From the sequence record PP526765: a stretch of DNA of 64,000 bases; one strand, given 5' to 3'. The position numbers were made by a program, and so were the translations under genes. Positions 1 to 64,000 of the stretch are shown here, piece by piece. Positions within the stretch are counted from its first letter, which is position 1. Each line of letters starts with the position of its first letter. Source of the stretch: Escherichia phage HK3. The notes below the pieces were generated by a model. That model searched no databases. It worked only from the letters and a program-made list of their open reading frames with translations, and had not been told where the DNA came from.

Positions 1-67
1 CCAATCAAGTACTAGGTAGTTGCCTTCAACTTCTTTTAAGTTATCTTTTTCCATATCTATCACACCA

Positions 68-532
68 TTATCGTAAAACTTGGTAATCTGGTACTGCAAA
101 CTTATTGTTGTTGTTCTTAATGAGGTCTTCTTCTGTTACTAAAAATGTAAGACCACACAAGTGTGTATATCTGCTATCATACTCAAATATTTTAAGTAAG
201 TATTTACCATCATGGTAAACAGATTCTACTACACCTTTTGCAACAATCTTTCCAGTCTTGAAGTCTTTAAGGCGGTATACATTACCGGCTTTAGGAACTG
301 TTTTCATCTCAGGTTCTTTTAGTTTCTCACCAACTTCTACATCACCTAGTAAGTGAGAACTTTCAAAAGCTACATATTGCATATAAGCTTCTGAGCATTC
401 CCAGATAAAGCAATGTACAAGAGCCTTAGCAGCATGTCTTGAACAATTCAACTTGTCACAAATCTCTTTGTACATTTCATCTTTAGTTGAGTTGTCAAGC
501 ATTGCTTTTTGAACAACTTCTTTAATTTTCAT
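68..532 (-). CDS. hypothetical protein
   Basis: 154-aa ORF in compact leftward gene block; no motif recognised. Confidence 0.45.
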   Translation of the reverse strand: MKIKEVVQKAMLDNSTKDEMYKEICDKLNCSRHAAKALVHCFIWECSEAYMQYVAFESSHLLGDVEVGEKLKEPEMKTVPKAGNVYRLKDFKTGKIVAKGVVESVYHDGKYLLKIFEYDSRYTHLCGLTFLVTEEDLIKNNNNKFAVPDYQVLR

Positions 533-585
533 TTCGCTACCTTCTAAGTTTCTACAAAGGGGCTATCAAGTAACCCCTCAAGTTA

Positions 586-810
586 TTACTCAGACTTTTC
601 AGTCTTCTTGTCGGACTTCTTACTAGCCTTCTTCTCAGCTTTCTGCTCAGGTTCCTTCTCAGAAGTTTCCTTGATAATCATATCAAGAAGCTCTGACAGG
701 TCACTCTTCAGCAGAGTAACAGGCTGCTCATTGTAGAAGTTTTTGTCAAGATAATCTTTGAACTCTTCAATAGATGGAAATCCAAAAATTGGTACAGGTG
801 TCTTAATCAT
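586..810 (-). CDS. hypothetical protein (Lys/Glu-rich C-terminus)
   Basis: 74-aa ORF, co-oriented and tightly spaced with neighbours. Confidence 0.35.
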   Translation of the reverse strand: MIKTPVPIFGFPSIEEFKDYLDKNFYNEQPVTLLKSDLSELLDMIIKETSEKEPEQKAEKKASKKSDKKTEKSE

Positions 811-886
811 TACTTAGTTTCTCCATAGGCATCTTTTAAGATTGCCTTGTTAATCATTTCAGCGATTGCAAAACGAACACATACAG

Positions 887-1420
887 CTATAATTGTAGGT
901 TGCATTCTTTACTTACCTCTTCAAGTTTAACCTCAGAATCCTTAAGTCGTTTCTTATGAACTCTGAATCTTAGTAGTGAGATGATGATACCAGCTAAAGG
1001 AACAACATACAAGTACCAAACATCATATGCCTTTGCAGTAATCTGTGTAATGGTCAAGTCTTGAGCTATGGAACTGATTGCTGATACTGCCAGTATCGTT
1101 GCTAAGAAGAATGCCAGTACCATAATAATACTCAGGCATCCTCTGGCATGGTGTTCATGCTTAATGCACTTATTCTTTTCGTCAACAACCCTGTTGTAGT
1201 CATTTGTAAAGTCTCTGTAGAAAGCTTTCAAGTATTCTTGACTGTAGCCTTCAAAGCAACCTGTACCGTACCAATAATCACCACCAAAGTGTGCTATGAT
1301 ACCGGTATCTCCATTTGGTTTGGTTACTCTTAAAGAGACGTGATGACCAGTCTTCTGGTAGTCTATTTTATATCTTTCTTCGTAAATCATTTCCCAACCC
1401 CTCTCAATCGTTTGTTCCAC
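887..1420 (-). CDS. hypothetical membrane protein
   Basis: 177-aa ORF; two hydrophobic helices in C-terminal half (LSIIMVLAFFLATILAV, YLYVVPLAGIIISLL). Confidence 0.45.
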   Translation of the reverse strand: MEQTIERGWEMIYEERYKIDYQKTGHHVSLRVTKPNGDTGIIAHFGGDYWYGTGCFEGYSQEYLKAFYRDFTNDYNRVVDEKNKCIKHEHHARGCLSIIMVLAFFLATILAVSAISSIAQDLTITQITAKAYDVWYLYVVPLAGIIISLLRFRVHKKRLKDSEVKLEEVSKECNLQL

Positions 1421-1620
1421 TCAAGGTCAACAAGTCTTTGCAGGACTTTCCCTCTAGGTGTTACACCTTTTAAATCTGCATCGTAGCAACGGTAAAAGTC
1501 ACCTTCAGCGTGTTTACCATAGCATTTTCTGATATTCTGACTTCTACGATATTGTTCTAATAGAGATAGTCTGTAGTAATCTTCAACTGTAGTTAGTTTT
1601 TTCATTCTTTCACCACGCAT
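1387..1620 (-). CDS. hypothetical protein
   Basis: 77-aa ORF; overlaps downstream gene start by 34 nt. Confidence 0.35.
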   Translation of the reverse strand: MRGERMKKLTTVEDYYRLSLLEQYRRSQNIRKCYGKHAEGDFYRCYDADLKGVTPRGKVLQRLVDLEWNKRLRGVGK

Positions 1621-1688
1621 CTTCTTAAGAAACTAAAAAGGGAACTACCTCTCGATAGCTCCCATCATAGTTAACATTGTATATTCGG

Positions 1689-2270
1689 TCAAGAGTATTT
1701 TTTAGGCAGTAATGCGCTACGTTTGTTACTCTCTTCACTCAACAGTGCGATGAAGTCATCCCCTTTGCCTTTCCACGGGCTGAATGAAGGGATATGTTCA
1801 CGAATAGCCTCAATAACCGTCTTAAGTGCTGTATTTTTCATCCACCAATCGGAATCTGCTGATGCCACTACGTAGTATCCACCATCATCAGTAATGATTG
1901 GCTCTGAGATACATGGTGAAATAAGAGTGGTGATGATTGAGCCATTGTTCATGTAGTATGTGCGCTTCATAACCTTTTCAAGAAGCTTGTGAAGGTCACC
2001 AAACAGTGTTACAAGCTCTTTATGGTCAATGTCTTTTTCGAGATTTGCTCGATACTTCAAAAGTGCAGCATCAACTTCTCTGTCATTAAACTTGAAGTAC
2101 TGGACTTCCTCAACAAGACAAACACTGATGTTGTTGACATTCATAGTCAACTTGCAGACTTTTGCAGGAGAATTAATACTTGGTTGAAAAAGTGCAACAC
2201 ACCCTTCAATGTTCCCAAAATGTTGGACTAGTGTTACTTGTGGGGTAATATTCTGTTGCTCTTCGGACAT
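1689..2270 (-). CDS. hypothetical protein
   Basis: 193-aa ORF; no motif recognised. Confidence 0.45.
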   Translation of the reverse strand: MSEEQQNITPQVTLVQHFGNIEGCVALFQPSINSPAKVCKLTMNVNNISVCLVEEVQYFKFNDREVDAALLKYRANLEKDIDHKELVTLFGDLHKLLEKVMKRTYYMNNGSIITTLISPCISEPIITDDGGYYVVASADSDWWMKNTALKTVIEAIREHIPSFSPWKGKGDDFIALLSEESNKRSALLPKKYS

Positions 2271-2614
2271 TACAGTTTCCTCATTAAATACTTTTTAAGT
2301 TGTGTGTTAGGTTTCTCAAAAACTTCTATAGAAGATATCTTGACAGATTCACCACGCATACCTGTATGTTTGAATATATAGTACTCTAACATACCTATAT
2401 ACTTTGCTGGTAAGTCATGTTTGATATACACCGTTACAGAATCTTCAAATTCAACAACCTTCGTACCATCTTTGTAGTTAAACTCTTTAGGATGGTTGTA
2501 GTTGTCTATATCATACATTAAAAAGAGTCTTTTACGTTGTAGGTCAAGCTTATTTGTTAAAGACTCTTTAATGTCTGAGAAGTTTTTGTACACTGTGACA
2601 TGGAGCTTACTCAT
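2270..2614 (-). CDS. hypothetical protein
   Basis: 114-aa ORF, stop/start abutting neighbours. Confidence 0.45.
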   Translation of the reverse strand: MSKLHVTVYKNFSDIKESLTNKLDLQRKRLFLMYDIDNYNHPKEFNYKDGTKVVEFEDSVTVYIKHDLPAKYIGMLEYYIFKHTGMRGESVKISSIEVFEKPNTQLKKYLMRKL

Positions 2615-2900
2615 CGTTAAACTCTCTGACGAAGAAATAGTTGACTTTGTTATTACCTACCATAAGGTCAAAGCAGGTATTTTCAAAAGGTTTGTTGTAG
2701 GCATCATATGAAACATATGGGTCAGCTACTTGCTTAGTGCTTAACTTCTTACTTGATGGTTTTAAGAGGCCACCATACAGTTTCTTGATAGCCTCTTCTA
2801 CAACAGACCAGATAATCTCGTCAGTAATTTCTTCGTACAGGTCAAGTTCACGCTCTAGTGAGAAGTCACAAATAGGGAAAATAACCTGCACTTTACTCAT
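2607..2900 (-). CDS. hypothetical protein
   Basis: 97-aa ORF, overlapping start/stop with neighbours. Confidence 0.45.
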   Translation of the reverse strand: MSKVQVIFPICDFSLERELDLYEEITDEIIWSVVEEAIKKLYGGLLKPSSKKLSTKQVADPYVSYDAYNKPFENTCFDLMVGNNKVNYFFVREFNDE

Positions 2901-3301
2901 TAGCGAATGACCTGTGTTACCTGAATAGCTTCAGTTACTGACAAATCACCAACCGTTTCTTCTTTGACGAAGGTGAAGGTCAGTTCAACAGGCTCTTGCT
3001 CTTCTTCTTCTTGCTCAACTGGAACACCATTAAGCTCATCAAAGATTGATTGAGTTGTCCAGTCTTCTCCACCATCTGGGTAGTGGATTGCATAAAGAGG
3101 GAACTCTAAATTATACCAAGCAAAAACAGGGCAACCATCTACATCATCTCGGCATCTGTGGAGATATGTGTTTGTACCTTCAAAATGCAAATGGAGATTA
3201 CCATTCTCCTCAAAGATGAGAGCATCTTGCAGGTCTAGTTCCTCATTTTCGCTGTAACGGCTGACATCAACTTTAACGTGAATATGACTATTATTATTCA
3301 T
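2900..3301 (-). CDS. hypothetical protein (acidic)
   Basis: 133-aa ORF with EQEEEEQE stretch. Confidence 0.45.
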   Translation of the reverse strand: MNNNSHIHVKVDVSRYSENEELDLQDALIFEENGNLHLHFEGTNTYLHRCRDDVDGCPVFAWYNLEFPLYAIHYPDGGEDWTTQSIFDELNGVPVEQEEEEQEPVELTFTFVKEETVGDLSVTEAIQVTQVIR

Positions 3302-3692
3302 AAAAACCTCTCTCTGCTTGTTCGATTTTCGCTTTTAGAACTTCACACCGCTCTATGTGATATCTGGCTTCATGTTCATGTGTCGCCAAAGTTCTTTCAA
3401 GAATGGTTTTATAGTAACCTGCAAGTTGCTCTCTTGTCAATGGGTTCTCTGAAATAATATCAAGACCACTTTCACCTAGAGTATTAAACTGGCCATGTTC
3501 ATTTACATGGTAAGTCTCAAATTTGAATAAACCGTTATTAGCAGCCTCAATAGGTGAGAGTTCAACCAACTCAACAGTGAACATTGTATGCACCCTATCA
3601 CCAACTGTAACAATGTTACTTCCAATGATGCGTACAAGCGAACCATTACGAGTGTACTTAAAAGTCCCAAAGTCACTAGCCCAAAGTTTCAT
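3294..3692 (-). CDS. hypothetical protein
   Basis: 132-aa ORF. Confidence 0.45.
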   Translation of the reverse strand: MKLWASDFGTFKYTRNGSLVRIIGSNIVTVGDRVHTMFTVELVELSPIEAANNGLFKFETYHVNEHGQFNTLGESGLDIISENPLTREQLAGYYKTILERTLATHEHEARYHIERCEVLKAKIEQAERGFYE

Positions 3693-3704
3693 AGTTTTCT
3701 CCTT

Positions 3705-3733
3705 AGAAAATAAAAAAGGCTCCCGAAGGAGCC
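3705..3733 (-). terminator. rho-independent terminator downstream of endolysin gene
   Basis: minus-strand hairpin GGCTCC-TTCG-GGAGCC (3718-3733) followed by T7 run (plus-strand A run 3711-3717). Confidence 0.7.
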
Positions 3734-3743
3734 TATGAAGATA

Positions 3744-4208
3744 TTACTTTGGGTATACACTGTCAAGATAAATGTCAGCTTCCATTCTACGTCTGTTTTT
3801 CAGACCGTTTGAAGTGACCTTCTTACCTTTGACCGTAACCTTGTTCCACCACTGCATAGCTTCTGCACAACCGCCCTTATTACCAGCGTTGTGGCGCTTG
3901 ATAAATGTGGAGTCCTGCATAGCTGTGATGCCGATGTTGTATGTTTCACTTACAAGTGCATCGAACTCATTCTGAGAAGTTGGAACCTTGATAGCTTTAT
4001 TCACTGCTGCAACGAACTTCTCAACATCTGCGAGAAGATACTGTTCAGCTTGTTCAGCAGTAATTTTCATACCCATCTTAACAGGTTTTCCGTCCATACG
4101 GATTGTACCATACCCGATTGTCGGGATTCCGGCAGAATCTTCGTAAGCCTCTAACTTCAGACCTTCAAAGAACTTAATAGCTTCTAAACCTTTTCTTGAG
4201 AGTTGCAT
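3744..4208 (-). CDS. endolysin, GH24 (T4/lambda-type) lysozyme
   Basis: FEGLKLEAYEDSAGIPTIGYGT catalytic E/D/T signature typical of phage lysozymes; 154 aa. Confidence 0.85.
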   Translation of the reverse strand: MQLSRKGLEAIKFFEGLKLEAYEDSAGIPTIGYGTIRMDGKPVKMGMKITAEQAEQYLLADVEKFVAAVNKAIKVPTSQNEFDALVSETYNIGITAMQDSTFIKRHNAGNKGGCAEAMQWWNKVTVKGKKVTSNGLKNRRRMEADIYLDSVYPK

Positions 4209-4840
4209 TATTCCTCCCCTGCTGGGTTAACTGTAACTGTTGCTGCATTAGATGTCACAGAGCCACCTGCACCAGTAACTACACAGGTGTAGCTTCCTGC
4301 ATCAGCAGCAGTTGCACCTTCTTTGGTATAAGTTGCAGCAGTTGCTTCTGGGATAACTTCCTCACCCTTCTTCCACTGATAGCCTGTTGCATCAGTAGCA
4401 ACAACACTTAGTGTCAAGGTGTCACCTTCAGTGATTTCTTGATTGGTTGGCTGCTGAGTGATTGATGGTGGTTTGACAGCACCTTTCAACTTAGCATTCA
4501 GCATTGAGAATGGTTTAACTCTTGCCAGCCATTCACAGTAAATTGTGTCAACATCTTTACCATTGATGATTGCATATTGTAAGTCCATGAAGAAGTCAGA
4601 AGTTCTCATTTGAGCACCGATGCTGTAAAGCAACTCATCACTAAATGGGACTTTATAGGCTGGTTTGTAGTCAAACTTCTTAACTTCTGCAATATCAGCT
4701 TCAGGCCAATACGAACTATATGTAAGCGGTAAAATAGCCTCTTGATATGTTCTAAAATCATATCTCTTACCAGCCTTTACATTTGCAACGAAGCCCTTCA
4801 CAAACTCTTTGAAGTCTGGGTAAGTCTTTGCTTTAATCAT
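4208..4840 (-). CDS. hypothetical protein with C-terminal Ig-like domain; paralog of adjacent gene
   Basis: N-terminal 125 aa alignable to 4837..5208 product (shared FMDLQY motif); C-terminal about 80 aa resembles bacterial Ig-like domain (TLTLSVVATDATGYQWKKGEE...GSYTCVVTGAGGSVTSNAATVTV). Confidence 0.5.
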   Translation of the reverse strand: MIKAKTYPDFKEFVKGFVANVKAGKRYDFRTYQEAILPLTYSSYWPEADIAEVKKFDYKPAYKVPFSDELLYSIGAQMRTSDFFMDLQYAIINGKDVDTIYCEWLARVKPFSMLNAKLKGAVKPPSITQQPTNQEITEGDTLTLSVVATDATGYQWKKGEEVIPEATAATYTKEGATAADAGSYTCVVTGAGGSVTSNAATVTVNPAGEE

Positions 4841-5208
4841 TTCTTTTTAGCCTCTAAATGTGCGTTTAGTCTAAAATAACCTTTGTGATGCGGAGATACA
4901 TCACCAACAACAATACCCTTAACCTTATAACCTTTACCAATTACATACTGGATATCCATAAGGAATCTTCCAAGTCCAACAATATGGAACATTGGATATA
5001 ACAGTTTCTCAGAATCTGGAATATTGATTTCAGGTTTGTAGGTGCGTTGTTCGCTTGTTGGTGTAATATCTTCTTCAGGCCATTTACTGAGTCTCCATGT
5101 CAAAGGTGTTGGGATAACATCATTAAGGTTGTACCTTTCACCATTTTGCACGGAATTGATATAGGATTGTAGGAAGCAATAAAAGTCTTTTGCACTCTTA
5201 GCTTTCAT
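4837..5208 (-). CDS. hypothetical protein, paralog of 4208..4840 N-domain
   Basis: 123 aa; shares KAK..DF, FMDLQY, NAxL motifs with neighbour. Confidence 0.5.
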   Translation of the reverse strand: MKAKSAKDFYCFLQSYINSVQNGERYNLNDVIPTPLTWRLSKWPEEDITPTSEQRTYKPEINIPDSEKLLYPMFHIVGLGRFLMDIQYVIGKGYKVKGIVVGDVSPHHKGYFRLNAHLEAKKK

Positions 5209-5255
5209 TAAATATCCTTATAAATAGTTAAAGGGGCTGATGCCCCTATCCACAC

Positions 5256-5846
5256 TTAAGCTTTGGTCTTAAGTAGGTTCTTAAGTTTTTTAAGATTCAT
5301 ACTCTCATCAAACTTAAAACCAAATCCATTGACATAATCAATGAACTCGGATTTCTTACTGAGTGACAATGCGTAACTCATATCAAAGTTCTTACTTGTT
5401 TCTGCGTCTGGACTAGAGTTCACATCAAATGAAATTTCTGTCGGCTCTTGCTTACTTTTTCTAATATTATCAACCAACAAACATGTATAGTTTGCTGGAT
5501 AGAAATTTACACTACCATCAACGTAGCTGTACTTATTATTATGGATAAGGTTGGAAAAGACCTTAAGGAATGTTTCTGAGTCGTGGCAAACAAGCTTGAA
5601 TTGGCTGCTCTCTCCAAGCGCAACTAATGAGTACGGACTTTCACTATCGAAGTCATAGTTTGGATTCGATGTCGTAACTGTTACACGCATCAAGTTATTA
5701 GCAATAGTCTTCTGTTTAAAAGAATTTGGAACATAGTGAAGACCTCTATCGCACTGATTAACTAATTCTTTCAATAGGTCATTTGCATATGGTGAATTAA
5801 TTGATACAGAGCCATCACTATTATAATTAAAACTTACTGTTAACAT
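5256..5846 (-). CDS. hypothetical protein
   Basis: 196-aa ORF. Confidence 0.45.
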   Translation of the reverse strand: MLTVSFNYNSDGSVSINSPYANDLLKELVNQCDRGLHYVPNSFKQKTIANNLMRVTVTTSNPNYDFDSESPYSLVALGESSQFKLVCHDSETFLKVFSNLIHNNKYSYVDGSVNFYPANYTCLLVDNIRKSKQEPTEISFDVNSSPDAETSKNFDMSYALSLSKKSEFIDYVNGFGFKFDESMNLKKLKNLLKTKA

Positions 5847-6073
5847 TTTTCAGTTCTCCTGCGATTTATGATTTTGCTGCAATAGAGAAACGAAGTAAAC
5901 TCACTGGAAGAAACCATTAAGTGTTGTTCACTAGATTGAGCCATTGCCCTGAAATACATTCCAGTCAAAGCATCGTAGTGACTATTCTTTCCAATTGAGG
6001 TTATATAGCCATGACTCTTTGCAGTTTTATATAAATCTATAATATCTGCGATTTCTAATTGGGAACTACACAT
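5840..6073 (-). CDS. hypothetical protein
   Basis: 77-aa ORF. Confidence 0.3.
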   Translation of the reverse strand: MCSSQLEIADIIDLYKTAKSHGYITSIGKNSHYDALTGMYFRAMAQSSEQHLMVSSSEFTSFLYCSKIINRRRTEKC

Positions 6074-6237
6074 AGATAATCCTCTTGTCTTCTGTAATTT
6101 TGAAAGAACAGGTACAGACCAATTTCAGAGGATGAATAGTAGAGCAACTCTACCCTTTTTGATTCCTTACAGTGATTGGTATTTTTACCTTTCTTCGGGT
6201 TGTTTGATTTTCTCATTAAGTCTCCTTTGTAGAACAA
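6055..6237 (-). CDS. hypothetical protein
   Basis: 60-aa ORF, basic. Confidence 0.25.
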   Translation of the reverse strand: MFYKGDLMRKSNNPKKGKNTNHCKESKRVELLYYSSSEIGLYLFFQNYRRQEDYLCVVPN

Positions 6238-6315
6238 GGCAGACCTACAGCTTTAAGTAAGATGGTACAGTAATCCATACAACAAGTCAAGAACTATTGC
6301 AAGTTAAAAAAGTTG

Positions 6316-6344
6316 TTGACAAAGTACTTGACAAGGTGTAGGCT
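6316..6344 (+). promoter_or_regulatory. candidate promoter with conserved spacer motif (TTGACA-17-TAGGCT)
   Basis: TTGACA 6316-6321; 17-nt spacer AAGTACTTGACAAGGTG contains 13-mer ACTTGACAAGGTG also found at 48275 and 63533. Confidence 0.45.
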
Positions 6345-6465
6345 TATAAATACTTAGAAGATAACTTAAAAGGTTCCTCTAAAAAGGCTATTTAAACAGA
6401 TATCTTTCTGGATATCTATCTTTTATCTTAAAAGCCTTTTAAGAGGTCTTATAAGAGGCATACCA

Positions 6466-6837
6466 ATGAAAAACAGAACAAACAAAGGCCAGTTTAAAAA
6501 AGGCCAGTCTGGAAACCCATCTGGAAGACCAAAAGGCTCTCGTAACAAAAGCTCACTTGTAAAAGCTCAACTGACCATTGATAATTCTGCTGAGTTCGCT
6601 GCAAAGCTGTTTGAGGCGATTGTTACAAGGGACGCGGCTAAGCTTGCAGAGTTCGGTTTGACGACTGACGATGTAAACCTGAAGTCAATGATGGAAGCTG
6701 GTAAAACTATCATGACCCACTCAGCAGGTGAGATGAAAGCCATTGCAGCAGACACTAAGAAGACTCCTGATAATGGTGGTCAACAACAGACAGATAACAA
6801 ACCAACGTTCTCTGCTGTAGCGACTCTCAAAAAATAA
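6466..6837 (+). CDS. hypothetical protein with GNPxGRPKG motif
   Basis: 123 aa; N-terminal GNPSGRPKGSRN motif I recall from a phage/plasmid family of unknown function. Confidence 0.5.
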   Translation: MKNRTNKGQFKKGQSGNPSGRPKGSRNKSSLVKAQLTIDNSAEFAAKLFEAIVTRDAAKLAEFGLTTDDVNLKSMMEAGKTIMTHSAGEMKAIAADTKKTPDNGGQQQTDNKPTFSAVATLKK

Positions 6838-6849
6838 TTTTAAAAGGTG

Positions 6850-6879
6850 TTGACAGACTCTACAAAGTTGCTCTAAAGT
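6850..6879 (+). promoter_or_regulatory. sigma70-like promoter (TTGACA-18-TAAAGT) inside inverted repeat
   Basis: TTGACA 6850-6855, TAAAGT 6874-6879; inverted repeat GACAGACT (6852-6859) / AGTCTGTC (6877-6884). Confidence 0.5.
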
Positions 6880-6916
6880 CTGTCACATCAAACAAAATGA
6901 GAGAAGAGAGTAAAAT

Positions 6917-8332
6917 ATGAGCAAGTTATTTAAACATGCGCACCTTCATGCAGGTCGAACTGAAAATGGTGCTGTAAACCATACTTCATCAATGTCTGCT
7001 CTGGTAGACTTCTACAAAGCCGCTGGTTCAAGCCGTAGCAATGTAGAAATCTTACCAGACCTGTTCTACAAAGCTTTGCGTGAGGATGTTGATGTTGCAG
7101 TTCGTATTTTACTGCATATGCGAGATGTACGAGAAGGTATGGGCGAGCGTAAAGCTTTCCGAACTGTTTTGCTTCAAGCGATTGAAGATAAGGTTTTAGA
7201 ACCTACACAGGTTCTTCGCATTATGGATAAGATTGCAGAACTTGGTCGTTTTGATGACTTCAAAATCTTTGTAGGTACTCGTTTTGAGACAGACGCCTTC
7301 AAACATTTAGAAGCAGCATTACTAGACCCTGCAACAGCAGGTTTAGCAGCTAAGTGGTTGCCACGAGTAAAACCACGCCACAAACAGTTTGTAAAACGTT
7401 TCTGCAAGTTTGCAAACTTAAGTGAGAAGGAGTATCGCACACTGTTGTCTGCACTATCTGATACGGTTGAGCAAAAAATCTCTGCTAATGAGTTTGGTAA
7501 GATTGACTACAGCAAGATTCCTTCACTAGCTGCTGCACGTTACCAAAAACTCTTTAACCGTAAAGATGGTGAACGTTACAAAGCTTACATCGAGTCGCTC
7601 TCAAAGGGTGAGGCTAAGATTAATGCTGGTGCTGTTTACCCATACGATGTGATTAAATCTATTAAGTATGGTAATGCAGATGTTGCTAATGAGCAGTGGA
7701 AAGCACTTCCAAACTGGATGGCAGAAGGTGAAAACATCTTGTGTATGACTGATGTTTCAAGCTCAATGTCTTGGGTGAATCTTGGTTCAATCACTGCCCT
7801 TGATATTGGTGTATCACTTGCTTTGTATGTAGCAGAACGCAATACTGGTTGCTTTAAAGATGAGTTAATGGTTTACTCAACAAACCCTCACTTCATTGAA
7901 CTGAGTGGTGATTTACGAAACCGTCATCGTCAGGTGATGCGTCACGTTGAATATGGCTCAACTAACTTACAAGCAGCTTTTGACCGTATTCTTGAAATAG
8001 GTAAGAGAAACAACTTGACTCAGAAAGATATGCCAAGTAAGCTTATTATCTTCTCTGATATGGAGTTTAATCAGGTTGATGGTGCAAATGGTCATACAAA
8101 CTTTGAAGCAATTCAGAGTAAGTACAAAAAAGCCGGATACGAAATGCCACAACTAGTATTCTGGTACTTAGCAAACCGTAATGGTACTTGCGAAGTATCT
8201 GTTAAGGATAATGGTGTAGCAATGGTATCAGGGTTCTCTCCAGCCACTTTAAAAGCTCTACTTGGTGGTGAGAAGTTTGACCCAATCAGCGTAATGCTCA
8301 AAGCAGTAATGATTGACCGTTATATCTGGTAA
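6917..8332 (+). CDS. vWA-domain protein with Ro60-like architecture (alpha-helical N-domain + C-terminal vWA)
   Basis: 471 aa; MIDAS-like DVSSSMS ... GSTN ... IIFSDME in C-terminal half; helical N-terminal about 270 aa; lies immediately upstream of tRNA array. Confidence 0.6.
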   Translation: MSKLFKHAHLHAGRTENGAVNHTSSMSALVDFYKAAGSSRSNVEILPDLFYKALREDVDVAVRILLHMRDVREGMGERKAFRTVLLQAIEDKVLEPTQVLRIMDKIAELGRFDDFKIFVGTRFETDAFKHLEAALLDPATAGLAAKWLPRVKPRHKQFVKRFCKFANLSEKEYRTLLSALSDTVEQKISANEFGKIDYSKIPSLAAARYQKLFNRKDGERYKAYIESLSKGEAKINAGAVYPYDVIKSIKYGNADVANEQWKALPNWMAEGENILCMTDVSSSMSWVNLGSITALDIGVSLALYVAERNTGCFKDELMVYSTNPHFIELSGDLRNRHRQVMRHVEYGSTNLQAAFDRILEIGKRNNLTQKDMPSKLIIFSDMEFNQVDGANGHTNFEAIQSKYKKAGYEMPQLVFWYLANRNGTCEVSVKDNGVAMVSGFSPATLKALLGGEKFDPISVMLKAVMIDRYIW

Positions 8333-8350
8333 AAAGTTTTAAAAAGGGTA

Positions 8351-8379
8351 TTGACAATGTGTTTGATACCCTTTAATAT
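8351..8379 (+). promoter_or_regulatory. sigma70-like promoter (TTGACA-17-TAATAT) for tRNA array
   Basis: consensus -35 and near-consensus -10 with 17-nt spacer; flanked by inverted repeat AAGGGTAT / ATACCCTT. Confidence 0.65.
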
Positions 8380-8442
8380 GTTCTACATAGAAACGAGATG
8401 AGAGCTTTTCTAAGATACTGAAAAATATTTTAAAAAAGTTCT

Positions 8443-8471
8443 TGACAACCACTAAAAAATAATGTTAAAGT
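8443..8471 (+). promoter_or_regulatory. sigma70-like promoter (TTGACA-17-TAAAGT)
   Basis: TTGACA 8443-8448, TAAAGT 8466-8471; overlapping hairpin CCACT...AGTGG. Confidence 0.5.
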
Positions 8472-8497
8472 GGTTACATAGAGTTTGAAAAGTTTAT

Positions 8498-8574
8498 CTC
8501 TGTTTAGCTCAGCTTGGTAGAGCGTTCCGTTTGGGGCGGTAAGGCCGGAGGTTCAAGTCCTCCAACAGAGACCA
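8498..8574 (+). tRNA. tRNA-Pro (anticodon UGG)
   Basis: manual fold: acceptor CTCTGTT/AACAGAG, D-loop AGCTTGGTA, anticodon loop TTTGGGG, T-arm GGAGG-TTCAAGT-CCTCC, encoded CCA. Confidence 0.75.
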
Positions 8575-8581
8575 AATTAAT

Positions 8582-8659
8582 GTTCCAGTAGACAAAATGG
8601 TATAGTCACCACTCTTTCAAAGTGGATATTTGAGGGTTCAAATCCCTTCTGGAACGCCA
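8582..8659 (+). tRNA. tRNA-Glu (anticodon UUC)
   Basis: manual fold: acceptor GTTCCAG/CTGGAAC, anticodon stem CCACT/AGTGG loop CTTTCAA, T-loop TTCAAAT, CCA. Confidence 0.7.
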
Positions 8660-8666
8660 GTTTTGA

Positions 8667-8740
8667 CAGAAGACCAATTACAGCAAACTTAATCTTATTC
8701 ATCTGAAGGTAAATCGGACAAAGAAGAGATTTGGTCTGGT
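8667..8740 (+). ncRNA. inter-tRNA structured element a (conserved terminal helix)
   Basis: 5' CAGAAGACCAATTACAGCAA ... 3' TTGGTCTGG; terminal 7-bp helix AGACCAA/TTGGTCT. Confidence 0.45.
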
Positions 8741-8750
8741 CATTAAGAAT

Positions 8751-8827
8751 TGCGGGTATAGAGAAAGGGCGTCTCACATGTCTCATTAGCATGGTATCGG
8801 CAGGTTCGACTCCTGCACCCGCCTCCA
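8751..8827 (+). tRNA. tRNA-Met (anticodon CAU; 1:72 mismatch)
   Basis: manual fold: anticodon stem CATGT/GCATG loop CTCATTA, T-arm GCAGG-TTCGACT-CCTGC, acceptor TGCGGGT/ACCCGCC with U1xC72 mismatch, CCA. Confidence 0.6.
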
Positions 8828-8833
8828 AATTTA

Positions 8834-8897
8834 CAGAAGACCGTTTACAGCAATATTTATTAAATTTTTAGCGGAAAAATTGAAAGATACGGTCTGG
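8834..8897 (+). ncRNA. inter-tRNA structured element b
   Basis: 5' CAGAAGACCGTTTACAGCAA ... 3' ACGGTCTGG; helix AGACCGT/ACGGTCT (compensatory to element a); internal hairpin AATTTTT-AGCGG-AAAAATT. Confidence 0.45.
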
Positions 8898-8910
8898 TAA
8901 TACTAAACAT

Positions 8911-8987
8911 GGTTAGGAAGCACATAAGGTATGTGCGGTCGCCTGTTAAGCGAATGGCACAGGGTTCGAATCCCTGACTAACCGCCA
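8911..8987 (+). tRNA. tRNA-Asn (anticodon GUU)
   Basis: manual fold: acceptor GGTTAGG/ACTAACC, anticodon loop CTGTTAA, T-arm CAGGG-TTCGAAT-CCCTG, CCA. Confidence 0.7.
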
Positions 8988-9058
8988 AATTTAGGAGAGA
9001 AGCGATTGCTCACCGATTTGTAAGGTGCAAGTCCTTAGCCTGAATAGAATAATAAAAT

Positions 9059-9145
9059 GTGTCGTTATCCCGTAGATGGTAGCGGTGGGGACTGTAAATC
9101 CCTTGTCATTGAGACTCGGTAGGTTCGACTCCTACACGGCACACC
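9059..9145 (+). tRNA. tRNA-Tyr (anticodon GUA), long variable arm
   Basis: manual fold: acceptor GTGTCGT/ACGGCAC, anticodon stem GGGGA/TCCCT loop CTGTAAA, 15-nt variable arm, T-arm GTAGG-TTCGACT-CCTAC, CCA. Confidence 0.7.
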
Positions 9146-9207
9146 AATTTTGAGAGGGCTATTTAGCCCCTCCCTTAAAGAGTTCTTACGAGTACCCTTT
9201 AAAGGAG

Positions 9208-9281
9208 CAGAAGACCAAATACAGCAAGTTACTTAAAATTTCAAGCCAATTCAATTTTGAAAAATTTAAAACTTGGTCTGG
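9208..9281 (+). ncRNA. inter-tRNA structured element c
   Basis: 5' CAGAAGACCAAATACAGCAA ... 3' TTGGTCTGG; same terminal helix. Confidence 0.45.
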
Positions 9282-9294
9282 CTCAACAAATTTA

Positions 9295-9425
9295 CAGAAG
9301 ACCGTTTACAGCAAAACTTAAACAATCTATTTCTCGGTAAAGAAAAGGTGAAGGTTCGATTCCTTCACTCGGCAGATGTCGAGTTGGTGTAATGGTAGCA
9401 CTTAAGATGATAAACAACGGTCTGG
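9295..9425 (+). ncRNA. candidate Y-RNA-like (YrlA-like) RNA: terminal helix enclosing circularly permuted tRNA-like domain
   Basis: 5' CAGAAGACCGTTTACAGCAA ... 3' ACGGTCTGG helix; inside: T-arm GTGAAGG-TTCGATT-CCTTCAC (9348-9368), closed acceptor-like hairpin ACTCGGC-AGAT-GTCGAGT (9367-9384), D-arm GTGT-AATGGTA-GCAC (9387-9401); no anticodon arm. Confidence 0.5.
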
Positions 9426-9576
9426 TAATTATCTTTGCAGTAGCTTATGTGGCTAATTATATCGTCCCATGAGTGCCGATGAATTTCCTTAGCATGATTC
9501 TAGATTAGCTTAATAGGAAATGACTCTACAGACCCTTTAGCAAGGTCTGCGTAGGTTACTGCAAAGATAATTTAAT

Positions 9577-9652
9577 AGAAGTGTAGCAGAATGGTGATGC
9601 GGCAGACTTTTAATCTGATAGGTGATGGGTTCGAATCCCTCCACTTCTACCA
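9577..9652 (+). tRNA. tRNA-Lys (anticodon UUU)
   Basis: manual fold: acceptor AGAAGTG/CACTTCT, anticodon stem GCAGA/TCTGA loop CTTTTAA, CCA; T-stem weak (3 bp); homologous to Lys-CUU gene with compensatory changes. Confidence 0.6.
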
Positions 9653-9656
9653 ATAT

Positions 9657-9733
9657 GGTTCAGTCGCAGATAAGGTAATGCAGGGGTCTCATAAGCCCTA
9701 TGAATGTGGGTTCGATTCCCATCTGAGCCTCCA
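9657..9733 (+). tRNA. tRNA with anticodon CAU (Met or Ile-lysidine type)
   Basis: manual fold: acceptor GGTTCAG/CTGAGCC, anticodon stem GGGGT/GCCCT loop CTCATAA, T-arm GTGGG-TTCGATT-CCCAT, CCA. Confidence 0.65.
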
Positions 9734-9735
9734 AT

Positions 9736-9811
9736 GCTGTGAAAGCACATATGGATGTGCATTCGGCTGATAACCGAAAGGAAGAAGGTTCGAATCCTTC
9801 TCACAGTACCA
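9736..9811 (+). tRNA. tRNA-Ile (anticodon GAU)
   Basis: manual fold: acceptor GCTGTGA/TCACAGT, D-arm GCAC-ATATGGAT-GTGC, anticodon stem TTCGG/CCGAA loop CTGATAA, T-arm GAAGG-TTCGAAT-CCTTC, CCA. Confidence 0.8.
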
Positions 9812-9826
9812 ATTTCAATAAAGTTG

Positions 9827-9855
9827 TTGACATTGAGATGTGACCACTTTATAGT
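9827..9855 (+). promoter_or_regulatory. sigma70-like promoter (TTGACA-17-TATAGT) internal to tRNA region
   Basis: TTGACA 9827-9832, TATAGT 9850-9855. Confidence 0.6.
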
Positions 9856-10058
9856 AACCTTAGTTTTCGTTGCGTAGCGTCTATTTTGCAAATTTAAAAT
9901 AAATGCAAACGACAATGTTTTTCTGGCAGTAGCTTGATAGGCTAAACACCAGTGAGGTCTTCCAATCCCTCATCAAAGAATTTGGCGTACTAGCCCACGG
10001 TATGATTAATAAGGTGGGCATCTTTAAGGGTTTTTTAAGAGAGTCTTTAAAGATTAAT

Positions 10059-10135
10059 GCACCCTTAGTTCAACTGGACAGAACAAATGACTTCTAATCA
10101 TTAGGTTACAGGTTCGAATCCTGTAGGGTGTGCCA
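10059..10135 (+). tRNA. tRNA-Arg (anticodon UCU)
   Basis: manual fold: acceptor GCACCCT/AGGGTGT, D-arm GTTC-AACTGGACA-GAAC, anticodon stem AATGA/TCATT loop CTTCTAA, T-arm ACAGG-TTCGAAT-CCTGT, CCA. Confidence 0.8.
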
Positions 10136-10277
10136 AATAGTTAGCAGATTGCTTAGACGACCTTATCGGGTCTCCGTGTAGGGAGGTGGTCTGTATCTCA
10201 TGTTTTCCAGAACATGTAAATAATCTGAGAAGGGGCTTTACAGTGTTGAGATAATACGGTAAGCTTCGAATTATAGT

Positions 10278-10360
10278 ATGGGACGATGTTAAGACTCTAA
10301 GGCATGAGCAACGGCTTCCAACACCGTTTCAAAGGGATTCAACTCCTCCGTCCCATGCCA
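10278..10360 (+). tRNA. atypical tRNA-like gene (possible tRNA-Trp, anticodon CCA) with extra nucleotides between acceptor and D-arm
   Basis: perfect 7-bp acceptor ATGGGAC/GTCCCAT + G + CCA; anticodon-like loop TTCCAAC; D-region 8 nt longer than canonical; weak T-stem. Confidence 0.3.
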
Positions 10361-10373
10361 AAGTCTTATTAGG

Positions 10374-10461
10374 GGTAGGTAGCGGCTAATGGTAGCCAAA
10401 CTGTCTTGAAAACAGTTGCCACTGTAGAGATACGGTGAGGGTTCGACTCCTTTACTTACCG
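10374..10461 (+). tRNA. tRNA-Ser (anticodon UGA), long variable arm
   Basis: manual fold: acceptor GGTAGGT/ACTTACC, anticodon stem ACTGT/ACAGT loop CTTGAAA, about 20-nt variable arm, T-arm GAGGG-TTCGACT-CCTTT. Confidence 0.7.
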
Positions 10462-10617
10462 CCTAATAAGATTTAAAGCCAAGCTTCATTCGGATGTTGC
10501 TTTGGTATCCCTCGTGTATTGTCGTACACACTGATAAAGCACCTAGTAGGTGTCACGGAGAAGAGATAATATCAAGCTCTCCAAAGGTTCTAGTCACCGG
10601 ATTAAACAAGACTATGC

Positions 10618-10639
10618 AAAGACCTGTTTAGGTCTTTTT
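10618..10639 (+). terminator. terminator-like hairpin within tRNA region
   Basis: AAAGACC-TGTTTA-GGTCTTT followed by TTT. Confidence 0.3.
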
Positions 10640-10718
10640 AGAGGGCTTCTAAGGTTATTACAGCTTGTTGTGGAACCTTGTTGCTTAGGTTCTTAGAAGT
10701 TCTCTAAAAAGATTTAAT

Positions 10719-10795
10719 GCACCTATAGCCCAACTGGTAGAGGCAGCAGACTTAGAATCTGCTCAGTGTGAGTTCGAATCTCTCTAGGTGTACCA
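10719..10795 (+). tRNA. tRNA with anticodon UAG (Leu by code) but short variable arm
   Basis: manual fold: acceptor GCACCTA/TAGGTGT, anticodon stem GCAGA/TCTGC loop CTTAGAA, 5-nt variable loop, T-loop TTCGAAT, A73, CCA. Confidence 0.55.
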
Positions 10796-10802
10796 AATTA
10801 AT

Positions 10803-10878
10803 GCAGGTGTAGCAAAATGGTTATGCGGCTGACTCTTAATCAGTAAGACGATGGTTTCAATTCCCTCCACCTGTACCA
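10803..10878 (+). tRNA. tRNA-Lys (anticodon CUU)
   Basis: manual fold: acceptor GCAGGTG/CACCTGT, anticodon stem GCTGA/TCAGT loop CTCTTAA, CCA; paralog of Lys-UUU with compensatory stem changes. Confidence 0.6.
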
Positions 10879-10884
10879 GACATT

Positions 10885-10960
10885 GGGGATGTAGTTTACA
10901 TGGTTAAAACATAAGTTTTGCAAACTTAAGTACAGGGTTCAATTCCCTGCTTCTCCACCA
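10885..10960 (+). tRNA. tRNA-Ala (anticodon UGC)
   Basis: manual fold: acceptor GGGGATG/CTTCTCC with G3-U70 wobble (Ala identity), D-arm GTTT-ACATGGTTA-AAAC, anticodon stem TAAGT/ACTTA loop TTTGCAA, T-arm CAGGG-TTCAATT-CCCTG, CCA. Confidence 0.7.
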
Positions 10961-10966
10961 ATTAGT

Positions 10967-11041
10967 GCATCCATAGTTTAAACGGGAAAATTACAGTCTT
11001 CCAAACTGAGGTTGAGGGTTCGATTCCCTCTGGATGCTCCA
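10967..11041 (+). tRNA. tRNA-Gly (anticodon UCC)
   Basis: manual fold: acceptor GCATCCA/TGGATGC, anticodon loop CTTCCAA, T-arm GAGGG-TTCGATT-CCCTC, CCA. Confidence 0.7.
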
Positions 11042-11047
11042 AATAAT

Positions 11048-11124
11048 GCTGCTTTCGTATAATTGGCTATTACACATCCCTTGTAAGGATGGAAATGCAG
11101 GTTCGAGTCCTGTGAGCAGCACCA
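11048..11124 (+). tRNA. tRNA-Thr (anticodon UGU)
   Basis: manual fold: acceptor GCTGCTT/GAGCAGC, anticodon stem CATCC/GGATG loop CTTGTAA, T-arm GCAGG-TTCGAGT-CCTGT, CCA. Confidence 0.75.
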
Positions 11125-11219
11125 ATTCAGAGGTCAAGTGAAAGACCGCTGGTGTCAACTGAAGACCGTAACAAATTCCACGGAGTTGAGTTAGCGGCAC
11201 AACTTCAGACCTCTTTCAT

Positions 11220-11294
11220 ACTCGCTTAGTTTATATGGTAAAACACCACCCTTACAAGATGAAGAAAAAGGTTCAAGTCCTTTAGTGAGTACCA
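11220..11294 (+). tRNA. tRNA-like gene, possible tRNA-Val (anticodon UAC); weak anticodon stem
   Basis: acceptor ACTCGCT/AGTGAGT, D-arm GTTT-ATATGGTA-AAAC, T-arm AAAGG-TTCAAGT-CCTTT, CCA; anticodon stem only 3/5 paired. Confidence 0.4.
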
Positions 11295-11295
11295 T

Positions 11296-11373
11296 GTTCC
11301 AATATCCCAATTGGCAGAGGATGCAAGCTCAAACCTTGTACTAGTGACGGTTCGAATCCGTCTTGGAACACCA
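11296..11373 (+). tRNA. tRNA with anticodon CAA (Leu by code) but short variable arm
   Basis: manual fold: acceptor GTTCCAA/TTGGAAC, Leu-like D-loop AATTGGCAGAG, anticodon stem GCAAG/CTTGT loop CTCAAAC, 6-nt variable loop, T-arm GACGG-TTCGAAT-CCGTC, A73, CCA. Confidence 0.55.
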
Positions 11374-11487
11374 ATTTTGGGAGAGCACTATGAGTGATAA
11401 GTCAATAGCAAAAAAGTTTAGAGCGTCATACCTAAACAGACGTAAAAACAAAGATTGTGAAAAACTGTATGGTGTTCTTGTAGGTAA

Positions 11488-11563
11488 GCAGGATTAGTTC
11501 AAATGGATAGAGCAGCAGTCTACGAAGCTGTTAATAGGGGTTCGAATCCCTTATCCTGCGCCA
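11488..11563 (+). tRNA. tRNA-Arg (anticodon ACG)
   Basis: manual fold: acceptor GCAGGAT/ATCCTGC, D-arm GTTC-AAATGGATA-GAGC, anticodon stem GCAGT/GCTGT loop CTACGAA, T-arm AGGGG-TTCGAAT-CCCTT, CCA. Confidence 0.75.
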
Positions 11564-11582
11564 ATTTTAAGAGGCTATTTAG

Positions 11583-12140
11583 ATGAGATATTTGAAGTAT
11601 GCTTCATGGATTTTCCTAGCTTTGTTAGACCCATTGGCAGCAACCTTAGCAGTTATCTTAGCACCTTTTGTAGTTCCATTCTACAGTGAGAAGAAAGGGC
11701 ACTTACCTTTCGGCTTCAGATGGATGGAGACATATGACAACCCAATTGATGGTGATAAAGGTCATGTTGAACGATGGGCTAAGATTAGAAAGATTGGTAA
11801 GCTTGGTGTCTATATGCAGAGAGTCGGTTGGCTCTGGAGAAACAAAGCTTATAACTTCTCTTACCATGTGTTAGGAAGAGATGTAAAAGATGTTACTAAG
11901 TGGAAAGGTAATATCAACGTAAGCTCTGACCCTGAAGATAATCAGACAGGTTATCTCCTAATGTGGAACAGTAATGCTTGGGGATTATTCGCTTTTATCC
12001 CATCAATTAAAGTCTTTGGTAAACAATTCTACTGGAGAATTTATATTGGGTGGAAACTAAAAAGTGTTGTCCCAGAAGAAAGAGCATTCTCAAGGGAAAG
12101 AGTTATGTTGGCATTCTTTATTCATCCACTGAGAAAGTAA
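11583..12140 (+). CDS. hypothetical membrane-anchored protein embedded in tRNA array
   Basis: 185 aa, ATG with AAGAGG upstream; N-terminal hydrophobic segment ASWIFLALLDPLAATLAVILAPFVVPF. Confidence 0.5.
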   Translation: MRYLKYASWIFLALLDPLAATLAVILAPFVVPFYSEKKGHLPFGFRWMETYDNPIDGDKGHVERWAKIRKIGKLGVYMQRVGWLWRNKAYNFSYHVLGRDVKDVTKWKGNINVSSDPEDNQTGYLLMWNSNAWGLFAFIPSIKVFGKQFYWRIYIGWKLKSVVPEERAFSRERVMLAFFIHPLRK

Positions 12141-12148
12141 AGATTTAA

Positions 12149-12224
12149 AGGGGATTAGTTTACAAGGTTAAAACCTCGGTCTTTGAAATCGAAGAAGTTG
12201 GTTCAATTCCAACATCCCCCGCCA
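12149..12224 (+). tRNA. tRNA-Gln (anticodon UUG)
   Basis: manual fold: acceptor AGGGGAT/ATCCCCC (A1xC72), D-arm GTTT-ACAAGGTTA-AAAC, anticodon stem TCGGT/ATCGA loop CTTTGAA, T-arm GTTGG-TTCAATT-CCAAC, CCA. Confidence 0.65.
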
Positions 12225-12226
12225 AT

Positions 12227-12305
12227 GCTCCATTACTCCAATTGGCAGAGAGGCCAGACTTAAAATCTGTGTTATGTATCGGTTCGAATCCGATATGGAG
12301 TACCA
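12227..12305 (+). tRNA. tRNA with anticodon UAA (Leu by code) but short variable arm
   Basis: manual fold: acceptor GCTCCAT/ATGGAGT, Leu-like D-loop AATTGGCAGAG, anticodon loop CTTAAAA, 7-nt variable loop, T-arm ATCGG-TTCGAAT-CCGAT, A73, CCA. Confidence 0.55.
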
Positions 12306-12310
12306 AATTT

Positions 12311-12386
12311 AGCGGTATAGCATAACTGGCAATGCAACAGTCTCTGAAGCTGTCTTATTAAGGTTCAAATCCTTATGCCGCTGCCA
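12311..12386 (+). tRNA. tRNA-Gln (anticodon CUG)
   Basis: manual fold: acceptor AGCGGTA/TGCCGCT, D-arm GCAT-AACTGGCA-ATGC, anticodon stem ACAGT/GCTGT loop CTCTGAA, T-arm TAAGG-TTCAAAT-CCTTA, CCA. Confidence 0.7.
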
Positions 12387-12417
12387 CTTCTAAGGATTCT
12401 TACGAGAGTCCTTAAAT

Positions 12418-12493
12418 GTGGCCTTATCATAAACGGTAATGACCCATGCTGTGAACATGGTCTATACGGGTTCAAATCCCGTAGGTCACCCCA
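12418..12493 (+). tRNA. tRNA-His (anticodon GUG)
   Basis: manual fold: acceptor GTGGCCT/AGGTCAC, D-arm TCAT-AAACGGTA-ATGA, anticodon stem CCATG/CATGG loop CTGTGAA, T-arm ACGGG-TTCAAAT-CCCGT, C73, CCA. Confidence 0.75.
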
Positions 12494-12498
12494 ATTTA

Positions 12499-12575
12499 TA
12501 GTCCAAGTAGCTTATATGGTTAAAGCGCGTGTCTGAAAAACATGAGAAGAGGGTTCAAATCCCACTGGATTACCA
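12499..12575 (+). tRNA. tRNA-Phe (anticodon GAA); acceptor/D junction atypical
   Basis: D-arm GCTT-ATATGGTTA-AAGC, anticodon stem CGTGT/ACATG loop CTGAAAA, T-loop TTCAAAT; acceptor TAGTCCA/TGGATTA leaves 4 nt before D-stem. Confidence 0.5.
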
Positions 12576-12591
12576 ATTTCAAAGGTGCTTA

Positions 12592-13326
12592 ATGAAAGAG
12601 ATGACAGAACAAGGTAAGGAGATTTTTAATCTCTTAAAAACTGGTAAAGGGTTTTCTAACCCCCTTATTACTGGTGCAGCAGTTCTCGGTGGAACCGTAG
12701 CTGCCTCTACATCACTTGTAAGCTCTATTAGCTCTGTAACAGACCCTACAATAAAGGATAAACTTATTGCTGCTGGACTTACAACAGTTCTGCTTAACAG
12801 CTTTACAACGAGTCTGACAAGCACTACAGCAACTACTAAGACCCTAACAGACTATGGTCAAAAATCTATTGATGAGTTTTCATCACGTATGCAGGTAGCA
12901 AAGGGATACTCCAATGTTATGGGTGCAGTAGGAGAACAAGTTGGTTGTACACCATTTAGTGGTATTATGGGTGTTGCTACAGAGTATGGTCAAAAAGCTA
13001 TGGATACAATTAACAGCACACTAGATGGCGTTAATGATGTATTAAGCGACTTACAGGATGCTATTGATAAAGGTCTTAATACTATTTCTGATTTAGCTAA
13101 CCAAGCTGTTAGTAAGATTAATGAAGGTATCTCAAAGATTACAGCTTATGCAGATGAAGTTGTGCAGATGATTGAAGAAGAAGCTGCCCTTATTGCAGAG
13201 TACCTTAAAACGAATATCAATGGGTTCTTAGCAGGTATCTTACCAGACTGGTTTGATGATGCTTGTAAAACTGGTGTGATTGACACTATTGCAACACCAG
13301 AAATGAAGAACGCATTACAGAAATAA
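12592..13326 (+). CDS. hypothetical Ser/Thr-rich protein
   Basis: ATG at 12592 with AAAGGTG upstream (track ORF from 12529 would overlap tRNA-Phe); 244 aa. Confidence 0.5.
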   Translation: MKEMTEQGKEIFNLLKTGKGFSNPLITGAAVLGGTVAASTSLVSSISSVTDPTIKDKLIAAGLTTVLLNSFTTSLTSTTATTKTLTDYGQKSIDEFSSRMQVAKGYSNVMGAVGEQVGCTPFSGIMGVATEYGQKAMDTINSTLDGVNDVLSDLQDAIDKGLNTISDLANQAVSKINEGISKITAYADEVVQMIEEEAALIAEYLKTNINGFLAGILPDWFDDACKTGVIDTIATPEMKNALQK

Positions 13327-13327
13327 C

Positions 13328-13420
13328 GGAAGATTAACCCTAAAAGGTAAGGGAGCAGTTTGCTAAACTGCCAGTAGCTGAGAAATCGGTGTACCAGTTC
13401 AAGTCTGGTATCTTCCTCCA
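13328..13420 (+). tRNA. tRNA-Ser (anticodon GCU), long variable arm
   Basis: manual fold: acceptor GGAAGAT/ATCTTCC, anticodon stem GCAGT/ACTGC loop TTGCTAA, long variable arm, T-arm ACCAG-TTCAAGT-CTGGT, CCA. Confidence 0.7.
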
Positions 13421-13424
13421 ATTT

Positions 13425-13500
13425 GAATCCGTGACAGAAATGGCTATGTACCTGTCTGCAAAACAGGTTTATAAGGGTTCGAGTCCCTTCGGATTCTCCA
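13425..13500 (+). tRNA. tRNA-Cys (anticodon GCA)
   Basis: manual fold: acceptor GAATCCG/CGGATTC, anticodon stem CCTGT/ACAGG loop CTGCAAA, T-arm AAGGG-TTCGAGT-CCCTT, U73 (Cys identity), CCA. Confidence 0.75.
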
Positions 13501-13537
13501 AGTTATTTTACTCTCTCTCAATTAAAATAATAATAAT

Positions 13538-13597
13538 GCCCTGCTATAAGTATTCTTCCTTTCGCTACCGAAGAGTATTTTTAGACAGGGCTTTTTT
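13538..13597 (+). terminator. rho-independent terminator after tRNA array
   Basis: long imperfect hairpin GCCCTG...CAGGGC followed by TTTTTT (13592-13597). Confidence 0.6.
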
Positions 13598-13662
13598 ACA
13601 GAGTTATACTTTATAAGAAGACTTATACAGTATGTCTCTGACGTACATTGTGGTTTCTCCTT

Positions 13663-13686
13663 GACGGTCTCTGTACCGTCTTTTTT
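13663..13686 (+). terminator. rho-independent terminator
   Basis: GACGGT-CTCTGT-ACCGTC followed by TTTTTT. Confidence 0.6.
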
Positions 13687-13722
13687 AAGGAGAAACATGG
13701 TTAATTATTTGGAGAAAACATA

Positions 13723-13923
13723 ATGAGCGAGACCGTTTATAAAGAACTTTATGAAGCCAATAAAAAGCTGGAATTTATGCAGACTACTATTATGGCAATT
13801 GCAGACAGATTGTCTGTAGCAACAGGTATTGATATCAAAGAAGCCTCTATGGATGCACTTCTTGATGCTGTTGATGCAAAGTTCGAAGTTAAGAAAGAAG
13901 AGACTGCTACAGACTCTGAATAA
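13723..13923 (+). CDS. hypothetical small protein preceding large terminase
   Basis: 66 aa, ATG with GGAG RBS; position compatible with small terminase but too short to assert. Confidence 0.4.
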   Translation: MSETVYKELYEANKKLEFMQTTIMAIADRLSVATGIDIKEASMDALLDAVDAKFEVKKEETATDSE

Positions 13924-13944
13924 TTCTATTTGCGGAGGTGCTTA

Positions 13945-15546
13945 ATGGACTTAAATGCTGTTAAGCAGAAGCGAGTGGAAGATGTTAGGAAAGTCCTAGC
14001 TGGAGAGTTGGGGCTTTCTGATGAAGTAAAAGAAATTATCAAATCATTCGGTAAAGACCCCTCTAAATTCCTTCCAACTCAAATTCTGACTTTATTAAGA
14101 TACACACCAGACCAAGTTAGACTTATCTTCAAATTGATGACTGATAAGAACTATGTAGCCCCTCAGCCGGGTTCTCAAGAGGTGTTTTTAAATACTAATG
14201 CTGACTTGGTTTTATATGGTGGTGCTGCTGGTGCTGGTAAAACTGCTGCATTGTTAATGGACTCTTTAAGGTTTATTGAAGACCCTAACTATAATGCTGT
14301 ATATTTCCGTCGAAATACAACACAGTTACAAGGTGGTTTATGGCCTGCTGCAAAGAAACTATTTGGTAAGTTTGGTGGGGTTCCTCACGAGCAGAAGATG
14401 ACTATCACATTCCCTTCTGGGGCAACTATCAAGTTCACCTACCTAGAACTTGAAAAGCACGCTGAAGGTCATCAGGGTATTGAATACTCAGCTATTTACT
14501 TTGACGAAGGTACACACTTCTCTGCTTCACAGATTTCATACCTACAGACTCGTCTGCGTTCTGGTGCTGAAGGTGACTCATACATGAAGATTTCCATGAA
14601 CCCAGATAGAGACCACTTCATTTATGATTGGGTAGAACCCTTCTTAGATGAAGAAGGTTACCCAGACCCTGAGAAGTGCGGTCGTATTCGTTGGTATGTT
14701 ATGAATGATGGTGTGATGGTTTCTGATTGGGAAAGAGACAAGATTCTTGAAATGTTCCCTCTTGAGATTCCTCAGACATACACCTTCATCTCTGGTACGA
14801 TTGATGATAACCCAATTCTTGACTTCTTAGAACCTAAATATCGTGGTAAGTTGGAAAACAACACACCTGTAAACGTTGCAAGACTTCGTTTCGGTAACTG
14901 GAAGGCTCGTGCAGAAGGTTCAAACTATTGGCAAAGACAATGGTGTGAGATTGTTGATTCACTCCCAGAAGATGTGTTTGATGTCAGAGCATGGGACTTA
15001 GCAGCGACTTTACCATCTGAAATTAACCCTAACCCAGACTGGACAGCGGGTGTTAAGATGGGTAAATCTAAAAAAGACGGTTGCTATTATATCATTGATG
15101 TAGTAAGATTTAGAGATAGACCCTCTGGAGTCGAAACACAAATTAATTTGACTGCTGAAAGTGACGGTAAGCGAACTGGTATTTTTATCCCTCAAGACCC
15201 AGGCGCTGCTGGTAAATCCTATGCAACATCCCTCATCAGGAAACTTGCCGAGAAAGGTTATCGCGCAAGAGCTAAACCAACAAATAAAGATAAAGTTACC
15301 CGCTTTGCGGGATTTTCTGCTGCTTCGGAAGCTGGACTTGTAAAAGTCTTGAGAGGCAGTTGGAACGAAGCTTACTTTCAAGAACTTGAAGGCTTTTGTG
15401 GTGATGGTAAAACGAAAGATGACCAAGTGGATGCTACCAGTGATGCTTTCAACAGTCTTAACGAAGTTAAATTATTCAAGCCACCATCAATGGGTGCTCA
15501 CACAGATTTAGTGAGAGGAAACCCATATGAGGGGCTTAGACGTTGA
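13945..15546 (+). CDS. terL: terminase large subunit
   Basis: Walker A LYGGAAGAGKT, Walker B-like IYFDEGTHF; C-terminal nuclease-sized domain; ATG 13945 with GGAGG 6 nt upstream (track start 13930 is TTG). Confidence 0.85.
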   Translation: MDLNAVKQKRVEDVRKVLAGELGLSDEVKEIIKSFGKDPSKFLPTQILTLLRYTPDQVRLIFKLMTDKNYVAPQPGSQEVFLNTNADLVLYGGAAGAGKTAALLMDSLRFIEDPNYNAVYFRRNTTQLQGGLWPAAKKLFGKFGGVPHEQKMTITFPSGATIKFTYLELEKHAEGHQGIEYSAIYFDEGTHFSASQISYLQTRLRSGAEGDSYMKISMNPDRDHFIYDWVEPFLDEEGYPDPEKCGRIRWYVMNDGVMVSDWERDKILEMFPLEIPQTYTFISGTIDDNPILDFLEPKYRGKLENNTPVNVARLRFGNWKARAEGSNYWQRQWCEIVDSLPEDVFDVRAWDLAATLPSEINPNPDWTAGVKMGKSKKDGCYYIIDVVRFRDRPSGVETQINLTAESDGKRTGIFIPQDPGAAGKSYATSLIRKLAEKGYRARAKPTNKDKVTRFAGFSAASEAGLVKVLRGSWNEAYFQELEGFCGDGKTKDDQVDATSDAFNSLNEVKLFKPPSMGAHTDLVRGNPYEGLRR

Positions 15547-15562
15547 TAGCTAGGTGAGAAGA

Positions 15563-17029
15563 ATGGCAGATATTACAGAAACACAAGAAAGCTTACCACC
15601 ATTTAGAATGGGTGAAGTAGGTTCTTTGGGTCTGAAGGTTAAGAATGGAAGAATCTATGAAGAACCTCGTCAGGCACTAAGGTTCCCCGAAAGTATTAAA
15701 ACTTTCCAATTAATGATGCGTGACCCTGCTGTAGCAGCATCTGTAAATATTATTAAGATGTTTGTCAGAAAAGTCAACTGGAGATTCGTACCTCCAAAGG
15801 GAAAAGAGCAAGACCCTAAAATGCTTGAAAGAGCAGACTTCTTTAATTCTTTAATGGATGACATGGAGCATGATTGGGCAGATTTTATTAACTCTGTAAT
15901 GTCATTCTGCACTTATGGGTTCTGTGTTAATGAGAAGGTTTATAAGAAACGTCAGGGTAAGAAAGGAAAGTACCAGTCTAAGTTTGATGATGGTCTAATT
16001 GGATGGGCTAAGTTACCAATCAGAAACCAATCAACGCTTGATAAGTGGTACTTTGACGAAGACTTTAGAAAAGTTACTGGTGTTAGACAGAATCTGAGAA
16101 ATGTTTCACATATTGCTGGAGCAATTAATCTTGGAGAAAGACCACTAACAAGAAAACTCCCACGAGCTAAATTCATGCTGTTTAAGTATGATGATGAGTA
16201 TGGTAACCCAGAAGGTCGTTCACCATTACTTAACGCTTATGTACCGTGGAAGTATAAAGTACAGATTGAAGAGTATGAAGCTGTTGGTGTTTCAAGAGAC
16301 TTAGTAGGTATGCCAAAGATTGGTTTACCACCAGATTATCTGGATGAAAATGCAGAACCTGAAAAGAAAGCTTTCGTACAATACTGCAAAACTGTTGTTA
16401 ATGATATGATTGCTAATGACAGAGCAGGTTTAATCTGGCCTAGATATATCGACCCAGATACTAAAGAGGATATCTTTGAGTTCTCATTAGTTTCTAGACA
16501 GGGTGCTAAAGCATATGACACAGGCTCTATTATTGACAGATATTCCAAGCAAATTATGATGGCATTTATGTCAGATGTTCTTGCTATGGGTCAGTCAAAA
16601 TACGGTTCATTCTCTCTTGCAGATTCTAAGACAAGCTTATTAGCAATGTCAGTAGATATTCTGCTGAAGCAAATTAAGAACGTAATTAACCGTGATTTAG
16701 TTGCACAGACTTATGCTCTTAATATGTGGGACGATGAAGAACATGTACAAATCACATATGATGATATCGAAACTCCAGACCTTGAAGTAATTGGTTCTTA
16801 CATTCAGAAGACTGTTGCAGTAGGTGCTTTGGAAGTTGACAAAGAGCTATCTAATAAACTTAGAGAGCATATTGGTCTTCCTCCTGCTGATGAGTCTCAG
16901 CCAGTATCTGAAAAGCTTTCTCCAAATACCCAAAGCCGTTCAGGAGATGGCTATAAGACCGCTGGAGAAGGTACTGCAAAGACACCTTCAGCGAAAGACC
17001 CAAGCACAGCAAATAAGGCAAATAAATAA
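15563..17029 (+). CDS. portal protein
   Basis: about 490-aa protein immediately after terminase; size/position typical of portal; ATG 15563 with AGGTGA RBS. Confidence 0.65.
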   Translation: MADITETQESLPPFRMGEVGSLGLKVKNGRIYEEPRQALRFPESIKTFQLMMRDPAVAASVNIIKMFVRKVNWRFVPPKGKEQDPKMLERADFFNSLMDDMEHDWADFINSVMSFCTYGFCVNEKVYKKRQGKKGKYQSKFDDGLIGWAKLPIRNQSTLDKWYFDEDFRKVTGVRQNLRNVSHIAGAINLGERPLTRKLPRAKFMLFKYDDEYGNPEGRSPLLNAYVPWKYKVQIEEYEAVGVSRDLVGMPKIGLPPDYLDENAEPEKKAFVQYCKTVVNDMIANDRAGLIWPRYIDPDTKEDIFEFSLVSRQGAKAYDTGSIIDRYSKQIMMAFMSDVLAMGQSKYGSFSLADSKTSLLAMSVDILLKQIKNVINRDLVAQTYALNMWDDEEHVQITYDDIETPDLEVIGSYIQKTVAVGALEVDKELSNKLREHIGLPPADESQPVSEKLSPNTQSRSGDGYKTAGEGTAKTPSAKDPSTANKANK

Positions 17030-17529
17030 TGGCTGAAGTTATCTCTATTTCAAATGCTACACGAGTGCATTCGTATAGAGGTGTTCTTATCATTACTGAT
17101 AAGTTATCTGTAGAGGCTGGCTCAAGGGTCAGCCTTTCAGGTTATGTTGGTGATGGTGGAACCTCTGACGTTTTCACTATTTGTAGGTTACTTGATGCAC
17201 CAATGAGTGGAAAACCGTTTATTTCAGGAAATTGTAGTGAAATTGTTAAAATTCCATTTGACAGTTCATGCCTTTTGGGTGTAAAGTTATATAACTGCGA
17301 GAATAAACGTATCAATGTTAATAGCATTGAAGCCGCTTTCATTACCCTCGACACTGCATTTCAATCTCCAATGACAGTTAATAAAGAAACAAACAGACTT
17401 GAATACATTTTTTCACAAAATGATTACAAAGTACTTGTCAAAGGTAAAGTATATGATATGATTGTAAATGTGGTAGATGAATCTGGTAACCATTCAACAG
17501 TCCTTAAACAAAAAGTAAGGTTTAATTAA
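17029..17529 (+). CDS. hypothetical protein (head module)
   Basis: 166-aa ORF, start overlaps portal stop. Confidence 0.45.
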   Translation: MAEVISISNATRVHSYRGVLIITDKLSVEAGSRVSLSGYVGDGGTSDVFTICRLLDAPMSGKPFISGNCSEIVKIPFDSSCLLGVKLYNCENKRINVNSIEAAFITLDTAFQSPMTVNKETNRLEYIFSQNDYKVLVKGKVYDMIVNVVDESGNHSTVLKQKVRFN

Positions 17530-17861
17530 TGGGAACATTAACTATTGATGGTAAGAATAAAATCCTCGCCACGCTAACCCCAACGACTATTATTTTACAC
17601 AATGTAGACCCAACGGCAGACCCTACAGCAAATAAGGTTACTCAGCCAGTGGCTATTTATTTTTCTGAACCGGATAATGGCTTGATTGCCTCAGAAGACA
17701 CAGTTAATATTACTGTCCCAGCTTCTGCAACGGTCTCACACTATAGCTTGTGGGATGCTAACGATAAATGCGTGGCAACTGGTGCTCTTAGCAAACCTCA
17801 ATTCTTTGCTGAAGAAGGTATCTATGTTATCTCTTCAGTCTCTGTAGATTTAAACAAATAG
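17529..17861 (+). CDS. hypothetical protein (head module)
   Basis: 110-aa ORF, ATGA overlap with upstream gene. Confidence 0.45.
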   Translation: MGTLTIDGKNKILATLTPTTIILHNVDPTADPTANKVTQPVAIYFSEPDNGLIASEDTVNITVPASATVSHYSLWDANDKCVATGALSKPQFFAEEGIYVISSVSVDLNK

Positions 17862-17872
17862 GGTGAGTAAAA

Positions 17873-19219
17873 ATGAGTTCGAATATCTTCAGACTTGCTG
17901 ATAGATTGTTCAACCAACCTTTACTAGCCACTGAATCATTAGCTCACTCAGCAGCAACTTATGTGAATAACAGATTGCTGGGTGATGTCCAAGCAGCAGT
18001 AAACTTTGATAAACCCAAAGGTGAAGCAAGAAGTCTTTTAAAAGTAAAAGATGACATTGCTATTATTCCTATTATGGGTGGTTTAACTCATCGTATGACA
18101 TTCATTGATGCAATGTGTACAGGTGGTTTAAGCTCTTATGAAGGTTTGCGTAGAGGCTTTGACGAAGCTTTAGCAGATGAGTCAATTAAGACTATTGTTC
18201 TGCATATTGATTCTGGTGGTGGTGAAGCTTCAGGTTGCTTTGAATTAGCACGTCACATCATGGCTTCAAGAGGCCAAAAGAAAATTATTGCTTATGTAGA
18301 TGAGTTCGCTTGTTCCGCTGCATATGCTCTTGCATCTTCTGCTGAAGAAATTATTGCATCACCAGATGCAGATGTTGGTTCTATTGGTGTAATCATGGTT
18401 CATCAGGAATTAACTAAGGCATTTGAAAAGAATGGCGTAACAATTAACGTCATCAAAGCTGGTGAGTTTAAAGGTATGGGTTCACCATTCCAAGCACTCT
18501 CAGAAGAAAGCAAAGAAAGACTTCAAAAGAGAATTAATGATACCTACGCAACCTTTACAGGTTTTGTAGCTGAATCTCGTAATCTCTCTGAAGAAGCTGT
18601 AAAGAATACTGAGGCGAATGTTTATTCTGCTCAGGAAGCTCTTGAACTTGGTTTAATTAACTCAATCATGTCTCAAGATGATTTCTTAAATTACTTACAA
18701 GGTTCTGAAGAGGCTCCTGTAAGTTTAAACGTTAACAATTCAGGTGAAGAAATGACTGAACAAGAAAAGCAAGAACTAGAAGCTTTGCGTCTTCAGGTTG
18801 CTCAAATGAAAGCTAAAGAACAGGAAGCTGCTTTGTCAGATTTGACTAATAAGATTTCTGCTTCTGCTGAAGCTTTTGGATTTGATGCAAAAGAAGCTGC
18901 AACGACTATTTTAGGTGCTGGTCTTGATAACCCTCTGAGTGTTCTGTTTATGAATGCTATGGAAGGTGCTAACCAGAAACTTAATGAAACTATCGCATCC
19001 CATGCTTCTGCAATGGAAGAAAAAGAATCAGAAATTACCAAGTTGAAAGAAACTGCTGGTGCTGTTCTTGAACATTCCAACGCTATGGAAGAAGTGGGTA
19101 ATGACGGCGAAGCTGATTTGGTTGAAGAAGAAAAAGAACCAGCTAAGAATGCTTCCGAAGACACTGCTGAACAACGCAAACTGGCTCTCCAGAATGCTCT
19201 AAAATCTCTTATCAAATAA
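17873..19219 (+). CDS. prohead protease (S49/SppA-like) fused to scaffold-like coiled-coil C-terminus
   Basis: N-terminal half resembles S49 peptidase core (IVLHIDSGGGEASG...FACSAAYALASSA...GSIGVIMVH); C-terminal EQEKQELEALRLQVAQMKAKEQEA coiled-coil/acidic region. Confidence 0.65.
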   Translation: MSSNIFRLADRLFNQPLLATESLAHSAATYVNNRLLGDVQAAVNFDKPKGEARSLLKVKDDIAIIPIMGGLTHRMTFIDAMCTGGLSSYEGLRRGFDEALADESIKTIVLHIDSGGGEASGCFELARHIMASRGQKKIIAYVDEFACSAAYALASSAEEIIASPDADVGSIGVIMVHQELTKAFEKNGVTINVIKAGEFKGMGSPFQALSEESKERLQKRINDTYATFTGFVAESRNLSEEAVKNTEANVYSAQEALELGLINSIMSQDDFLNYLQGSEEAPVSLNVNNSGEEMTEQEKQELEALRLQVAQMKAKEQEAALSDLTNKISASAEAFGFDAKEAATTILGAGLDNPLSVLFMNAMEGANQKLNETIASHASAMEEKESEITKLKETAGAVLEHSNAMEEVGNDGEADLVEEEKEPAKNASEDTAEQRKLALQNALKSLIK

Positions 19220-19230
19220 GGAACACAATA

Positions 19231-19608
19231 ATGGCATATCAAGGTTTTACTAAGTTAGGTAAAAGAGAACCTCTGAATGATATCATTCTTTGGGAACAGG
19301 TTACCCCAACAGGCCACTCTCGTAAAGAGTATACTCCAAAAGCTTCTACAGAATACCGTGTAGGTGAAGTTCTGAAAGCAGATGGCTCTAAAGTTGCAGC
19401 AGGAGAAGAATCTCAGGCTGATTCTGTATGTATCGTTAACTTTTATGCAGACCTGCAACTGTCTTACCACGGTCAGTTGAAAGTTGTTGGTATCCACCGT
19501 GATGCAGAGCTAAAAGACCTGCTAATTCTTGAATCAAGCGTTGATGCTGCTGAAGTCAAGAAAGCTCTGGCTGCTAAAGGTATTGATTTCGTACCAACTG
19601 GCCTGTAA
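19231..19608 (+). CDS. head decoration-like protein
   Basis: 125 aa between protease/scaffold and major capsid gene (lambda D position); strongly biased highly-expressed codon usage. Confidence 0.45.
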   Translation: MAYQGFTKLGKREPLNDIILWEQVTPTGHSRKEYTPKASTEYRVGEVLKADGSKVAAGEESQADSVCIVNFYADLQLSYHGQLKVVGIHRDAELKDLLILESSVDAAEVKKALAAKGIDFVPTGL

Positions 19609-19641
19609 TAACAATAATAAGACATTCTGGAGAATTTTACA

Positions 19642-20748
19642 ATGTTGACTAATTCTGAAAAAAGCAGATTTTTCCTTGCTGACCTGACTGGTGAAGTCCA
19701 GTCTATCCCAAATACTTATGGGTATATTTCCAACTTAGGTCTGTTCCGTTCAGCACCAATCACCCAAACTACTTTCCTTATGGACTTGACTGATTGGGAT
19801 GTTAGCTTGCTTGATGCGGTAGACCGTGATAGCCGTAAAGCAGAGACTAGCGCACCTGAGCGTGTTCGTCAAATCAGCTTCCCAATGATGTACTTCAAAG
19901 AAGTTGAAAGCATTACTCCTGATGAGATTCAGGGTGTACGTCAGCCGGGTACTGCAAACGAACTGACTACTGAAGCTGTAGTACGTGCTAAGAAGCTGAT
20001 GAAGATTCGTACCAAGTTCGATATTACTCGTGAGTTCCTGTTTATGCAAGCTCTGAAGGGTAAAGTTGTTGATGCTCGTGGTACTCTGTACGCTGACCTG
20101 TACAAGCAGTTCGACGTTGAGAAGAAGACTGTTTACTTCGACCTTGCCAACCCTAATGCTGACATCGACGCTTCTATCGAAGAACTGCGTATGCACATGG
20201 AAGACGAAGCTAAGACTGGCACTGTAATCAACGGCGAAGAAATTCACGTAGTTGTTGACCGTGTATTCTTCAGCAAACTGGTTAAGCATCCTAAGATTCG
20301 TGACGCTTATCTTGCACAGCAGACTCCGCTGGCTTGGCAACAGATTACTGGTTCTCTGAGAACTGGTGGTACTGACGGCGTTCAGGCTCATATGAACACC
20401 TTCTACTACGGTGGTGTTAAGTTTGTCCAGTACAACGGTAAGTTCAAAGACAAGCGTGGTAAGGTTCACACTCTGGTGGGCATTGATGATGTAGCAGCAA
20501 CTGTTGGTGTTGGTCATGCCTTCCCTAACGTATCTATGCTGGGTGAAGCTAACAACATCTTCGAAGTGGCATATGGCCCATGTCCTAAGATGGGTTATGC
20601 AAATACACTTGGTCAGGAACTGTACGTATTTGAATACGAAAAAGACCGTGACGAAGGTATTGACTTCGAAGCTCACTCTTACATGCTGCCATACTGCACT
20701 CGTCCTCAGTTGCTAGTAGATGTTCGCGCTGACGCTCAAGGTGGCTGA
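19642..20748 (+). CDS. major capsid protein
   Basis: 368 aa; position after protease/scaffold and decoration gene; codon usage sharply shifted to CTG/CGT/AAC/TTC/GGT as in highly expressed structural genes. Confidence 0.75.
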   Translation: MLTNSEKSRFFLADLTGEVQSIPNTYGYISNLGLFRSAPITQTTFLMDLTDWDVSLLDAVDRDSRKAETSAPERVRQISFPMMYFKEVESITPDEIQGVRQPGTANELTTEAVVRAKKLMKIRTKFDITREFLFMQALKGKVVDARGTLYADLYKQFDVEKKTVYFDLANPNADIDASIEELRMHMEDEAKTGTVINGEEIHVVVDRVFFSKLVKHPKIRDAYLAQQTPLAWQQITGSLRTGGTDGVQAHMNTFYYGGVKFVQYNGKFKDKRGKVHTLVGIDDVAATVGVGHAFPNVSMLGEANNIFEVAYGPCPKMGYANTLGQELYVFEYEKDRDEGIDFEAHSYMLPYCTRPQLLVDVRADAQGG

Positions 20749-20768
20749 TAAACTTAGGAGGGTTATGA

Positions 20769-21218
20769 ATGTGTTATACAGGCGACCCAGCCAATAACCC
20801 TCTTGATAGAGTAAGAATCCTCTGCACAGACACCAATAATGATGAGATTCTTATTGAGCAGTCTGTGCTAGAGTGGTTCTATCTAGAATCTGGAAAGGAT
20901 GAAAAGAAAGCAGCCATCAAAGCTCTTAAATATTTACTCTTTCAAGTAGCCAAGATGGGAGATGAGAAGGTTGGTGGTGTTTATTTACGTAACTCTTCCA
21001 GATTCAAATCTCTGAAAGCTGTTTATGACGACCTTGTTAAAAGCTCTGTTTCAGGACTACCCTATGCAGGTGGTATTAGCCAGTGTGATATTGATATGCG
21101 TCGTCAGAATCCTTGCTCTGTCAAGAAATACACAGAATATGGTGATGCTGCCAGATACGAAGGCAGAGATTACTGCAACCGTGTTAATGGCGTATTTATT
21201 ATCGAGCGAGATGAATAA
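20769..21218 (+). CDS. hypothetical head-tail connector protein
   Basis: 149-aa ORF by position between capsid and tail genes. Confidence 0.4.
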   Translation: MCYTGDPANNPLDRVRILCTDTNNDEILIEQSVLEWFYLESGKDEKKAAIKALKYLLFQVAKMGDEKVGGVYLRNSSRFKSLKAVYDDLVKSSVSGLPYAGGISQCDIDMRRQNPCSVKKYTEYGDAARYEGRDYCNRVNGVFIIERDE

Positions 21219-21700
21219 TGGTTAAAAGGGTTATTCACCCCGCTAGAGCAAAATTAGTCGGGGCTATGAAGAACTTGCAAACGGCTAATGCTCAAGTTGG
21301 GTATTTTCAAGAACAAGGTCAACATAGCTCTGGTTTTTCTTATCCTGCTTTAATGTATTTACAAGAAGTTATTGGGGTTCCTTCAGCTTCTGGTAAAGTA
21401 TATCGTAGGTTGTTTGAAATCACTATGATGCTAAACAAACAGACCTTGTTAGAGCAGACTAAGAAGAATCTATATAAGCAACTTAGCAGTCTCAATACAG
21501 ACCCTTCAAATACCTTAGAAGCATTTGCAAAGAATGCTCAGAAGGCAATTAAAAGAGGTTTTGGTAATTCTGCTATCCTCCCTCCTAACGCACCTTCCAC
21601 AGTTAAGAAAAAAGGCTTTAATGCACCTCTTGTTGAGACAGGTGACTTAAGGGAGAACCTTGCTTATAAAATTTCTACTAAGAAGGGTATTAAAAAATGA
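21218..21700 (+). CDS. hypothetical head/neck protein
   Basis: 160-aa ORF, ATGA overlap. Confidence 0.4.
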   Translation: MVKRVIHPARAKLVGAMKNLQTANAQVGYFQEQGQHSSGFSYPALMYLQEVIGVPSASGKVYRRLFEITMMLNKQTLLEQTKKNLYKQLSSLNTDPSNTLEAFAKNAQKAIKRGFGNSAILPPNAPSTVKKKGFNAPLVETGDLRENLAYKISTKKGIKK

Positions 21701-22098
21701 GGCTCTTAAACAGACACAGCTTTATAGTAAAGCGTAAAGTCTCTGAAGACGGTTATTATAATGATGATGGTGATTGGGTAGCTTCACAAGATATTGTTGA
21801 GGTTAACTGTAAAGGCAATATCCAGCCATACATCAAAGGTTCTGTAAAGAACGGTACACAGATTGCTTTACCGGAAGGTATTAGACTCACCGATACAAGA
21901 ATCCTGTATACTGCATATAAACTTAGAACTTCAGATGATGTGGAGTGGAATGAGTCTGACATTGTTATGATTGATGGTCATGAGTATGAAGTATTTATGA
22001 CTATGGATTGGTCGCAACAATTAGCCCATACGTCCCATTACGAATATATCATTATTAGAAGGGATAAAATGAATGCAGTTAGAAACAGCAGAACTTGA
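21697..22098 (+). CDS. hypothetical neck/tail completion protein
   Basis: 133-aa ORF. Confidence 0.4.
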   Translation: MRLLNRHSFIVKRKVSEDGYYNDDGDWVASQDIVEVNCKGNIQPYIKGSVKNGTQIALPEGIRLTDTRILYTAYKLRTSDDVEWNESDIVMIDGHEYEVFMTMDWSQQLAHTSHYEYIIIRRDKMNAVRNSRT

Positions 22099-22672
22099 AA
22101 AAGGTCTAGTTAGAACCTTAGTGGATGTTATTGGTCACAGACTAGCTCGTGATAAAAATAATAGGCCAAACGTAATTAGAGCTTACCCTTCTGATAACTC
22201 AAATGACAAAGGTTTAAAACCTGACCAACCATTTATCACCGTATACTGTCAAGATGCTGCAACACCTTATGGTTGGGTTCTTGATAAGTTTGTTGAGGAT
22301 GATGTAGTTTGTTATAGAATTGCTTTTCAGATTCCTGTATTAATTACGGTAAATGGTAAAGGTGCTCATAGTATTATGCTTGAGCTTAAACAACGATTAG
22401 AGATGAGTTCAGTAAGAGATTTAATTCTTGAAGAAACAGGAGCTACAGTACTAGACACTGGAGCAATCCCAAATGATTACACTTATCTCAATACAGATTT
22501 CGAAAATTCTGCACCTCTTGTTGTAACACTTGTAAAAAACTCAGTCCTGAAAGATGAACGTGGAAGTATTATTGAGCGTGTCATTACTGATGGTGAGTTG
22601 GTTTATGAAGAAGGACAAGAGCCACCAGAATATACTATCCATCTAGATGTAGACTCCAAAGGGGTAAAATAA
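22073..22672 (+). CDS. hypothetical tail completion protein
   Basis: 199-aa ORF preceding sheath gene. Confidence 0.4.
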   Translation: MQLETAELEKGLVRTLVDVIGHRLARDKNNRPNVIRAYPSDNSNDKGLKPDQPFITVYCQDAATPYGWVLDKFVEDDVVCYRIAFQIPVLITVNGKGAHSIMLELKQRLEMSSVRDLILEETGATVLDTGAIPNDYTYLNTDFENSAPLVVTLVKNSVLKDERGSIIERVITDGELVYEEGQEPPEYTIHLDVDSKGVK

Positions 22673-24025
22673 ATGTGGAATCCAATTGTTAATGTAGATA
22701 TTACATTGAACACCGCAGGAACTACAAGAGAAGGTTTTGGTTTGCCACTATTCTTAGCTTCAACAGATAACTTTGAAGAAAGAGTTCGTGGTTACACTTC
22801 CTTAACTGAAGTTGCTGAAGATTTCGATGAGAAGTCTGCTGCATATAAGGCTGCTAAACAACTTTGGAGTCAAACTCCTAAAGTAACTCAGCTTTATATT
22901 GGTAGACGTGCTATGCAGTACACTGTGTCAATTCCTGACTCTGTTACTGAAAGTACCGATTATTCTTTAACTGTAGCTGTGGGCGGTGGAGTTTCTCAAC
23001 CATACCAGTACACATCAAAAAGCTCAGACACTGCTGAGAAGGTGTTACAGCAGCTTAAAACACAGATTGAAGCTGACCCAGCAATTAAAGATAAAGTTTC
23101 TGTGAATGTAACTGGTAGCAATGCTTCTGCCACAATGATTATTACCAAAGCTGGTGATAATGACTTTGTGAAAGTAACAACTACAGCGCATACTGTGTAT
23201 GTTGCAAGCACAACTGCTGATACAGCATCAACTGCTCTGGCAGCCATCGAAGCTTATTCTACCGACTGGTATTTCATTGCAGCAGAAGATAGAACTCAAC
23301 AGTTTGTCTTAGCAATGGCTTCTGAGATTCAGGCTCGTAAGAAAATATTCTTCACTGCTAACTCTGATGTAGCAGCACTGCAAGGCACAGAATTAAACAG
23401 TGCAAATGATGTTCCAGCACAGCTTGCTAAGAGTATGTACACCCGCACAGTTTGCTTGTGGCATCACACAGCAGCAGAAGACTATCCAGAGATGGCATAC
23501 ATTGCTTATGGCGCTCCGTATGATGCAGGTTCAATTGCTTGGGGCAATGCTCAGTTGACTGGTGTAGCTGCTTCTCTACAGCCAGCTAATAAGAGACCTC
23601 TGACAAGTATTCAGAAGTCAGCTTTAGATGCACGTCACTGTAACTTTATTGACCTTGATGGTGGTGTTCCAGTGGTTCGTAGAGGGATTACTTCTGGTGG
23701 GGAATGGATTGATATCATCCGTGGTGTTGACTGGTTAGAATCAGACCTGAAAACTTCTCTGAGAGACTTGCTAATTAACCAGAAGGGTGGTAAGATTACT
23801 TATGATGATACTGGTATTACTCGTATTCGTCAAGTCATTGAAACCTCTCTACAAAGAGCAGTCAACAGAAACTTCCTGTCATCTTACACAGTTAATGTTC
23901 CTAAAGCCTCTCAAGTTGCTTTAGCAGACAAGAAAGCTCGTATCCTGAAAGACGTTACCTTCGCAGGTATCTTAGCAGGTGCTATCTTGGATGTTGACTT
24001 GAAAGGTACAGTGGCTTACGAATAA
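22673..24025 (+). CDS. tail sheath protein
   Basis: 450 aa; followed by about 150-aa tube gene, chaperone pair and tape measure, the canonical contractile-tail order. Confidence 0.65.
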   Translation: MWNPIVNVDITLNTAGTTREGFGLPLFLASTDNFEERVRGYTSLTEVAEDFDEKSAAYKAAKQLWSQTPKVTQLYIGRRAMQYTVSIPDSVTESTDYSLTVAVGGGVSQPYQYTSKSSDTAEKVLQQLKTQIEADPAIKDKVSVNVTGSNASATMIITKAGDNDFVKVTTTAHTVYVASTTADTASTALAAIEAYSTDWYFIAAEDRTQQFVLAMASEIQARKKIFFTANSDVAALQGTELNSANDVPAQLAKSMYTRTVCLWHHTAAEDYPEMAYIAYGAPYDAGSIAWGNAQLTGVAASLQPANKRPLTSIQKSALDARHCNFIDLDGGVPVVRRGITSGGEWIDIIRGVDWLESDLKTSLRDLLINQKGGKITYDDTGITRIRQVIETSLQRAVNRNFLSSYTVNVPKASQVALADKKARILKDVTFAGILAGAILDVDLKGTVAYE

Positions 24026-24040
24026 TAGAGGTAAATTGGA

Positions 24041-24487
24041 ATGGCTATGTATCAGCAATATTCCCCTAAAGACGTTGTATGTAGCTGGAACGGCATTGCT
24101 ATTGAAGGCTTTGCTCCAGATTCATTCTTGCGTCTACAGAGAACATCACCACTTATCACACCAGTTGTAGGTGCAGGTGGTCAAGTTGCTCTGACAAGAA
24201 ATGCAGACAAGACAGGTACTATTGAGATTGAGCTAATGCAGACTTCTCTCTCTAATCAGATGCTTTCTGCAATTCAAGCTAAACAAGACAATATGGAACT
24301 TGAAGAAGATATCTCTTCTAACTTCGTAATCTACGACCCATCAGGCTCTGTTCTGGCAACTGGTATTAATGCTTGGTTGCAGGAACTACCACAGATTGAA
24401 CTTGGTCGTGACCAGAACTCTAAAACTTGGATTTTTGGTTGTGAGAAGCTAGACTACACTTCTACAATTCCAGCGTCAAGTGTTTAA
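24041..24487 (+). CDS. tail tube protein
   Basis: 148 aa directly after sheath gene. Confidence 0.6.
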   Translation: MAMYQQYSPKDVVCSWNGIAIEGFAPDSFLRLQRTSPLITPVVGAGGQVALTRNADKTGTIEIELMQTSLSNQMLSAIQAKQDNMELEEDISSNFVIYDPSGSVLATGINAWLQELPQIELGRDQNSKTWIFGCEKLDYTSTIPASSV

Positions 24488-24499
24488 TAAATCCTATAA

Positions 24500-24531
24500 G
24501 GGGGAGACTTTAAAAGGTCTTCCCCTTTTTT
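24500..24531 (+). terminator. rho-independent terminator after sheath/tube genes
   Basis: GGGGGAGAC-TTTAAAAG-GTCTTCCCC followed by TTTTTT. Confidence 0.7.
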
Positions 24532-24560
24532 GTTTCTTTTAAAAGTATTAAGGAATCACA

Positions 24561-24959
24561 ATGAAAACAGAATCTAGAGTAATTAATGGTAAGAAAGTAA
24601 ATATCATTCTGCTTGGGGCAAGAGATGGTATTAAGATGTCTATGAAGTTGGGTAAAATTGTTGTTCCAACTTTTGCACAGATGCTATCAAGTCTGACGGA
24701 TAAAGATAAGAAAGAGGCTCCAATGGTTCCATTTAAAGAACTTGTTGAAGCTTGTTTTGACAGAATTGAGGAAATTAACCTAGAAGAAATGGCTACCCTG
24801 CTATTTCAAGGGGCAACTGTTGATGACTTCCCACTTAATATTGATACATACTTCCAAGCAAACTATGGTGAATTTATTGATTACTTAGCATTTGCGCTGG
24901 AGGCAAACTTCGGAAGTTTTTTCGAAGCAAGCATTTTCAAAAGCCTAACTTCTCAGTAA
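24561..24959 (+). CDS. tail assembly chaperone (G-like)
   Basis: 132 aa between tube and tape measure; contains slippery heptamer near 3' end. Confidence 0.55.
   Translation: MKTESRVINGKKVNIILLGARDGIKMSMKLGKIVVPTFAQMLSSLTDKDKKEAPMVPFKELVEACFDRIEEINLEEMATLLFQGATVDDFPLNIDTYFQANYGEFIDYLAFALEANFGSFFEASIFKSLTSQ
24917..24923 (+). other. candidate -1 programmed frameshift slippery site T_TTT_TTC
   Basis: heptamer in zero frame of 24561..24959 (codons AGT TTT TTC); -1 frame is open through 24962..25201 ORF. Confidence 0.5.
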
Positions 24960-24961
24960 AC

Positions 24962-25200
24962 ATGGGTAACACTCTACAGACACCACTGACTGATGCTGCT
25001 GTAGAGTCAACCTATGAAGAAGCAGACGAGATGAAATTTGTGCTTGCTATTTATGGTATGGAAGGGTGTAAAGAAACACTTGACCAACTCTTTGCTATGA
25101 CATTCTCTGATTTATTATCATTGAGACAATTTCTTGAAATTCAGAGGTCGTATAAAGAGGAAATTGCTTACAACGAACTTAGAAGAGCAGGAAAAATGTA

Positions 25201-25201
<1 letters not shown>
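24962..25201 (+). CDS. tail assembly chaperone extension (GT-like; probably expressed as frameshift fusion)
   Basis: 79-aa ORF in -1 frame relative to upstream chaperone; located immediately before tape measure gene. Confidence 0.5.
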
Positions 25202-33232
<8,031 letters not shown>

Positions 33233-33234
33233 TA

Positions 33235-34404
33235 ATGGCAGTAGGTGAAATTCAAATTAGTGCCTTGCCTCAAGCAGCCTTACCGATTGACCTTAGTGAT
33301 ATCTTCCATCTTAAGCAGGGTATTGAGGATAAGAGATGTACTCTTGAGCAACTACTTGCTCCACACTCAAGCTTAAGAAATAACCCTCATGGTGTTACTA
33401 AAACACAAATTGGTTTAGATAATGTTATTAATGCTCTTCAGTTAGTTGCTGCAAATAACTTATCAGATATTGTTAATGTAGCTGAGGCAAGAAAAAATCT
33501 ACAGATTATGTCTTCAGAAGAGGTTAATAGTCTTATTCAACAGCATATTAATGACAAGAGCAACCCACACAATACAACTAAGGCACAGGTTGGTTTAAGT
33601 AATGTCCAGAACTGGACAACATCTAACCTTTATAATGAAGATGCAGATAAGTATGCTACAGCAAGAGCAGTAAATAACTTGTACAAGGCTGTTCAGGCTT
33701 CTTATCCAGTAGGTACTATCCATCTCTCTATGAATCCTGCAAACCCTTCTACATATTTAATTTGTGGAGGTACTTGGGAGTTAGTCTCAAAAGGGAGAGC
33801 ACTTGTAGGTTATGATAGTGATTCTAGGCCAGTTGGTAGTAACTTTGGCTCTAGCAGTGTTAGTTTGTCTAGCAACAATTTACCATCACACAGCCATTCT
33901 ATCTACCTAACAGGTGGGAATCATAGTCATGGTGCAAATGTCTCAGTTAGTGCGTTTGATTATGGTACTAAATCAACCTCATCATTTGATTACGGTACTA
34001 AGACTACAAACACTACGGGTGCTCATACACACTCTGTGAGTGGTTCAACAAATACAACAGGTGCTCACACGCATGGATATGTCACTGGTTACCAAGATAC
34101 TGGTGCATCAGGTGATTGGGATAGGGATGGACACAGGAATACTGTTCAGACCGATAGTGCTGGTAACCACTCTCACTCCATCAGTGGTACTGCTGCATCC
34201 AATGGTAATCATAATCACACGGTGGCTATTGGTTCGCACTCACACACTGTTGCTATCGGAGCGCATTCACACAATGTAACAGCTAGTGTTACTGGAGCCG
34301 GAGAACACACCCATTCAGGTACTACCGGTGCTACTGGTGCTGGTCAAGCATTTAGTGTTGAGCAACCATCTTTTGTAGTTTATGTATGGCAAAGAACAGC
34401 TTAA
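33235..34404 (+). CDS. tail fiber protein with His-x-His repeat tip
   Basis: 389 aa; N-terminal repeats [15 protein letters not shown] / [15 protein letters not shown] (phage fiber repeat); C-terminal SHSHS, GNHSHG, GAHTHS, GSHSHT repeats. Confidence 0.7.
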
Positions 34405-34451
34405 AATTCTTTACAGGGGGCTGTATAGCCCTCTTTCTAGAGGACAAAATA

Positions 34452-36974
34452 ATGGCAGATTACAAATTGAGTCAATTGAACTCAATCGACACAATCCGTT
34501 CAGATGACCTTCTTCATGTCAGAGTTAAAAAGAGACCTGAAATGCTGGGTGATGAAGACCGTCGAATGACCTATCAAGACTTCTTAGCGTCTTTTAAACT
34601 AGAAAGGTTTGTTCAGATTGCTGGTAGCACTATGACGGGTGACTTAGGAATTGTTAAGTTACTTTATGGTGGCAAGGTAGTCTTTGACCCTACAGGCTCT
34701 TCTGAGATTACTATGGGGGATGTTTTAAAGACTTTTAAAATTAATGCAAATGGTCTTAAACTAACTATTGCAGATGCTTCAAGGTCTGCAACCGTTTATC
34801 ATACTCTGAATAAGCCAAGCCCTAATGAACTTGGGATGAGAACTAATGAAGAGAATGATGAAAGATATGCAAGACTTGCTGTTACAAACTCATTCCAAGC
34901 TAAACAGAGTGTCGTAGCAAATGGTGAGCAGTTGACACTGAAGACCCCTGCGGGTGCAAGTGAGGCATACTCCGCTATTGTAGGTCGAAATGCCAATAAT
35001 GATAAAACTTGGGCTGTTGGGAATCTAACTCAAGGAAGTCTTGATGTCCATCTCGAAAACAGCAGAGGTTCAAGAATCACTCTAGGTGCAATTGTGTCTG
35101 TTAATAAGGCTCTCGCTATTACTGGACAGGTTCAACCTTCTGACTTCTCTAACTTAGATGCTAGATACTTTACTCAGACAGTGGCTAATCAGAGATTTGC
35201 GCAGTTAGCTGCGAATAACACTTTTAGTGGTTTAAACACCTTCAGCAATTATGTTAGTGTTAGCTCTAATGCTGCCGCTATCATGCTAAAAAATAAAGCT
35301 GTTAATGAATCTTTGTTCATCCTAGCAAAAGATGTTGAAAACAATAACCTGTGGTATATTGGTAAAGGTGGTGCAAATGATAATATCACATTTTATGATT
35401 ACAAGGGTAACACCTCTCTTGTCTTCAACTCATCTGGTGCTGCATTTAACAAACCTGTAAAAATCACTGGTCAAGTTCAACCCTCTGATTGGTCTAACAT
35501 TGACGCTAGATACATCCCAGCAGGAACATTAAGTACAATTGCCAGAACTAATGCAAGTAACACGTTCACTGCAAAGCAGGTTATTAACACTAATGGTGAA
35601 GCCCTTACGTTACAAGGAAAGACAACCGCAGCACTTTACATTAGAGGTAAGGATTATGATGGAACGAATAGGTGGTATGTTGGTAATGACAGTGAGAGTG
35701 ACACTCTTAGTGTATATAACTATAAAACTGGTAAAAGCCTAAGCATTGGTTCCGAAGTAGCAATTAATGCAACATTAGTAATTGATGGTCAAGTACAACC
35801 TAGCAACTGGTCTAACTTAGATGCTAGATACTTCACTCAAAGTTCTAGCGACGGCAGATACCTGATAATTAGAAGCGCAGGCTTTAATTTAGGAGACGGT
35901 GAAAAGTGGGCTAAAATTGCTACTGTTGTGATGCCGCAATCAGCATCAACGGCAGTTATTGAGGTTTTTGGTGGCGCAGGGTTTACTATCAATAAACCAA
36001 ATCAAGCAGGGAAGTGTGAGATTGTTTTACGAACATCAAATAACAACCCAAAAGGTTTGAATGCTGTAGCTTGGAAAACCGCTGAGAATAACATCATCAC
36101 TGATATCGGTCATGTGAATACGTCTGGTGACACTTATGATATTTACTGTCGAGTTGGTCCGTACCAAAATGGTACAACAGCAAGAGTTCAATCTTCTAGT
36201 AATGCAAGTGTACAGTTGTTTGAAGTCCCACAGACATTTAATGATGCACCACAAGGTATTGTGAAGGGTACAGTTGCAAAATACTACACTAGTTTGCAAA
36301 AACCAACCCCTTCAGAGATTGGTGCATACACTAAAACTGAAACTGACCAGAAGATTGCACAGGCAGTAAGTGATTCTACAGACCTTAATAAAATCTATCC
36401 AGTGGGTATTGTGACATGGTTTAACAGTAATGTTGACCCTAATACAGCACTGCCTGGTCTAACTTGGACGTACCTCAACAATGGCGTTGGTAGAACTATC
36501 AGAATTGCAGCGGCAAACGGTTCAGATGTTGCTACAACTGGTGGTTCAGACTCTGTGACGTTAGCTGTTGGGAACCTGCCTTCACACACTCACAGTTTTT
36601 CTGCTACCACTTCATCTTTTGACTACGGAACAAAAAACACTAACACGACTGGTGCTCACACTCACTCTGTGAGTGGTTCAACGAATACAACAGGTGCTCA
36701 CACACATGGTTATACTACTGGTGCGCAACCAAGTGGTACAAGGGGTGATTGGGATTCTGACGGTAACAGGAATACCGTACAAACGGGTAGTGCTGGGAAT
36801 CACTCACACACTGTATCTGGTACTGCTGCATCAAATGGTAACCATGCTCACAGTGTTGGTATTGGTGCTCACAACCACACAGTTAGTGGTAACACTGGTG
36901 GTACAGGTTCTGGTTCAGCATTTAGTGTTACTAACCAGTTCTATAAGTTAATGGCTTGGGTGAGAACTGCTTAA
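34452..36974 (+). CDS. long tail fiber protein
   Basis: about 840 aa from ATG 34452 (track ORF from 34386); three internal about 100-aa repeats ([54 protein letters not shown]); C-terminal HxH module near-identical to 33235..34404 tip. Confidence 0.7.
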
Positions 36975-36981
36975 TCCCTTA

Positions 36982-37010
36982 TTGACTGATTGTTAAGATG
37001 GTGTTAATAT
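36982..37010 (+). promoter_or_regulatory. sigma70-like promoter (TTGACT-17-TAATAT) flanked by inverted repeat
   Basis: TTGACT 36982-36987, TAATAT 37005-37010; 9-bp inverted repeat AAGATGGTG (36995-37003) / CACCATCTT (37027-37035). Confidence 0.55.
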
Positions 37011-37053
37011 TCTTTATGGGTATTCTCACCATCTTGGCTGATGAGGTGATTAA

Positions 37054-37251
37054 ATGCCTACAATCCTAGCAATTATTCTAAAAAATCTAGGTAGCTTCTT
37101 CTGGAAACTCATTTTATCCCTTCTAAGTGAATACATGATTGAGAAAGTGTTCTTTAGGCTTGCAAGATACCTTGCTAGTAAAACAGACACACCTATTGAT
37201 GATGAGTTCGTAGATAACTTAGAAAAAGCTTTTAAGGGGGAGAATAAATGA
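37054..37251 (+). CDS. small membrane protein (holin-like candidate)
   Basis: 65 aa, single hydrophobic helix ILAIILKNLGSFFWKLILSLL. Confidence 0.4.
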   Translation: MPTILAIILKNLGSFFWKLILSLLSEYMIEKVFFRLARYLASKTDTPIDDEFVDNLEKAFKGENK

Positions 37252-37619
37252 AGTGGCTAGAGGAAGCTTTTAAAAATAATATTGGTGCAATTGTAGTAGG
37301 TATTTTTAGTGTTATTGGGATGTATACCACAATGCAGGTTGCAAGTGGTAAACAAGAAGTGTCTATCACAACAAAGTTACAGCAGCTAGATAATTATTCC
37401 AAAAGTAACTATTCAGCTATTCGTGATTTACAGTCTGACATGAGATTGCTTCAGCTAGGGATGGAGAACCAGAAAGTTCAGTTAGAGAATGTTAAGGGTG
37501 AGAACGCAAAACTTACTAAGACTCTTGATAAGTTCTCTGACAGTGTGAACAATCTGGCTCAATCAGTATCAGCCCTCCAAGCTATTACTGAAAAGAACAC
37601 AAAGAGTACTGAAAAGTAA
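37248..37619 (+). CDS. membrane-anchored coiled-coil protein (spanin-like candidate)
   Basis: 123 aa; N-terminal TM IGAIVVGIFSVIGMYTTM then heptad-rich region. Confidence 0.4.
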   Translation: MKWLEEAFKNNIGAIVVGIFSVIGMYTTMQVASGKQEVSITTKLQQLDNYSKSNYSAIRDLQSDMRLLQLGMENQKVQLENVKGENAKLTKTLDKFSDSVNNLAQSVSALQAITEKNTKSTEK

Positions 37620-37624
37620 AGTTT

Positions 37625-37652
37625 AAGGCTCCTTTTTACGGGAGCCTTTTTT
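37625..37652. terminator. bidirectional terminator between convergent modules
   Basis: AAGGCTCC-TTTTTACG-GGAGCCTT with T runs on both sides; lies between + strand gene end 37619 and - strand gene end 37656. Confidence 0.7.
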
Positions 37653-37655
37653 GTT

Positions 37656-38555
37656 TTATTTACCTACTGACAAAGGTGCTTCAATCTTTCCTGCATGTTG
37701 GTAATTGCTAATACCACCAATAAAGTCACTTGCAGTCAGATGTTTCAGGTCACTTAAAGTATTAAGCTGTAAACCAATCTCAAAAGTCGGTGCATGAAAC
37801 TCTTCATTGTTCATCAGTTCATAGACCTGCTTCATATGATTCTGATAAATCTGAGTATCTCCAAAGACACCTATCAAGTACCGTGGAGTGTACCCAGTCA
37901 TCTTGCAAAGAACTTCCAGAATAAAACCATAAGATGCAATATTAAACGGAAGTCCTAAAAAGGTGTCTACAGAACGCTGATACCATTGTAAGTCAACTTC
38001 ACCTTCGTTAGTGATATAAATCTGAAACAGAACATGACAAGGTGCTAAAGCCATCGAGTTGGATGCAATATCTGCTGCATTCCAAGCATTAACAAGCATG
38101 TAGCGGTCTGTAATATCACCCTTCATCTTCGTCACTAAGGTCTCTAACTGGTCTACAACACAACCGTTATGGCCTTCAAAGTTTCTCCACTGAACTCCGT
38201 AGATTCTTCCACCTGCATCCTCTAACCAATCCTGTTCAGAAGAATAATTAGAGCTTAACCAACGTTTAAAATCATCTGACCAGATAGTCCAGCGTTCCCC
38301 ATCATTTTCACCCCAAGTACGGTAACGGAGTTCACCCAGCTTATTCTCACCATTCAGGAACCATAAAGCTTCCCCGATAACTTGCCGTGTAAACACCTGT
38401 TTAGATGTTAAGAGTGGGAAACCAGTTCGCATATCAAAACGAAACTGAGGTGGAGCAAATGCAGAGATAACATCTCCAGTTCGTGTAGTACGCAATTCAC
38501 CAACGGATAAAACATGGTTCAGGATATTTTTGTAGCTTGAATCTGCTTGTGACAT
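37656..38555 (-). CDS. thyA: thymidylate synthase
   Basis: LAPCHVLFQIY...QRSVDTFLGLPFNIASY nearly identical in pattern to ThyA active-site region; GRIYGVQWR, AWN motifs. Confidence 0.85.
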   Translation of the reverse strand: MSQADSSYKNILNHVLSVGELRTTRTGDVISAFAPPQFRFDMRTGFPLLTSKQVFTRQVIGEALWFLNGENKLGELRYRTWGENDGERWTIWSDDFKRWLSSNYSSEQDWLEDAGGRIYGVQWRNFEGHNGCVVDQLETLVTKMKGDITDRYMLVNAWNAADIASNSMALAPCHVLFQIYITNEGEVDLQWYQRSVDTFLGLPFNIASYGFILEVLCKMTGYTPRYLIGVFGDTQIYQNHMKQVYELMNNEEFHAPTFEIGLQLNTLSDLKHLTASDFIGGISNYQHAGKIEAPLSVGK

Positions 38556-38556
38556 A

Positions 38557-39102
38557 TCAAAAGTGTCCTTTTACTTGTGGAACATAAATCTCAAAAGTTG
38601 CTTTACCATCCTCTGATGGTTTTGACTGTACCTTTGTAAATACACGGTTATCATACAACTTCTCAAAGAAGTTTTCAAAAGGTAAATGCACAGTGGCCTC
38701 TTCAGTAACTTTATGGAAAACAGTATGGAACACCACACTAGCATACGGTAAAGCATTGACAAGGACACCTGCACCACCAATTACAAAGACATCTTCATCA
38801 ATAGAGCTATCAAGATACTTCAAAAATGCTCCAAATGACTCTTTACTGGCTTTTGCATACATTACATCATCTTTGCCAAAGTCTATACCTAAGTATGGTA
38901 CAGAATTTGTTAAGATGAGGTTTGCACGTTCTGGTAAAGGTTTACTACCCAGAGTCTTAAAAGTCTCATTACCCATGACTACTAAGTTATTTTTAGTGAG
39001 TCTCTTAAACTCTTGCATATCCTGTTTATGTCGAGGCCACGGCATACCAGTTGGAGTACCAAACTCCCCATTTTCACCACTTGCAAAGATTAATTTAATC
39101 AT
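38557..39102 (-). CDS. folA: dihydrofolate reductase
   Basis: GMPWPRHKQDMQEFKRLT...VVMG...VIGGAGV pattern of DHFR; adjacent to thyA as in many phages. Confidence 0.8.
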   Translation of the reverse strand: MIKLIFASGENGEFGTPTGMPWPRHKQDMQEFKRLTKNNLVVMGNETFKTLGSKPLPERANLILTNSVPYLGIDFGKDDVMYAKASKESFGAFLKYLDSSIDEDVFVIGGAGVLVNALPYASVVFHTVFHKVTEEATVHLPFENFFEKLYDNRVFTKVQSKPSEDGKATFEIYVPQVKGHF

Positions 39103-39359
39103 TTTGTAAATCCTTTCTTAATGAACCAGTTGATAACATTCTTCACAGCTTTATTGCTGTGATAGATTAAGTGTGGTGTAGGTTGGTATGAACCATAAGC
39201 CCAGAATGATAGATGCTCACCACAACCAACACATGTAGTACTTTCTTCAGCTATATGACCATTAACAATCACATGAACTTCACCTTGTAAGTCTGTACAC
39301 CCACAATGTGGACAACGGATAGGTGTTCCATCAGACTCATAGCAGTGTTCAATTTTCAT
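39099..39359 (-). CDS. zinc-ribbon protein
   Basis: 86 aa with CPHCGC ... CVGCGEH pairs. Confidence 0.5.
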   Translation of the reverse strand: MKIEHCYESDGTPIRCPHCGCTDLQGEVHVIVNGHIAEESTTCVGCGEHLSFWAYGSYQPTPHLIYHSNKAVKNVINWFIKKGFTK

Positions 39360-39875
39360 TTATTTAACCTCAAAAACTGGCTCAAGAACCAATATAAAGT
39401 CTACACAGTCATCTTCTTCATCCAGAATACCATCAAAGTTCTTAGGAACGAAGTCGAAGAGGCTCATAACAAAACAGTCAGAAGTGACCCTGATAGTTCC
39501 TCCAATGTTCTCTACAGTTAACACTGTACGACTTTCTTTTACCTCCCTCAGAAGATTACCCACAAAGTCATCTAAGAAGTACTTCATCAGTGACTTAAAA
39601 CCTTTAGGGTAATCTGTACCAGAGTATGTTTCAATCTGAGGTACAAGCTTAACATTTATACTAGTCTTTGTTAAGAATGTATTAGAGAACATACTATCAG
39701 GTAACTTACAAACAGTCTTTCCAGTACCTTCATGTTCAATCTCAACAAAACCAGCTTCATCGCCACACGTAACTATTTTAAAAGATGCTTCATTCTCATA
39801 CTGTGAAGCCATAAACTTTTTAAGCATTTCTTTAAGGAAATCTGCATGAGCATCTTGTAAGTAGATATCAATCAT
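39360..39875 (-). CDS. hypothetical protein
   Basis: 171-aa ORF. Confidence 0.45.
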   Translation of the reverse strand: MIDIYLQDAHADFLKEMLKKFMASQYENEASFKIVTCGDEAGFVEIEHEGTGKTVCKLPDSMFSNTFLTKTSINVKLVPQIETYSGTDYPKGFKSLMKYFLDDFVGNLLREVKESRTVLTVENIGGTIRVTSDCFVMSLFDFVPKNFDGILDEEDDCVDFILVLEPVFEVK

Positions 39876-39888
39876 AATTCATCACCTA

Positions 39889-40248
39889 TTATGGGAACAG
39901 ACACTTAATGTCATCGTTTTTGAAAACGAAGCTTGTGTAGTTGTGACCGTCAACATCCAGCCAAACAGCCTGAACATCTACACCATCAAGATTGTGGTAA
40001 AGCTCTTTGATGAAGTGGTCTTTCACAATCTTGCTGCTAGTTGTTTCCAGCTTAATGTTTGAGATTGCTGAACCTACAGCCATATAACCCATGACACGTT
40101 TCTTCTCAGTATGCTTAATCTTACCATCTTTGTAAGCCATAATAAGATTGGAAAGAATCTTCACACCATAATACTTTTCAAGGTGAGTTGGTACACCATA
40201 AAAACCTAATGCGAAGTTTTCAGAGTGGATAATGTTTTCACGTTTCAT
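39889..40248 (-). CDS. hypothetical protein
   Basis: 119-aa ORF. Confidence 0.45.
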   Translation of the reverse strand: MKRENIIHSENFALGFYGVPTHLEKYYGVKILSNLIMAYKDGKIKHTEKKRVMGYMAVGSAISNIKLETTSSKIVKDHFIKELYHNLDGVDVQAVWLDVDGHNYTSFVFKNDDIKCLFP

Positions 40249-40249
40249 A

Positions 40250-40579
40250 TTAATCTGCCAACCTTAAATTAAAATTAACACCAAATTTTTCGCATACTTC
40301 CAACATAAACTCAAGAGAGACATTACCAGTGAGATTGATTATGTTGGATACACGAGCCTGAGAGATACCACAAATTTTAGCAACTTGCTCTTGAGAAAGA
40401 CCTCTGGATTTAATCTCTCTCTTAAAACGATGTGCAACGAAGTCTCTCATTTCGTCTACATCCATTGGACAAATATAACTCTCCATTTCAGCCTCTCTGT
40501 CAGCCTCCCAATCATCTTGTGGAGCATAAGGGTCAAAAACCTCATTCATCTTTCTTCTTCCGTTTGCGTGAAGTGTCAA
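40250..40579 (-). CDS. HTH (XRE-type) transcriptional regulator
   Basis: GLSQEQVAKICGISQARVSNI helix-turn-helix signature in C-terminal half. Confidence 0.6.
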   Translation of the reverse strand: MTLHANGRRKMNEVFDPYAPQDDWEADREAEMESYICPMDVDEMRDFVAHRFKREIKSRGLSQEQVAKICGISQARVSNIINLTGNVSLEFMLEVCEKFGVNFNLRLAD

Positions 40580-40754
40580 TCAATGAATCTATGTTTGTAG
40601 CCCTAACCTTTTCACGTTCATCGTTAAGATAATCATCAAGAGCCTTTTCAATCTGTGAATCATCTTGACAGATAACTGTAAAGACTGTAAAGCCGTCTGT
40701 ATCATCAATTATCTTACCATAACCGCTTCTGGGATGTAACTTTTTAAGAGCCAT
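40542..40754 (-). CDS. hypothetical protein
   Basis: 70-aa ORF overlapping downstream gene start. Confidence 0.3.
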   Translation of the reverse strand: MALKKLHPRSGYGKIIDDTDGFTVFTVICQDDSQIEKALDDYLNDEREKVRATNIDSLIDTSRKRKKKDE

Positions 40755-40755
40755 A

Positions 40756-41139
40756 TCAAATACCTGTGCAGCTTCTGTTTTCTAAGAAATACTCAACACC
40801 ATACATAGCTTTTTGCATCAAATCCTCTTTAAACTGGATGCGATGATTGAGCATAGTCTGTACATCAATATCCTCATGGTGCTTCTCTTTAATGTTTGCA
40901 GATTGCAGGAAATACTCTGCAAGAACACGATACTGATAGTCAGTCACCTTATCAGTCATCTCTGTTAAAGACTCTTCAGAGATTGGTTTAAGTAACTCAC
41001 CATTAGCCAGAGCAACACCTTTAACAATCTGGCAAGTGTCTTCTGGAACACCTGATAAGTCCACATTGGGAAGTTCTGTTGCATTAGCTGGTAAATTCAT
41101 TGCCATAACCATTGCAGCAGCTAATAAAATCTTTTTCAT
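40756..41139 (-). CDS. secreted/periplasmic protein
   Basis: N-terminal signal peptide MKKILLAAAMVMAMNLPANA with AxA cleavage site. Confidence 0.5.
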   Translation of the reverse strand: MKKILLAAAMVMAMNLPANATELPNVDLSGVPEDTCQIVKGVALANGELLKPISEESLTEMTDKVTDYQYRVLAEYFLQSANIKEKHHEDIDVQTMLNHRIQFKEDLMQKAMYGVEYFLENRSCTGI

Positions 41140-41261
41140 AATGACCTCAAAGTTATATTAAATTTTGTATTACATTGAGTATAAAAATAAGCTATAACAC
41201 CTGACTTGTCAACAGATTTTATAGCTTATTTGGCAGATTTTTTATAAGGCTACTGCCATCC

Positions 41262-41785
41262 TTCCATACCAAACCCTACCTTACCACACCATACCATACC
41301 AAACCCGACCAAACCCGACCGAGCATCGCTTAAAAATCCTCTTAGAAGACTCTTAAGTGATGTAATCGAATTTTAATGTAGCTCCGATTAACTACCCATA
41401 CCTCACCTTACTTAACCGTACCGCACAGAACCACACCAAACCTAACACCACTTCTCATCACCTTATTAAAAACCATGTTTAAAGACCTTTTAAAAAGATG
41501 AGTCTCATTTTAATGTAGATGAGACTAACTACCCACACCAGACCTAGCCTTGCCTTACCATACCGAACAATACATCACAATACATCACTTAAAAATCCTC
41601 TTAGAAGACTCTTAAGTGATGTAATCGAATTTTAATGTAGCTCCGATTAACTACCCATACCAGACCGCACCAGACAAAACCACGCCAAACCGCACCTTAC
41701 CCAACCTTACCACACCAGACCCAACCTTATTAAAAGACCATGTTTAAAGACCTTTTAAAAAGGAGCCTCCGAAGAGGCTACCTAG
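41262..41785. repeat. tandem about 260-bp repeat units (x2) with identical 74-bp cores and strand-biased CA-rich tracts
   Basis: exact 74-bp direct repeat at 41329-41402 and 41588-41661; second conserved element CCTTATTAAAA..CATGTTTAAAGACCTTTTAAAAAG at 41461-41497 and 41725-41762; tracts almost devoid of G/T. Confidence 0.8.
41756..41779 (-). terminator. rho-independent terminator downstream of 41791..42231 gene
   Basis: minus-strand hairpin AGCCTC-TTCG-GAGGCT followed by TTTTT. Confidence 0.6.
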
Positions 41786-41790
41786 TCAAC

Positions 41791-42231
41791 TTAGAAAGGT
41801 TTTCTACGTTGCTTGTTAATGTTAGCTTTCATAGCAGCTAAATGGTTTTGCTGTTCAATCAGTCGTGAACGTTCTTGATGACTAAGTGCCATAGTGTTCA
41901 CATTCTCAATCGCTTGAGTGGCTTGCTTTAAAGCACGACCAATCTTACCAGACATTTTACGTTTTGCAATAGTTGCTTGATGCTTAGGTTCAACCACACG
42001 ATAGCCAACACCCATTGAAGCAACCAGATAAATCTTCTCTTCTTTAAGAAGCTTCTCAATAAACTTCTCAAGTCGGTTTAGACGTGTAAGCGCATAAGCC
42101 TTCATTTCATCTTCGTACTTAACAATGTCACCTTGATAAGTTGGCTTCACAATACCTAAGAAGGTGTCCATCTCAGAATGTGATACCGTGTCACCGTAAC
42201 TGAACTTTGCTGCTAATGCTTTTGTATTCAT
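41791..42231 (-). CDS. hypothetical protein (repeat-flanked cassette gene 2)
   Basis: 146-aa ORF; no motif recognised. Confidence 0.5.
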   Translation of the reverse strand: MNTKALAAKFSYGDTVSHSEMDTFLGIVKPTYQGDIVKYEDEMKAYALTRLNRLEKFIEKLLKEEKIYLVASMGVGYRVVEPKHQATIAKRKMSGKIGRALKQATQAIENVNTMALSHQERSRLIEQQNHLAAMKANINKQRRKPF

Positions 42232-42233
42232 AA

Positions 42234-42839
<606 letters not shown>

Positions 42840-42915
42840 TTAGTTTATTGTTAAGTTGTTTGTAAAGAACCCTCAACAGAAGACTCTTTAGAAACTTGGT
42901 AGATTTTTAACGTGG

Positions 42916-43043
42916 CTACTACCATCCACCCATACCGCGCCAGACCCTACATTACCAGACCATACAAAGCCATACCCAACCAAACACTACCGCACCATAC
43001 CGAACATCACTTAAAAACCCTCTTAGAAGACTCTTAAGTGATG
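42916..43043. repeat. third partial copy of CA-rich tract + conserved core
   Basis: CA-rich tract 42916-43009 followed by CTTAAAAACCCTCTTAGAAGACTCTTAAGTGATG (43010-43043), one mismatch to the 41329/41588 core. Confidence 0.75.
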
Positions 43044-43108
43044 CTGGTGAGTATCCGTTGGTTTATGCTGCTCAGTATACTCACCAAATTTTCTATGTCA
43101 ACAACTTT

Positions 43109-44209
43109 TTATTCGTAGTCTCGAATAACTAACCCGACAGGGAACTGTAAAGACCCCTTACGAGTCATCTTCTGGAACTGAACCGTTAAAGGTTTCCCGA
43201 TAAACTCTTCAGGATGCTCAGCAAGGTACTGTTTTTTCTCATGAGTAGTCTTCCATGAGACATCTACAAAGACGTTAGGAAGAGTCTCTACAACGAACTT
43301 ACCATGACCACGTTTATCGGTCTTGACACCAGTCACTTTAAACTCTTCAGTGTGCATCTTCTTGTGCTTAATCAAGAAGTATGAACGGTGACAACACTCA
43401 TAGAAGGAGTCTTCAGAGATTGAACGGTACATTGCACCTTCAAACTTAGCTTCAACCCACTTATCATGAGCTTCATCAAACTCTTCCCAAGAATTTACAC
43501 GACGAGATTTAACAGGAACAACTTTACAGCCATCTCTAAAGTCATTCAATGGTGAAGTCTCAATAATATCTCTACGCTCAGGCCACGTCTTAGTACTGTC
43601 ACAGATATCATACCAGTAGAACTGGAGTAGATGTCGGTCTGGATTGTCAGCATTCTTAATCATAGACACAATATCTTCTAAGTCCCAACCATGAGCATAA
43701 ATCTCACCATCAAAGTCTTCGACTTGTGGATGTAATTTAAGCAACAAAAGCAAATCTGGGATTAGTTCTGCTGGGACGTTGTAAACAGTATTCTCACGAG
43801 AATAAGCCGTGAAACTAACTGAATCAGCGTCTCTTGAAATTCTACAACGTACACCATCCAGTTTCGGTTGAGCATCAGCAGGGAATATCAAATACTTTGC
43901 ATGACTAACCTTTGCAGCATCATGAGCAAGCTGTACACCTACCTTCTCAGTATTCTGTGCAGACTCTTTTGTGTAAGCATAACCCTTGCGGTCAACTTGC
44001 TTTTTATACTTAGCAGCAACTTCAAAGAGGGCTTGCTGTTCAGCGTTACGCTCATTCTTTTTACCGATGTTCTTAGGCTCTGCTGTATACTCTTCAAACA
44101 TCATCTTGCCATTCTCTTTACCATAGGTTGTAATAACTTTGTCACCTACAGCAACGCATGACCAGACATTGAAAGAACCATCTTTATTTTGTTTGTACAG
44201 AATTGTCAT
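43109..44209 (-). CDS. ATP-dependent DNA ligase
   Basis: adenylation motif KLDGVRC (KxDGxR), FDGEIY, EGAMYR; 366 aa as in T7-type ligases. Confidence 0.8.
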   Translation of the reverse strand: MTILYKQNKDGSFNVWSCVAVGDKVITTYGKENGKMMFEEYTAEPKNIGKKNERNAEQQALFEVAAKYKKQVDRKGYAYTKESAQNTEKVGVQLAHDAAKVSHAKYLIFPADAQPKLDGVRCRISRDADSVSFTAYSRENTVYNVPAELIPDLLLLLKLHPQVEDFDGEIYAHGWDLEDIVSMIKNADNPDRHLLQFYWYDICDSTKTWPERRDIIETSPLNDFRDGCKVVPVKSRRVNSWEEFDEAHDKWVEAKFEGAMYRSISEDSFYECCHRSYFLIKHKKMHTEEFKVTGVKTDKRGHGKFVVETLPNVFVDVSWKTTHEKKQYLAEHPEEFIGKPLTVQFQKMTRKGSLQFPVGLVIRDYE

Positions 44210-44412
44210 TTTCTCTTACCACCAATCTCTACGTCGATAACTTGAACATCACCAGCAACATCAAACTTATGAATGATGCTTTCCACAGTGTAAGTACAAC
44301 CTTCGATGCGAACCAACTCACCTTCTCGTGGGACGATTGGGTTACGTTGAGCTACGGTTGTAGTGGAGTGAACAACATCATAACAGTAGATGTAGTTTAC
44401 TAGGACTTCCAT
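44206..44412 (-). CDS. hypothetical protein
   Basis: 68-aa ORF. Confidence 0.4.
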   Translation of the reverse strand: MEVLVNYIYCYDVVHSTTTVAQRNPIVPREGELVRIEGCTYTVESIIHKFDVAGDVQVIDVEIGGKRK

Positions 44413-44421
44413 ATCTTTTCC

Positions 44422-44640
44422 TTAAAATGATAAGTCAATGCTAATACGTTCACCCTTAAGGACTCCTGTGCGGTCTCTTGCAATCTTACCGTCAACGATA
44501 ATGATATGCGCAGACATTAAGGAGTCACGATTAAAACCTTTTACGAGCTTACTAGGCATTACTACAATAAGCATCTCCTGAATCAACTCTGGAGTATAGC
44601 AATTGTCGTGAAGTTGCTGAATAACGTCTGAAAGTGTCAT
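44422..44640 (-). CDS. hypothetical protein
   Basis: 72-aa ORF. Confidence 0.4.
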   Translation of the reverse strand: MTLSDVIQQLHDNCYTPELIQEMLIVVMPSKLVKGFNRDSLMSAHIIIVDGKIARDRTGVLKGERISIDLSF

Positions 44641-44701
44641 ATGACCTCCTATACAAGATATAGTATAAGGTACTCTTCCATGAGCACCTTGTCAATACTA
44701 A

Positions 44702-45265
44702 TCAGTGTACTTCAAGCCAATTTTTACCAACTTTACCAGTACCAGTTACAAGCGTTTCCTCCTTAAGCCCTAAATTTCTTGACGCTTGACCATACATCCA
44801 GTCAATTACTGCTTTAACATCCTGCGTCATGTCTTCTGGGCACTCCCAACTATTCTCATCGTGATATGCTAAAAGCAATCTAGCGCCAATAGCTGGTTTT
44901 CGACCATTCAACTTTGTAAGACCCTCTTCACAAGTTCTTCTACAAGCAAGGTTGATGGCTTCATTCTGAACCTGACTTTCAGAACCCATAAGCAAATAAT
45001 TCAATAACTTATGTGGAGATTTACACCACAACCAAGCTCCAGCAACCTTTACAAAACCCCCTTTAGAGATTGCGGCAGTCTTACCAAATACCTCTTCAAG
45101 AGCCTTCTTAGTGGCTTTGAAGTCTGCTTCTAAATTATCCAGCAGCTTCTTAATTTTAGGGAGACGTACAAAGTATGTTTGCTTAGTTAAAGCACCTTCC
45201 TCAGTTGTAGATGCTTTAATCGTCTTAGCAAATTTCTCATCGCCAGCCCCGAACAATACATCTGG
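44702..45265 (-). CDS. DNA polymerase family A, C-terminal segment (motif B end + motif C)
   Basis: LFGAGDEKFAKT matches T7 Pol LYGAGDEK; LLAYHDENSWECPED carries motif C HDE; no ATG in frame (track start is TTG), frame open back to 45265. Confidence 0.7.
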   Translation of the reverse strand, partial: PDVLFGAGDEKFAKTIKASTTEEGALTKQTYFVRLPKIKKLLDNLEADFKATKKALEEVFGKTAAISKGGFVKVAGAWLWCKSPHKLLNYLLMGSESQVQNEAINLACRRTCEEGLTKLNGRKPAIGARLLLAYHDENSWECPEDMTQDVKAVIDWMYGQASRNLGLKEETLVTGTGKVGKNWLEVH

Positions 45266-46064
45266 TCAATACACTCGCAAGGTGTACCAGTTCTCTTATG
45301 AACTTCTCCGCATTTCTACGGAGTGTCGGACTATATCACGTAGCAGTGATGCTACCGTTGCACTTGGGGATGGTCATTAGCTTACCACCCTACTCTACTC
45401 AGTTCATACGTTAAGTATGCTTTTCGATAGTCTCTGAACGTTTCTCTGTTAGGAATCTCTATAGTTATATCATTTGCTTAGATAGTCAATTGCTCTTTGC
45501 ATGTTATCAACACTATCTGCAAGCAACCCCAAAGCTCTGTTGCAATTGTGGCATAACATACCTCTTACCTTTCCGGTTTTATGGTCATGGTCAACAACAA
45601 GTTTAGCCTTGTGTCGTGAACCATTCATGATAAAACCTTCACCGCCACAAATTTGACATTTGTAATCACAGTCACGGAGTAGAGCCTCAACCTCTTCTCT
45701 TTCCAATCCATATGTTCTTAGGTAGTAATTCTTAACTCTACCTTTCTCACCGCAATGTGACGAACAATAAACTTGCCTTGCTGTTCTCGGCATGAACACC
45801 TTCTCACAACTAGGGCATTTCTTAGTAAGAACCCTGTGTTCTGCCCTTCTGTCAAACTTTAATACACAACTTCTGCACCGTTTCTGATTGTATTGATATG
45901 GTTTAAACTCCGTACCACACTCAGTGCATAATCTCTCTTCGTAACCTGCCATTGTCTCTCTCCTTTGTTTTAGGAGTCCTAACAGAGACTTCGCTGCTGA
46001 TTACCATATCTTTACAGACTTAGGCTTCCAGCAATTCACAACGTTTTACATGCGCCACTGACGC
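45266..46064 (-). mobile_element. intervening sequence in DNA polymerase gene carrying HNH endonuclease (candidate group I intron / homing element)
   Basis: about 800 bp separating pol motif B halves; upstream and downstream pol segments in different frames; contains free-standing HNH ORF with its own AAGGAG RBS. Confidence 0.55.
45470..45952 (-). CDS. HNH homing endonuclease
   Basis: VVDHDHKTGKVRGMLCHNCNRALG HNH motif; N-terminal CxxC zinc fingers; 160 aa. Confidence 0.8.
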   Translation of the reverse strand: MAGYEERLCTECGTEFKPYQYNQKRCRSCVLKFDRRAEHRVLTKKCPSCEKVFMPRTARQVYCSSHCGEKGRVKNYYLRTYGLEREEVEALLRDCDYKCQICGGEGFIMNGSRHKAKLVVDHDHKTGKVRGMLCHNCNRALGLLADSVDNMQRAIDYLSK

Positions 46065-48203
46065 ATAGATGCCATTTTTGGCTTTCTTACGACCTTTACT
46101 AATTTCTTGAAGAAGACTTGTATCCTGAGTAGCTCGACATGTCAAGATGTCTTCCTCTTTATTAAGACTGAAGTAGATACTATTCAAAGTGTGTGCATCA
46201 GTCCCTGAGTACACCACGTATAAGTCATTTTCAGAATCATAATGTAAATACTTGTCAATAGCTGGGTTTAGATACTGGTCAAAATGTTTGCAATAGTATC
46301 TACCATCCTCTTGTTTGACAAATTCAACCTCTTCTTTACCCTCTGTCACCGCTTTAGTGAAATCTTTATCGCCCATAAAGTTACACAGTAGCACAAGTTG
46401 GGCGCTATTCATGTCGGCTGAAACAATATTAGTACCTTCTTCACAAGTCCAAACTTCCCTCATAGGTGCTCCATAGACAGCAGCACCAGACGGTACGTTT
46501 ACAATACCATATTGTGTCATACGTCCAGTTGAAGTACCAAATACCATTGCACCAGCACTAAGGCGACCATCAGGACGAATCTGGTTCAACCAACCTTTTT
46601 CATCATCCTTTGAGTTCTCAATAGTTCTGCGTCGGTGCATCAAAGTATAGTACTTAGCAATCTTCTGTCCAAGCTCACCTTCAATCGTATCATAAGATGA
46701 TTCAGTAAGTTTTGGTGAAGTACGGATTAAGCAAGGCTCAAGCAAATCTGTGTACTTCTTCACAGACCAGTTATGTTCAATGTACTGGACACCTTCATGT
46801 TCAACATAACTCAAACCACACCGTTCCACCATCTCATCCCACTTAGGATGTTTTGTAATCATCTTTTTGTTGTCTTTGAAACGACAAACCTTCACAGGAC
46901 GACCATCTGAGTCTTTCTTGTAGTTCCAGTCATCTGGAATCCAACCAACTGATTTCAAGTAGTCTTTAACAACTGCTACCTGAGTCATACGAGAAACTTC
47001 GAACTCAATTGGTGTATATGGTGCATCAATCAAACCTGTGTAGCGACTTGACTCAAGTTCAAAGTGGTTAACAACATGGCTGTTATAGTACTTCACAGTT
47101 TTAACTGTTTTTACTGGCTTCCAGTCTTTGCACTTCTTACCAATCTTTGCATTCAACTCATTGCAAATTGCACGAGCATCCTTCATTGCTACAAAACCTT
47201 CCTTGTACTCTTCACCAGTTACAGAGTTAGTTGGTGTATAGCAATTTCTCTTTTCAATGTTAAAAATCTTTGTAGTTGGCTTACCAAATGGCTTGATTTC
47301 ATATGTCTGCATCTCACCGTTACGTACCTGCTGACGATACTTTGTCTTAGGGTACTTGGTAATCCTCTTCAGTCCATCTGCATGACCAAATGTTTCAACA
47401 TACTCATTCCAAGCCTTTGCAAACTCTTCTCCAGTAACTTTACCTTTGGTTTTAATAGTTGGAGGAAGATGTGGTTCAACTTCTGAAGCAAGCTCATTAG
47501 TCAACTTGTCAAGTTCCTTTACATGAAACTCCATAAGCTCTTTATCAGCTTTCCAACCATTGATAGCCTGTTGACTCATCCAGAAAGATGTTTCTTTAGC
47601 TCGCATGTAGGTTTCATAGGTGTCTACGCCACACTTCTTTAGCTTCAGATATTCATTATCCAATGCACGTTTAGTTTTGGCGTTGATGCGGATATCTTCT
47701 ACAACACGAGTGAAGATTTCTGCATTCCACACACCCCAATGTTCAATCTCTGGTTTACGGACACCAACACGAGCACCCCATGCTGCCAAGCCATGAGCAC
47801 CTTTATAGCCTTTTGGAGTTGGTCTATCCATCCATTGAACACGAGACTGGATAAGAGAATCCTGAAAGAAATTACTCCACGGCTTACACTTTGGATTATC
47901 AAAGTTCCACAAATCTGGTGCAATGTGATTGAAAACCCACCAGTCATACCCCAGACCATTATGGATGCAAAGTCGTTTTGCCTTTAACGCAAATTCAACA
48001 CCTTCACGTAAGCCGCCCTTGATGTACTTGGTATACTTGTGACCGAGGATAGGCTCATCTGTAAAGACCCATACAGGTGGCTCTTCATCGTCAGATTTAT
48101 AGTCTGCGAAAGCCATTACGTGTACTTTAGTGAACTCAAGGAGTAAACCATCAGTTTCTGTATCACCAACCAAATGTAAGTTTTTAAAATCTACGTTTTC
48201 CAT
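46020..48203 (-). CDS. DNA polymerase family A, N-terminal segment (3'-5' exonuclease + palm through motif B start)
   Basis: Exo I VGDTETDGL; motif A-like SADMNSAQLVLL; RKKAKNGIY beginning of motif B, then frame runs into stop. Confidence 0.85.
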   Translation of the reverse strand: MENVDFKNLHLVGDTETDGLLLEFTKVHVMAFADYKSDDEEPPVWVFTDEPILGHKYTKYIKGGLREGVEFALKAKRLCIHNGLGYDWWVFNHIAPDLWNFDNPKCKPWSNFFQDSLIQSRVQWMDRPTPKGYKGAHGLAAWGARVGVRKPEIEHWGVWNAEIFTRVVEDIRINAKTKRALDNEYLKLKKCGVDTYETYMRAKETSFWMSQQAINGWKADKELMEFHVKELDKLTNELASEVEPHLPPTIKTKGKVTGEEFAKAWNEYVETFGHADGLKRITKYPKTKYRQQVRNGEMQTYEIKPFGKPTTKIFNIEKRNCYTPTNSVTGEEYKEGFVAMKDARAICNELNAKIGKKCKDWKPVKTVKTVKYYNSHVVNHFELESSRYTGLIDAPYTPIEFEVSRMTQVAVVKDYLKSVGWIPDDWNYKKDSDGRPVKVCRFKDNKKMITKHPKWDEMVERCGLSYVEHEGVQYIEHNWSVKKYTDLLEPCLIRTSPKLTESSYDTIEGELGQKIAKYYTLMHRRRTIENSKDDEKGWLNQIRPDGRLSAGAMVFGTSTGRMTQYGIVNVPSGAAVYGAPMREVWTCEEGTNIVSADMNSAQLVLLCNFMGDKDFTKAVTEGKEEVEFVKQEDGRYYCKHFDQYLNPAIDKYLHYDSENDLYVVYSGTDAHTLNSIYFSLNKEEDILTCRATQDTSLLQEISKGRKKAKNGIYASVAHVKRCELLEA

Positions 48204-48264
48204 TTTTTACTCCCTCTAAAACCATTAACCTCATACATTACTGCAAAAAATTATAAAAAGCAAG

Positions 48265-48293
48265 TTGACAATGCACTTGACAAGGTGTTAATC
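48265..48293 (+). promoter_or_regulatory. candidate promoter with conserved spacer motif
   Basis: TTGACA 48265-48270 + spacer ATGCACTTGACAAGGTG (13-mer ACTTGACAAGGTG at 48275-48287) + TTAATC. Confidence 0.4.
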
Positions 48294-48376
48294 TTTGCGA
48301 AGTGGGTTTTTACTTAAAAGGTTACTTAACAGTTTAACTATACAGATACTTTAAAACTCTTAAAAGATTATTTAAT

Positions 48377-48417
48377 AGCTTTTAAAAAGCTTTAAAGTAT
48401 AACGTATAGAATACGTT
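48377..48417. promoter_or_regulatory. pair of palindromes (operator-like) in divergent intergenic region
   Basis: AGCTTTT-A-AAAAGCT (48377-48391) and AACGTAT-AGA-ATACGTT (48401-48417). Confidence 0.4.
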
Positions 48418-48461
48418 AAGATAAAAGATTAAAACTTAATAGTTACTTAAAAGAGGCTTAC

Positions 48462-48884
48462 ATGCAGAAAATGTTTGTTCACCCAGACATAGCTGACTTT
48501 GTTAGAGCTTTGCAGAAGTTGGAAGAACTTGACATTGCTGCTCAACGGGAATATGCTCACCATCACAGGAGAATGGTCGATATACAACATGAAATAGAGT
48601 TGTCTGAAAACTATGAAGATGACTTAAAATGCTCTGTATTTGAGCATATGAAAGATGTTGCTACAGCGAGACGTAAAGCTAAAGACACAGTTGCTTTACT
48701 AGATTCTCTTAAAAAGAGGTTGCAAAGTGGTACAGACCTGTGTAATCTAGCGTCACTGATTAACGATGTTGAAACTTCTTGGGATAGGCATTACTATCCA
48801 CGTTCTGAAAAGACACTTGACTTTTCTTCATCCGAAAACTTAAAATGCTCTAGAAAGAAACTTAACCAACTGAGAGAGAAATAA
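48462..48884 (+). CDS. hypothetical protein
   Basis: 140-aa ORF with AAAGAGG RBS. Confidence 0.5.
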   Translation: MQKMFVHPDIADFVRALQKLEELDIAAQREYAHHHRRMVDIQHEIELSENYEDDLKCSVFEHMKDVATARRKAKDTVALLDSLKKRLQSGTDLCNLASLINDVETSWDRHYYPRSEKTLDFSSSENLKCSRKKLNQLREK

Positions 48885-48885
48885 T

Positions 48886-49686
48886 ATGAATATTGATGTA
48901 GAAAAGATGCTTGAAGAAAAAGGTATTGACGAAGCATTTTTAATCAATGCCGTAGAAAGCATGGCTATGATTCTTCGTGGGAACAACTACACAGAACAGT
49001 TTATGCCTGCAAGCTATAACTTGCCTGAAGACAAGTCTGATAACGGTGCTTTTGCAGAACAGGTTAACATGATGCTGACAGATACTACACTTGCTCTGGC
49101 ATCTATTGCGGTTGGTGTTGATGCTCTTGCAGAGTTCATTTTTTATGAAATGCAAAAGAATGACTATATCAGGATGTCAGACGAAGATAAGGAACTGTTA
49201 CTGACTAAGGACACTGATTTCATTATTGATACGCTTATCTCATCAACGAGTGCTGTAATGGCTGTTCTTGAGAAGCGTATGGAAGAGAAACTTTCACGAT
49301 ATGAAAAACTTGATTGGGGCGTAGAAGAACTAAACCCACGAATCAAGGAGATTATCCAGCAAACTAAAGAGTCTTTGGAAGAAGCTGTTGAGAATGACTC
49401 TGTAGCTGATGTAGAACCACTACAGGTGAAGGTCGCTCTGATGATTCCAGCTATTTCTACAATGATGAATATCGTTGCACTAATCCAACTTTCACAGATG
49501 ATGGGTGTGAGTATGGAGTTCATTGAGGAGATGACTGGTGGTGTTAGTATGCAAGCAATCAATGATGTTTTGGTGAACATTGGTGCTTCAATCATTGAAG
49601 AGAAACTACGCATTAACTTCGGTGATGATTTTGTGAAGCAACTCTCAGCTATGGCTGAAAAAGAGTCTGCTGAGCAACTGCACTAA
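48886..49686 (+). CDS. hypothetical acidic protein
   Basis: 266-aa ORF. Confidence 0.5.
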   Translation: MNIDVEKMLEEKGIDEAFLINAVESMAMILRGNNYTEQFMPASYNLPEDKSDNGAFAEQVNMMLTDTTLALASIAVGVDALAEFIFYEMQKNDYIRMSDEDKELLLTKDTDFIIDTLISSTSAVMAVLEKRMEEKLSRYEKLDWGVEELNPRIKEIIQQTKESLEEAVENDSVADVEPLQVKVALMIPAISTMMNIVALIQLSQMMGVSMEFIEEMTGGVSMQAINDVLVNIGASIIEEKLRINFGDDFVKQLSAMAEKESAEQLH

Positions 49687-49747
49687 GTCTTTATAAACCC
49701 TACAAGCCTCCTTAGTTGGGGGCTTTTTAGTAATTAAGGGAGATAAA

Positions 49748-50491
49748 ATGAGTAATATTATTGCATTTACTGGAAAGGCACGTTCTGGAAAAGACACCTC
49801 ATGTTCTATTGTGAAGAACATCTTAGAGGATGAGTACTGCTACAATGTTGCAGTAATGGCCTATGCAGACAATCTTAAGCTATCTGCATCAAAGATATTT
49901 GACTTGACGTGGAATGACCTGTACGGTGAAACTAAAGAGACTCCACAGGTTTTTGATTTATCATACCCTGAACTTATGAGTAAAGTTACGGAAGCTATGG
50001 AGTTTACCTTCAGAGATGAACGTTACCATATGGACTTTAAGCTTATGTCTGAGTTAACCGGACGATTAATCATGGAACTTAAGAGGGTTGCTAAACCGAC
50101 ATTATTAACACGTCTGGGAATTAGCAAGAAGTATAAATTCTCATCAAGACAAATTCAACAGATTTGGGGAACTGAAGTTATCCGTAAAGTTATGGGTGAC
50201 AAATTCTGGGCTAAAGACCTTGAAAAACGAATGGTTCGCTTCTTTGAATCTTGTTCACTTAGGCATCAAGAAGGTGTTGTTTTAATCAGTGACTTAAGGT
50301 TTGACTCTGAAGCTGAGTGGCTGAGTAGATTTGCACACCAGACTATTGAAGTAAAAAGAGACAATGTGGACAAGGTTTCATCACATGTTTCAGAAAATGG
50401 CATTTCTACAAAATATGAGCGTGACATTATTCATAATAATGGTACTCTTGCAGACCTTGAAAGCAAGCTAAGAGCTATCCTGAAGATTTAA
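49748..50491 (+). CDS. deoxynucleoside monophosphate kinase (T4 gp1-like)
   Basis: N-terminal FTGKARSGKDT P-loop, ISDLRFDSE and SSHVSENG motifs paralleling T4 gp1 (SGVKRSGKDT, VPDTRQDHE, NDTHITEAG). Confidence 0.7.
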   Translation: MSNIIAFTGKARSGKDTSCSIVKNILEDEYCYNVAVMAYADNLKLSASKIFDLTWNDLYGETKETPQVFDLSYPELMSKVTEAMEFTFRDERYHMDFKLMSELTGRLIMELKRVAKPTLLTRLGISKKYKFSSRQIQQIWGTEVIRKVMGDKFWAKDLEKRMVRFFESCSLRHQEGVVLISDLRFDSEAEWLSRFAHQTIEVKRDNVDKVSSHVSENGISTKYERDIIHNNGTLADLESKLRAILKI

Positions 50492-50499
50492 AAGAGAGA

Positions 50500-50700
50500 A
50501 TGAAGATGAGAGTAAAAGACAATTTTAAAGTTATTGACCACCGTTTAGTGGAACTCTCATCTCTTTCCAATGAGGTAATGATTGAACGTCTTAAGAGAGT
50601 TGAATCACGAAGGAAAGAGATTGCAGATGAAATTCATGAACTGGACAAGATTGAAAACGGATTGAAGGCAGAACTACAACGAAGAGGTGCTAATGTCTAA
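50500..50700 (+). CDS. hypothetical coiled-coil protein
   Basis: 66-aa ORF. Confidence 0.4.
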   Translation: MKMRVKDNFKVIDHRLVELSSLSNEVMIERLKRVESRRKEIADEIHELDKIENGLKAELQRRGANV

Positions 50701-52678
50701 AGGTCGTAAATTGAAAGAGGCTGGTCAGTTTATTGGTCATTGTGCATGTCCACGTTGTGGTTCATCAGATGCTGGTTCAATCTACCATCATGACGATGAT
50801 TCTTATTCGATGACTTGCTTTAGCTGTAACAAAGGTTTCCCAGAGTGGGATTTTGATAAAGGACAAATCGTGAGCACTTATTCTACTGGTTCAGATAATA
50901 AAAACCGTACTTTCCGTGGAATGGATTTAGATGATGTAAAAGAAAACCTAGAAGCAATGGACTTGAAAGACAGGAAGATTCCTGCAAAAGTCCTTGAACG
51001 TTTAGGTATCAAGGTTGACATTGATAGTGACGGTGAAATTGACGCACATTTCTATCCAACTTACAAACGTAATGAAGATGGAAAGCTAGAACATGTTGGC
51101 TACCGTGTTCGTCACCGTTACCCAGAAGACCATCCAAAAGAACACCTACGTGGAAAGTTAAAAGATTTTTCAGGTGGCATTGGAGACATTAAAGGTGAAC
51201 TGGCAATGTTCGGTTCATGGATTGCTCCAGAAGGTGGTAACCGTCTATTCATCTGGGAAGGTGAGATGGAGTGTGCCACAGCAATCTACATGACTTCTCT
51301 GGCAATTAAAGATAAGTCTCGTCGTAAGAATTACTGTCACGTGTCTGTTCCATCAGGAGCAAACATTAAGTCTATCAAAGACAACTATCAGTACATCACA
51401 TCATTTGATGAGATTTACTTGTGCTTTGATAACGATGAAGCAGGTGCTAAAGCTACCAAAGAGGCTGCTGGTATCCTTCCTATTGAGAAGGTTCGTTTAT
51501 TCCAGTATCCAGAAGGTGTAAAAGACCTTAATGAATGGTGGACAAAGTTCTATAAAGAGAAAGACACAGTTCTGGAAGGATTTAAGCAGCGTATCTACAA
51601 TGCACCTCGTTATTGCCCTGCTGGTATCAAGAACTTCGCAGATGGTTTTGAGGCAATGAAGAATCGTGGTCAGATTCCATTGATTCCTTTCCCAGAATCT
51701 TTCGGGGATTTGAACAGGCTGACTTATGGTGGTTATGGTTTAGGTGAGATTACAACTATTGCAGCACCATCTTCAGTAGGTAAGTCAGCTTACACTCGTG
51801 AGATGATTTATTCAGCTTGGAAAGAAACTGATTATAATATCGGTGTAATCCCTGTAGAAGATACCTATGAAGAGTTGATGGAGATGCTCTGTGCAATCCA
51901 CCTGAGCAAGCAGATTTCTGAGATTCCTTATGATGAACGGGATTGGGATGAATTAAAAGGAGCACACGCAGAACTATCTAAAGGCCGTCGTATCCATATC
52001 GTTGACCATCAAGGGGCAATTGACCAAGATAACCTGCTAGAGTTTGTTGACTATCTTGTTAACAGTTTAGACTGTAAGATTATCATTCTTGACCCTATCA
52101 CGTTAGCCCTGTCACGTTCTGATACGGATGAAGAAGAAGTTTTGTCTGAGCTATTGCGTCGTTGCAAACGCTACCAGTATGCGCAGGTAAACGTATGTCA
52201 CGTTCGTAAGAGTGCAGGTGGTCAGAAAGCCAACTCTGAAGGTGGAGATATCTCTGAAGAGGACATTAAGGGTTCTGGTGCGTATTTTCAGATTTCTATG
52301 AATAACATTCTGTTAATGCGTAACAAGGTTGACCCAGACCCTGTTAAGAAAAACTTGACAAAAATCAAGTTAACTAAGTGTCGTCGTCATGGTAAGTCAA
52401 CAGGTATTGCTGGTCATACTTGGTACAATCCAGATACAGGACGTCTTATCAAAGCTTCTGGATGTGGTGTTGATATTGATGGTGCAGCAGAAAATATTCG
52501 CCAGCAGTTTGGTATTGGTGAAGCTGAAGACCATTATGATGACTCTTTACCTCATTATGAGGATGAAGTGTTTGACCGTGAGACTGGTGAAGTCTATACT
52601 GAAGAACAGCGTCAAAGTTCAACGATTCCACCTGTATTAAGTGAGGATGCAGATGACTGCCCGTTCGAAACTGAGTGA
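50687..52678 (+). CDS. DNA primase-helicase (T7 gp4-like)
   Basis: N-terminal zinc ribbon CACPRCG...CFSCNKG; TOPRIM-like YLCFDNDEAG; helicase Walker A IAAPSSVGKSAYT and Walker B IIILDPI. Confidence 0.85.
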   Translation: MLMSKGRKLKEAGQFIGHCACPRCGSSDAGSIYHHDDDSYSMTCFSCNKGFPEWDFDKGQIVSTYSTGSDNKNRTFRGMDLDDVKENLEAMDLKDRKIPAKVLERLGIKVDIDSDGEIDAHFYPTYKRNEDGKLEHVGYRVRHRYPEDHPKEHLRGKLKDFSGGIGDIKGELAMFGSWIAPEGGNRLFIWEGEMECATAIYMTSLAIKDKSRRKNYCHVSVPSGANIKSIKDNYQYITSFDEIYLCFDNDEAGAKATKEAAGILPIEKVRLFQYPEGVKDLNEWWTKFYKEKDTVLEGFKQRIYNAPRYCPAGIKNFADGFEAMKNRGQIPLIPFPESFGDLNRLTYGGYGLGEITTIAAPSSVGKSAYTREMIYSAWKETDYNIGVIPVEDTYEELMEMLCAIHLSKQISEIPYDERDWDELKGAHAELSKGRRIHIVDHQGAIDQDNLLEFVDYLVNSLDCKIIILDPITLALSRSDTDEEEVLSELLRRCKRYQYAQVNVCHVRKSAGGQKANSEGGDISEEDIKGSGAYFQISMNNILLMRNKVDPDPVKKNLTKIKLTKCRRHGKSTGIAGHTWYNPDTGRLIKASGCGVDIDGAAENIRQQFGIGEAEDHYDDSLPHYEDEVFDRETGEVYTEEQRQSSTIPPVLSEDADDCPFETE

Positions 52679-52930
52679 TAGTTATAAAAGAGAGGGGTTC
52701 ATACCCTTCTTTGAAGAAAAAAGTTTAAATAAATTTCATGAAGAGTGTTTGACAAAGGTTGATAGGTTCTATAGAATGCTCCACATGAAATGCAATGGGG
52801 GAGTTGAGATAGAACAAGATTTCCACCAGAGCATGATTACGGTCATCATTGCGCTACCTCAGCATAATATTAGTTGGCTGTTTATAATTAAAGAAAATGT
52901 GTTTGAATATCAAGTATATCGGAGAATATC

Positions 52931-53080
52931 ATGAAACACTCTAAAGCATTTGAAAAAGTTTTTGGGGATTCCTTAAAAGCCACTGCTGGTAAACCAGCAA
53001 AATACTATGAAGAGAAGCGTGTAAGAACTGGAAAAACTGCACGTAAAGCAGCTTCTAAAGATAAGCACAACTTCCAGTAA
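52931..53080 (+). CDS. small basic protein (49 aa)
   Basis: ATG 52931 with GGAG RBS; below track size cutoff. Confidence 0.3.
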   Translation: MKHSKAFEKVFGDSLKATAGKPAKYYEEKRVRTGKTARKAASKDKHNFQ

Positions 53081-53087
53081 TTAATGT

Positions 53088-53116
53088 TTGACAATAGAGT
53101 ATCAACAAATTAGAAT
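53088..53116 (+). promoter_or_regulatory. sigma70-like promoter (TTGACA-17-TAGAAT)
   Basis: TTGACA 53088-53093, TAGAAT 53111-53116. Confidence 0.6.
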
Positions 53117-53152
53117 TGGTACTCTTCATAAATTGAGATAGAGGTTTAAATA

Positions 53153-54010
53153 ATGTCTAAAGTTGTTAAAATGAAAGCTCCGGTAGAGAAGTACAAGGGT
53201 ACTGAACGCCAAACTCTACGTTACCTTCTGAAAGATGTCTGGTTTTATTACCTGAACACTTCACCATATCCGGGAAAAGGTAAATCCATTGATAAGAAAT
53301 TCCCAGGCAAGGACTGTAACTACAGTGTTTCAATTCTGGCAGAAGATGGCAATAAGCTGTTTAAAGAATTTACTAAGTCTAAGAAAAACCCAGAAGGTTG
53401 GGATAAAGTTACTACTGAAGCAGTTGATGCAGATGACTTCGAAGAGAAGTTTGGTTGCAAACCACCATTTGAAGCAGACACTTACCACATCTTGAAAGTA
53501 AGTCGTGCAGCAGCTTATAAAGATGGTGCTGTGTGGACAGCTAAACAGTCATTCCCTGTGATGCTGATTGAAGAAGTAAATGGTAAGCGTGTAGCTGTTA
53601 AACAGCCGATGAAGAAAATCAAAGCTCAAGCATCTGACAAACATGAAGATGACAAGAACTATGATGTAATTCATCCAGATATTGCAGTCGGTAACGGTTC
53701 TTTTGGTAGTGTGATTCTTTCTACTCACTTCTACACTTTTGAGAACAATGTTCTGACAAAACCTATTCAGGAACAGTTTATCATCGACACCCTTGTACCT
53801 TACACTGGTGGTAACGGTGCTAATGGCGAACCTGAACTGGATGAAGACGAACTGGCTATGCTTGGTCTTGATGGCGTTGAAGATAACGGTGAAATCACTG
53901 AAGGAGATGCAAAAGACCACAAACCTTCTAATGATTCTGATGATGGTGACGATGAAGACTTGCCAGACCCAGATGACGAAGAAGATGAAGACTTCGATAC
54001 AGAAGACTAA
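53153..54010 (+). CDS. ssDNA-binding protein-like (acidic C-terminal tail)
   Basis: 285 aa; C-terminal DDGDDEDLPDPDDEEDEDFDTED tail as in T7 gp2.5/T4 gp32-type SSBs; located in replication block. Confidence 0.45.
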   Translation: MSKVVKMKAPVEKYKGTERQTLRYLLKDVWFYYLNTSPYPGKGKSIDKKFPGKDCNYSVSILAEDGNKLFKEFTKSKKNPEGWDKVTTEAVDADDFEEKFGCKPPFEADTYHILKVSRAAAYKDGAVWTAKQSFPVMLIEEVNGKRVAVKQPMKKIKAQASDKHEDDKNYDVIHPDIAVGNGSFGSVILSTHFYTFENNVLTKPIQEQFIIDTLVPYTGGNGANGEPELDEDELAMLGLDGVEDNGEITEGDAKDHKPSNDSDDGDDEDLPDPDDEEDEDFDTED

Positions 54011-54072
54011 TCTCTAAAAGTTACTTTAAAGCCCTGTACTCAGTATGGGGCTTTTTCATATGGAGAGTCACA

Positions 54073-55113
54073 ATGGAGAAGTATACACTAACAAAACTTC
54101 CCGATTCAGTTACACATGTCTTTATTGACTCTGACAGTATTGCCTATAAAGGTGCTTGTGTAGTTGAGAAAGCAAAATATAAATATGTCAATAAACTCAC
54201 AGCAGAAGAATCTGAACCATTTGATAATGCAAAAGATGCCGCAAGATGGTTAGCAGACCAGAGAATCTTTGTAGAAGAGCTTGGCCTAGCATTTGATGAA
54301 GATGAATGGGAAAGACAGACTTGGAAAGAAGCTAAGAGTGAAAAAGAAGCTATCATGGCTACTCAGCAGGTTCTTCAGGAATGGCTTAAGGTTGTTGGTA
54401 AAGAAAGAACTTGGGTAGGTTACTTAACAGAGAAAGGTGTGCATAAACATAAAGACATTAAAGGTCTTGAGCACCAATATCAAGGTAACCGTAAAGATGC
54501 TGTCACACCAACACACTTAGTCGCTTGTCGTGAATATCTTTTATCCAGACCAGAGTTCAAACTCTTAAGGGGTGGCTTCGAAGCCGATTCAATCGTAATT
54601 GCTAAAGCTGAAAAGATGGGTAAGAAAGCTGCTCTTATGAGTATTGACAAAGACCTTCGACAAGCTGAAGGTACTTATTGTATTGATATGACTTATGAAA
54701 AGTCACCACTAATTTTTATTGCTGACAATAATGTTGGTGATATCTGGGATTGCCCTATCAAATCAAAACCAAAAGCTGCAAAAACAGTTGGTGTAGGTTT
54801 TAAATTCTTGTGTTATCAGGCTGTTGCTGGAGATAATGCAGACAACTACTTCGGACTTAAAGGTGCTGGAAAAGTAGCTGTGATGAATGCTTTAGATGGT
54901 AAAGAGACTTATAAAGAGTGTCTTGATGCTATCTATGAACTCTATGCTAAAAAAGAGTCTTATACCTATGTATCATGGGATGGACAGACTGTTACCAAAA
55001 CACCATTAGAGTTAATGGAACAGCATTTCTGGATAGCATATCAAGAGAGAAATCCAAAAGATAATTTCTCTTTTAAGAAATATAATTGGGAGCCGTGTAT
55101 GAATGAAGATTAA
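54073..55113 (+). CDS. 5'-3' exonuclease / flap endonuclease (FEN-like)
   Basis: N-terminal VFIDSDSIAY and MSIDKDLRQ motifs resembling FEN/RNase H acidic clusters; 346 aa. Confidence 0.55.
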   Translation: MEKYTLTKLPDSVTHVFIDSDSIAYKGACVVEKAKYKYVNKLTAEESEPFDNAKDAARWLADQRIFVEELGLAFDEDEWERQTWKEAKSEKEAIMATQQVLQEWLKVVGKERTWVGYLTEKGVHKHKDIKGLEHQYQGNRKDAVTPTHLVACREYLLSRPEFKLLRGGFEADSIVIAKAEKMGKKAALMSIDKDLRQAEGTYCIDMTYEKSPLIFIADNNVGDIWDCPIKSKPKAAKTVGVGFKFLCYQAVAGDNADNYFGLKGAGKVAVMNALDGKETYKECLDAIYELYAKKESYTYVSWDGQTVTKTPLELMEQHFWIAYQERNPKDNFSFKKYNWEPCMNED

Positions 55114-55600
55114 AGGATTTGGCAATTGTCCTACCTATGGTCATTGGGTATCTTTATGTGGGGAAGTTGACCCCACTAAACATTTTGGTTTTGTCTATTT
55201 AGTACACTGTAAGAAAACCGGACAATATTATATCGGAAAGAAACAGCTTAATAGCGTGACCAAAAGAAAAGTTGCTGGCAAGACTCGGAAGAAGGTAGTC
55301 ACTAAGGAGAGTGATTGGATGTCTTATGAGACTTCTTCTGAGTATATTAAAAAAGATATCGAGAGCTTTGGAAAAGAATTTTTTGACTTTTACATTATCC
55401 AAACCTACTACACGAAAGGTGGCCTAGTTTATGGTGAAGCAAACCTCCAACATAAGTTCGATGTAATGACAAAAAGGATTGACTCTAAGCTCAGACTCTT
55501 CTACAATGCCAATATTGCAGCAATTAAGTTTATTACTAAAGAAACTTATGAAGATGCTGAAAAAAGAATCCATAAGGTGATGAAAGCAAACTGTGCTTGA
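55103..55600 (+). CDS. GIY-YIG family endonuclease-like protein
   Basis: FGFVYLVHCKKTGQYYIGKK matches GIY-(10)-YIG spacing; free-standing between replication genes. Confidence 0.45.
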   Translation: MKIKGFGNCPTYGHWVSLCGEVDPTKHFGFVYLVHCKKTGQYYIGKKQLNSVTKRKVAGKTRKKVVTKESDWMSYETSSEYIKKDIESFGKEFFDFYIIQTYYTKGGLVYGEANLQHKFDVMTKRIDSKLRLFYNANIAAIKFITKETYEDAEKRIHKVMKANCA

Positions 55601-55606
55601 TAACTA

Positions 55607-55870
55607 TTGAGAGAGAATAAAATGTTTAACAAAAGTAAAGCTGTGAGTCATGTAGCAAAAGTTGACAGCAAGATTGAAGAACTTGAGCGCATTCTTGCAA
55701 ATGCCAGAGAGTCAATAATTAAAGAAGTTGAAGCTGTTGAATCTCAAATGCAGCACCTAATGCTTAAACGTCAAGAGCTACGTGAGCATCTAGAATATAT
55801 TGAAACGCGAGAGCTAAAGGTTAACAAATATTTTAAGGAGTCCGAATGTTTAACTCAAGAGAATCAGTAA
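55607..55870 (+). CDS. hypothetical coiled-coil protein
   Basis: 87-aa ORF. Confidence 0.4.
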   Translation: MRENKMFNKSKAVSHVAKVDSKIEELERILANARESIIKEVEAVESQMQHLMLKRQELREHLEYIETRELKVNKYFKESECLTQENQ

Positions 55871-56601
55871 AAAACTGGAACCTTCGTTGTGGAAACACTC
55901 AAAAGCAACCTTACAGTGACGAGTATTGGGAATCTTTAAAGTCTCAATCTTTATGTATGCTGGAAGAAGCAAAAGAGCTTGTGAAAGCAATTGAAGAGAA
56001 AGACCCTATTGAGACACTGGATGCTCAGGCAGATTTGCAATATGTTCTTGATGGTTTGATTTACCTGTCACAACATGACCATAATGGTGCTATGAAAGCT
56101 GTTTGCCATAATAATGACCTGAAGTACACAGACGACTATGAAGAAGCTTTAAAACGTCTTGCAGATATTGAGAAGCGTACTGGTCAAGAGTGTATTATTC
56201 GAATGTCAGTGGTTGATGGTAAAGAGTGGTATGCGATTGTCCGTGCAGCCGATGGGAAGATTATGAAGCAATCAAATCTCCCTAAAGTACAGCTTGGTGA
56301 ATACATTGTAGAGCTTGAAAGCCAAGAACTTTTTGTGGTAGTATCTGAGACATGCGTTATCTGCAAAGGTATTGTAGGTAGCTTAAAGGATTTGGGTGTA
56401 GATGGTTTTGTAGAAGTTAATCCAATTACCTCTAAAGCAGATAAAGATTTCTGTAAAGAGAATGGACTATGGATTGCAGATATTGTCTACTATGATGGTG
56501 AGCAGTTCCATGTAACCTCATACCCGAAACTGAATTATGATGCTAATAACCTGAAGTGCTGGTTAAAAGGGGTTGGTTATAATGGATTCACAGAACATTA
56601 A
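55846..56601 (+). CDS. hypothetical protein with MazG-like N-terminal helical region
   Basis: 251 aa; EEAKELVKAIEEKD...E.LDAQADLQYVL pattern weakly reminiscent of all-alpha NTP pyrophosphohydrolases. Confidence 0.35.
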   Translation: MFNSRESVKNWNLRCGNTQKQPYSDEYWESLKSQSLCMLEEAKELVKAIEEKDPIETLDAQADLQYVLDGLIYLSQHDHNGAMKAVCHNNDLKYTDDYEEALKRLADIEKRTGQECIIRMSVVDGKEWYAIVRAADGKIMKQSNLPKVQLGEYIVELESQELFVVVSETCVICKGIVGSLKDLGVDGFVEVNPITSKADKDFCKENGLWIADIVYYDGEQFHVTSYPKLNYDANNLKCWLKGVGYNGFTEH

Positions 56602-56905
56602 TAAAGAGGTTGTGGCTCAGAAGAGCCACTTCTCAAACTACAATATTTCTATGACGGTATTTATGAATGACCCGTTACTTGAGAAGTATGGTGAGACTCC
56701 AGATACACTTCTGGATAATGAACAAGTTTTAAAAGCAGTCCTGTACAAATATGGGATTGATATTGAGAAAGAGTATTCCTTTGAAATCTGCCTACACAGA
56801 AATACTTTTGGTAAAGTTGTAATGGCTCCACTCTTCATGGGTGTAGAAAGAACTGACTATGGTTGGTTATATCTAAAAAGAAACTTGGAGAAATACCGTG
56901 TCTAA
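56573..56905 (+). CDS. hypothetical protein
   Basis: 110-aa ORF. Confidence 0.4.
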   Translation: MVIMDSQNINKEVVAQKSHFSNYNISMTVFMNDPLLEKYGETPDTLLDNEQVLKAVLYKYGIDIEKEYSFEICLHRNTFGKVVMAPLFMGVERTDYGWLYLKRNLEKYRV

Positions 56906-57233
56906 AGCAAAAAAGCTATCTTATGATGACATTATCTCAGGTGCTAAGTTAGGTGTTGATAGTATCGGACAAGATGTTAAGCACGGGGACACAGTTATGT
57001 ACTGTGATGACCGAAGAGGCAGAAGTGCAATCTTGTTTGGGAGAATTGTTTGCAAGATGCGAGGTAATTACGTTGTTGCAGACATGGATGTGAACGTTAC
57101 ACAAAAACTTGAAACAATTATGGATGCTAATACACCATCATGGTTCCTGAATTGTATGCACACTTCTTCAGTCACAAAAGTAAGTGATAAGTTTTACGAT
57201 ATGTGGCAGAATGAGCAAATTTTCAAGATTTAA
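56898..57233 (+). CDS. hypothetical protein
   Basis: 111-aa ORF, GTG start. Confidence 0.4.
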   Translation: MSKAKKLSYDDIISGAKLGVDSIGQDVKHGDTVMYCDDRRGRSAILFGRIVCKMRGNYVVADMDVNVTQKLETIMDANTPSWFLNCMHTSSVTKVSDKFYDMWQNEQIFKI

Positions 57234-57239
57234 ACTAGG

Positions 57240-57261
57240 GAGCCTCTTCGGAGGCTCTTTT
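57240..57261 (+). terminator. rho-independent terminator
   Basis: GAGCCTC-TTCG-GAGGCTC followed by TTTT. Confidence 0.65.
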
Positions 57262-57279
57262 CATCTGTAGGATTTAAAA

Positions 57280-59514
57280 ATGATTAAGACAATTAAAAAA
57301 TCAAACGGTACAGTAGTAAGCTTTGACCCAGAAAGACCGAATAAGTGGGCATCATGGGCAGATAAGCATGGTATTATCTGGTCAGAAGTCACTATGGAAG
57401 CCTTGAAACGTGTCTATGAGGGTTGCACTACAAAAGAGATGCACCAAGCCATGATTGATGTTTGTGTTGATAAACAAACTCAAGAGCACTCAGATATGGC
57501 TGGACGGCTACTTCTAGGGATTATCTACAAAGAAGCCTTTGGAGGCTTTACTAAGGTTCCTACGCTGATTACCTTCGTTAAAAATATGGAGAGAGCAGGA
57601 CTTTGGGAGAAGATGGACTATTCACAGGAAGAACTTGAATACCTGCAAGGGTATATCGTCCACTCAAAAGATGTCTCTTACGGTTATGCAGTCTTGAAAC
57701 AGTTCAGAGACAAGTATGGTATCCGTGATATTAAAACAGGAAGACTTTTTGAGTCACCACAATTTATGTTTATGGGTATGGCTATGAAAGCCTTTGAGAA
57801 GCAACCAAAACACCGTAGGCTGCAAGATGTGATTAAGCTGTACACTTACCTATCTGACCTGAAGATTAATGCTCCTACGCCTTATCTGAATGGTTTAAGA
57901 GCTACTAAATCAGGTTATGCGTCGTGCTGTTTGATTAAGGCAAATGATACCGCTGAGTCTCTAGGTATTGCTGCAAAGGTTGCCTATGACATGACCACAA
58001 AGCAAGCTGGTATTGGTATGCTGATGGAGACTCGCACTATTGGTGATGGTATCCGTCAAAACACTATTGAGCACATGGGTAAACTGCCTTATTACAAGCT
58101 TGTACGCTCATCTGTAGAGGCAAACAAACAGAAGAGTCGTGGTGGTTCAGCTAACAACTTCTACACTGCTCTAGACCCGCAGATTGAAGATTTACTGCGT
58201 TTGAAGCATCCTACAACGGTTCCTTCTAAACGTATTAACGAGATGGACTACTCATTTGGTACAAATGATTACTTCTGGCAGTGTGTTCAATATGATACAG
58301 ACTGGTTGCTATTCTCTTACAAGGATGCACCAAAGCTCTATGACATGTTCTACACAGCATCTGCTGATGAGTTTGCTATGGCAGTTGGTCATGCAGTGCA
58401 TTCAGGTGTCAAACACAGACGTGTGAAGGCTCGTGAAATTGCTAAACTGTTTATCCAGCAGCGTTATGCAACAGGCCGTGTGTATCCATTCTTCACAAAT
58501 AATGCAAACACACATACACCATTTAAAGAGCCTTTGAAGATGTCAAATCTTTGTATGGAAATTGTGTTGCCAGTGTACGGCTTTGAGAAAGAGACAGACC
58601 TTTACAGAGATGACGCTGTGAAAGAGGATGGTGAGGTAGCTCTTTGCTTCCTAGCTAGTTTGGTTGCAGGGAGAATTTCAGAAGATGAATACGCTGACGT
58701 TGCTTATTATGCTCTTGCAATGGTTGACTCCGTTATTGACCTTATGGATTATCCGTATCCGTCGATGCGTAACCATGTTCAGAAGCGTCGTTCTGTTGGG
58801 ATTGGCCTTACAAATGTGGCTCATTACCTTGCGAAAAACTACGTGAACTATTCTTCAAGAGCAGGTAAGACAAAGCTCCATGAGCTTGCTGAAATGCACT
58901 CTTACTACTTACACGAAGCCTCTTTAAGACTTGCTAAAGAACGTGGTGTGCCTGAGTATATGCAGTTCACTAAGTATCCTGAAGGTTGGGTTCCTCCGAA
59001 GACAGCTAACAGGAAGATTGATGAGAAGCATGATGCAAAACTTCGTTATGATTGGGATGACTTAGCACAACGTATTAAAGAAAATGGTGGAATCCGTAAC
59101 TCTGTATTAGAGGCTTACATGCCTAATGAGAGTTCTTCACTGGCAACTAATACGACAAATGGCTTGTATCCAATTCGTGACTTTATTTTAACTAAAAAGT
59201 CTGCAACTGGTAACGTACTGTTTATTGTTCCAGATTACGAAGAGTTGAAGTATGTCTATGAAATTGCTTGGGATATTGACACCTTTGACCTGATTGATTG
59301 TTATGCAATTGTTCAAAAGTTCACTGGTCAAGCTATCTCTTCAGATTTCTATGTTGACTATGCAAAGTCTAAGAAGGTATCATTGGCTCAAGCTTTGAAG
59401 TACATGATTTATGCCAACTCAGTAGGTATGAAAACCATGTACTACCTTAACAGTCGCATTGGTGTAGGTAAATCTGCACTGCAAGATGCTTATTGCGAGG
59501 GTTGTGGTGTTTAG
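57280..59514 (+). CDS. nrdA: ribonucleotide reductase class I large subunit
   Basis: 744 aa; active-site MSNLCMEI; C-terminal CEGCGV redox tail; followed by nrdB. Confidence 0.85.
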   Translation: MIKTIKKSNGTVVSFDPERPNKWASWADKHGIIWSEVTMEALKRVYEGCTTKEMHQAMIDVCVDKQTQEHSDMAGRLLLGIIYKEAFGGFTKVPTLITFVKNMERAGLWEKMDYSQEELEYLQGYIVHSKDVSYGYAVLKQFRDKYGIRDIKTGRLFESPQFMFMGMAMKAFEKQPKHRRLQDVIKLYTYLSDLKINAPTPYLNGLRATKSGYASCCLIKANDTAESLGIAAKVAYDMTTKQAGIGMLMETRTIGDGIRQNTIEHMGKLPYYKLVRSSVEANKQKSRGGSANNFYTALDPQIEDLLRLKHPTTVPSKRINEMDYSFGTNDYFWQCVQYDTDWLLFSYKDAPKLYDMFYTASADEFAMAVGHAVHSGVKHRRVKAREIAKLFIQQRYATGRVYPFFTNNANTHTPFKEPLKMSNLCMEIVLPVYGFEKETDLYRDDAVKEDGEVALCFLASLVAGRISEDEYADVAYYALAMVDSVIDLMDYPYPSMRNHVQKRRSVGIGLTNVAHYLAKNYVNYSSRAGKTKLHELAEMHSYYLHEASLRLAKERGVPEYMQFTKYPEGWVPPKTANRKIDEKHDAKLRYDWDDLAQRIKENGGIRNSVLEAYMPNESSSLATNTTNGLYPIRDFILTKKSATGNVLFIVPDYEELKYVYEIAWDIDTFDLIDCYAIVQKFTGQAISSDFYVDYAKSKKVSLAQALKYMIYANSVGMKTMYYLNSRIGVGKSALQDAYCEGCGV

Positions 59515-59569
59515 TTTTAATAACTACGAGGGTCGTAAAAGACCCTCTAAAATTAACTTTGGAGAAACT

Positions 59570-59827
59570 ATGAAAGACTTAATAGAAAAACATGAGTGGC
59601 CTATATACTTGCTCCATAAACCTCGGAAAACGCTATACTATGTGAGTAGCACAGATATGATGATAAAACAGAATGATGACTCATGGGTCGCTGGTGTCTC
59701 TTACATCTCTACAGCAGATGGTAAAATCTATGCAAGACCTTATGACATGTTTAACAAAGAAAATTGGGAAGTTTTAGACAGAAAACAAGCCTTAGAGATG
59801 ATAAAGAAAGGAGAAATCACACTATGA
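59570..59827 (+). CDS. hypothetical protein between nrdA and nrdB
   Basis: 85 aa from ATG 59570 with GGAGAAA RBS. Confidence 0.4.
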   Translation: MKDLIEKHEWPIYLLHKPRKTLYYVSSTDMMIKQNDDSWVAGVSYISTADGKIYARPYDMFNKENWEVLDRKQALEMIKKGEITL

Positions 59828-60897
59828 TTAACCAACACCCAATCTTTTTAGGTGGTGAAAGAAAAACATTTGACTCCCTTAATAAACACTACCCAAAAAT
59901 CTTTGAGCTATACAAACAACAAAAAGCGCAAGACTGGTCAGAGGATGAGTTCCCTTTTGAACAATCACGTCTTGATTTTGAGAGTGTTCCAGCATCAATG
60001 TCAGGTGTAATGCTTGAGATTCTTAAGTGGCAGTGGGAAGCAGACACCCAAGTTGCTAAGAGCTTAGCATTTGCCTTTGCACCATTTATCTCTGATGACA
60101 TTTATGCAACTGCAATTATGAAGCAGTCTGAGATTGAAAACCTACATGCTCTTACTTACTCGGAGATTGTAAGACAATGTATTAAAAATCCTGAAACAAT
60201 CTTAGATGAGATTAACCAGAACATTGCTGTACAAGACCGATTAAAAACTGTGAATCGTGTTCTTGAAGAATTACTAGATGAAGGTATAAACTATCGGCTA
60301 AGCTATGTCCGTGACTCACTTCTGGACAAAGACCCTTTGCACTTCCATAAAGTGATTCTAAAAGGTCTATTTGCAGTGACTGCACTTGAAGGCATTTCTT
60401 TTATGGCATCCTTTGCATGCACTTTTGCACTTGATGCTCAAGATAAATTTCAAGGTATTGCTCAAGCTGTCCAGAAAATTATGCTTGACGAAATCCTTCA
60501 CACTAAAATTGATATTGAAGTTTTAAAAGAAACTTTAAGAGATGATGAGTGGCAAAAAGCTTTCCAACAAATTCTTCCAGAGATTAAAGTAATCTTAGAT
60601 GAAGTAGTTGAAAGTGAAGAGAAATGGTCGTATTATATCTTCTCCGAAGGACGTGCTGTAGTTGGGTTAAATACAAAGCTTCTTCATGAGTGGGTTTACT
60701 ATAATGCTGCCCCACTGTATGATATGTTTGGCATTCCCAGAGATTTTGTAGCTCCTAAAGAACCACCTTTGAAGTATATGATTAAGAAGATGGAAATTGA
60801 TAAAGAGCAGAATGCTAATCAGGAGCAACAGAACGGTGCGTATTTATTGAATACTGTTGTAGATGATTTGAATAGTGGATTTTTAGAGGTTCCTTAA
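59824..60897 (+). CDS. nrdB: ribonucleotide reductase class I small subunit
   Basis: 357 aa from ATG 59824 (AAAGGAG RBS); ferritin-like EGISFMASFA and DEILHT iron-ligand regions. Confidence 0.8.
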   Translation: MINQHPIFLGGERKTFDSLNKHYPKIFELYKQQKAQDWSEDEFPFEQSRLDFESVPASMSGVMLEILKWQWEADTQVAKSLAFAFAPFISDDIYATAIMKQSEIENLHALTYSEIVRQCIKNPETILDEINQNIAVQDRLKTVNRVLEELLDEGINYRLSYVRDSLLDKDPLHFHKVILKGLFAVTALEGISFMASFACTFALDAQDKFQGIAQAVQKIMLDEILHTKIDIEVLKETLRDDEWQKAFQQILPEIKVILDEVVESEEKWSYYIFSEGRAVVGLNTKLLHEWVYYNAAPLYDMFGIPRDFVAPKEPPLKYMIKKMEIDKEQNANQEQQNGAYLLNTVVDDLNSGFLEVP

Positions 60898-61139
60898 TGA
60901 CTTATGTAATTTACTCCAAAACTGGATGCCCTCAGTGTGAGACTGCAAAGAATTTTGCAAAAGCTCGTGGTATTGACCATGTTGTGAGAATGTTAGGGCA
61001 GGATTATGAGCTATCAGACCTGATGGATATTGCACAGATGCCAGTTCGTCAGATGCCATTCATCATGAAAACTGACGGTCAAAACCTAAAACCTGTTGGA
61101 ACGCTACAGAATTTCATGGCAGAGGTGAATAATGCTTAA
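60897..61139 (+). CDS. glutaredoxin/NrdH-like redoxin
   Basis: 80 aa with N-terminal CPQC dithiol motif; sits between nrdB and nrdD. Confidence 0.65.
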   Translation: MTYVIYSKTGCPQCETAKNFAKARGIDHVVRMLGQDYELSDLMDIAQMPVRQMPFIMKTDGQNLKPVGTLQNFMAEVNNA

Positions 61140-61338
61140 ACGCCTTTGGGAAGGTTTGGTTGTTGATGCACCAGCTATTGTGATTGGTATGCTTGTTGTT
61201 AACCTATTTACTGATTTTGAACAAGGTTCGTTGTTCGGAGCTATGTTACTATGGGTTATCTTTGAGATATTAGAGATACAGTTAGGTATCACTGAAAAAC
61301 TAAGAGAACTCTTTTCGAAGTTTTCTAAAAAGATTTAA
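61132..61338 (+). CDS. small membrane protein
   Basis: 68 aa, two hydrophobic segments. Confidence 0.4.
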   Translation: MLKRLWEGLVVDAPAIVIGMLVVNLFTDFEQGSLFGAMLLWVIFEILEIQLGITEKLRELFSKFSKKI

Positions 61339-61345
61339 AATGAAA

Positions 61346-61367
61346 GGGTCTCTTCGGAGACCTTTTT
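61346..61367 (+). terminator. rho-independent terminator
   Basis: GGGTCTC-TTCG-GAGACC followed by TTTTT. Confidence 0.65.
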
Positions 61368-61386
61368 AGCATGTAAAGGGGCAATA

Positions 61387-63531
61387 ATGAACAAAGTACA
61401 AATTATTAAAAAGAATGGCTCACTTGAAGAACCGGATATCAAAAAAGTTTTAGCAGCAGTAACTAAGTCAGCTAACAGGGTTGGGTATAAAGAACTCCCA
61501 CCAGATGTTACCCAAGCTCTTGAATCAGCATTTATGAGGATTCTGGTAAAGTCCACTAAGCAGAATAATTTGCTCATCTCAGTAAACGATATTCACAGCA
61601 TTGTTGAGGGTGCTTTGGCAGAAGTAAATCACGAGATTTATGAGTCTTACTCAACATATAGAAATTACCGTAAAGAGGTTGCTCAAAATTGGGATGAGCT
61701 TTACCAGAAGACTAAAGACACACTCTTCTTAGGTGACCGTGAAAATGCTAACTTTGACAGCAGTTTAATTTCTACAAAAGGTTCAATTATTCGTGGTTAC
61801 CTGACTAAAGAAATCTTTAAACAGTACCATCTAACACCAGAGGAACTTGAAGCCATTGAAAAAGGGTTTATCTATATCCATGATTTAAGAGACCTGATTT
61901 TTGGTGGTATCAACTGTTGCCTGTTCGACATTGGTAAAGTACTGAAAGGTGGCTTTGAAATGTCTGGCATCGAATACTGTGAACCAAAGTCTGTGCTGTC
62001 AGCCTTACAGGTTATTGGTGATGTAGTTCTTTCAGCAACTGCACAGCAATTTGGTGGATTTACTTTAGCAGAGATTGATAAGGTGCTTGTACCGTATGCT
62101 AAGAAGTCTCTACGCTATCATGCTGAGAAAGCAGCATCTTACGGTATTCCTAAAGAACATTACCATAATTATGTCATGGAGCAGCTACAGCTTGAATTAA
62201 CTCAAGGTTTTCAGTCACTTGAGATGAAACTGAACACTGTACCTTGCAGCCGTGGTGATTTTGCATTCACAACTTTAACATTTGGTTTACTTGACTCAGA
62301 CATGTCTAATGAAGACAACCAACTACAATACATGATTGCAAACACCATTCTTGATGTTCGCATGAATGGACAAGGCAAGAGTAAGAAGCCTGTTGTATTC
62401 CCTAAACTGGTTTATATTCATGACCAGAAGAGACACGATGAGAATATCTGTCAAGGTCAACTGTACAGTAAAGCTATTGAGTGTTGCTCTAAAGCTATGT
62501 ATCCAGATTTCTTAAGTGTATCTGGTCATGGTGCTGTAGCAGAGGCTTTTGAGCGTTCTGGCAAGGTAATTTCACCGATGGGTTGCAGAGCTTTCTTGTC
62601 TCCATATCTTAATGAGGATGGGGAAGAGTTCTACGTTGGTCGTGCTAATATTGGTGCTGTATCTTTGAACTTACCTATGATTTACCAGTATTCTAAAGAG
62701 AATGGCTTAGATTTCTGGAAAGAGCTTGATAAGTACCTAGAGATGATTCGCAGCTTCCACAAGAAACGCTACGAAATGATTGCTAATATGCCAGCAAGTT
62801 CTAACCCTCTTGCATTCACACAAGGTGGTCTGTACAAAGGAACTAAAAAACCCACCGACAAGGTTGGTTGGGATATCGTGAAGTCTTTCACAGCTTCTTT
62901 TGGGGTTACTGCTCTTGATGAGTTGTCTGTTCTCGCTGAGGGTAAACGACTTCATGAAGTTGGAAGCTGTAGTTTTGCATACGATGTTCTGGCATACATT
63001 AACATGAAAACTGAAGAGTTTAAGAATGAAGATGGATTCTTGTATGCGGTATATGGCACTCCAGCAGAGTCATTATGTGGGACTCAGCTAAAACAGTTCA
63101 GAGATATGTTTGGCGTTATTAAAGGTGTCTCTGACAAGGAATACTTTACAAACAGTTTCCATATGAATGTTGCAGCAGACATCTCACCATTTGAGAAGCA
63201 GGACTTAGAAGAACCATTCTTCCATATCTGTAGAGGTGGCAGAATCCAGTATGTAAGGGTGGCTAACCCAGAAAACTTACCAGCACTTAAAAGTTGTATT
63301 ACAAGAGGGATGTTGAAGGGTTTTTATCAAGGACTTAACTTTGACTTAGCAATCTGTGAGCATTGTGGTAACAGACCAAAGGCTGATGTTGAAGAGTGTG
63401 AGGTTTGCCATTCACATGATATCTCTGTGATTAACAGGGTGTGCGGGTATCTGGGATGGACTAAGATTAAAGGTGAATCCCGAATGAATGATGCAAAAAT
63501 TGCTGAGATTCGTGACAGGGTTTCTATGTAA
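61387..63531 (+). CDS. nrdD: anaerobic ribonucleoside-triphosphate reductase (class III)
   Basis: 714 aa; C-terminal zinc ribbon CEHCGN...CEVCHSHD and glycyl-radical motif RVCGYLG. Confidence 0.85.
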   Translation: MNKVQIIKKNGSLEEPDIKKVLAAVTKSANRVGYKELPPDVTQALESAFMRILVKSTKQNNLLISVNDIHSIVEGALAEVNHEIYESYSTYRNYRKEVAQNWDELYQKTKDTLFLGDRENANFDSSLISTKGSIIRGYLTKEIFKQYHLTPEELEAIEKGFIYIHDLRDLIFGGINCCLFDIGKVLKGGFEMSGIEYCEPKSVLSALQVIGDVVLSATAQQFGGFTLAEIDKVLVPYAKKSLRYHAEKAASYGIPKEHYHNYVMEQLQLELTQGFQSLEMKLNTVPCSRGDFAFTTLTFGLLDSDMSNEDNQLQYMIANTILDVRMNGQGKSKKPVVFPKLVYIHDQKRHDENICQGQLYSKAIECCSKAMYPDFLSVSGHGAVAEAFERSGKVISPMGCRAFLSPYLNEDGEEFYVGRANIGAVSLNLPMIYQYSKENGLDFWKELDKYLEMIRSFHKKRYEMIANMPASSNPLAFTQGGLYKGTKKPTDKVGWDIVKSFTASFGVTALDELSVLAEGKRLHEVGSCSFAYDVLAYINMKTEEFKNEDGFLYAVYGTPAESLCGTQLKQFRDMFGVIKGVSDKEYFTNSFHMNVAADISPFEKQDLEEPFFHICRGGRIQYVRVANPENLPALKSCITRGMLKGFYQGLNFDLAICEHCGNRPKADVEECEVCHSHDISVINRVCGYLGWTKIKGESRMNDAKIAEIRDRVSM

Positions 63532-63532
63532 A

Positions 63533-63578
63533 ACTTGACAAGGTGATGTGGGTCTTGATAGGCTTACATCACCTTTTT
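63533..63578 (+). terminator. terminator hairpin after nrdD overlapping conserved 13-mer
   Basis: ACTTGACAAGGTG at 63533-63545; hairpin GGTGATGT (63542-63549) / ACATCACC (63566-63573) followed by TTTTT. Confidence 0.55.
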
Positions 63579-63593
63579 ATTTGGAGTTGCATC

Positions 63594-63929
63594 ATGGACT
63601 TGTGGCTTTATGTAGCAGTTTGTGGGATTGTATGTCTGATAATCTTATTTATTCTTGGAATAATGAGATTTAGAGACATCATACAGTCAGATTTTTTGCC
63701 TGAGTTTGCCATGATAGTTGGGGTTATTACACTTTGTGTCTTGGCGGTGTTCTATTCATACAAAACTGTGATATGGATGGAGGCAAACAATTGTGTAAAA
63801 ACTCATCAACATCGTGAAGTTACTTATTTTGTGAGTGTACTTAGTGGGAACACCACTATACTTGTCCCACAAACTTCTGTAGAGTATCTTTACACATGTG
63901 ATAATGGTAAAACTATATGGTGGAATTAA
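63594..63929 (+). CDS. small membrane protein
   Basis: ATG 63594 with GGAG RBS; two hydrophobic helices. Confidence 0.4.
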   Translation: MDLWLYVAVCGIVCLIILFILGIMRFRDIIQSDFLPEFAMIVGVITLCVLAVFYSYKTVIWMEANNCVKTHQHREVTYFVSVLSGNTTILVPQTSVEYLYTCDNGKTIWWN

Positions 63930-64000
63930 CAATGACAACACTCTTAAGGGTATTAGCACCCATACTACACATAGCAATCTTCTTCTTTGGAGTTAGTGTT

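Follow-up and report, generated by a model that had tools for sequence, protein, structure and literature searches.

Three type I tRNAs with leucine anticodons in the tRNA cluster of Escherichia phage HK3, probable substrates of the host leucyl-tRNA synthetase

Leucine tRNAs with and without a long variable arm

The long variable arm is held to be a constant feature of tRNA-Leu outside mitochondria. In the searchable literature we found only one bacterial exception, a Streptomyces tRNA described as rare, and the phrase 'type I tRNALeu' occurs there only in Fan et al. 2019 (NAR, PMC6614811). In that work the type I tRNALeu(CAA) of S. coelicolor was leucylated experimentally by a bacterial leucyl-tRNA synthetase (LeuRS), and the charging of type I species was ascribed to the leucine-specific domain of the Streptomyces-type enzyme. 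E. coli LeuRS (EcLeuRS), which is described there as charging type II tRNAs only, did not leucylate the transcript of the same tRNA when used at 1 nM. Moreover, in crystal structures the variable arm is contacted by basic residues, K809 and R811, in the C-terminal domain of LeuRS (PMC12360207), so that loss of the arm may lower the affinity.

On the other hand, published statements on the need of EcLeuRS for the arm are in conflict, since both the long arm and the anticodon have also been reported as dispensable for leucylation in E. coli (PMC9976931; introduction of Fan et al. 2019, PMC6614811). According to the account of Larkin et al. 2002 given in PMC9976931, an engineered E. coli tRNALeu deprived of the variable and anticodon arms was still leucylated by means of A73 and the D/T-loop pairs. 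Published work describes bacterial LeuRS as ignoring the anticodon and not needing the arm, but reading A73 and a core made of the D loop, the T loop and the Levitt pair; a tRNA that keeps this core can thus do without the arm and remain a substrate. This does not apply to tRNA-Ser and tRNA-Tyr, since SerRS and TyrRS make use of the arm. A short variable loop is also found in the human mt-tRNALeu(UUR), whose identity depends on A73 and A14 (PMC6614811; PMC9976931). The type I tRNALeu of animal mitochondria, compared here by description only, are served by a dedicated mitochondrial LeuRS and have a floppy structure, unlike the phage tRNAs reported below, in which the D and T loops are canonical.

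The three genes and their structure

The DNA analysed here (the window) is a stretch of 64,000 nucleotides from Escherichia phage HK3 (PP526765), a Felix O1-like phage, and contains 25 tRNA genes by ARAGORN, all in one cluster. When the cluster was scanned permissively with Rfam for other RNA genes, only sub-threshold chance matches came up. A DUF2828 protein, for which a PDB sequence search returned no match, is encoded upstream of the cluster. The first-pass annotation had placed here three tRNAs with leucine anticodons but short variable loops, and the ARAGORN calls agree with it to the nucleotide. These genes, and those of the long-arm isotypes of the same cluster, are the following:

9059..9146, + strand, tRNA-Tyr(GUA), 88 nt, 15-nt variable region including a stem
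10374..10463, + strand, tRNA-Ser(UGA), 90 nt, long variable arm present
10719..10795, + strand, tRNA-Leu(UAG), type I, 77 nt (ARAGORN; Rfam 57.3 bits)
11296..11373, + strand, tRNA-Leu(CAA), type I, 78 nt (ARAGORN; Rfam 47.0 bits)
12227..12305, + strand, tRNA-Leu(UAA), type I, 79 nt (ARAGORN; Rfam 47.5 bits)
13328..13420, + strand, tRNA-Ser(GCU), 93 nt, long variable arm present

All three Leu genes are above the gathering score of the Rfam tRNA model RF00005, which is 29, and the alignment of Leu(CAA) to this model spans its full length. They can be segmented as follows:

Leu(UAG): GCACCUA UA GCCC-AACUGGUAG-A-GGC A GCAGA CUUAGAA UCUGC UCAGU GUGAG UUCGAAU CUCUC UAGGUGU ACCA
Leu(CAA): GUUCCAA UA UCCC-AAUUGGCAG-A-GGA U GCAAG CUCAAAC CUUGU ACUAGU GACGG UUCGAAU CCGUC UUGGAAC ACCA
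Leu(UAA): GCUCCAU UA CUCC-AAUUGGCAG-A-GAG G CCAGA CUUAAAA UCUGU GUUAUGU AUCGG UUCGAAU CCGAU AUGGAGU ACCA

If the anticodon stem is taken as 5 bp, the variable loop reads UCAGU (5 nt) in Leu(UAG), ACUAGU (6 nt) in Leu(CAA) and GUUAUGU (7 nt) in Leu(UAA), which bears out the 5-7 nt proposed at first reading. A long arm cannot fit in these molecules, since they count only 74-76 nt up to position 73, and none of them has the variable region of more than 10 nt, folded in a stem-loop, that distinguishes type II. Instead, each combines a Leu anticodon, a variable loop of about 5 nt and canonical D and T loops, as expected of a type I tRNA-Leu; in the tRNA-Tyr and the two tRNA-Ser of the same phage, the variable region measures 15-21 nt. 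A73 followed by an encoded CCA was found in all three, in line with the A73 that had been noted before, and a G1.U72 pair in Leu(UAG) and Leu(UAA).

The first-pass statement that bacterial and T4 tRNA-Leu are type II also holds, the T4 tRNA being 87 nt long and E. coli leuZ, leuW and leuX 85-87 nt. The tRNA-Leu of T5 (85 nt) is type II as well, unlike the three described here, while that of T4, although type II, has in the D stem the same C12-G23 pair as they have. The most direct comparison is with E. coli leuZ (UAA), leuX (CAA) and leuW (UAG), which carry the same three anticodons. The two sets share A73, U8:A14, A15:U48, G18G19, A20a, a 3-bp D stem with the 13.22 mismatch and a 9-nt D loop, and G1.U72 is common to both UAA species. 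They differ in that the E. coli tRNAs have variable arms of 13-15 nt, G9, G12-C23, R13 and U32, whereas the phage tRNAs have 5-7 nt, A9, C12-G23, C13 and C32. Furthermore, Leu(UAG) has A37 where the E. coli UAG species has G37, and Leu(CAA) is devoid of A38, so the pattern of modification by the host may be different; in Leu(UAA) the motif A36A37A38 is present.

The S. coelicolor type I tRNALeu(CAA) resembles the phage tRNAs in its Leu anticodon, in U8:A14 and in a 5-nt loop, ACAGC, to be compared with UCAGU of Leu(UAG); the loops of the other two phage tRNAs are one and two nucleotides longer. However, its position 48 is a C, and A73 is not used by the Streptomyces LeuRS; with U48 and A73, the phage tRNAs agree instead with E. 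coli tRNALeu. In addition, the hosts of the phage contain type II tRNALeu only, unlike Streptomyces. As far as the account of the engineered tRNAs goes, the phage genes look like natural counterparts of those minimalist laboratory constructs, but with a normal anticodon arm.

Leucine identity elements and family

The E. coli Leu identity set comprises A73, U8:A14, A15-U48, G18G19, A20a and the tertiary pairs between D and T loops (Giege and Eriani 2023, PMC9976931). The complete set, which does not involve the anticodon, is present in each of the three short-arm tRNAs. In fact, U8, A14 and A15 occur in all, and the variable loop always ends in U (U48), the pairing being deduced from the sequence; the D loop, 9 nt long and closed by a 3-bp stem, always contains G18G19 and A20a, with D arms of the form NYCC-AAYUGGYAG-A-GRN; and all have the T loop UUCGAAU, with U54, U55, C56 and A58. 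A Leu-like D loop had been recognised in two of them, and this is what we see in Leu(CAA) and Leu(UAA) (AAUUGGCAG-A); the third, AACUGGUAG-A in Leu(UAG), is equally Leu-like if compared to AAUUGGUAG-A of E. coli leuW. In a Leu-independent sample of viral tRNAs, the composite signature of A73, U48 and Leu D arm was carried by half of the Leu tRNAs (23 of 46) but by none of the 558 non-Leu tRNAs and, within the window, only these three of the 25 tRNAs carry it.

To score the isotype irrespective of the anticodon, we used a covariance model (R1) made of 58 type II Leu tRNAs from other sources, their anticodons being masked. Under R1, Leu(UAG) obtained 59.3 bits (rank 1 of 25), Leu(UAA) 53.3 bits (rank 2) and Leu(CAA) 52.0 bits (rank 3-4); among 451 control non-Leu type I tRNAs these scores were reached by 0, 2 and 4, respectively. 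The phage tRNA-Glu, which has the same D-arm geometry, also scored 52.0 bits, so this geometry taken by itself does not set Leu apart. Covariance models could have assigned another isotype or revealed a misfolded long arm; the Rfam and R1 results agree with short-arm Leu tRNAs. The origin of the three genes from another isotype by a change of anticodon was considered as well and rejected in view of the combination of a Leu-specific D arm, A73 and U48.

Short-arm Leu tRNAs are not peculiar to this phage, but form a family that is widespread in phages and on the chromosomes of Actinomycetota. The type I architecture accounts for about 16% of the tRNA-Leu genes in the Leu-independent viral contig sample, and it was found in phages of Klebsiella, Cronobacter, Erwinia, Pseudomonas, Mycobacterium and Streptomyces; in a genome scan, type I tRNA-Leu turned up as solitary tRNA genes in at least 120 species of bacteria, most of which belong to Actinomycetota. 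In a set of 114 different type I Leu tRNAs from viruses, 113 have A73 and all have U48, although neither base belonged to the search pattern, compared with a background frequency of 15% for the two together. In 73 family members less than 90% identical, 97.9% of the cells were paired and 566 were double-change cells, with double changes at 19 of the 20 cloverleaf pairs; the covariation score of 1.035 compares with 0.23 in shuffled controls and no more than 0.18 with slid partners, in a set picked by ARAGORN, which itself demands a cloverleaf.

Three unrelated lineages of phages infecting Enterobacteria carry such genes, namely Ounavirinae, Klebsiella phage FBKp34 and Cronobacter phage CR3. Leu(CAA) is 97.4% identical in FelixO1, Mordin and DaR-2019b, and Leu(UAA) 98.7-100% identical in the same phages; in Citrobacter phage Mordin a neighbouring ORF is only 76.5% identical, as against about 97% for Leu(CAA) and about 99% for Leu(UAA). 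The Leu(UAG) allele of the window recurs in 84 phage records with an identity of at least 95%, and it is 81% identical to members from Pseudomonas and Mycobacterium phages. Short-arm Leu tRNAs of phages are the subject of no paper that we could find in the searchable literature, and papers on retron evasion, VapC52 and CRISPRi-ART contained nothing relevant to them. The three tRNAs thus add to a kind of tRNA-Leu that is already known but has seldom been remarked upon.

Probable charging and decoding, and significance

The first-pass annotation had left two options, minimalist Leu tRNAs or another identity, and the identity set, the R1 ranks and the family membership favour the former. On these sequence grounds we consider it probable (about 0.8) that the three are functional type I tRNA-Leu, processed by host enzymes, charged with leucine by the LeuRS of the host (E. 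coli or Salmonella) and decoding Leu codons over-used by the phage. Once expressed, they would be used in phage translation, the anticodons UAA and CAA reading UUA/UUG and the anticodon UAG reading CUA/CUN. UUA, UUG and CUA, the codons that the three anticodons would read, are indeed over-used by the AT-rich phage in comparison with the host: their shares among Leu codons are 26%, 14% and 11% in the phage, with CUG at 15%, against 11%, 11% and 3%, with CUG at 46%, in an E. coli sample processed in the same way.

The charging enzyme would probably come from the host. None of the eight largest ORFs in the window showed an aminoacyl-tRNA synthetase domain; these ORFs correspond to a tape measure protein, a tail fibre, a primase-helicase, two ribonucleotide reductases, a portal protein, a baseplate protein and one unknown; the sole ORF of the size of LeuRS is the tail fibre, and the paper on the Felix O1 genome reports no such synthetase.

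It is instead rather unlikely, in our opinion, that the tRNAs are made but are poor substrates, or no substrates at all, of the enterobacterial LeuRS, acting outside decoding, for instance as decoys for host nucleases that target tRNA or as regulatory RNAs, or being a useless legacy of a phage lineage that has a different host. The behaviour of EcLeuRS towards the Streptomyces type I tRNA, its description as a type II-only enzyme (PMC6614811) and the contact between the arm and the C-terminal domain (PMC12360207) speak for it, as do some features of Leu(UAG): an identity of 84-85% with actinobacterial chromosomal tRNA-Leu(UAA), the interchange of two very different alleles in the UAG slot of close relatives, and the lack of any homologue by blastn in 5,426 complete E. 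coli genomes, in which only Leu(UAG) was searched. Nevertheless, the phage tRNAs display the full E. coli identity set including U48, and the C48 of the S. coelicolor tRNA may explain the failure of EcLeuRS on it. The very high conservation across genera infecting Enterobacteria, the recurrence of such genes in three unrelated enterobacterial phage lineages, the fit of the anticodons to over-used codons and the reported activity of an arm-less minimal tRNALeu with EcLeuRS (PMC9976931) also argue against non-substrates.

Charging with an amino acid other than leucine, by which Leu codons would be recoded or mistranslated, appears very improbable. The missing class-defining arm and the R1 score of tRNA-Glu could suggest it, but most E. 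coli synthetases depend on anticodon bases, which here are those of Leu; A73 rules out the G73 of Glu, Gln, Asn and Ser; and the tRNAs offer neither G3.U70 for Ala nor a long arm for SerRS and TyrRS (PMC9976931). The composite signature, absent from all the non-Leu tRNAs of the viral sample, points in the same direction, and the replacement of leucine at 51% of the Leu codons of the phage would be deleterious. That the genes are pseudogenes or artefacts of gene finding is hardly credible. Single-sequence folding gave unremarkable energies (z = -0.16 to -1.6), and the minimum-free-energy fold of Leu(UAA) is not a cloverleaf; such folding being uninformative, we relied on covariance models and covariation. 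In some records relatives bear pseudo flags, and one relative carries a Leu(UAG) allele of the Felix O1 type that tRNAscan-based annotation labels 'tRNA-OTHER'/pseudo; that allele differs from the one of the window, on which no such flag was seen. Against artefacts stand the Rfam scores of 47-57 bits, the strong covariation of the family, the 97-100% conservation across genera, and the encoded CCA, A73 and canonical T loop.

For annotators, short-arm Leu genes of this kind can be wrongly labelled 'pseudo' or 'OTHER', and for engineering they offer compact Leu tRNA scaffolds. In a broader and speculative picture, to which we give little credit at present, type I tRNA-Leu may be mobile, spread largely by phages and working with the LeuRS of distant phyla, that of E. 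coli included, contrary to the type II-only view; the loss of the arm may then be selected, as it would remove a handle for mischarging by SerRS or TyrRS, or for defence nucleases of the host that cleave tRNA, at no cost in leucylation. With three natural arm-less Leu tRNAs in a phage of Salmonella and E. coli, hosts whose own Leu tRNAs all have the long arm, this cluster represents a natural test of whether EcLeuRS requires the arm.

Three leucine tRNA genes and their cluster

The 2.1 kb surrounding the three Leu tRNA genes matched 255 records of Felix O1 group phages, the closest being Escherichia phage vB_EcoM_DE7 (98.2%), with 94.6% for Salmonella phage FelixO1; because of these matches, the window is assigned to a Felixounavirus-like genome of ~86-90 kb. 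The phage has a G+C content of 39%, and ARAGORN called 25 tRNA genes clustered at 8498-13500, including the following:

tRNA-Leu genes with a short variable loop (type I): ARAGORN calls, scored with the Rfam tRNA model (threshold 29 bits)
10719-10795: tRNA-Leu(UAG), 77 nt, 57.3 bits, variable loop UCAGU
11296-11373: tRNA-Leu(CAA), 78 nt, 47.0 bits, variable loop ACUAGU
12227-12305: tRNA-Leu(UAA), 79 nt, 47.5 bits, variable loop GUUAUGU

The variable loops were delimited by assuming standard 5-bp anticodon and T stems. By ARAGORN, Rfam and this segmentation, the first-pass annotation was right in every detail on the coordinates, the Leu anticodons, the variable loops of 5-7 nt and A73. The comparators that it had named as type II, the class whose variable arm is long, are indeed so: T4 tRNA-Leu measures 87 nt and, for bacterial tRNA-Leu, E. 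coli leuZ, leuW and leuX measure 87, 85 and 85 nt; T5 tRNA-Leu, of 85 nt, is type II as well. All three phage Leu tRNAs carry A73 and an encoded CCA. In the same cluster, long variable regions with a stem (15-21 nt) were found in tRNA-Tyr (88 nt) and in two tRNA-Ser (90 and 93 nt).

The anticodon loops also depart from those of the host: C32 is present in the three phage tRNAs, whereas E. coli leuZ, leuW and leuX have U32; Leu(UAG) has A37, compared to G37, the m1G37 site, in leuW; and in Leu(CAA) C38 replaces A38, which breaks the A36A37A38 motif. The homologue in a Klebsiella phage has retained UUUAGGU, a loop like that of the host. These differences may bear on modification or on evasion of anticodon nucleases.

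In the comparison with Citrobacter phage Mordin, which belongs to a different genus, Leu(CAA) and Leu(UAA) were 97.4% and 98.7% identical, and, in the rest of the cluster, the embedded ORF was 76.5% and the alignable spacers 87% identical. Two unrelated alleles, both type I, occupy the Leu(UAG) slot: that of the window, which 84 records share, wV8 and Moogle among them, and one of 78 nt with an irregular D arm, found in 162 records including Felix O1. Single tRNA genes are exchanged among otherwise near-identical relatives (window 10719-10795, 10885-10960 and 11048-11124): tRNA-Ala was only 75-76% identical to its counterparts in Felix O1, Mordin and DaR-2019b, and tRNA-Thr 74-75% to those in Mordin and DaR-2019b, with 96-100% for the tRNAs adjoining the swapped genes.

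Other features of the cluster were observed. Two protein genes lie within it, at 11583-12140 (+) and 12592-13326 (+), from families DUF7338 and DUF7217 of unknown function, and in relatives HNH endonucleases are inserted in this part of the genome. The tRNA-Tyr of Felix O1 is followed immediately by a tRNA-Asp; in the window, the 430-bp gap after tRNA-Tyr (9147-9576) contains no tRNA call, its sole signal being a short T-arm-like match at 9348-9366, which may mark the loss or replacement of a gene. The usual E. coli discriminators are A73 for Met and Ile2 and G73 for Ser, from which the U73 of both tRNA(CAU) (8751-8827 and 9657-9733) and of tRNA-Ser(GCU) (13328-13420) departs; the first tRNA(CAU) also has an initiator-like unpaired 1-72. 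Directly upstream of the cluster, a 471-aa ORF (6917-8332, +) contains DUF2828 and DUF7788 along with a weak vWA domain. Its Mordin counterpart is annotated as RNA-binding protein, and in Klebsiella phage vB_KpM_FBKp34, which is unrelated, the tRNA cluster likewise has a DUF2828 protein directly upstream. The 471-aa protein may be a Ro60/TROVE-like tRNA-associated factor; a sequence search of the PDB returned no relative.

Leucine identity elements

The first-pass annotation had left open whether these are minimalist Leu tRNAs or tRNAs of another identity. In E. coli, A73 is crucial for Leu identity, unlike the anticodon and the long arm, and tRNALeu variants devoid of anticodon and variable arms are still active; SELEX identified A15-U48, G18G19 and A20a as essential, and the G18:U55, G19-C56 and U54:A58 interactions also matter (Giege and Eriani, PMC9976931). 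A14 is a further element (Fan et al. 2019, PMC6614811). Every one of these elements was found in the three phage Leu tRNAs. Moreover, they share with the E. coli isoacceptors an unusual D arm, with a 3-bp stem, unpaired 13.22 and a loop of 9 nt (A14 A15 Y U G18 G19 Y A20a G21); the 13.22 mismatch is C.A in the phage and G.A or A.A in E. coli.

A composite signature (17-nt D arm with those positions, A73 and U48) occurred in 23 of 46 Leu and in none of 558 other tRNAs on viral contigs chosen by a Leu-unrelated pattern; within the window it marked the three Leu tRNAs and 0 of the 22 others. As a stand-in for isotype-specific models, we built a covariance model (R1) whose 58 type II Leu tRNAs, with NNN in place of their anticodons, came from other viral contigs and from T5 and E. 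coli. The three tRNAs scored 59.3, 53.3 and 52.0 bits, ranking 1, 2 and tied 3 (with tRNA-Glu) of 25, which favours Leu identity, and were the only ones in the window to score at least as high as with the general tRNA model. Among 451 control non-Leu type I tRNAs, 0, 2 and 4 reached these scores, and the top three type I scorers of the control set were all independent type I Leu tRNAs.

Type I Leu tRNAs in other phages and in bacteria

A biased scan of viral contigs, based on a Leu-like D loop whose distance to the T loop is that of type I, gave at least 120 loci; among the matches listed, the Leu tRNAs called by ARAGORN were short-arm in 110 cases and long-arm in 28, with Ser long in 79/82 and Tyr in 33/35. 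In a Leu-independent viral sample, the short-arm share was 7/45 for Leu (~16%), 1/37 for Ser and 3/17 for Tyr. Several named phages carry type I Leu tRNAs:

Type I Leu tRNAs of other phages
Erwinia phage SunLIRen: three genes, ARAGORN length 77-78 nt (79-80 nt in the annotation)
Mycobacterium phage QBert: 74-76 nt
Pseudomonas phage vB_PseuGesM_254: type I Leu tRNA present
Klebsiella phage vB_KpM_FBKp34: 78 nt
Cronobacter phage CR3: ARAGORN length 77-78 nt (74-75 nt in the annotation)

Streptomyces, Gordonia, Enterococcus and Bacillus phages gave blastn homologues that are tRNA-Leu by annotation and may be type I. A73 and U48, which lie outside all search patterns and have a joint background of 15%, were present in 113/114 and 114/114 distinct viral type I Leu sequences among the matches listed. 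All four helices around the 5-nt variable loop covaried strongly (73 phage members, <90% identity). As in the window, A9 and C13 are present in roughly three quarters of the viral members, and host-like G9 and R13 in about one quarter; these two D-arm classes suggest more than one origin.

In 185,579 species genomes, a Leu-specific type I pattern found at least 120 loci in at least 120 species. Those listed are mostly Actinomycetota (Mycobacterium, Nocardia, Gordonia, Corynebacterium, Pseudonocardia, Micromonospora, Cellulomonas and others), with some in Planctomycetota, Acidobacteriota and Myxococcales; the anticodons were UAA (60), CAA (48), UAG (18), CAG (11) and GAG (8). At 93 of the 120 loci listed, no other tRNA lay within 8 kb of the gene, and the contigs reached lengths of up to 7 Mb. 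Among the matches listed, the genes shared the architecture UA-GCCC-AAYUGGCAG-A-GGC, a V loop NCAGU and A73; A73 and U48 were each present in 121/123 distinct sequences, and the identity of some genes to Leu(UAG) of the window was 84-85%.

Codon use and probable charging by the host enzyme

Leu codons in the window's ORFs were UUA 26%, UUG 14%, CUU 28%, CUC 6%, CUA 11% and CUG 15%, compared to 11, 11, 15, 13, 3 and 46% in a 49-kb E. coli sample processed identically. Thus, the three phage anticodons cover codons over-used by the phage, and the host's abundant CUG reader is not duplicated. In none of the window's eight largest ORFs was an aminoacyl-tRNA synthetase domain found, and no such enzyme is reported in the genome paper of Felix O1; charging would therefore fall to host LeuRS. 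We consider it probable (roughly 0.8) that these are working Leu tRNAs, which the host enzyme would charge.

Fan et al. 2019 (PMC6614811) reported that S. coelicolor LeuRS charges its own type I tRNALeu(CAA); for this tRNA, no charging was obtained with 1 nM E. coli LeuRS, which they termed a type II-only enzyme. In structures, residues of the LeuRS C-terminal domain contact the variable arm (PMC12360207). The Streptomyces tRNA has the variable loop ACAGC and C48, whereas the phage tRNAs have U48, and A15-U48 is reported as needed by E. coli LeuRS (PMC9976931); because of this difference, the lack of charging may not extend to the phage tRNAs. At blastn sensitivity, E. coli genomes, including prophages and plasmids, contained nothing homologous to the phage's Leu(UAG) gene, and therefore the host LeuRS meets no such tRNA outside infection.

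The Felix O1 record and genome paper already annotate these genes as tRNA-Leu (Cove scores 46-58), leaving the missing arm unremarked, and the type I form of tRNA-Leu has been described in animal mitochondria and S. coelicolor; in the searched literature, bacterial type I tRNALeu is discussed only by Fan et al. 2019 (PMC6614811), for the latter species. What is new is that the Leu tRNAs on which a classic enterobacterial phage would rely are of type I only and that they combine this form with a full E. coli-style identity set. Also new, the family is far commoner in phages and Actinomycetota than the searched literature suggests. The phage Leu tRNAs agree with the established identity rules, yet clash with the published statement on E. 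coli LeuRS, a conflict that is directly testable.

What the first reader, a model, noticed from the sequence alone, without database searches (positions are those of the whole stretch)
11583..12140. Membrane-anchored protein gene embedded in the middle of the tRNA array
A 185-aa ORF with an N-terminal hydrophobic anchor interrupts the tRNA array. A 35-aa ORF (11390-11497) with a good RBS overlaps the 5' end of tRNA-Arg(ACG). Protein genes inside phage tRNA clusters are often accessory.
Basis: inference. Interest (0 to 1): 0.35.

Follow-up and report, generated by a model that had tools for sequence, protein, structure and literature searches.

The report
Conserved phage membrane gene inside tRNA array
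The ORF is a real, conserved gene of a Felix O1-like phage for a single-pass membrane protein (family DUF7338) that in other phages sits at the head of the host-lysis gene cluster, so it is most likely a lysis protein (possibly the long-missing Felix O1 holin), but this has never been tested.

Summary
ORF 11583-12140 (+, 185 aa) lies 19 nt after tRNA-Arg(ACG) and 8 nt before tRNA-Gln(UUG) in a 25-tRNA array of a Felixounavirus.

It is a genuine gene:
- intact in all 25 relatives examined, with variable sites 44/14/117 by codon position;
- orthologous to Felix O1 ORF48, whose transcript was detected by RT-PCR;
- present in about 87% of Felixounavirus records.

It belongs to Pfam DUF7338, a large family found almost only in phages (840 clusters). 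The predicted fold (pLDDT 94.7) has no match among solved structures.

Two context patterns recur. In large virulent myoviruses the gene lies inside or just downstream of tRNA genes. In small-genome phages it lies between tail-fibre genes and the lysis genes, next to four unrelated endolysin types. Aeromonas phage PX29 has no T4-type holin, and this gene plus a lysozyme fill the holin slot.

A 2015 annotation called it a "class III holin", and the same group dropped that call in 2019. It often co-occurs with canonical holins. A lysis role is likely; holin identity is unproven.

The 35-aa ORF is a sporadic mini-cassette (33 of about 255 genomes) with only a weak coding signal. The object is already known, its function is open, and interest is moderate.

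The parts
11583..12140 (+). Gene for a 185-aa DUF7338-family single-pass membrane protein. It is the ortholog of Felix O1 ORF48 and of Mushroom gp87, which is annotated 'holin'.
   Evidence: ORF. Pfam PF24027 at 209.7 bits and phrog_2143 at E 7e-81. Coding signature 44/14/117 across 25 loci. Orthologs identified.
11598..11681 (+). Coding region for the N-terminal transmembrane helix (residues ~6-33). It contains a conserved mid-helix acidic residue (D16) and the invariant P28.
   Evidence: Hydropathy. AF2 helix 2-33 with pLDDT 91-98. Invariant columns.
11688..12137 (+). Coding region for the basic (net +12, pI ~10) alpha+beta soluble domain. It carries the invariant motifs TxDNxxxGD and WLWRNxxY. 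The fold has no match in the PDB.
   Evidence: Alignment A1. AF2 models. Foldseek against the PDB gave best E 0.33 and 0.64 with TM <0.2. Charge.
11569..11574 (+). Shine-Dalgarno sequence AAGAGG, 8 nt upstream of the ATG and 6 nt after the 3' end of tRNA-Arg.
   Evidence: Sequence. Leader unstructured.
11488..11563 (+). tRNA-Arg(ACG), immediately upstream. It is absent in some relatives, e.g. Mushroom.
   Evidence: Presence/absence variants.
12149..12224 (+). tRNA-Gln(UUG), 8 nt downstream of the stop codon.
11390..11497 (+). 35-aa basic mini-ORF (phrog_13848). It lies in a 108-nt cassette between tRNA-Leu(CAA) and tRNA-Arg and reads 10 nt into tRNA-Arg. It is a sporadic presence/absence polymorphism.
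   Evidence: Present in 33 records. Precisely deleted, or replaced by a different 70-aa ORF, in relatives. Variable sites 2/4/9 by codon position.
9827..9855 (+). Best sigma-70-like promoter match upstream in the array (TTGACA-17-TATAGT). It equals 'P45' of the Felix O1 paper and is a candidate promoter for co-transcription of the tRNAs and the gene.
   Evidence: 11/12 match; overall count of hits not above chance. PMC3185647.
13663..13680 (+). First terminator-like hairpin on the + strand downstream of the gene, after the last tRNA. No terminator-like site lies between the gene and its flanking tRNAs.
3744..4208 (-). Soluble lysozyme-type endolysin of the phage (ortholog of Mushroom gp94). 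It lies 7.4 kb away on the opposite strand and has no signal or TM segment, so it needs a holin.
   Evidence: ORF. Mushroom annotation. No TM segment.

Best explanation
The ORF is a real, expressed, near-core gene of a Felix O1-like myovirus. It encodes a single-pass inner-membrane protein of the phage-specific DUF7338 family: an N-terminal TM helix followed by a ~150-aa basic alpha+beta domain of unknown fold.

Its most likely role is in host lysis at the cytoplasmic membrane. It would act either as the holin that lets the phage's soluble lysozyme reach the cell wall, or as a holin-associated lysis factor. I put the lysis role at about 0.55, with holin proper at about 0.35-0.4 within that.

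Shown: gene reality, family membership, conservation, transcription, and the lysis-cassette context in other phages.

Inferred: the lysis function in this phage, the membrane topology, and the mechanism.

The position inside the tRNA array is best explained in two parts, both inferred:
(a) Co-transcription with the tRNAs. There is no promoter or terminator between them, so the mRNA ends would be generated by tRNA processing.
(b) Evolutionary hitch-hiking. tRNA genes and the homing endonucleases in these arrays provide recombination points that move small cassettes, including this gene, between unrelated phages.
For: Gene reality:
- Pfam and PHROG hits.
- 25/25 intact orthologs, variable sites 44/14/117 by codon position, 513 synonymous vs 177 nonsynonymous codon differences.
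- 221 records against 255 TerL records.
- The Felix O1 ORF48 transcript was detected by RT-PCR (PMC3185647).

Membrane anchor: 168 of 173 family members have an N-terminal TM segment.

Lysis link across 26 non-redundant loci without nearby tRNAs:
- Same-strand downstream genes within 2.5 kb include GH108 x4, Phage_lysozyme x3, Amidase_2 and M23.
- They also include 3 Pfam holins and 3 Rz spanins.
- Upstream genes are baseplate, tail-fibre and tail-fibre-assembly genes.
- The gene is often translationally coupled to its neighbours, as in L058 and L075.

L089 has the order tail fibre, tail-fibre assembly, DUF7338, 96-aa ORF, GH108, Rz/Rz1.

Aeromonas phage PX29:
- The whole 222-kb genome lacks any T-holin homolog (best E 2.2).
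- The same query finds T homologs in 43 other Aeromonas phage records.
- The T4 't' slot holds DUF7338, a soluble T4-type lysozyme and an Rz-like 81-aa protein.

The Felix-type endolysin is soluble and no holin has been established for the genus (PMC3185647; PMC6486253). The CPT annotators called this gene a class III holin (PMC4392139; GenBank KP143762).

tRNA linkage and transfer:
- 7 of 8 lineages at the 80% level have a same-strand tRNA 16-1095 nt upstream, and 4 lie inside arrays.
- The tRNA+DUF7338 unit sits in different core-gene contexts in KP15 and JS10.
- Felix-type and T4-like proteins are 58-62% identical, as close as T4-like genera are to one another.
- The spacer cassettes next to the gene are gained and lost exactly at tRNA borders.
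- HNH endonucleases sit in the Felix O1 array.
Against: No experiment shows any function.

DUF7338 co-occurs with canonical holin families:
- Phage_holin_3_7 in L057 and GTA_holin_3TM in L061 and L077; L088 carries an unscanned ORF that resembles the L061 one.
- A 2-TMD holin-like ORF in L070/L075.
- The T holin in T4-like phages; PQ824230.1 has both.
So it is not generally the sole holin.

Its soluble domain is conserved across very different phages (15 invariant residues). This is atypical of holins and suggests a conserved host ligand or a catalytic site.

There is no homology to gpt (hhalign probability 0.14%). The fold search found no structural similarity to gpt or to any other solved structure.

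Topology is ambiguous. K+R counts favour C-in while net charge favours N-in, and the domain has median net charge +7.

In this phage the gene is not next to the endolysin or the spanins. It lies behind sigma-70-like promoters together with the tRNAs. Felix O1 ORF48 RNA peaked at 5 min, although that table also lists capsid genes as 5 min.

Other small multi-TMD ORFs exist in the window: 61132-61338, 63546-63929 and 37248-37619.

CPT's later Felix-like phage Meda paper states that a holin was not identified.
Confidence: 0.55

Rival explanations
1. It is a lysis accessory or regulator, not the holin. The membrane-anchored protein would modulate holin triggering (as an antiholin or pro-holin) or act on a conserved envelope component (peptidoglycan, lipid, Lpp or a host membrane protein) to assist envelope breakdown. 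This overlaps with the best explanation's broader lysis claim; the confidence given here is for this specific sub-case.
For: It sits in lysis cassettes that already contain a recognisable holin, endolysin and spanin (L057, L061, L070/75, L077, L088, L089). It co-exists with the T holin in T4-like phages. Invariant polar and aromatic residues (T50, D52, R86, N87, Y77, Y90, several Trp) are kept across phages with unrelated holins and four unrelated endolysin types, which argues for a conserved non-phage ligand. Extra lysis-cassette genes are typically regulators, e.g. phiKZ gp143 (PMC12894885).
Against: In PX29 the t-slot cassette has no other obvious holin candidate once p320 is read as Rz-like, and T is absent from the genome. 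No holin has been identified in Felixounaviruses. No similarity to any known antiholin or enzyme was found.
Confidence: 0.28
2. It has a non-lysis membrane function, expressed early together with the tRNAs. Candidates are superinfection exclusion, protection of the envelope from incoming phages, another host-takeover function, or an anti-defence function. Its position next to tail-fibre and lysis genes in small phages would then reflect a common 'moron' insertion site.
For: In this phage the gene lies behind sigma-70-like promoters with the tRNAs, and Felix O1 ORF48 RNA peaked at 5 min. In KP15 and JS10 the gene lies in regions of mostly small hypothetical ORFs between conserved core genes. 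The junction downstream of tail-fibre genes is a classical site for cargo genes (my own knowledge of P2 and lambda). The family occurs mostly in myoviruses. PhageMaP reports membrane/lysis genes of Bas63 as mostly dispensable.
Against: In L058, L075 and L070 the gene overlaps its neighbours' stop or start codons inside the late operon, unlike autonomous morons. Downstream association with lysis genes in 9 of 26 lineages is far above chance. There are no PADLOC hits. High conservation across phages with different receptors argues against receptor masking. The RT-PCR timing table is unreliable, since it lists the capsid gene as 5 min.
Confidence: 0.15
3. The ORF is a chance or decaying reading frame in a tRNA spacer with no function.
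For: None for the 185-aa ORF. For the 35-aa ORF, sporadic distribution and a nearly equal synonymous/nonsynonymous ratio (15:11) are compatible with this reading.
Against: For the 185-aa ORF: family-wide conservation (840 representative clusters), strong third-position bias, a confident AF2 fold, and a detected transcript.
Confidence: 0.01

Closest known systems
Phage T4 holin gpt (class III/IIIa holin, Pfam Phage_holin_T) and its T5 homolog
   Same: Similar size (185 vs 218 aa), with a single TM helix followed by a large globular C-terminal domain. It serves, or is proposed to serve, a phage whose lysis genes are scattered and whose lysozyme is soluble. In Aeromonas phage PX29 the DUF7338 gene occupies exactly the t locus (tail-fibre genes ... 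asiA) in a genome without t. The Mushroom paper explicitly calls this 'a T4-like lysis system'.
   Different: No sequence or profile similarity, and the fold search found no structural similarity. There is practically no N-terminal cytoplasmic domain: the TM helix starts at residue ~6, whereas gpt has ~30 residues that bind RIII. Topology is unproven. It co-occurs with gpt in many T4-like phages. The Young lab stated in 2026 that all class III holins known are gpt homologs, plus phiKZ gp142.
phiKZ gp142 (class IIIb holin) with lysis regulator gp143
   Same: A single-TMD lysis-cassette protein with one large soluble domain, in a cassette that carries an extra regulator gene. This shows that non-gpt single-TMD holins and fifth lysis genes exist (PMC12894885).
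   Different: In gp142 the large domain is N-terminal and cytoplasmic, whereas here it is C-terminal. No homology was tested or seen. gp142 function was shown experimentally; DUF7338 function was not.
Protein genes co-transcribed with tRNAs (E. coli thrU-tyrU-glyT-thrT-tufB operon; ORFs and the SegB homing endonuclease in the T4 tRNA region; mitochondrial 'tRNA punctuation')
   Same: A protein-coding gene is flanked tightly by same-strand tRNA genes (19 nt and 8 nt spacers) with no intervening promoter or terminator. The mRNA ends would therefore be set by tRNA processing. Homing endonucleases are present in the array.
   Different: These comparisons rest on my own knowledge and were not tested here. 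No transcript-end mapping exists for this phage.
Pfam DUF7338 (PF24027) / phrog_2143
   Same: Full-length match far above threshold. The gene is a typical member.
   Different: The family has no assigned function. No paper in the searched library mentions it.

Membership tests
Pfam DUF7338 (PF24027) / phrog_2143 | Full-length profile match above the curated threshold | tested here: met
   209.7 bits against a cut-off of 27, covering residues 1-184 of 185. phrog_2143 at E 7e-81.
Pfam DUF7338 (PF24027) / phrog_2143 | N-terminal TM helix plus the conserved TxDNxxxGD and WLWRNxxY motifs | tested here: met
   Invariant P28, T50, D52, G57, W83, W85, R86, N87, Y90 and others. 168 of 173 members have an N-terminal TM segment.
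Class III holin, gpt/T family (T4 t, T5 hol) | Sequence or profile homology to gpt | tested here: not met
   No Phage_holin_T hit at E<=1. hhalign probability 0.14%. tblastn of T against the window found nothing.
Class III holin, gpt/T family (T4 t, T5 hol) | Single TMD, N-in/C-out, large periplasmic C-terminal domain | tested here: inconclusive
   A single TMD with a large C-terminal domain is confirmed. Orientation is ambiguous: flank K+R is 0.73 (N) vs 1.26 (C), flank net charge is +0.67 vs -0.30, and the domain has median net charge +7.
Class III holin, gpt/T family (T4 t, T5 hol) | N-terminal cytoplasmic segment (~30 aa) for RIII binding | tested here: not met
   The TM segment starts at residue ~3-6 across the family.
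Holin (functional class, any family) | Small membrane protein with at least one TMD | tested here: met
   185 aa, one TMD.
Holin (functional class, any family) | Encoded next to the endolysin and/or spanins | tested here: inconclusive
   Not in this window: the endolysin at 3744-4208 is on the opposite strand, 7.4 kb away. It does hold for homologs in 9 of 26 other lineages and in PX29.
Holin (functional class, any family) | Is the only or required hole-former: no other holin in the genome | tested here: inconclusive
   PX29 lacks T and Felix-like phages have no established holin. However, canonical holins co-occur with DUF7338 in L057, L061, L077 and T4-like phages, probably also in L088. The window also has other multi-TMD ORFs.
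Holin (functional class, any family) | Timed, energy-poison-triggerable lethality that releases endolysin | not testable with these tools
   Requires expression and complementation experiments. None were found in the literature searched.
i-spanin (Rz-like) | N-terminal TMD plus a periplasmic coiled-coil domain, paired with an o-spanin lipoprotein gene | tested here: not met
   The soluble domain is a globular alpha+beta fold with a 5-stranded sheet, not a coiled coil. The genus has separate i- and o-spanin genes, Mushroom gp124 and gp123.
Known anti-phage defence, exclusion or annotated bacterial families | Profile match in PADLOC or NCBIfam | tested here: not met
   No hits at E<=1.
Lytic transglycosylase / SLT-like muramidase (considered because of ET...YMQ...AYN strings) | Conserved catalytic Glu-Ser, GLMQ and AYNxG motifs and a lysozyme-like fold | tested here: not met
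   E49 and Q79 are not conserved in the family alignment. No SLT Pfam hit. No lysozyme-like structural match.

The most novel reading that the evidence does not exclude
DUF7338 is a new, widespread class of single-TMD phage lysis proteins: a holin family with a fold not found in the PDB, unrelated to gpt. It would serve as the missing holin of Felix O1-like phages and of T-less T4-like phages such as PX29. In large virulent phages its mRNA would be carved out of a tRNA precursor by RNase P/RNase E ('tRNA punctuation'), which would tie the dosage or timing of a lysis protein to tRNA-operon expression. The tRNA-flanked unit would spread between unrelated phage families by recombination at tRNA genes.
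Probability: 0.12. Interest if true: 0.7.

Novelty: new member of a known kind. Interest (0 to 1): 0.4.

Why it matters
Felix O1 is a classical diagnostic and biocontrol phage whose holin has never been identified. The genome paper lists five guesses, one annotation group named this gene in 2015, and the same group reported "holin not identified" in 2019.

This analysis turns a vague "membrane ORF among tRNAs" into a specific, testable candidate. The family is large and found almost only in phages, its predicted fold has no PDB match, and it keeps company with lysis genes in many unrelated phages. In at least one T4-like phage it takes the place of the T holin.

If confirmed, it would add a third kind of single-TMD holin or a new type of lysis factor. 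The Young lab has just restated that class III holins are confined to gpt homologs, so the field's picture would change.

The recurrent tRNA linkage also bears on how tRNA arrays act as exchange platforms for protein genes between phage families.

If the gene proves unrelated to lysis, it remains a conserved, expressed membrane protein of unknown role in more than 500 sequenced phages.

Tried and rejected
1. Homology to T4 holin T: rejected. There is no Pfam hit, hhalign probability is 0.14%, and tblastn is negative in the window, in Mushroom and in PX29.

2. Structural neighbours: Foldseek against the PDB was run with the full-length model and with the soluble domain alone. Nothing scored below E 0.3 and all TM scores were under 0.2. 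The viral library BFVD returned only uncharacterised family members. A PDB sequence search found nothing.

3. NCBIfam and PADLOC: no hits.

4. Lytic-transglycosylase-like motif (ET...YMQ...AYN): rejected, because those residues are not conserved in the family.

5. i-spanin: rejected on fold, and because separate spanin genes are present.

6. The spacer holding the 35-aa ORF as a hidden RNA gene: no Rfam match, and only mild structure (z -2.07).

7. Prophage copies in bacterial genomes for more contexts: only 6 loci were recovered.

8. Per-gene knockout fitness of the Bas63 ortholog from PhageMaP: the supplementary tables are not held, and the main text gives only category-level statements.

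9. Promoter scan: the number of sigma-70-like hits is not above the shuffled expectation (23 vs 20.3), so timing cannot be derived from it.

10. Membrane topology from charge statistics: ambiguous.

11. Literature search for DUF7338: no papers.
Full report
**Observation.** The window is a Felixounavirus (Felix O1-like myovirus). The region 11200-12400 is 98.1% identical to Escherichia phage vB_EcoM_DE7 and matches 254 phage records. ARAGORN finds 25 tRNA genes between 8498 and 13500, all on the + strand. Rfam confirms the two tRNAs that flank the ORF. The ORF 11583-12140 (ATG start, 185 aa) begins 19 nt after tRNA-Arg(ACG) and ends 8 nt before tRNA-Gln(UUG). AAGAGG lies 8 nt before the ATG in an unstructured leader. 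Residues ~6-35 are strongly hydrophobic. The 35-aa ORF 11390-11497, with GGGAGAG upstream, overlaps tRNA-Arg by 10 nt.

**It is a real gene.**
- The protein matches Pfam DUF7338 (PF24027; 209.7 bits, cut-off 27) and phrog_2143 (E 7e-81), both of unknown function.
- In 25 Felixounavirus loci the ORF is always intact at 558 nt. Variable sites number 44/14/117 at codon positions 1/2/3, with 513 synonymous against 177 nonsynonymous codon differences.
- tblastn finds it at >=80% identity in 221 records, against 255 records for the genus TerL. It is therefore near-core, not accessory.
- In Felix O1 itself it is ORF48 (28262-28819, same tRNA neighbours). Whichard et al. detected its transcript by RT-PCR, maximal at 5 min. 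The same table lists the major capsid gene as 5 min, so I use it as evidence of expression only (PMC3185647).
- Gp48 is not among the virion proteins identified there.

**The family.**
- A profile search over 1.84 billion representative proteins returns 840 clusters (368 at E<=1e-10). Nearly all are stand-alone proteins of 160-210 aa.
- tblastn finds the family in 556 phage records: Felixounavirus, many T4-like genera (Slopekvirus, Moonvirus, Dhakavirus, S16-like and others), Aeromonas Angelvirus, jumbo phages and smaller phages.
- Only 6 loci were recovered from 185,579 bacterial species genomes, so the family is found almost only in phages.
- The alignment shows 15 invariant residues, grouped as TxDNxxxGD and WLWRNxxY, plus P28 and an acidic residue inside the TM helix.
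- AlphaFold2 gives a confident model (pLDDT 94.7, pTM 0.85). It has a helix at 2-33, a helical subdomain, and then a five-stranded sheet.
- The soluble domain modelled alone is less confident (pLDDT 87.7). This hints that the TM helix packs against the domain.
- Foldseek finds no solved structure resembling either model. Only uncharacterised phage proteins match in BFVD.
- There are no hits in the PDB by sequence, in NCBIfam or in PADLOC. No paper mentions DUF7338.
- The soluble domain is very basic: net +12 here, median +7 across the family. Charge statistics do not settle the topology.

**Context 1: tRNAs.** The tRNA linkage is not peculiar to this phage.
- Seven of eight non-redundant (80%) lineages of large virulent phages have a same-strand tRNA 16-1095 nt upstream of the gene. 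Four lineages have tRNAs on both sides.
- A lineage with only 33% identity also has a tRNA-Met ending 16-20 nt before the start codon (L062, L064).
- In KP15 the tRNA+DUF7338 unit lies between gene 31 and the vs/30.x genes. In JS10 it lies between 57B/trna.2-4 and e.6. The unit therefore moves as a block.
- Felix-type and T4-like proteins are 58-62% identical, no more distant than T4-like genera are from each other (59-80%). This implies exchange between otherwise unrelated phage families.
- Within Felixounavirus, the spacer upstream of the gene exists in at least six states: with or without the 35-aa ORF; with or without tRNA-Arg; with an alternative 70-aa basic ORF; or with an extra 80-aa ORF whose stop overlaps the DUF7338 start.
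- The breakpoints of these variants lie exactly at tRNA borders.
- Felix O1 has three HNH endonuclease genes in the array.

I infer that tRNA genes and homing endonucleases act as recombination points, and that the gene is co-transcribed with the tRNAs. No terminator-like site separates them. The nearest strong sigma-70-like match is at 9827-9855, the "P45" of the Felix O1 paper, and the first + strand terminator is at 13663-13680. None of this has been shown experimentally. PX29 is a counter-example: it has its own tRNA array at 83-101 kb but keeps the gene elsewhere.

**Context 2: lysis genes.** In phages without nearby tRNAs, the gene sits at the junction between tail-fibre genes and the lysis cassette. 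Across 26 non-redundant loci:
- same-strand genes within 2.5 kb downstream include nine peptidoglycan hydrolases of four unrelated families (GH108 x4, Phage_lysozyme x3, Amidase_2, M23);
- they also include three Pfam holins and three Rz spanins;
- upstream genes are baseplate, tail-fibre and tail-fibre-assembly proteins.

Individual examples:
- L058: tail fibre | DUF7338 | 89-aa 1-TMD protein | lysozyme.
- L075: 2-TMD holin-like ORF | DUF7338 | amidase, with overlapping stop and start codons.
- L061: DUF7338 | GTA_holin_3TM | GH108.
- L057: DUF7338 | Phage_holin_3_7 | endolysin.
- L089: tail fibre | tail-fibre assembly | DUF7338 | 96-aa ORF | GH108 | ... | Rz/Rz1.

The T4-like Aeromonas phage PX29 is the most telling case. 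The T4 t locus (tail-fibre genes ... asiA) holds DUF7338, a soluble T4-type lysozyme and an 81-aa Rz-like protein. The complete genome has no T homolog (best E 2.2), although the same T4 query finds T in 43 other Aeromonas phage records.

**What is known.**
- The Felix O1 genome paper found no holin-lysin cassette and listed five other ORFs as possible holins.
- The Center for Phage Technology annotated the ortholog in phage Mushroom as "holin". [quoted passage not shown] Moogle has "a putative holin".
- The label has spread to a few GenBank records.
- The same centre's 2019 Felix-like phage Meda paper says "a holin was not identified".
- A 2026 Young-lab paper states that all class III holins are gpt homologs, with phiKZ gp142 as a new class IIIb.
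- I found no experiment on this family.

**Weighing.** A lysis role is the best-supported reading:
- repeated, tightly coupled placement in lysis cassettes with interchangeable endolysin types;
- replacement of t in PX29;
- a soluble endolysin and no identified holin in the genus.

Whether it is the holin is uncertain:
- It co-occurs with canonical holins in several cassettes and with T in T4-like phages; PQ824230.1 has both.
- Its soluble domain is far more conserved than is usual for holins. That points to a conserved host ligand or a catalytic site.
- It is unrelated to gpt.
- The window has other small multi-TMD ORFs: 61132-61338 (68 aa, 2 TMDs, core in 257 records, not labelled holin in any of the 30 sampled rows), 63546-63929 (3 TMDs), and 37248-37619 (1 TMD plus coiled coil, Felix gp79).

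I therefore assign about 0.55 to a lysis function, with holin proper at about 0.35-0.4 within that. I assign about 0.15 to a non-lysis membrane function such as superinfection exclusion, and about 0.01 to no function.

**The 35-aa ORF.**
- It matches phrog_13848.
- It occurs in only 33 records, always abutting tRNA-Arg.
- It is cleanly absent, or replaced by another small basic ORF with the same ribosome-binding site, in close relatives.
- It shows only a weak third-position bias (2/4/9; 15 synonymous against 11 nonsynonymous changes).
- No RNA family matches the spacer.

It may be translated, but it is a dispensable mini-cassette.

**Verdict.** The object is already catalogued as Felix O1 ORF48, Pfam DUF7338, and sometimes "holin". 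Its function is genuinely open. The analysis supplies a concrete, testable lysis hypothesis and a documented tRNA linkage. Interest is moderate.

Noticed in passing
window 12529-13326 (+); likely true start near 12592: A second protein gene embedded in the tRNA array, between tRNA-Phe and tRNA-Ser. It matches DUF7217 / phrog_2114, with weak similarity to tape-measure-like PHROGs. Its Felix O1 ortholog ORF49 was identified by mass spectrometry as a virion structural protein (Gp49), so a structural gene sits among the tRNAs.
   Followed up: partly
window 6917-8332 (+): A 471-aa ORF directly upstream of the tRNA array. It is annotated 'RNA-binding protein' in Felix O1 and 'DUF2828' in phage CL1. 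The PhageMaP paper describes the Bas63 ortholog (gp130) as Ro60-like and speculates that some 'tRNAs' are Y-RNA-like partners. Rfam found no Y RNA or YrlA in 6000-14000.
   Followed up: partly
L001 3383-3625; L009, L010, L020, L025, L027, L028 about 5745-6000 (relatives, not in the window): In many Felixounaviruses an 80-aa hydrophilic ORF (MQTL(T/I)VVEHEN...) is inserted between tRNA-Arg and the DUF7338 gene. Its TGA stop overlaps the DUF7338 ATG (ATGA), which suggests translational coupling. Function unknown.
   Followed up: no
L021 and L026, spacer between tRNA-Leu(CAA) and tRNA-Arg: A different 70-aa, Cys- and Arg-rich ORF (MKPYGRHGKVEIASCGCCASH...) occupies the slot of the 35-aa ORF. It has the same ribosome-binding site and likewise reads into tRNA-Arg, so this inter-tRNA slot is a swap site for small basic ORFs.
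   Followed up: no
window 37248-37619 (+); also PX29 p320, L058 6583-6852, L088 1148-1402, L075 5356-5676: Small proteins with one N-terminal TMD followed by a coiled coil recur near DUF7338 genes. In the window such a protein lies at the end of the late tail-fibre block (Felix gp79, phrog_4038). Some give weak Rz-like spanin PHROG hits (E 4e-7 to 9e-3). They could be partners of DUF7338, extra i-spanin-like proteins, or the real holins.
   Followed up: partly
window 61132-61338 (+) and 63546-63929 (+): A 68-aa ORF with 2 TMDs and a charged C-terminus (phrog_4532; present in 257 records, next to the glutaredoxin gene) and a 127-aa ORF with 3 TMDs. Both have classical holin-like shapes. For the 68-aa ORF, none of the 30 sampled records labels it holin.
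   Followed up: partly
window 8751-8827 (+): ARAGORN calls a tRNA-Met here, but Rfam's tRNA model does not report it even at E<=1. The Felix O1 paper gives its counterpart a low Cove score (28.9). It may be a degenerate or atypical tRNA.
   Followed up: no
PX29 (GU396103) 169333-169617 and whole genome: PX29 is annotated with an rIII gene; in T4, RIII is the cytoplasmic antiholin acting on the T holin (PMC12894885). Yet the genome has no detectable T homolog. Either the rIII annotation is wrong or RIII has another partner there.
   Followed up: no
PV390658.1 (phage vB_EcoM_P54), GenBank taxonomy line: This 88-kb Felix O1-like genome is filed under Straboviridae; Tevenvirinae; Tequatrovirus, which looks like a taxonomy error in the record.
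   Followed up: no

Follow-up and report, generated by a model that had tools for sequence, protein, structure and literature searches.

In the Escherichia phage HK3 sequence, the tail-assembly chaperone gene G and the open frame behind it, T, very probably encode two chaperones, G and GT, from one start codon, through a programmed -1 ribosomal frameshift at the heptamer T_TTT_TTC. The slip, how often it occurs and the roles of the two products as chaperones are inferred from the anatomy of the locus in a 64,000-nt stretch of sequence record PP526765 (hereafter, the window) and from its conservation among related phages. By its sequence features, the site is a regular case of the conserved class of tail-chaperone frameshifts (G/GT type, Xu, Hendrix and Duda 2004). 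It is not new: records of close relatives already annotate the frameshift at this junction.

Anatomy of the locus

The window comes from a Felixounavirus, a Felix O1-type myophage, and the 1.4-kb region is 98-99% identical to that of many Salmonella, Escherichia and Shigella phages. The genes are arranged in the order sheath, tube, G, T and tape measure (Table 1), so that both G and T sit between the tube gene and the tape-measure gene. G matches the Pfam family PF21822 (Phage_TAC_15) with 70.9 bits against a cut-off of 22, and its residues 9-124 align to profile positions 1-124 of 127. A sequence search of the PDB gave no significant match, and an AlphaFold model of the fusion, run without an alignment, had a pLDDT of 33 and was unusable.

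Table 1 Features of the G-T locus and its neighbours in the window
Feature	Position	Strand	Basis
Tail sheath gene	22673-24025	+	phrog_205 tail sheath, E=7e-124
Tail tube-type virion protein gene, upstream of G	24041-24487	+	Pfam KPP10_Orf10; phrog_280
G, tail assembly (tape-measure) chaperone, 132 aa, zero-frame product	24561-24959	+	PF21822 E=1.9e-19; phrog_1613 E=7e-49
Internal Shine-Dalgarno (SD)-like GGAGG, candidate 5' stimulator	24899-24903	+	13 nt upstream of heptamer; family enrichment
Nearly invariant island AGTTTTTTCGAnGCAAGCwTTTTCAAAArCC	24915-24945	+	alignment; heptamer plus 22 nt downstream; dual-coding stretch
Slippery heptamer T_TTT_TTC	24917-24923	+	frame check; conservation; two tRNA-Phe proposed to slip by -1 in tandem
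-1 frame extension (T part), 92 codons plus stop	24923-25201	+	open frame; phrog_4963 E=6e-55; includes 79-aa ORF 24962-25201
Candidate structured RNA domain, 123 nt, tentative	24926-25048	+	MFE fold z = -2.2; RNAalifold
Tape measure protein gene, 747 aa	25201-27444	+	phrog_4036 1512 bits; Pfam TMP_3

The preliminary description had placed T_TTT_TTC in the zero frame of the chaperone ORF, 36 nt before its stop, and had described the -1 frame as open through the 79-aa ORF up to the start of the tape measure gene. The frame check bears out both statements. Counted from the ORF start at 24561, the TTTTTTC run falls on the zero-frame codons agT TTT TTC (S F F) and is phased as T_TTT_TTC; 36 nt separate the last base of the heptamer from the end of the TAA stop of G (24957-24959). 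In the -1 frame, no stop interrupts the stretch from 24881 to a TAA at 25199-25201, which overlaps the ATG at 25201. The two frames share a 79-nt overlap, inside which T_TTT_TTC is the sole X_XXY_YYZ heptamer, and the +1 frame at the 3' end of G is closed by many stops. The same description had predicted a fusion of about 214 aa. The fusion itself holds, but its size was off by one, as the predicted GT protein has 213 aa (121 + 92 residues).

The heptamer stands out within the window. In the 71 long ORFs, in-frame heptamers with Y = A or T occur at 44 of 17,758 codon positions (0.25%), and the chance of finding at least one in the 26-codon overlap is about 6%. Among those 44 heptamers, T_TTT_TTC alone opens a long -1 frame, of 92 codons; the runner-up opens 28. 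Two heptamers elsewhere in the window, C_CCA_AAG at 3753 (- strand) and T_TTA_AAC at 17849 (+ strand), are in frame and lie at most one codon from the stop of their own ORF. With -1 extensions of just 3-4 codons, they are almost certainly incidental.

Several other features were noted around the locus. The T-frame stop overlaps the tape-measure start in the sequence TAATG at 25199-25203, an overlap that is kept in close genera and suggests translational coupling; only frame-shifted ribosomes would terminate there, while G-frame ribosomes stop 242 nt upstream. Between the tube gene and G, at 24498-24527, a strong 13-bp hairpin is followed by a T run. This feature resembles an intrinsic terminator, and the records of phages Meda and Mijalis label it as one; with such a site, G/GT/TMP would be transcribed less than sheath and tube. 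The window also carries 25 tRNA genes clustered at 8498-13500 on the + strand, with a tRNA-Phe (GAA) at 12500-12575 that would decode the slip site. A special role for this phage tRNA was considered and set aside, as nothing points there and its anticodon GAA is ordinary.

Proposed mechanism

We propose that a minority of the ribosomes translating G arrive at agT TTT TTC with their P and A sites each occupied by tRNA-Phe, and that the two tRNAs then move back by one base to pair with TTT TTT. Decoding would then resume at CGA (24923) in the -1 frame and continue to the TAA that ends T, which would yield the GT fusion beside the more abundant G. If the products act like lambda G/GT and P2 E/E+E', the tape measure protein encoded directly downstream would be coated by G and by the G part of GT, and the T part would recruit the tube protein. 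The G:GT ratio would be set by a fixed slip frequency. The upstream GGAGG likely contributes by pairing with the anti-SD of the translating ribosome across its 13-nt spacer, and a long-range 3' helix may add to the stimulation. In Escherichia coli, U_UU.U_UU.C belongs to the efficient H_HH.U_UU.Y class and shifts at more than 0.1% without a stimulator (PMC4066793).

Conservation of the slip site

Two sets of loci were compared. The first contains 38 related loci from GenBank and IMG/VR, including Mooglevirus, Kolesnikvirus (phiEa21-4), Yersinia phage P778 and the unclassified contig L036. The second contains 49 distant loci from IMG/VR that belong to the same Pfam family at 25-50% identity. 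The heptamer is invariant and lies within the overlap in all 38 related loci, even where the G proteins are just 39-47% identical. The -1 frame of Yersinia phage P778 becomes open just one codon ahead of the heptamer, after a TAA two codons before the slip codons, and the overlap, of 40 nt, begins at the heptamer. Among the distant loci, T_TTT_TTN is found at the homologous S-F-F codons in 47 of 49. Because of this conservation in both sets, a chance origin of the heptamer is untenable on the comparative evidence.

Other properties of the distant family agree with a recoding site. The -1 ORF extends 19-93 aa past the G stop in all 49 loci, and the +1 frame is short. The codon preceding TTT always ends in T despite changes of the amino acid (AGT 42, TCT 1, ACT 1, GAT 1), and at the level of codons this is the pattern expected under selection on a tandem-slippage site. 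The two distant loci without the T run (L093 and L100), which have SLF or SIF for SFF, show a G_GGA_AAA heptamer three codons further downstream and some 60-70 nt ahead of the G stop. A few distant members hold both T_TTT_TTT and lambda's G_GGA_AAG. The slip site appears to have moved in the course of evolution. Three contigs (L077, L090 and L104) were also seen to combine the T run with GGGAAAG or AAAGGGT. With its invariant slip codon, T-ending preceding codon and replacement heptamer, the family-wide picture is a textbook example of selection on a recoding site. The conserved G/GT arrangement claimed in the preliminary description is thus supported by comparison across homologues, with all of its sequence-level features present.

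Natural in-frame G-T fusions were not found. An exhaustive HMMER search recovered 198 representative clusters of the chaperone family, nearly all of 120-200 aa, and none of the 198 is such a fusion. When the fusion was used as the query of a homologue search, only G proteins of 124-136 aa were returned, again with no natural in-frame fusion.

Alternative readings of the locus

The T run could in principle act during transcription, with RNA polymerase dropping one U (or adding two) in the T6 run, and some of the mRNAs would then encode GT by standard translation. Such a process would fit the homopolymer at the site, which is 6, 7 or 8 T long among family members, the discussion of UUUUUUU as a slippage-prone sequence (PMC4066793) and the weak terminator-like hairpin at 24897-24913 that precedes the run. 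However, transcriptional slippage is efficient in bacteria at runs of 9 A or T (PMC5009743), and the six T of the window, like the 6-8 T across the family, fall short of the run of about 9 or more A/T that characterizes its programmed form. The two members with G_GGA_AAA use a classical site of ribosomal slippage that contains no long homopolymer, other members hold T_TTT_TTT together with G_GGA_AAG, and an SD-like element is enriched at a spacing typical of ribosomal -1 shifts. We favor ribosomal over transcriptional slippage because the replacement sites are heteropolymeric, and we consider the transcriptional route very unlikely.

Even less probable is the reading in which G and T are two independent genes, with the 79-aa ORF at 24962-25201 translated from its own ATG and the heptamer incidental. 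An ATG is indeed present at 24962, the two ORFs are separate CDS in most GenBank and RefSeq records of the group, including RefSeq JH2, and one in-frame heptamer would turn up in the overlap by chance with a probability of about 6%. Yet the heptamer is kept throughout both sets of loci, with the two exceptions described, and no Shine-Dalgarno sequence precedes the ATG at 24962 in the window. Kolesnikvirus, L036 and P778 lack an ATG close to the 5' end of the T frame; their first candidate T starts lie 48-177 nt past the heptamer, inside the conserved T domain. In addition, conservation of the -1 frame peptide RSKHFQKP begins at the heptamer, upstream of any ATG. Because the SD is missing, nearby starts are lacking in these three lineages and the -1 peptide is conserved from the heptamer, T is predicted to be reachable only via G. 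The presence of HFQKPNFSVNMGNTLQTPLTDAAVESTYEEADEMK, or of a peptide across the GSFF/RSKHF junction, would indicate -1 decoding upstream of ATG 24962.

A shift at some other point of the 79-nt overlap, such as the slippage of one tRNA on the U_UUC tetramer in the likewise conserved stretch 24934-24938, has next to no probability: U_UU.C is the second most shift-prone tetramer in Escherichia coli when a strong stimulator is given, but it is about ten-fold weaker than the best heptamers and needs that stimulator (PMC4066793), none is evident in the window, and the tetramer, unlike the heptamer, is not kept in the wider family. The junction peptide would tell the two sites apart, FFRSKHF pointing to the heptamer and FFEASIFQKP to the tetramer.

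Shine-Dalgarno-like element upstream of the slip site

Programmed -1 frameshifting at T_TTT_TTC may be assisted from the 5' side. An SD-like element is found 11-13 nt upstream of the slip site in 36 of 45 distinct family contexts, against a background of 6.6%. In the window the element is GGAGG, a sequence that occurs only 10 times on the + strand of the 64 kb, and its 13-nt spacer falls within the 9-14 nt reported for SD-stimulated -1 shifts (PMC5009743). The Glu codon that forms the element is GAG in 21 of 26 cases and GAA in 5, compared with a GAG share of 38% in the rest of these loci (p about 1e-5, uncorrected for phylogeny). The element is not essential, since it is missing in Kolesnikvirus, P778, L036 and two other family loci (L074 and L071). 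As a candidate stimulator, it would offer a simple handle on the setting of the G:GT ratio in a therapeutically used phage group.

RNA structure and the conserved island downstream

A downstream stimulatory structure, which the preliminary description had suggested as a check, was not found in its canonical form. Folds of the 52 nt and 87 nt that follow the heptamer do not improve on those of shuffled sequences (z = +0.97 and -0.53), no stem-loop or pseudoknot of the dnaX type starts 5-9 nt 3' of the heptamer, and an Rfam scan of 24500-25400 returned only a chance-level match (E = 0.62). On the 5' side, the hairpin at 24897-24913, flagged as terminator-like, was rejected as an element because its GAA/TTC pairing follows from the conserved E-x-N-F codons.

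At longer range, a candidate structured domain was found in the close clade of Felixounavirus, Suspvirus and Mooglevirus. Its outer 14-bp helix pairs 24926-24939 with 25032-25048 and begins 2 nt past the heptamer, and its apical hairpin pairs 24972-24986 with 24992-25006. RNAalifold on 9 close-clade sequences, which represent few independent lineages, gave 38 pairs, 5 of them with a compensatory change. In the close-clade alignment of this domain, 98% of cells are paired, and the covariation score was reached by none of 500 shuffles. As a universal stimulator, the long-range helix was rejected: P778, L036 and Kolesnikvirus lack its 3' arm UGCUUGCU and fold differently. It may be retained as a weakly supported candidate specific to the close clade.

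The hairpin at 24972-25006, formed by CUCUACAG...CUGUAGAG, lies inside the T coding region and shows compensatory synonymous changes between Felixounavirus and Mooglevirus/Suspvirus (A-U to G-C, C-G to A-U). It is not a canonical stimulator, because it is 48 nt from the slip site.

The heptamer and the 22 nt that follow it form a nearly invariant island (Table 1). Across 8 lineages, sliding nucleotide identity peaks at 0.85 at 24918-24947, compared with 0.48 over the whole G-T unit, and the island is the only segment of the query that blastn aligned to Erwinia (Kolesnikvirus) phages. A search of IMG/VR with the island DNA pattern returned only the same 31 contigs. Both encoded peptides are conserved, FFEASIFK in frame 0 and FFRSKHFQKP in frame -1. 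The island cannot be taken as proof of an RNA element. Dual coding is sufficient for it, because no position is synonymous in both of the conserved frames.

Taken together, it is possible, though doubtful, that the slip rate is tuned by two cis elements undescribed for phage chaperone frameshifts, namely the SD-like sequence 11-13 nt upstream in most of the PF21822 family and the RNA domain of about 123 nt in Felixounavirus, Suspvirus and Mooglevirus. The SD-less lineages would keep only the 3' island, which might act at the RNA level and not solely by dual coding.

Comparison with known frameshift systems

Apart from the annotated Felix O1-like phages treated below, a close known system is that of phage P2, the classical example with a contractile tail, in which a -1 shift at TTTTTTG between the tube gene FII and the tape-measure gene T yields E and E+E', with no downstream structure (PMC3091744). 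P2 and the window phage share a contractile tail, the order of sheath, tube, chaperone pair and tape measure, a T6-type heptamer and the lack of a downstream hairpin. They differ in the Z position of the heptamer, G in P2 and C in the window, and in the size of the products, 91 and 142 aa in P2 versus 132 and 213 aa in the window. The likeness is one of arrangement and slip site.

Lambda, a siphovirus, makes G and GT at the slip site G_GGA_AAG (Levin 1993; Xu, Hendrix and Duda 2004, 2013, 2014). Both the heptamer and the chaperone protein family of lambda differ from those of the window, and some distant PF21822 members use the lambda-like G_GGA_AAG or G_GGA_AAA. In lambda, neither product is found in virions, and their ratio matters (PMC5009743).

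Resemblance to the -1 shifts of Escherichia coli dnaX and IS elements is limited to the 5' side. In dnaX, a strong stem-loop stands a few nt downstream of the slip site, and about 50% of ribosomes shift. This stem-loop has no counterpart in the window, where local folds are no better than shuffles. The 5' SD stimulator of these systems, in contrast, is matched by the GGAGG of the window, whose position agrees with the 9-14 nt range (PMC5009743).

Existing annotation and its correction

The frameshift has been annotated in several relatives of the window phage. In Salmonella phage Meda, a Felixounavirus 97.7% identical to the window over the G-T region, and in Citrobacter phage Mijalis (Mooglevirus), the CDS is a two-piece join labelled as a tape measure chaperone frameshift product. 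When we built the fusion at the heptamer, the result was exactly the deposited protein for Meda (AXY86324.1) and for Citrobacter phages Moogle and Mijalis (YP_009145710.1 and ARB06563.1), and the same junction (…GSFF|RSKHF…) is deposited for Citrobacter phage Michonne (YP_009177317.1). The genes, heptamer and junction annotated in these four phages are those of the window, with no difference of substance. The window fusion differs from that of Meda at 3 of 213 residues and has no exact match in the protein collection. The frameshift is noted, with reference to Xu, Hendrix and Duda 2004, in the genome announcements of Moogle and Mijalis (PMC4319497, PMC5543628). In the literature searched, we found no protein-level or reporter evidence for Felix O1-like phages.

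The main value of the present analysis is therefore in annotation. In most of the approximately 250 Felixounavirus-type records, the 79-aa ORF stands as a separate CDS, and it should be joined to G via the predicted -1 shift at T_TTT_TTC. Other labels at the locus also vary among records. Some of them, such as that of Salmonella phage SUT_S820, wrongly call the 79-aa T ORF 'head closure protein'; in Escherichia phage C600M2 the same label is placed on G; and in phiEa21-4 the T region is left unannotated. One protein of 132 aa (WP_252560994.1) that shares the 90% cluster of the Felixounavirus chaperone is filed in NCBI under Staphylococcus hyicus, and probably reflects contamination of the Staphylococcus hyicus assembly by an enterobacterial phage.

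Follow-up and report, generated by a model that had tools for sequence, protein, structure and literature searches.

Two adjacent genes on the + strand of the 64,000-nt stretch of DNA analysed here (the window) encode tail fibres whose C-terminal parts are crowded with His-x-His (HxH) motifs, and the locus raises the question of what this common module is and whether it travels as a cassette. The phage is a Felixounavirus (Felix O1-like myophage): its structural module has 96-97% nucleotide identity to many Felixounaviruses, and the fibre region was matched by 234 phage records, nearly all of them Felix O1-like and from E. coli or Salmonella. Very probably, the two genes encode two Felixounavirus baseplate fibres with gp37-type tips, a modular shaft and heads exchanged as cassettes. 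Their surroundings fit the short (STF) and long (LTF) tail fibre pair of the genus, with baseplate ORFs of 489, 285 and 100 aa lying upstream, followed by STF and LTF, in an order and with lengths that agree with gp23-gp27 of Bas63. The pair lies after the genes for the baseplate wedge and the platform gene of 100 aa, and it has the conserved N-termini (MAVGEIQ… and MADYKLS…) and the genus-level nucleotide identity of its counterparts.

The STF ORF (33235-34404, + strand, 389 aa) is the orthologue of Bas63 gp26 and Felix O1 gp76; it matches PHROG 2097, 'tail fiber protein' (E 7e-144), and a tail fibre is annotated at the syntenic position in relatives. The LTF gene (34452-36974, + strand, 840 aa) is the orthologue of Bas63 gp27 and Felix O1 gp77, and matches PHROG 4277 over its full length (E 0). 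Its start was placed at the ATG at 34452 (MADYKL...) because a Shine-Dalgarno sequence, GAGGA, precedes it and all annotated relatives use the same start. The longer ORF 34386-36974, starting at 34386, was rejected, as it overlaps the end of STF, lacks a Shine-Dalgarno sequence and disagrees with the downstream ATG used by relatives. Two ORFs downstream of LTF encode small membrane proteins, and neither of these two matched a chaperone family; a related phage is likewise without chaperone homologues according to the Sf14 paper (PMC11821841).

The preliminary description regarded the C-terminal modules of the two fibres as near-identical. A shared homologous module, comprising collar, needle and head, is present, but its identity is much lower than this wording implies: BLASTP aligned the STF and LTF copies with 54% identity over 185 aa, with 24 gap positions (E 6e-52), and within a gapless 92-aa core (STF aa 248-339) 75 of the 92 residues are identical (82%). 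The pairwise nucleotide alignment that had been proposed as a check, together with nucleotide repeat finding, gave 77% identity between 33976-34251 in STF and 36609-36884 in LTF (both + strand), rising to 92% in a 60-nt core (34020-34079 in STF), while no exact STF-LTF match in the window is longer than 20 nt. At identical residues of this cassette the same codon is used in 46 of 74 cases against about 33 expected, which is moderately above expectation. The module boundaries set earlier at 33871 and 36571 delimit the HxH modules correctly, since both segments begin at the first HxH (NLPSHSHS and NLPSHTHS, respectively) and reach the stop codons; they are unequal in length because each needle arm of STF is 21 residues longer. 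The HxH repeats reported for both tips were recovered as nine motifs in STF (four ascending and five descending) and six in LTF (three and three), compared with means of 1.9 and 1.0 obtained in 20,000 shuffles of the respective segments (maxima 8 and 6), and 18 of the 19 module His residues in STF and all 12 in LTF lie inside such motifs. The idea that the resemblance is only compositional, reflecting a His/Gly/Ser/Thr-rich low-complexity region without a specific fold or common origin, is practically untenable: G, S, T and H are abundant in the region and short repeats occur there, but this reading is already refuted by the alignments, as the BLASTP E value above was obtained with compositional adjustment and the match to a T4 structure given below keeps all HxH in register, whereas the shuffles never reached the STF count and at best equalled that of LTF, and 1272 homologues with Collar and Phage_fiber domains were found.

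Comparison with the PDB by phmmer revealed that STF aa 146-359 match chain residues 18-229 of the T4 gp37 tip crystal structure 2XGF (E 1.7e-27), and that LTF matches the same structure (E 3.8e-18). In the HMMER alignments, T4 HxH motifs 1-7 all pair with HxH motifs of STF, and motifs 1-6 with those of LTF. GxHxH motifs thus occur on outward and returning arms in register with T4, and a collar of the gp10/gp11/gp12 type lies ahead of the needle. Pfam likewise found Gp10_C (collar) and Phage_fiber on both proteins; PF03335 (Phage_fiber) scored 21.8 bits in STF and 23.7 bits in LTF, both above the curated cut-off of 20 bits, and the Gp10_C score of LTF, 21.1 bits, was below its cut-off of 27. 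A search for homology of the tips to the receptor-binding domain of T4 gp12 (1OCY) found none. The alignments with 2XGF support the view that both fibres end in a His-studded receptor-binding needle of the T4 gp37 type, and the earlier proposal of a metal-coordinating receptor tip like those of T4 gp37 and gp12 is supported by homology. An AlphaFold2 monomer model of moderate quality was obtained (pLDDT 71.5, pTM 0.37), and Foldseek returned no significant match. A gp37-like HxH tip on both fibres is not new for the genus and has already been published: the C-termini of Felix O1 gp76 and gp77 resemble T4 gp37 (PMC3185647; Felix O1 genome, 2010), and the orthologous STF and LTF of Bas63 have a collar, HxH needle and head like those of T4 gp37 in the cryo-EM paper of 2025 (PMC12609058). 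What was picked out here from the sequence letters alone is a genuine structural motif that adds little biology.

On this basis the STF tip was divided into a collar domain of the gp10/gp11/gp12/gp37 type (aa 157-218, 33703-33888); an ascending needle arm (33889-34074), which aligns to 2XGF and has four HxH (aa 219, 230, 264 and 278), a duplicated FDYGTK motif and a 21-aa insertion relative to LTF; a type-B head (aa 281-311, 34075-34167) flanked by the last HxH of the ascending arm and the first of the descending one; a descending arm (34168-34320) with five HxH (aa 312, 326, 335, 344 and 358); and a C-terminal strand with the stop codon (34321-34404) that aligns with the T4 gp37 C-terminus (…NIAFNYIVRLA), all on the + strand. 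The descending arm contains a 27-nt tandem duplication at 34216-34273 (HTVAIG(S/A)HS) and is 21 residues longer than that of LTF. The head, which aligns to the T4 gp37 head and is the most variable segment among relatives, is presumed to be the receptor-contacting tip. The LTF tip, on the same strand, consists of a collar identified by alignment with that of STF (aa 649-711, 36396-36584), an ascending arm with three HxH (aa 712, 736 and 750; 36585-36707), a type-B head (aa 753-783, 36708-36800) with 71% amino acid and 70% nucleotide identity to the STF head, and a descending arm with three HxH (aa 784, 798 and 807), followed by the C-terminal strand and stop codon (36801-36974).

Both fibres are expected to form homotrimers. 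After the collar, each chain would run outward along a thin needle as its first arm, fold into a small head of about 31 residues at the distal end and come back as the second arm, leaving the C-terminus beside the collar. At each GxHxH level, three chains would supply six His to one metal ion on the needle axis, iron in T4, where the di-His motifs of gp37 coordinate Fe according to the Bas63 paper (PMC12609058). The HxH motifs of the STF and LTF needles probably bind metal as well, most plausibly iron, with up to nine ions predicted in STF and six in LTF, and the STF needle should be the longer one because 21 residues are added to each of its arms. The head loops would contact the receptor, reported for the genus as LPS (PMC8594841). 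Alternatively, the HxH motifs could do something other than hold axial structural ions, for example form a catalytic metal site or bind zinc or nickel for the enzymatic degradation of LPS. This is very improbable: T4 gp12, which binds zinc through an HxH motif, is a precedent for it, but no enzyme-family match was found in Pfam or PHROGs, the motifs line up with the structural sites of T4 gp37, and HxH numbers on the two arms are matched across the genus (4/5, 3/3 and 2/2), leaving aside the 382-aa 'finno-type' STFs (labelled G, 6/1), in which automatic head parsing failed and arm counts are not reliable.

The three tandem repeats of about 100 aa described for LTF also proved real. They occupy aa 140-239 (34869-35168), 250-354 (35199-35513) and 362-460 (35535-35831) on the + strand, and direct alignment showed 33-41% mutual identity, each unit ending in GQVQPS(D/N)(F/W)SN(L/I)DARY. 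Nucleotide repeat finding located conserved 68-nt cores at 35101, 35446 and 35764, spaced by 345 and 318 nt, and Pfam PF20744 (gp37_trimer) covered LTF in three stretches with 168.8 bits (curated cut-off 21.7 bits); a self-BLAST of LTF did not report the repeats. The second repeat additionally matches the T7 gp17 fibre (4A0T, E 1e-4). The shaft would accordingly be built of repeated domains of about 100 aa linked by conserved GQVQPS..SN.DARY connectors.

The LTF of the window is also a mosaic at the nucleotide level. The core of repeat 1 is 97-99% identical at the nucleotide level to AYO145A only, the best match of repeat 2 is to NJ12, BPS17W1 and BPS17L1 (91-92%), and that of repeat 3 to phages allfine and LNA6 (95.5%). 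Along the whole window LTF the best nucleotide donor shifts from AYO145A to NJ12, allfine, finno and finally JH2/mio. This combination of cassettes does not occur together in any record searched, the best coverage being 88% and identity over the whole region never exceeding 93%. Per-bin identity among relatives shows conserved connectors and variable cores. Tip modules were also compared across related phages, as the preliminary description had recommended: the 31-aa head between the His boxes (the term 'His box' was not encountered in any paper found by our literature search) falls into about 17 types in 42 related loci, with the same type in both fibres in nine of them, and the LTF of AYO145A has a T4 gp37-like head. 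Judging from a handful of host labels, type A occurs in Salmonella phages and type B, that of the window, in E. coli phages. The conserved coding stretches (FDYGTK, His boxes and shaft connectors) appear to serve as homology arms. In this reading, heads and shaft domains move as cassettes from phage to phage and, in certain relatives, from one fibre gene to the other within a genome.

This last point is where a second explanation has to be weighed, namely that the shared module is an old duplicated scaffold kept by purifying selection on the metal-binding needle, that diversity arises solely through whole-tip exchange between phages, and that STF-LTF similarity plays no part in recombination in this phage. 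The window itself speaks for such a history: in the window, JH2 and mio, heads are 95-99% identical in nucleotides to an orthologue and only 67-71% to the paralogue of the same genome, and exact STF-LTF matches in the window are short, as noted above. Relatives speak against it, as in BPS17L1 and L035 tracts of 189 and 113 nt, respectively, are shared with 100% identity by STF and LTF of the same genome, are delimited by FDYGTK or a His box and have divergent flanks; the STF head of mio resembles LTF heads (0.85-0.86) more closely than it does other STF heads (0.79-0.81); heads of types A and B are each present in both genes; and same-codon use in the window cassette exceeds the codon-usage expectation. 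The perfect tracts could in principle reflect assembly collapse, although they come from two different genomes and have different sequences. Within-genome STF-LTF head identity also lies above that of random pairings, only 16 of 720 of which reach its level. On balance the scaffold explanation is unlikely as a full account, and exchange of heads and shaft domains as cassettes is preferred. Whether STF and LTF of Felixounaviruses swap head cassettes specifically by intragenomic gene conversion, with FDYGTK and His-box stretches as homology arms, is a more tentative matter, which we regard as possible though doubtful; literature searches for intragenomic STF-LTF conversion gave nothing specific. 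The earlier suggestion of a recombination cassette for host-range switching is thus borne out at the level of the genus, by the variety of head types, the mosaic LTF and the conversion tracts, but not as a recent event in the window genome: no recent STF-LTF exchange has taken place there, because the paralogues share 70-77% nucleotide identity and the orthologues 95-99%.

Among known systems, Bas63 gp26/gp27 and Felix O1 gp76/gp77 have the same genus-level backbone, gene order, sizes, tip on both fibres and LTF shaft repeats; head sequences differ between Felixounaviruses, and the Bas63 STF, compared through its published description, reportedly has seven HxH against nine in the window. With the T4 gp37 tip (2XGF) the fibres share a collar, a six-stranded needle of outward and returning arms, GxHxH in register, a small head and a similar C-terminal strand. 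The T4 tip, however, has seven HxH and a 37-aa head that binds OmpC/LPS, whereas the window heads are of 31 aa and unrelated to it in sequence; it is mounted on a four-protein fibre rather than a single-protein one, and the window lacks gp38- or gp57A-type chaperone genes adjacent to its fibre genes. The gp10/gp11/gp12 collar family (Pfam PF21939, PF07484) lacks the long HxH needle, and T4 gp12 binds zinc through His at a single site. Side tail fibres of lambdoid and P2-like prophages (Collar plus PF03335) are 43-63% identical to the window in the FDYGTK-HxH-head-HxH segment, but they have only about half of the module in common with it and differ in their N-terminal parts and in the chaperones they require. 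For T-even phages, adhesin exchange and duplication mediated by His boxes were reportedly described by Tétart et al. in 1996 and 1998 (papers listed in PMC3157838). The likeness lies in conserved motif-coding stretches that flank a variable receptor-binding segment and act as recombination points, and in the small tandem His-box duplication of the window STF, whereas in Felixounavirus relatives exchange also links the STF and LTF genes of a single genome.

Exchange of cassettes at conserved motifs is long familiar from phage fibres. If conversion between the two genes does occur, many phages, the window phage included, would display one head type at two reach lengths, and a host switch acquired by either fibre could be transferred to its partner. 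In practical terms, the mapped sites of exchange, namely FDYGTK, the His box that comes first on the returning arm and the GQVQPS…DARY connectors, offer natural junctions for host-range engineering of Felix O1-like therapeutic or diagnostic phages.

Finally, the interval between STF and LTF contains a predicted RNA hairpin (34407-34444, + strand; -17 kcal/mol, z -3.1), in which the Shine-Dalgarno sequence of LTF, GAGGA (34440-34444), is paired in the outer stem. The equivalent site in AYO145A is annotated as a rho-independent terminator.

The C-terminal modules of the short (STF) and long (LTF) tail fibres share 54% identity over 185 aa (BLASTP, E 6e-52) and 82% in a gapless core of 92 aa. Pairwise nucleotide alignment of the two segments revealed a real repeat (33976-34251 vs. 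36609-36884) with 77% identity, rising to 92% in a 60-nt core, and with exact matches of no more than 20 nt. The preliminary description, which called the two modules near-identical, was thus right about their homology but, given these nucleotide values, too strong about its degree. Among the 24 gap positions of the BLASTP alignment, 21 form a single gap facing extra STF residues in the outward arm of the needle, and the returning arm of STF likewise contains 21 extra residues, past the end of this alignment. The heads of the two fibres, i.e. the segments between the His boxes (STF aa 281-311 and LTF aa 753-783), show 70% nucleotide identity to each other and 95-99% to their own orthologues, and residues identical in STF and LTF use the same codon at 46 of 74 positions, compared with about 33 expected from codon usage. 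Together, these values point to a shared ancestry of the window's modules that is not saturated, without recent conversion.

The packing of both fibre ends with HxH motifs is real and well above chance, STF containing nine and LTF six, against means of 1.9 and 1.0 in shuffled segments. These motifs, nearly always in the form GxHxH, include 18 of 19 and 12 of 12 module histidines, respectively. Their distribution on the outward and returning arms is 4/5 in STF and 3/3 in LTF, the difference being due to the 21-residue addition on each arm of the former. The outward addition includes a second FDYGTK motif, and the returning one a 27-nt tandem duplication (34216-34273; 2.1 copies, 80% matches), which encodes HTVAIG(S/A)HS and is a duplicated His box. 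Lengthening of a hairpin-like needle needs equal additions on both arms, as found in STF, and the arm counts covary across 42 related loci (4/5, 3/3 and 2/2).

As judged from sequence comparison, both modules are homologous to the receptor-binding tip of T4 gp37, in agreement with the gp37-type tip proposed earlier. STF aa 146-359 matched chain residues 18-229 of the crystal structure of this tip (2XGF) with an E-value of 1.7e-27, and LTF matched it with 3.8e-18; in the HMMER alignments, seven of seven T4 HxH motifs paired with STF motifs and six with LTF motifs. A collar of the gp10/gp11/gp12 type precedes the first HxH (Pfam Gp10_C, E 3.6e-19 in STF; PDB gp10 chains, E 5e-8), and the strands at the C-termini (…AFSV…W.RTA) line up with the gp37 end (…NIAFNYIVRLA), the overview alignment of needle and C-terminus having been made with MAFFT. 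By analogy with T4 and Bas63, the chain would run out along the needle, make a small head and come back. The module is widespread: a cut-off of E<=1e-5 yielded 1272 homologues, among them fibres of E. coli prophages that have Collar and Phage_fiber domains; lambdoid, P2-like and T-even fibres have about half of the window's module in common. T-even fibres reportedly swap adhesin segments at conserved motifs (work of Tétart et al. of 1996 and 1998). The interpretation offered in the preliminary description is essentially right, yet already known: the great variability of tips and shaft domains has been published, as has the gp37-like HxH tip common to both Felixounavirus fibres, the same architecture having been described for both fibres of Bas63 (PMC12609058) and gp37-like C-termini for gp76 and gp77 in the Felix O1 genome paper (PMC3185647).

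The LTF shaft indeed contains three repeats, with a conserved core of 68 nt in each (at 35101, 35446 and 35764), 33-41% protein identity between units, each of which ends in GQVQPS(D/N)(F/W)SN(L/I)DARY, and three stretches matching Pfam gp37_trimer (168.8 bits). The STF shaft carries NPHxxTKxQxGLxNVxN twice (33379-33432 and 33559-33612; aa 49-66 and 109-126), 60 residues apart.

The window's fibres are a further instance of known cassettes combined into a mosaic. Relatives were sampled from 14 GenBank and 29 IMG/VR loci, with intact fibre pairs in 42, the window counted. When identity to the window was taken in 30-aa bins, the N-termini, collars, connectors and His boxes proved conserved, and the shaft-domain cores and heads very variable. 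The closest nucleotide match to the window's LTF switches along the gene, from AYO145A (34885-35185, 97-99%) to NJ12, BPS17W1 and BPS17L1 (35185-35485, 91-92%), allfine and LNA6 (35470-35800, 95.5%), finno (35785-36385, 84-97%) and, finally, JH2 and mio (36385-36974, 93-95%), and coverage of the fibre region by any one record is at most 88%. Alongside this donor switching, comparison of the tip modules, which had been proposed to be a recombination cassette for host-range switching, distinguished about 17 head types in the 42 loci, STF and LTF carrying the same type in nine; in JLBYU28, the STF tip is that of the window (96.6% aa identity) and the LTF head is different. As far as host labels reach, type A occurs in Salmonella phages and type B, that of the window, in E. 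coli phages. The LTF head of AYO145A (L013; aa 697-730) is nearly identical to that of T4 gp37, a sequence likeness which implies a putative transfer of the cassette between fibres of Felixounavirus and those of T-even phages. Among the compared loci, MG065664.1 (L004; 'Campylobacter phage A132', UNVERIFIED and unannotated) belongs to Felixounavirus and carries STF and LTF genes of the usual kind, and its Campylobacter host label is doubtful. Two IMG/VR contigs (L026 and L027) have truncated LTF reading frames of 541 and 453 aa; the LTFs of EC6 and Si3 were flagged as incomplete in the Bas63 paper (PMC12609058).

In Salmonella phage BPS17L1 (L001), a 189-nt tract with divergent flanks is 100% identical in STF and LTF (2257-2445 vs. 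4891-5079), beginning at FDYGTK and stopping just past the first returning His box. Locus L035 has a similarly flanked 113-nt tract (4835-4947 vs. 7294-7406), also 100% identical. In both cases, the head cassette seems to have undergone recent gene conversion within the genome. Within-genome STF-LTF head identity in six type-A phages (0.894) exceeds that of random pairings (0.849) and is reached by 16 of 720 possible pairings. No description of within-genome STF-LTF conversion was found in the literature searched, and it represents a modest lead that belongs to the relatives, not to the window itself.

The STF gene spans 33235-34404 (389 aa) and the LTF gene 34452-36974 (840 aa), the latter starting at ATG 34452 (MADYKLSQL), because GAGGA lies 7 nt 5' of this codon and all annotated relatives start there; the start at 34386 given by an ORF finder was rejected. 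The resulting 66-nt in-frame extension (34386-34451), which overlaps the STF end, is probably not translated. It contains a stable hairpin (34407-34444; -17 kcal/mol, z -3.1) between the STF stop and the LTF start, the outer stem of which pairs with the LTF Shine-Dalgarno sequence GAGGA and which could set the relative expression of STF and LTF; the equivalent site in AYO145A is annotated as a rho-independent terminator.

The GC content of the window is about 39%, and its structural module (8000-30000) shows 96-97% identity with many Felix O1-like phages, to which nearly all of the 234 phage records matching the fibre region (Megablast; phages of E. coli or Salmonella) belong. The fibre genes follow a Baseplate_J protein (489 aa) and baseplate ORFs of 285 and 100 aa. 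In Bas63, wedge proteins are followed by the LTF platform (gp25), STF (gp26) and LTF (gp27) (PMC12609058), and its wedge proteins agree with the window in length (489 and 285 aa) and gene order. The 100-aa ORF (32930-33232; PHROG 4141, unknown function) has no Pfam match and occupies the place of Bas63 gp25, a gp9-like protein. Downstream of LTF, two small membrane-protein ORFs of 65 and 123 aa (37054-37619) with predicted transmembrane N-termini precede opposite-strand thymidylate synthase and dihydrofolate reductase genes; no fibre chaperone gene is evident among these two ORFs. The 123-aa product, with weak coiled-coil matches as its sole family matches, is labelled 'holin' in some relatives, and a terminator-like hairpin (37625-37648) follows both ORFs.

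Follow-up and report, generated by a model that had tools for sequence, protein, structure and literature searches.

Self-splicing group I introns interrupt the family A DNA polymerase genes of phages SPO1, SP82, Bastille and Pf-WMP3 (endonucleases I-HmuI, I-HmuII, I-BasI and I-PfoP3I), and likewise those of the T7-like phages PhiI and W31 (endonuclease I-TslI). The PhiI/W31 introns are said to have been reported originally by Bonocora and Shub in 2004. In E. coli Pol I numbering, the PhiI/W31 introns lie at position 881 and those of the SPO1 group and Pf-WMP3 at position 674; the Pf-WMP3 intron is of the IA2 type, without P2, and carries its endonuclease ORF in P6a (PMC3428280). The Pseudomonas phages LUZ24 and JHP have a group I intron with an endonuclease VII (Endo VII)-type gene in motif B of the family A polymerase. 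The LUZ24 DNA polymerase intron was reportedly described by Ceyssens and colleagues in 2008. Its splicing has been confirmed in vivo (Putzeys et al., 2024; PMC10914365). Polymerase introns have also been recorded in the T7-like Yersinia phages Berlin and YpP-G, and the corresponding proteins of the Felixounavirus phages JH2, EC6, FSL SP-010 and '2 JES-2013' have been identified as intron-encoded and assigned to the DHHRN family (Fang et al., 2018; PMC6083498). The genome announcement of phage Meda mentions an ORF-less intron in the polymerase gene (PMC6486253), and its GenBank record annotates this intron and gives the polymerase as a joined CDS. These are one-line mentions; for a Felixounavirus intron, the searchable literature yielded neither a structure nor a mapped insertion site nor an assay of splicing, and no RNA evidence of splicing in HK3 or any other member of the genus.

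We analysed a 64,000-nt stretch of DNA (the window) from Escherichia phage HK3 (record PP526765), a Felix O1-like phage (Felixounavirus). An insert of 802 nt (46060..45259, minus strand) interrupts motif B of the family A DNA polymerase gene and leaves two parts on that strand, 48203..46061 and 45258..44702. We conclude that this insert is very probably a mobile self-splicing group I intron of the IA2 type, placed in the O-helix of motif B. The intron is real, well explained and already known, having been noted before in close relatives: the same element occurs with its ORF in JH2, EC6, FSL SP-010 and '2 JES-2013' and without it in Meda. The JH2 region is 97.1% identical to that of HK3 at the DNA level, and the endonucleases are 99.4% identical. 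Nothing material distinguishes HK3 from the other Felixounavirus copies, and it represents another isolate. Biologically this is a textbook case, and the added value lies in the exact splice sites, the fold and the location in motif B. The locus is laid out as follows.

46061..48203, minus strand: polymerase exon 1, 2143 nt; last base U46061, after the first base of codon 715 (Leu)
48203..46020, minus strand: upstream polymerase ORF (ORF list), 727 aa, C-terminus ...GRKKAKNGIYASVAHVKRCELLEA and stop
46020..46022, minus strand: UAA stop of the exon 1 frame, 39-41 nt inside the intron
45259..46060, minus strand: group I intron, 802 nt, predicted IA2 type, without P2
45965-45960, minus strand: Shine-Dalgarno (SD) sequence AAGGAG of the endonuclease ORF, 8 nt 5' of the ATG
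45470..45952, minus strand: predicted homing-endonuclease ORF in the P6a loop, 160 aa, with its own ATG
44702..45258, minus strand: polymerase exon 2, 557 nt with the stop codon; carries motif C (YHDE) and the remainder of motif B
45256..44702, minus strand: downstream polymerase ORF, 184 aa; starts (L)FGAGDEKF and contains AYHDE, motif C

The first-pass annotation of this DNA had described a polymerase ORF running off into unrelated residues and a second polymerase ORF resuming in another frame with LFGAGDEKF and motif C. Both observations hold: the exon 1 frame adds 13 residues and then stops, and the two ORFs differ in frame ((48203-45256) mod 3 = 1, as is 802 mod 3). The junction that it had implied within motif B now falls exactly at 46061/45258. 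The exon 1 boundary was set by alignment with the relative LMP33, an intron-less homolog of the kind that had been proposed for comparison, which lacks the insert and is uninterrupted at exactly the codon concerned (...TATGCA/CTGCTGTTCGG..., within the allele ...ATCTATGCACTGCTGTTCGGTGCAGG...). In silico removal of the 802 nt gives a single ORF of 899 aa that reads AKNGIYA-L-LFGAGDEKF, is colinear with uninterrupted homologs and has motif B rebuilt as AKNGIYALLFGAGDEKF; the predicted junction is ...AUCUAUGCGU/UAUUGUUCGGGG... in the spliced RNA and ...NGIYALLFGAGDEK... in the peptide. As they stand, the two pieces score below the Pfam cutoff for DNA_pol_A (18 and 26.7 bits vs 34.3), and unspliced RNA would yield a 727-aa polymerase cut off in motif B and ending ...ASVAHVKRCELLEA.

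The sequence on either side of the internal ORF folds into a group I core, whose elements are listed here from 5' to 3' (all on the minus strand).

46050..46066: P1, exon AUGCGU (46066-46061) paired with the internal guide GCGCAU (46055-46050)
45995..46043: P3 5' strand (46043-46037), then P4-P5-P5a (46033-45995), from the Rfam alignment and pair counts
45977..45994: 5' strands of P6 and P6a (GCG ... UCUCUGUUAGGA), with their partner at 45454-45438
45438..45454: 3' strands of P6a and P6 (UCCUAACAGAGA ... CGU), from pairing analysis
45328..45434: 3' half of the catalytic core, from the Rfam alignment of ORF-less copies, comprising the next six elements
45434-45428: P7 5' strand G-GACUA, the R element
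45419-45405: P7.1 (CAUAC/GUAUG)
45390-45367: P7.2 (GGGUGGU/ACCA-U-CCC), with a G-C to G·U change among variants
45362-45356: P3' strand
45355-45340: P8, followed by J8/7; compensatory C-G to U-A change, U·G intermediate also seen
45333-45328: P7 3' strand UAGUCC, the S element
45259..45323: P9, P9.1 and P9.2; the intron ends with guanosine 45259 (omega-G)

In HK3, each of the 87 pairs proposed for P1 and P3-P10 is a standard pair. Among 10 variants, 99.6% of cells pair compared with 29-45% when the partners are slid, a comparison in which the fold has an advantage because it was drawn from the same sequences that were scored. U46061 and G46055 form the U·G pair at the 5' splice site; P1 pairs in every one of the 10 variants, in all of which this U·G and the terminal G45259 are invariant. 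The P1 loop CAGUG (46060-46056), likewise invariant in the 10 variants, makes P10 with the first five nucleotides of exon 2 (UAUUG). The region from P3 to P5a holds the classical P and Q core elements and a GUAA tetraloop, and the R (GUUCAGAGACUA) and S (GAUAUAGUCC) elements match the consensus alignment of Rfam family RF00028. P6a shows two compensatory pairs among the variants, and in ORF-less forms a short loop closes the stem. In total there are three compensatory pairs among close relatives (P6a and P8); most helices are invariant in the genus, and thus covariation support from close relatives is thin. By inspection, rather than with a subgroup-specific model, and using the criterion quoted in PMC3428280, we assign the intron to the predicted subgroup IA2, as P7.1 and P7.2 lie between P7 and P3' and the linker AACUGAGUAGAGUA ends in GUA.

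A search with group I models, which had been suggested at the outset, agrees with this fold. RF00028 matches the HK3 intron partially, over P3-P6 (24.6 bits, E=1e-3; gathering score 50 bits), and matches natural ORF-less or ORF-deleted copies of 268-311 nt over their full length (62.2-63.8 bits, E~1e-14). The core of these ORF-less copies is 97-100% identical to that of HK3, and the HK3 copy falls below the gathering score because its 483-nt ORF, an insertion of about 530 nt in P6a, breaks the model. Across the whole 64-kb window, Rfam at the gathering threshold returned tRNAs only and a scan by E-value returned nothing further. Neither scan is sensitive to introns that carry an ORF, so the window may contain others.

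The internal ORF was first taken to be a free-standing HNH gene with its own ribosome-binding site. It does have its own ATG and an AAGGAG, but the HNH label has to be replaced by Endo VII (DHHRN). Residues 79-159 of 160, at the C-terminus, match Pfam Endonuclease_7 (PF02945; 71.4 bits vs a cutoff of 23.6, 6e-20), and the protein aligns with Hpy99I (1.4e-5) and T4 Endo VII (5e-3). In the alignment with these two enzymes the catalytic residues D121, H122, H124, R130 and N138 and the zinc ligands C99, C102, C134 and C137 are all present, and both sets are kept in each of the five aligned homologs that are intron-encoded. At E<=0.01, Pfam gave no match to a canonical HNH family, and apart from Endonuclease_7 there were weak zinc-ribbon matches only. 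Canonical HNH identity was therefore dropped in favour of the Endonuclease_7 match; the two belong to the same beta-beta-alpha-metal superfamily, and DHHRN enzymes are told from HNH enzymes by the absence of the central Asn (Fang et al., 2018; PMC6083498). The family assignment is unambiguous from Pfam, PDB and tblastn, and the ORF is predicted to encode an Endo VII-type (DHHRN) His-Me finger homing endonuclease. Its C-terminal catalytic motif is that of F-CphI from cyanophage S-PM2, the founding DHHRN homing endonuclease, which is 33% identical over 96% of the HK3 protein and has been placed in the same 'endonuclease clade' as the HK3-type enzyme (Fang et al., 2018; PMC6083498). However, F-CphI is free-standing beside the psbA intron and targets psbA, whereas an intron encodes the HK3 enzyme, whose target is presumably the polymerase gene. 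A hairpin that would sequester the endonuclease SD can be drawn in HK3, VSe102 and the Yersinia phage, and sequestration as in T4 introns is a possibility for HK3; the predicted hairpin is about as stable as in shuffled sequence in HK3 (z = -0.7) and VSe102 (z = -0.6) and is suggestive in the Yersinia phage (z = -2.4).

About a third of Felixounavirus records contain the intron (roughly 96 with the core, about 41 with the ORF), and inserts of 780-805 nt with identical boundaries occur in many independently sequenced phages. The ORF may be intact, decayed (as in VpaE1, by a 22-nt deletion), reduced to a remnant or absent, and the ORF-less inserts of 268 nt share the exact boundaries of the ORF-bearing insert. 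All stages in the life cycle of a homing endonuclease are represented in the genus. Exon identity is 64-83% in comparisons in which the 3' 190 nt of the intron are 96-100% identical; between GEC_NS7 (with the intron) and LMP33 (without it), exons are 95-97% identical outside a stretch that reaches about 30 nt upstream of the site and 100 nt downstream. These patterns of exon and intron divergence show what appears to be horizontal spread with co-conversion.

The reading of the locus as a group I intron with a homing endonuclease, which the first-pass annotation had favoured, is borne out by the core fold, RF00028 and the restored 899-aa ORF. The sequences show directly where the intron begins and ends, the rebuilt ORF, the core fold with its place in Rfam, the nuclease family with its catalytic residues intact, and a population record of spread, decay and loss; from these we infer that HK3 splices the intron and makes an active endonuclease. 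For splicing, the transcript would fold into the P1 and P3-P10 core, and an external guanosine would attack after U46061, held by the U·G pair of P1. The freed 3' OH of exon 1 would then attack after the terminal G45259, with P10 aligning the exons, and ligation would give the intact 899-aa polymerase (...AKNGIYALLFGAGDEKF...). In a mixed infection, the endonuclease would cleave or nick polymerase alleles that lack the intron, close to the insertion site, and repair would copy the intron and some flanking exon sequence into the cut allele; such promotion of homing is suggested indirectly by the tract that resembles co-conversion and by the contrast between intron and exon divergence. The appropriate annotation for the polymerase of HK3 and of many relatives in GenBank is a single joined CDS (899 aa) with an intron-encoded endonuclease.

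The alternative with most to commend it is that the polymerase is made as two associating polypeptides (727 and 184 aa) and that the insert is an unspliced, free-standing endonuclease cassette, a split-gene arrangement that had been raised initially. Most GenBank records do list two 'DNA polymerase' CDSs and an 'endonuclease VII', the second ORF has a possible TTG start, and splicing in Felixounavirus is a prediction from sequence. However, no SD is evident ahead of that TTG, the interruption cuts the O-helix itself, separating the Lys/Tyr of motif B from the residues after it, and the exon 1 frame would append 13 unrelated residues. Furthermore, the flanks of the ORF make up a complete group I core (62-64 bits without the ORF), a gene cassette leaves the 268-nt ORF-less inserts at the same boundaries unexplained, and the related LUZ24 intron is spliced in vivo. 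We give two separate polypeptides only a slim chance.

Slimmer still is the chance that the intron RNA is a decayed remnant that does not self-splice, so that a host or phage factor is needed, or the polymerase is inactive and another is used. Here too the evidence on splicing in HK3 comes from its sequence, and the endonuclease gene is decaying in some isolates such as VpaE1, which means that the element is not under uniform selection. Nevertheless, no core helix is damaged, nor is any of the P, Q, R and S elements; they are near-invariant, with compensatory changes where they vary. The phages are viable lytic isolates, and no second polymerase was seen in the polymerase region. A frameshift or chimeric insert introduced by sequencing or assembly is a generic possibility that we regard as practically negligible, because the same insert and boundaries recur in dozens of independently sequenced Felixounavirus genomes, and 802 nt of structured sequence holding an intact ORF cannot be put down to a frameshift. 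An intein, set aside from the start, is likewise excluded because the frames differ, the exon 1 frame stops 13 codons into the 802-nt insert and the ORF comes with a start and SD of its own; there is also no Hint domain (Pfam).

Outside Felixounavirus, the closest kin of the HK3 intron are the polymerase introns of the LUZ24-like Pseudomonas phages and the T7-like Yersinia phages, not that of SPO1. The comparison with SPO1-type polymerase introns made initially survives as an analogy only, as the SPO1 group is inserted at position 674 and HK3 in motif B. From E. coli Pol I numbering and a T7-like alignment, we place the HK3 site near position 764. It differs from the published polymerase-intron sites 674, 676 and 881. 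The endonucleases also differ, those of PhiI/W31, the SPO1 group and Pf-WMP3 being canonical HNH enzymes and that of HK3 being of the Endo VII type. The PhiI/W31 ORF lies in P6a, as in HK3.

The JHP intron (39 bits with RF00028) is homologous to that of HK3 in codon and phase and has the 5' core CAUGUAAAAC..GUGUGAAUU in common, whereas LUZ24 is interrupted 6 nt upstream of the HK3 site, within the Tyr codon of AKTFIY. Both have P1 pairing and splice-site features equivalent to those of HK3, and their endonucleases are 52% (LUZ24) and 41% (JHP) identical to that of HK3, but most helix sequences differ and the phages are unrelated in genome type (podovirus-like, about 45-49 kb). The T7-like Yersinia phages Berlin and YpP-G resemble HK3 in having a compact IA2-type intron in motif B, which we examined in record OR671239. 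This intron (680 nt) lies 11 nt upstream of the HK3 site (AKTF^IYG, phase 2) and keeps all helices and their order with mostly other sequences, the P9.1 segment AGUUCAUAAGAGAAC being common to both. Its endonuclease gene, which begins in the P6a region and extends at its 3' end to the start of P7, encodes an Endo VII-type protein 51% identical to that of HK3. We considered whether this T7-like homolog might be the published PhiI/W31 intron and rejected this, as the latter lies at 881 with the HNH enzyme I-TslI (PMC3428280). In silico splicing restores motif B in all three of the Yersinia phage, JHP and LUZ24 introns.

Taken with Felixounavirus, these are IA2 introns at three sites within 11 nt: -11 in the T7-like Yersinia phages, -6 in LUZ24, and 0 in Felixounavirus and JHP, with endonucleases 41-55% identical, in four unrelated phage groups. 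We tentatively suggest, at somewhat less than even odds, that motif B of family A polymerases may be an uncharted intron hot-spot. If it is, an endonuclease lineage that sees one conserved target would have repeatedly swapped introns or dragged introns to neighbouring positions, and Felixounavirus, in which the ORF ranges from intact through decayed and remnant to absent and some sites are empty, would be a natural system for the full homing cycle. Related introns and endonucleases lying 0, 6 and 11 nt apart could help in the study of changes of partner and position.

The window derives from a Felix O1-like myovirus of the genus Felixounavirus, and over 44600-48300 it shares 97-98% identity with Salmonella phage vB Seyj1-1 and with Escherichia phages pEP20 and JH2. 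Three minus-strand ORFs occupy the polymerase locus, arranged exactly as the first-pass annotation had described:

48203..46020, minus strand: polymerase ORF 1, 727 aa, with the C-terminal end ...GRKKAKNGIYASVAHVKRCELLEA and a stop
45952..45470, minus strand: endonuclease ORF, 160 aa, with AAGGAG upstream
45256..44702, minus strand: polymerase ORF 2, 184 aa, starting (L)FGAGDEKF and including AYHDE

The frame calculation agreed with that annotation in placing the two polymerase pieces in different reading frames. Both match DNA_pol_A in Pfam with sub-cutoff scores, which is to be expected of pieces of a polymerase that is itself divergent. The T7-type motif B pattern predicts U46061 as the last base of exon 1 and U45258 as the first base of exon 2. 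In silico excision of the intervening 802 nt (46060..45259) gave a single 899-aa ORF reading ...SKGRKKAKNGIYALLFGAGDEKFAKTIK..., and the spliced protein is colinear with uninterrupted homologs. A query containing the spliced junction matched 302 phage records, and in many of these, for example vB_EcoM_LMP33, its 800 nt aligned unbroken. Alignment of the intron-less LMP33 junction (...ATC TAT GCA C^TG CTG TTC GG...) with that of interrupted genomes (...ATC TAT GCG T-insert-TA TTG TTC GG...) fixes the insertion after base 1 of the Leu codon 3' of AKNGIYA.

At the Rfam gathering threshold, the insert gave no match to the group I intron model RF00028. At a permissive threshold, the P3-P6 part of the model was found directly 3' of exon 1 (24.6 bits, E=1e-3); on the window copy the full model fails to align, as one of the helices is interrupted by the ORF. 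Natural ORF-less copies of 268 nt (IME338, BPS17L1 and Meda) and copies of 302-311 nt with the ORF cleanly deleted (GEC_vB_NS7 and S19cd) have identical boundaries, and score 62.2-63.8 bits over the whole of RF00028 (cutoff 50, E~1e-14). By these scores, the insert is a group I intron. Its helices were assigned by inspection and from the RF00028 alignment of the ORF-less and ORF-deleted copies:

P1: AUGCGU/GCGCAU, with the splice-site U in a U·G pair
P10: CAGUG/UAUUG
P3: CGUUGUG/UGCAACG
P4: UGCUGG/UCAGCA
P5/P5a: GUAA tetraloop
P6: GCG/CGU
P6a: UCUCUGUUAGGA/UCCUAACAGAGA
P7: G-GACUA/UAGUCC
P7.1: CAUAC/GUAUG
P7.2: GGGUGGU/ACCA-U-CCC
P8: GUAGCA/UGCUAC
P9, P9.1 and P9.2: within 45259..45323, minus strand

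P2 is absent from the assigned fold, and the terminal G at 45259 is the final intron base. Standard pairs occur at all 87 of the 87 proposed positions in the window. Over 10 variants, pairing holds in 99.6% of cells, compared with 29-45% when partners are slid. Because these variants are close relatives with most helices invariant, and the structure was itself derived from them, the independent Rfam score is the main evidence. Among these variants, compensatory double changes were found at two pairs of P6a and in P8 (C-G to U-A via a U·G intermediate), and P7.2 shows a G-C to G·U change. Furthermore, P7.1 and P7.2 are placed between P7 and P3', joined by a linker ending in GUA, the arrangement that PMC3428280 quotes for subgroup IA2.

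The endonuclease gene is positioned in the P6a loop, as are the ORFs of the PhiI, W31 and Pf-WMP3 polymerase introns (PMC3428280). Its 160-aa product matches Endonuclease_7 (PF02945; 71.4 bits, cutoff 23.6), and aligns to catalytic segments of the restriction enzyme Hpy99I (E=1.4e-5) and T4 endonuclease VII (E=5e-3). D121, H122, H124, R130, N138 and four zinc cysteines are all kept, and it is these residues that define the DHHRN family (Fang et al. 2018, PMC6083498). The first-pass annotation had called this an HNH ORF with its own ribosome-binding site. The AAGGAG bears out the latter; in Pfam the ORF matched none of the canonical HNH families, so the HNH label is right only at superfamily level. 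A predicted SD-sequestering hairpin in the window was no better than shuffled sequence. The interruption itself is confirmed, and the earlier preference for a group I intron with a homing endonuclease is supported by the boundaries, the restored ORF, the RF00028 scores and the Endonuclease_7 match; judged by sequence, this is a mobile group I intron of the ordinary kind, carrying a putative Endo VII-type homing endonuclease.

Outside Felixounavirus, the nearest relatives of the endonuclease are intron-encoded proteins of other polymerase genes. That of OR671239, a T7-like Yersinia phage, shares 51% identity and lies in a 680-nt intron at AKTF^IYGFLYG, in which every helix is kept in the same order with mostly different sequence. 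In Pseudomonas phage JHP (41% identical), a 710-nt intron scoring 39 bits against RF00028 matches the window's intron in both codon and phase of insertion. LUZ24 gp35 (52% identical) is similarly encoded in a 669-nt intron, which interrupts the Tyr codon of AKTFIY. In an ungapped motif B alignment, these insertion points lie 11 nt (Yersinia), 6 nt (LUZ24) and 0 nt (JHP) upstream of the window's. We found no report of such staggered positions in print, and this motif B hot-spot pattern is the only mildly novel angle here. The motif B site presumably corresponds to about E. coli position 764. It is separate from the polymerase-intron sites tabulated at E. coli positions 674, 676 and 881 (PMC3428280). 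Splicing of the LUZ24 intron in vivo has been established with RT-PCR and with sequencing of full-length cDNA (PMC10914365); from the fold and this validated relative, we infer that the HK3 intron probably splices and that its endonuclease would be active.

The polymerase junction was matched in 302 records, the intron core (coverage at least 80%) in about 96 and the endonuclease, at 60% identity or more, in about 41. In Escherichia phage vB_EcoM-VpaE1 (record L011:259-719), a 22-nt deletion disrupts the endonuclease ORF of an otherwise intact intron; the annotation splits this decaying homing-endonuclease gene into a 'hypothetical protein' ORF and, overlapping it, a truncated 'endonuclease VII' ORF. 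In GEC_NS7 and S19cd, the ORF is reduced to its last codons. Between intron-bearing phages, exons 31-300 nt from the junction are merely 64-83% identical and the 3' 190 nt of the intron 96-100% identical. Outside a tract reaching about 30 nt upstream and 100 nt downstream of the site, the exons of GEC_NS7 (with intron) and LMP33 (without) are 95-97% identical. These patterns are what horizontal spread of an intron would be expected to leave, with co-conversion of exon sequence and, later, decay and loss of the endonuclease. The synonymous junction differences, GCGU^UAUUG versus GCAC^UGCUG, are exactly the bases required for P1 and P10.

The Felixounavirus polymerase intron is already known. 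No introns were reported in the genome paper of Felix O1, whose own polymerase is intact at 906 aa (PMC3185647). Fang et al. (2018, PMC6083498) listed the Endo VII-motif proteins of JH2, EC6, FSL SP-010 and 2 JES-2013 as intron-encoded, and placed those of Berlin, YpP-G and LUZ24 in introns of polymerase genes; between JH2 and the window, the endonuclease is 99.4% identical. The announcement of Meda (PMC6486253) mentions that its polymerase gene has an intron lacking the ORF, and the Meda GenBank record joins the two polymerase exons. We found in print no structure, exact site mapping or splicing test for the Felixounavirus intron.

In the LUZ24 RefSeq record (NC_010325; L015:1000-3306), the spliced polymerase is kept as separate, unjoined CDSs ('DNA polymerase part II', 'endonuclease VII' and 'DNA polymerase'), a habit common to most Felixounavirus records. 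Felixounavirus-like polymerase sequence with the window's intron also occurs in MG065664.1 and MG065668.1 ('Campylobacter phage A132/A126'), and OK283618.1 ('Listeria phage LPML1') carries such polymerase sequence and, at another place in the genome, a separate partial match to the intron core; the host labels or sample purity of these records look doubtful.

In two N4-like Schitoviridae, Shigella phage Moonfish (L012:2467-3375) and Erwinia phage MIF8 (L013:2467-3480), a region with 77-79% identity to the P3-P6 core of the window's intron lies just past the annotated end of an RNA polymerase RNAP2 subunit gene. Next come, in Moonfish, an HNH endonuclease gene and then a short 'RNA polymerase' ORF and, in MIF8, an unannotated ORF at the same place as the HNH gene; the arrangement looks like an unannotated group I intron that would split the RNAP2 gene.

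In most relatives examined, a free-standing HNH endonuclease gene (~170 aa) abuts or overlaps the polymerase stop (for example L001:1268-, L003:1555-, L004:2062-, L005:1525- and L008:3325-3837 in the comparison records), a second mobile-endonuclease presence/absence polymorphism at this locus. Downstream of the polymerase stop, the window (44640-44702) is without it, and has small ORFs and then a DNA ligase gene (43109-44209). Finally, by Rfam, 23 closely packed tRNA genes lie on the plus strand at 8498-13497, as is typical of Felix O1-like phages; for the one at 10374-10461, the tRNA score is only 33 bits and the tRNA-Sec score 39 bits, the latter falling short of that family's cutoff.
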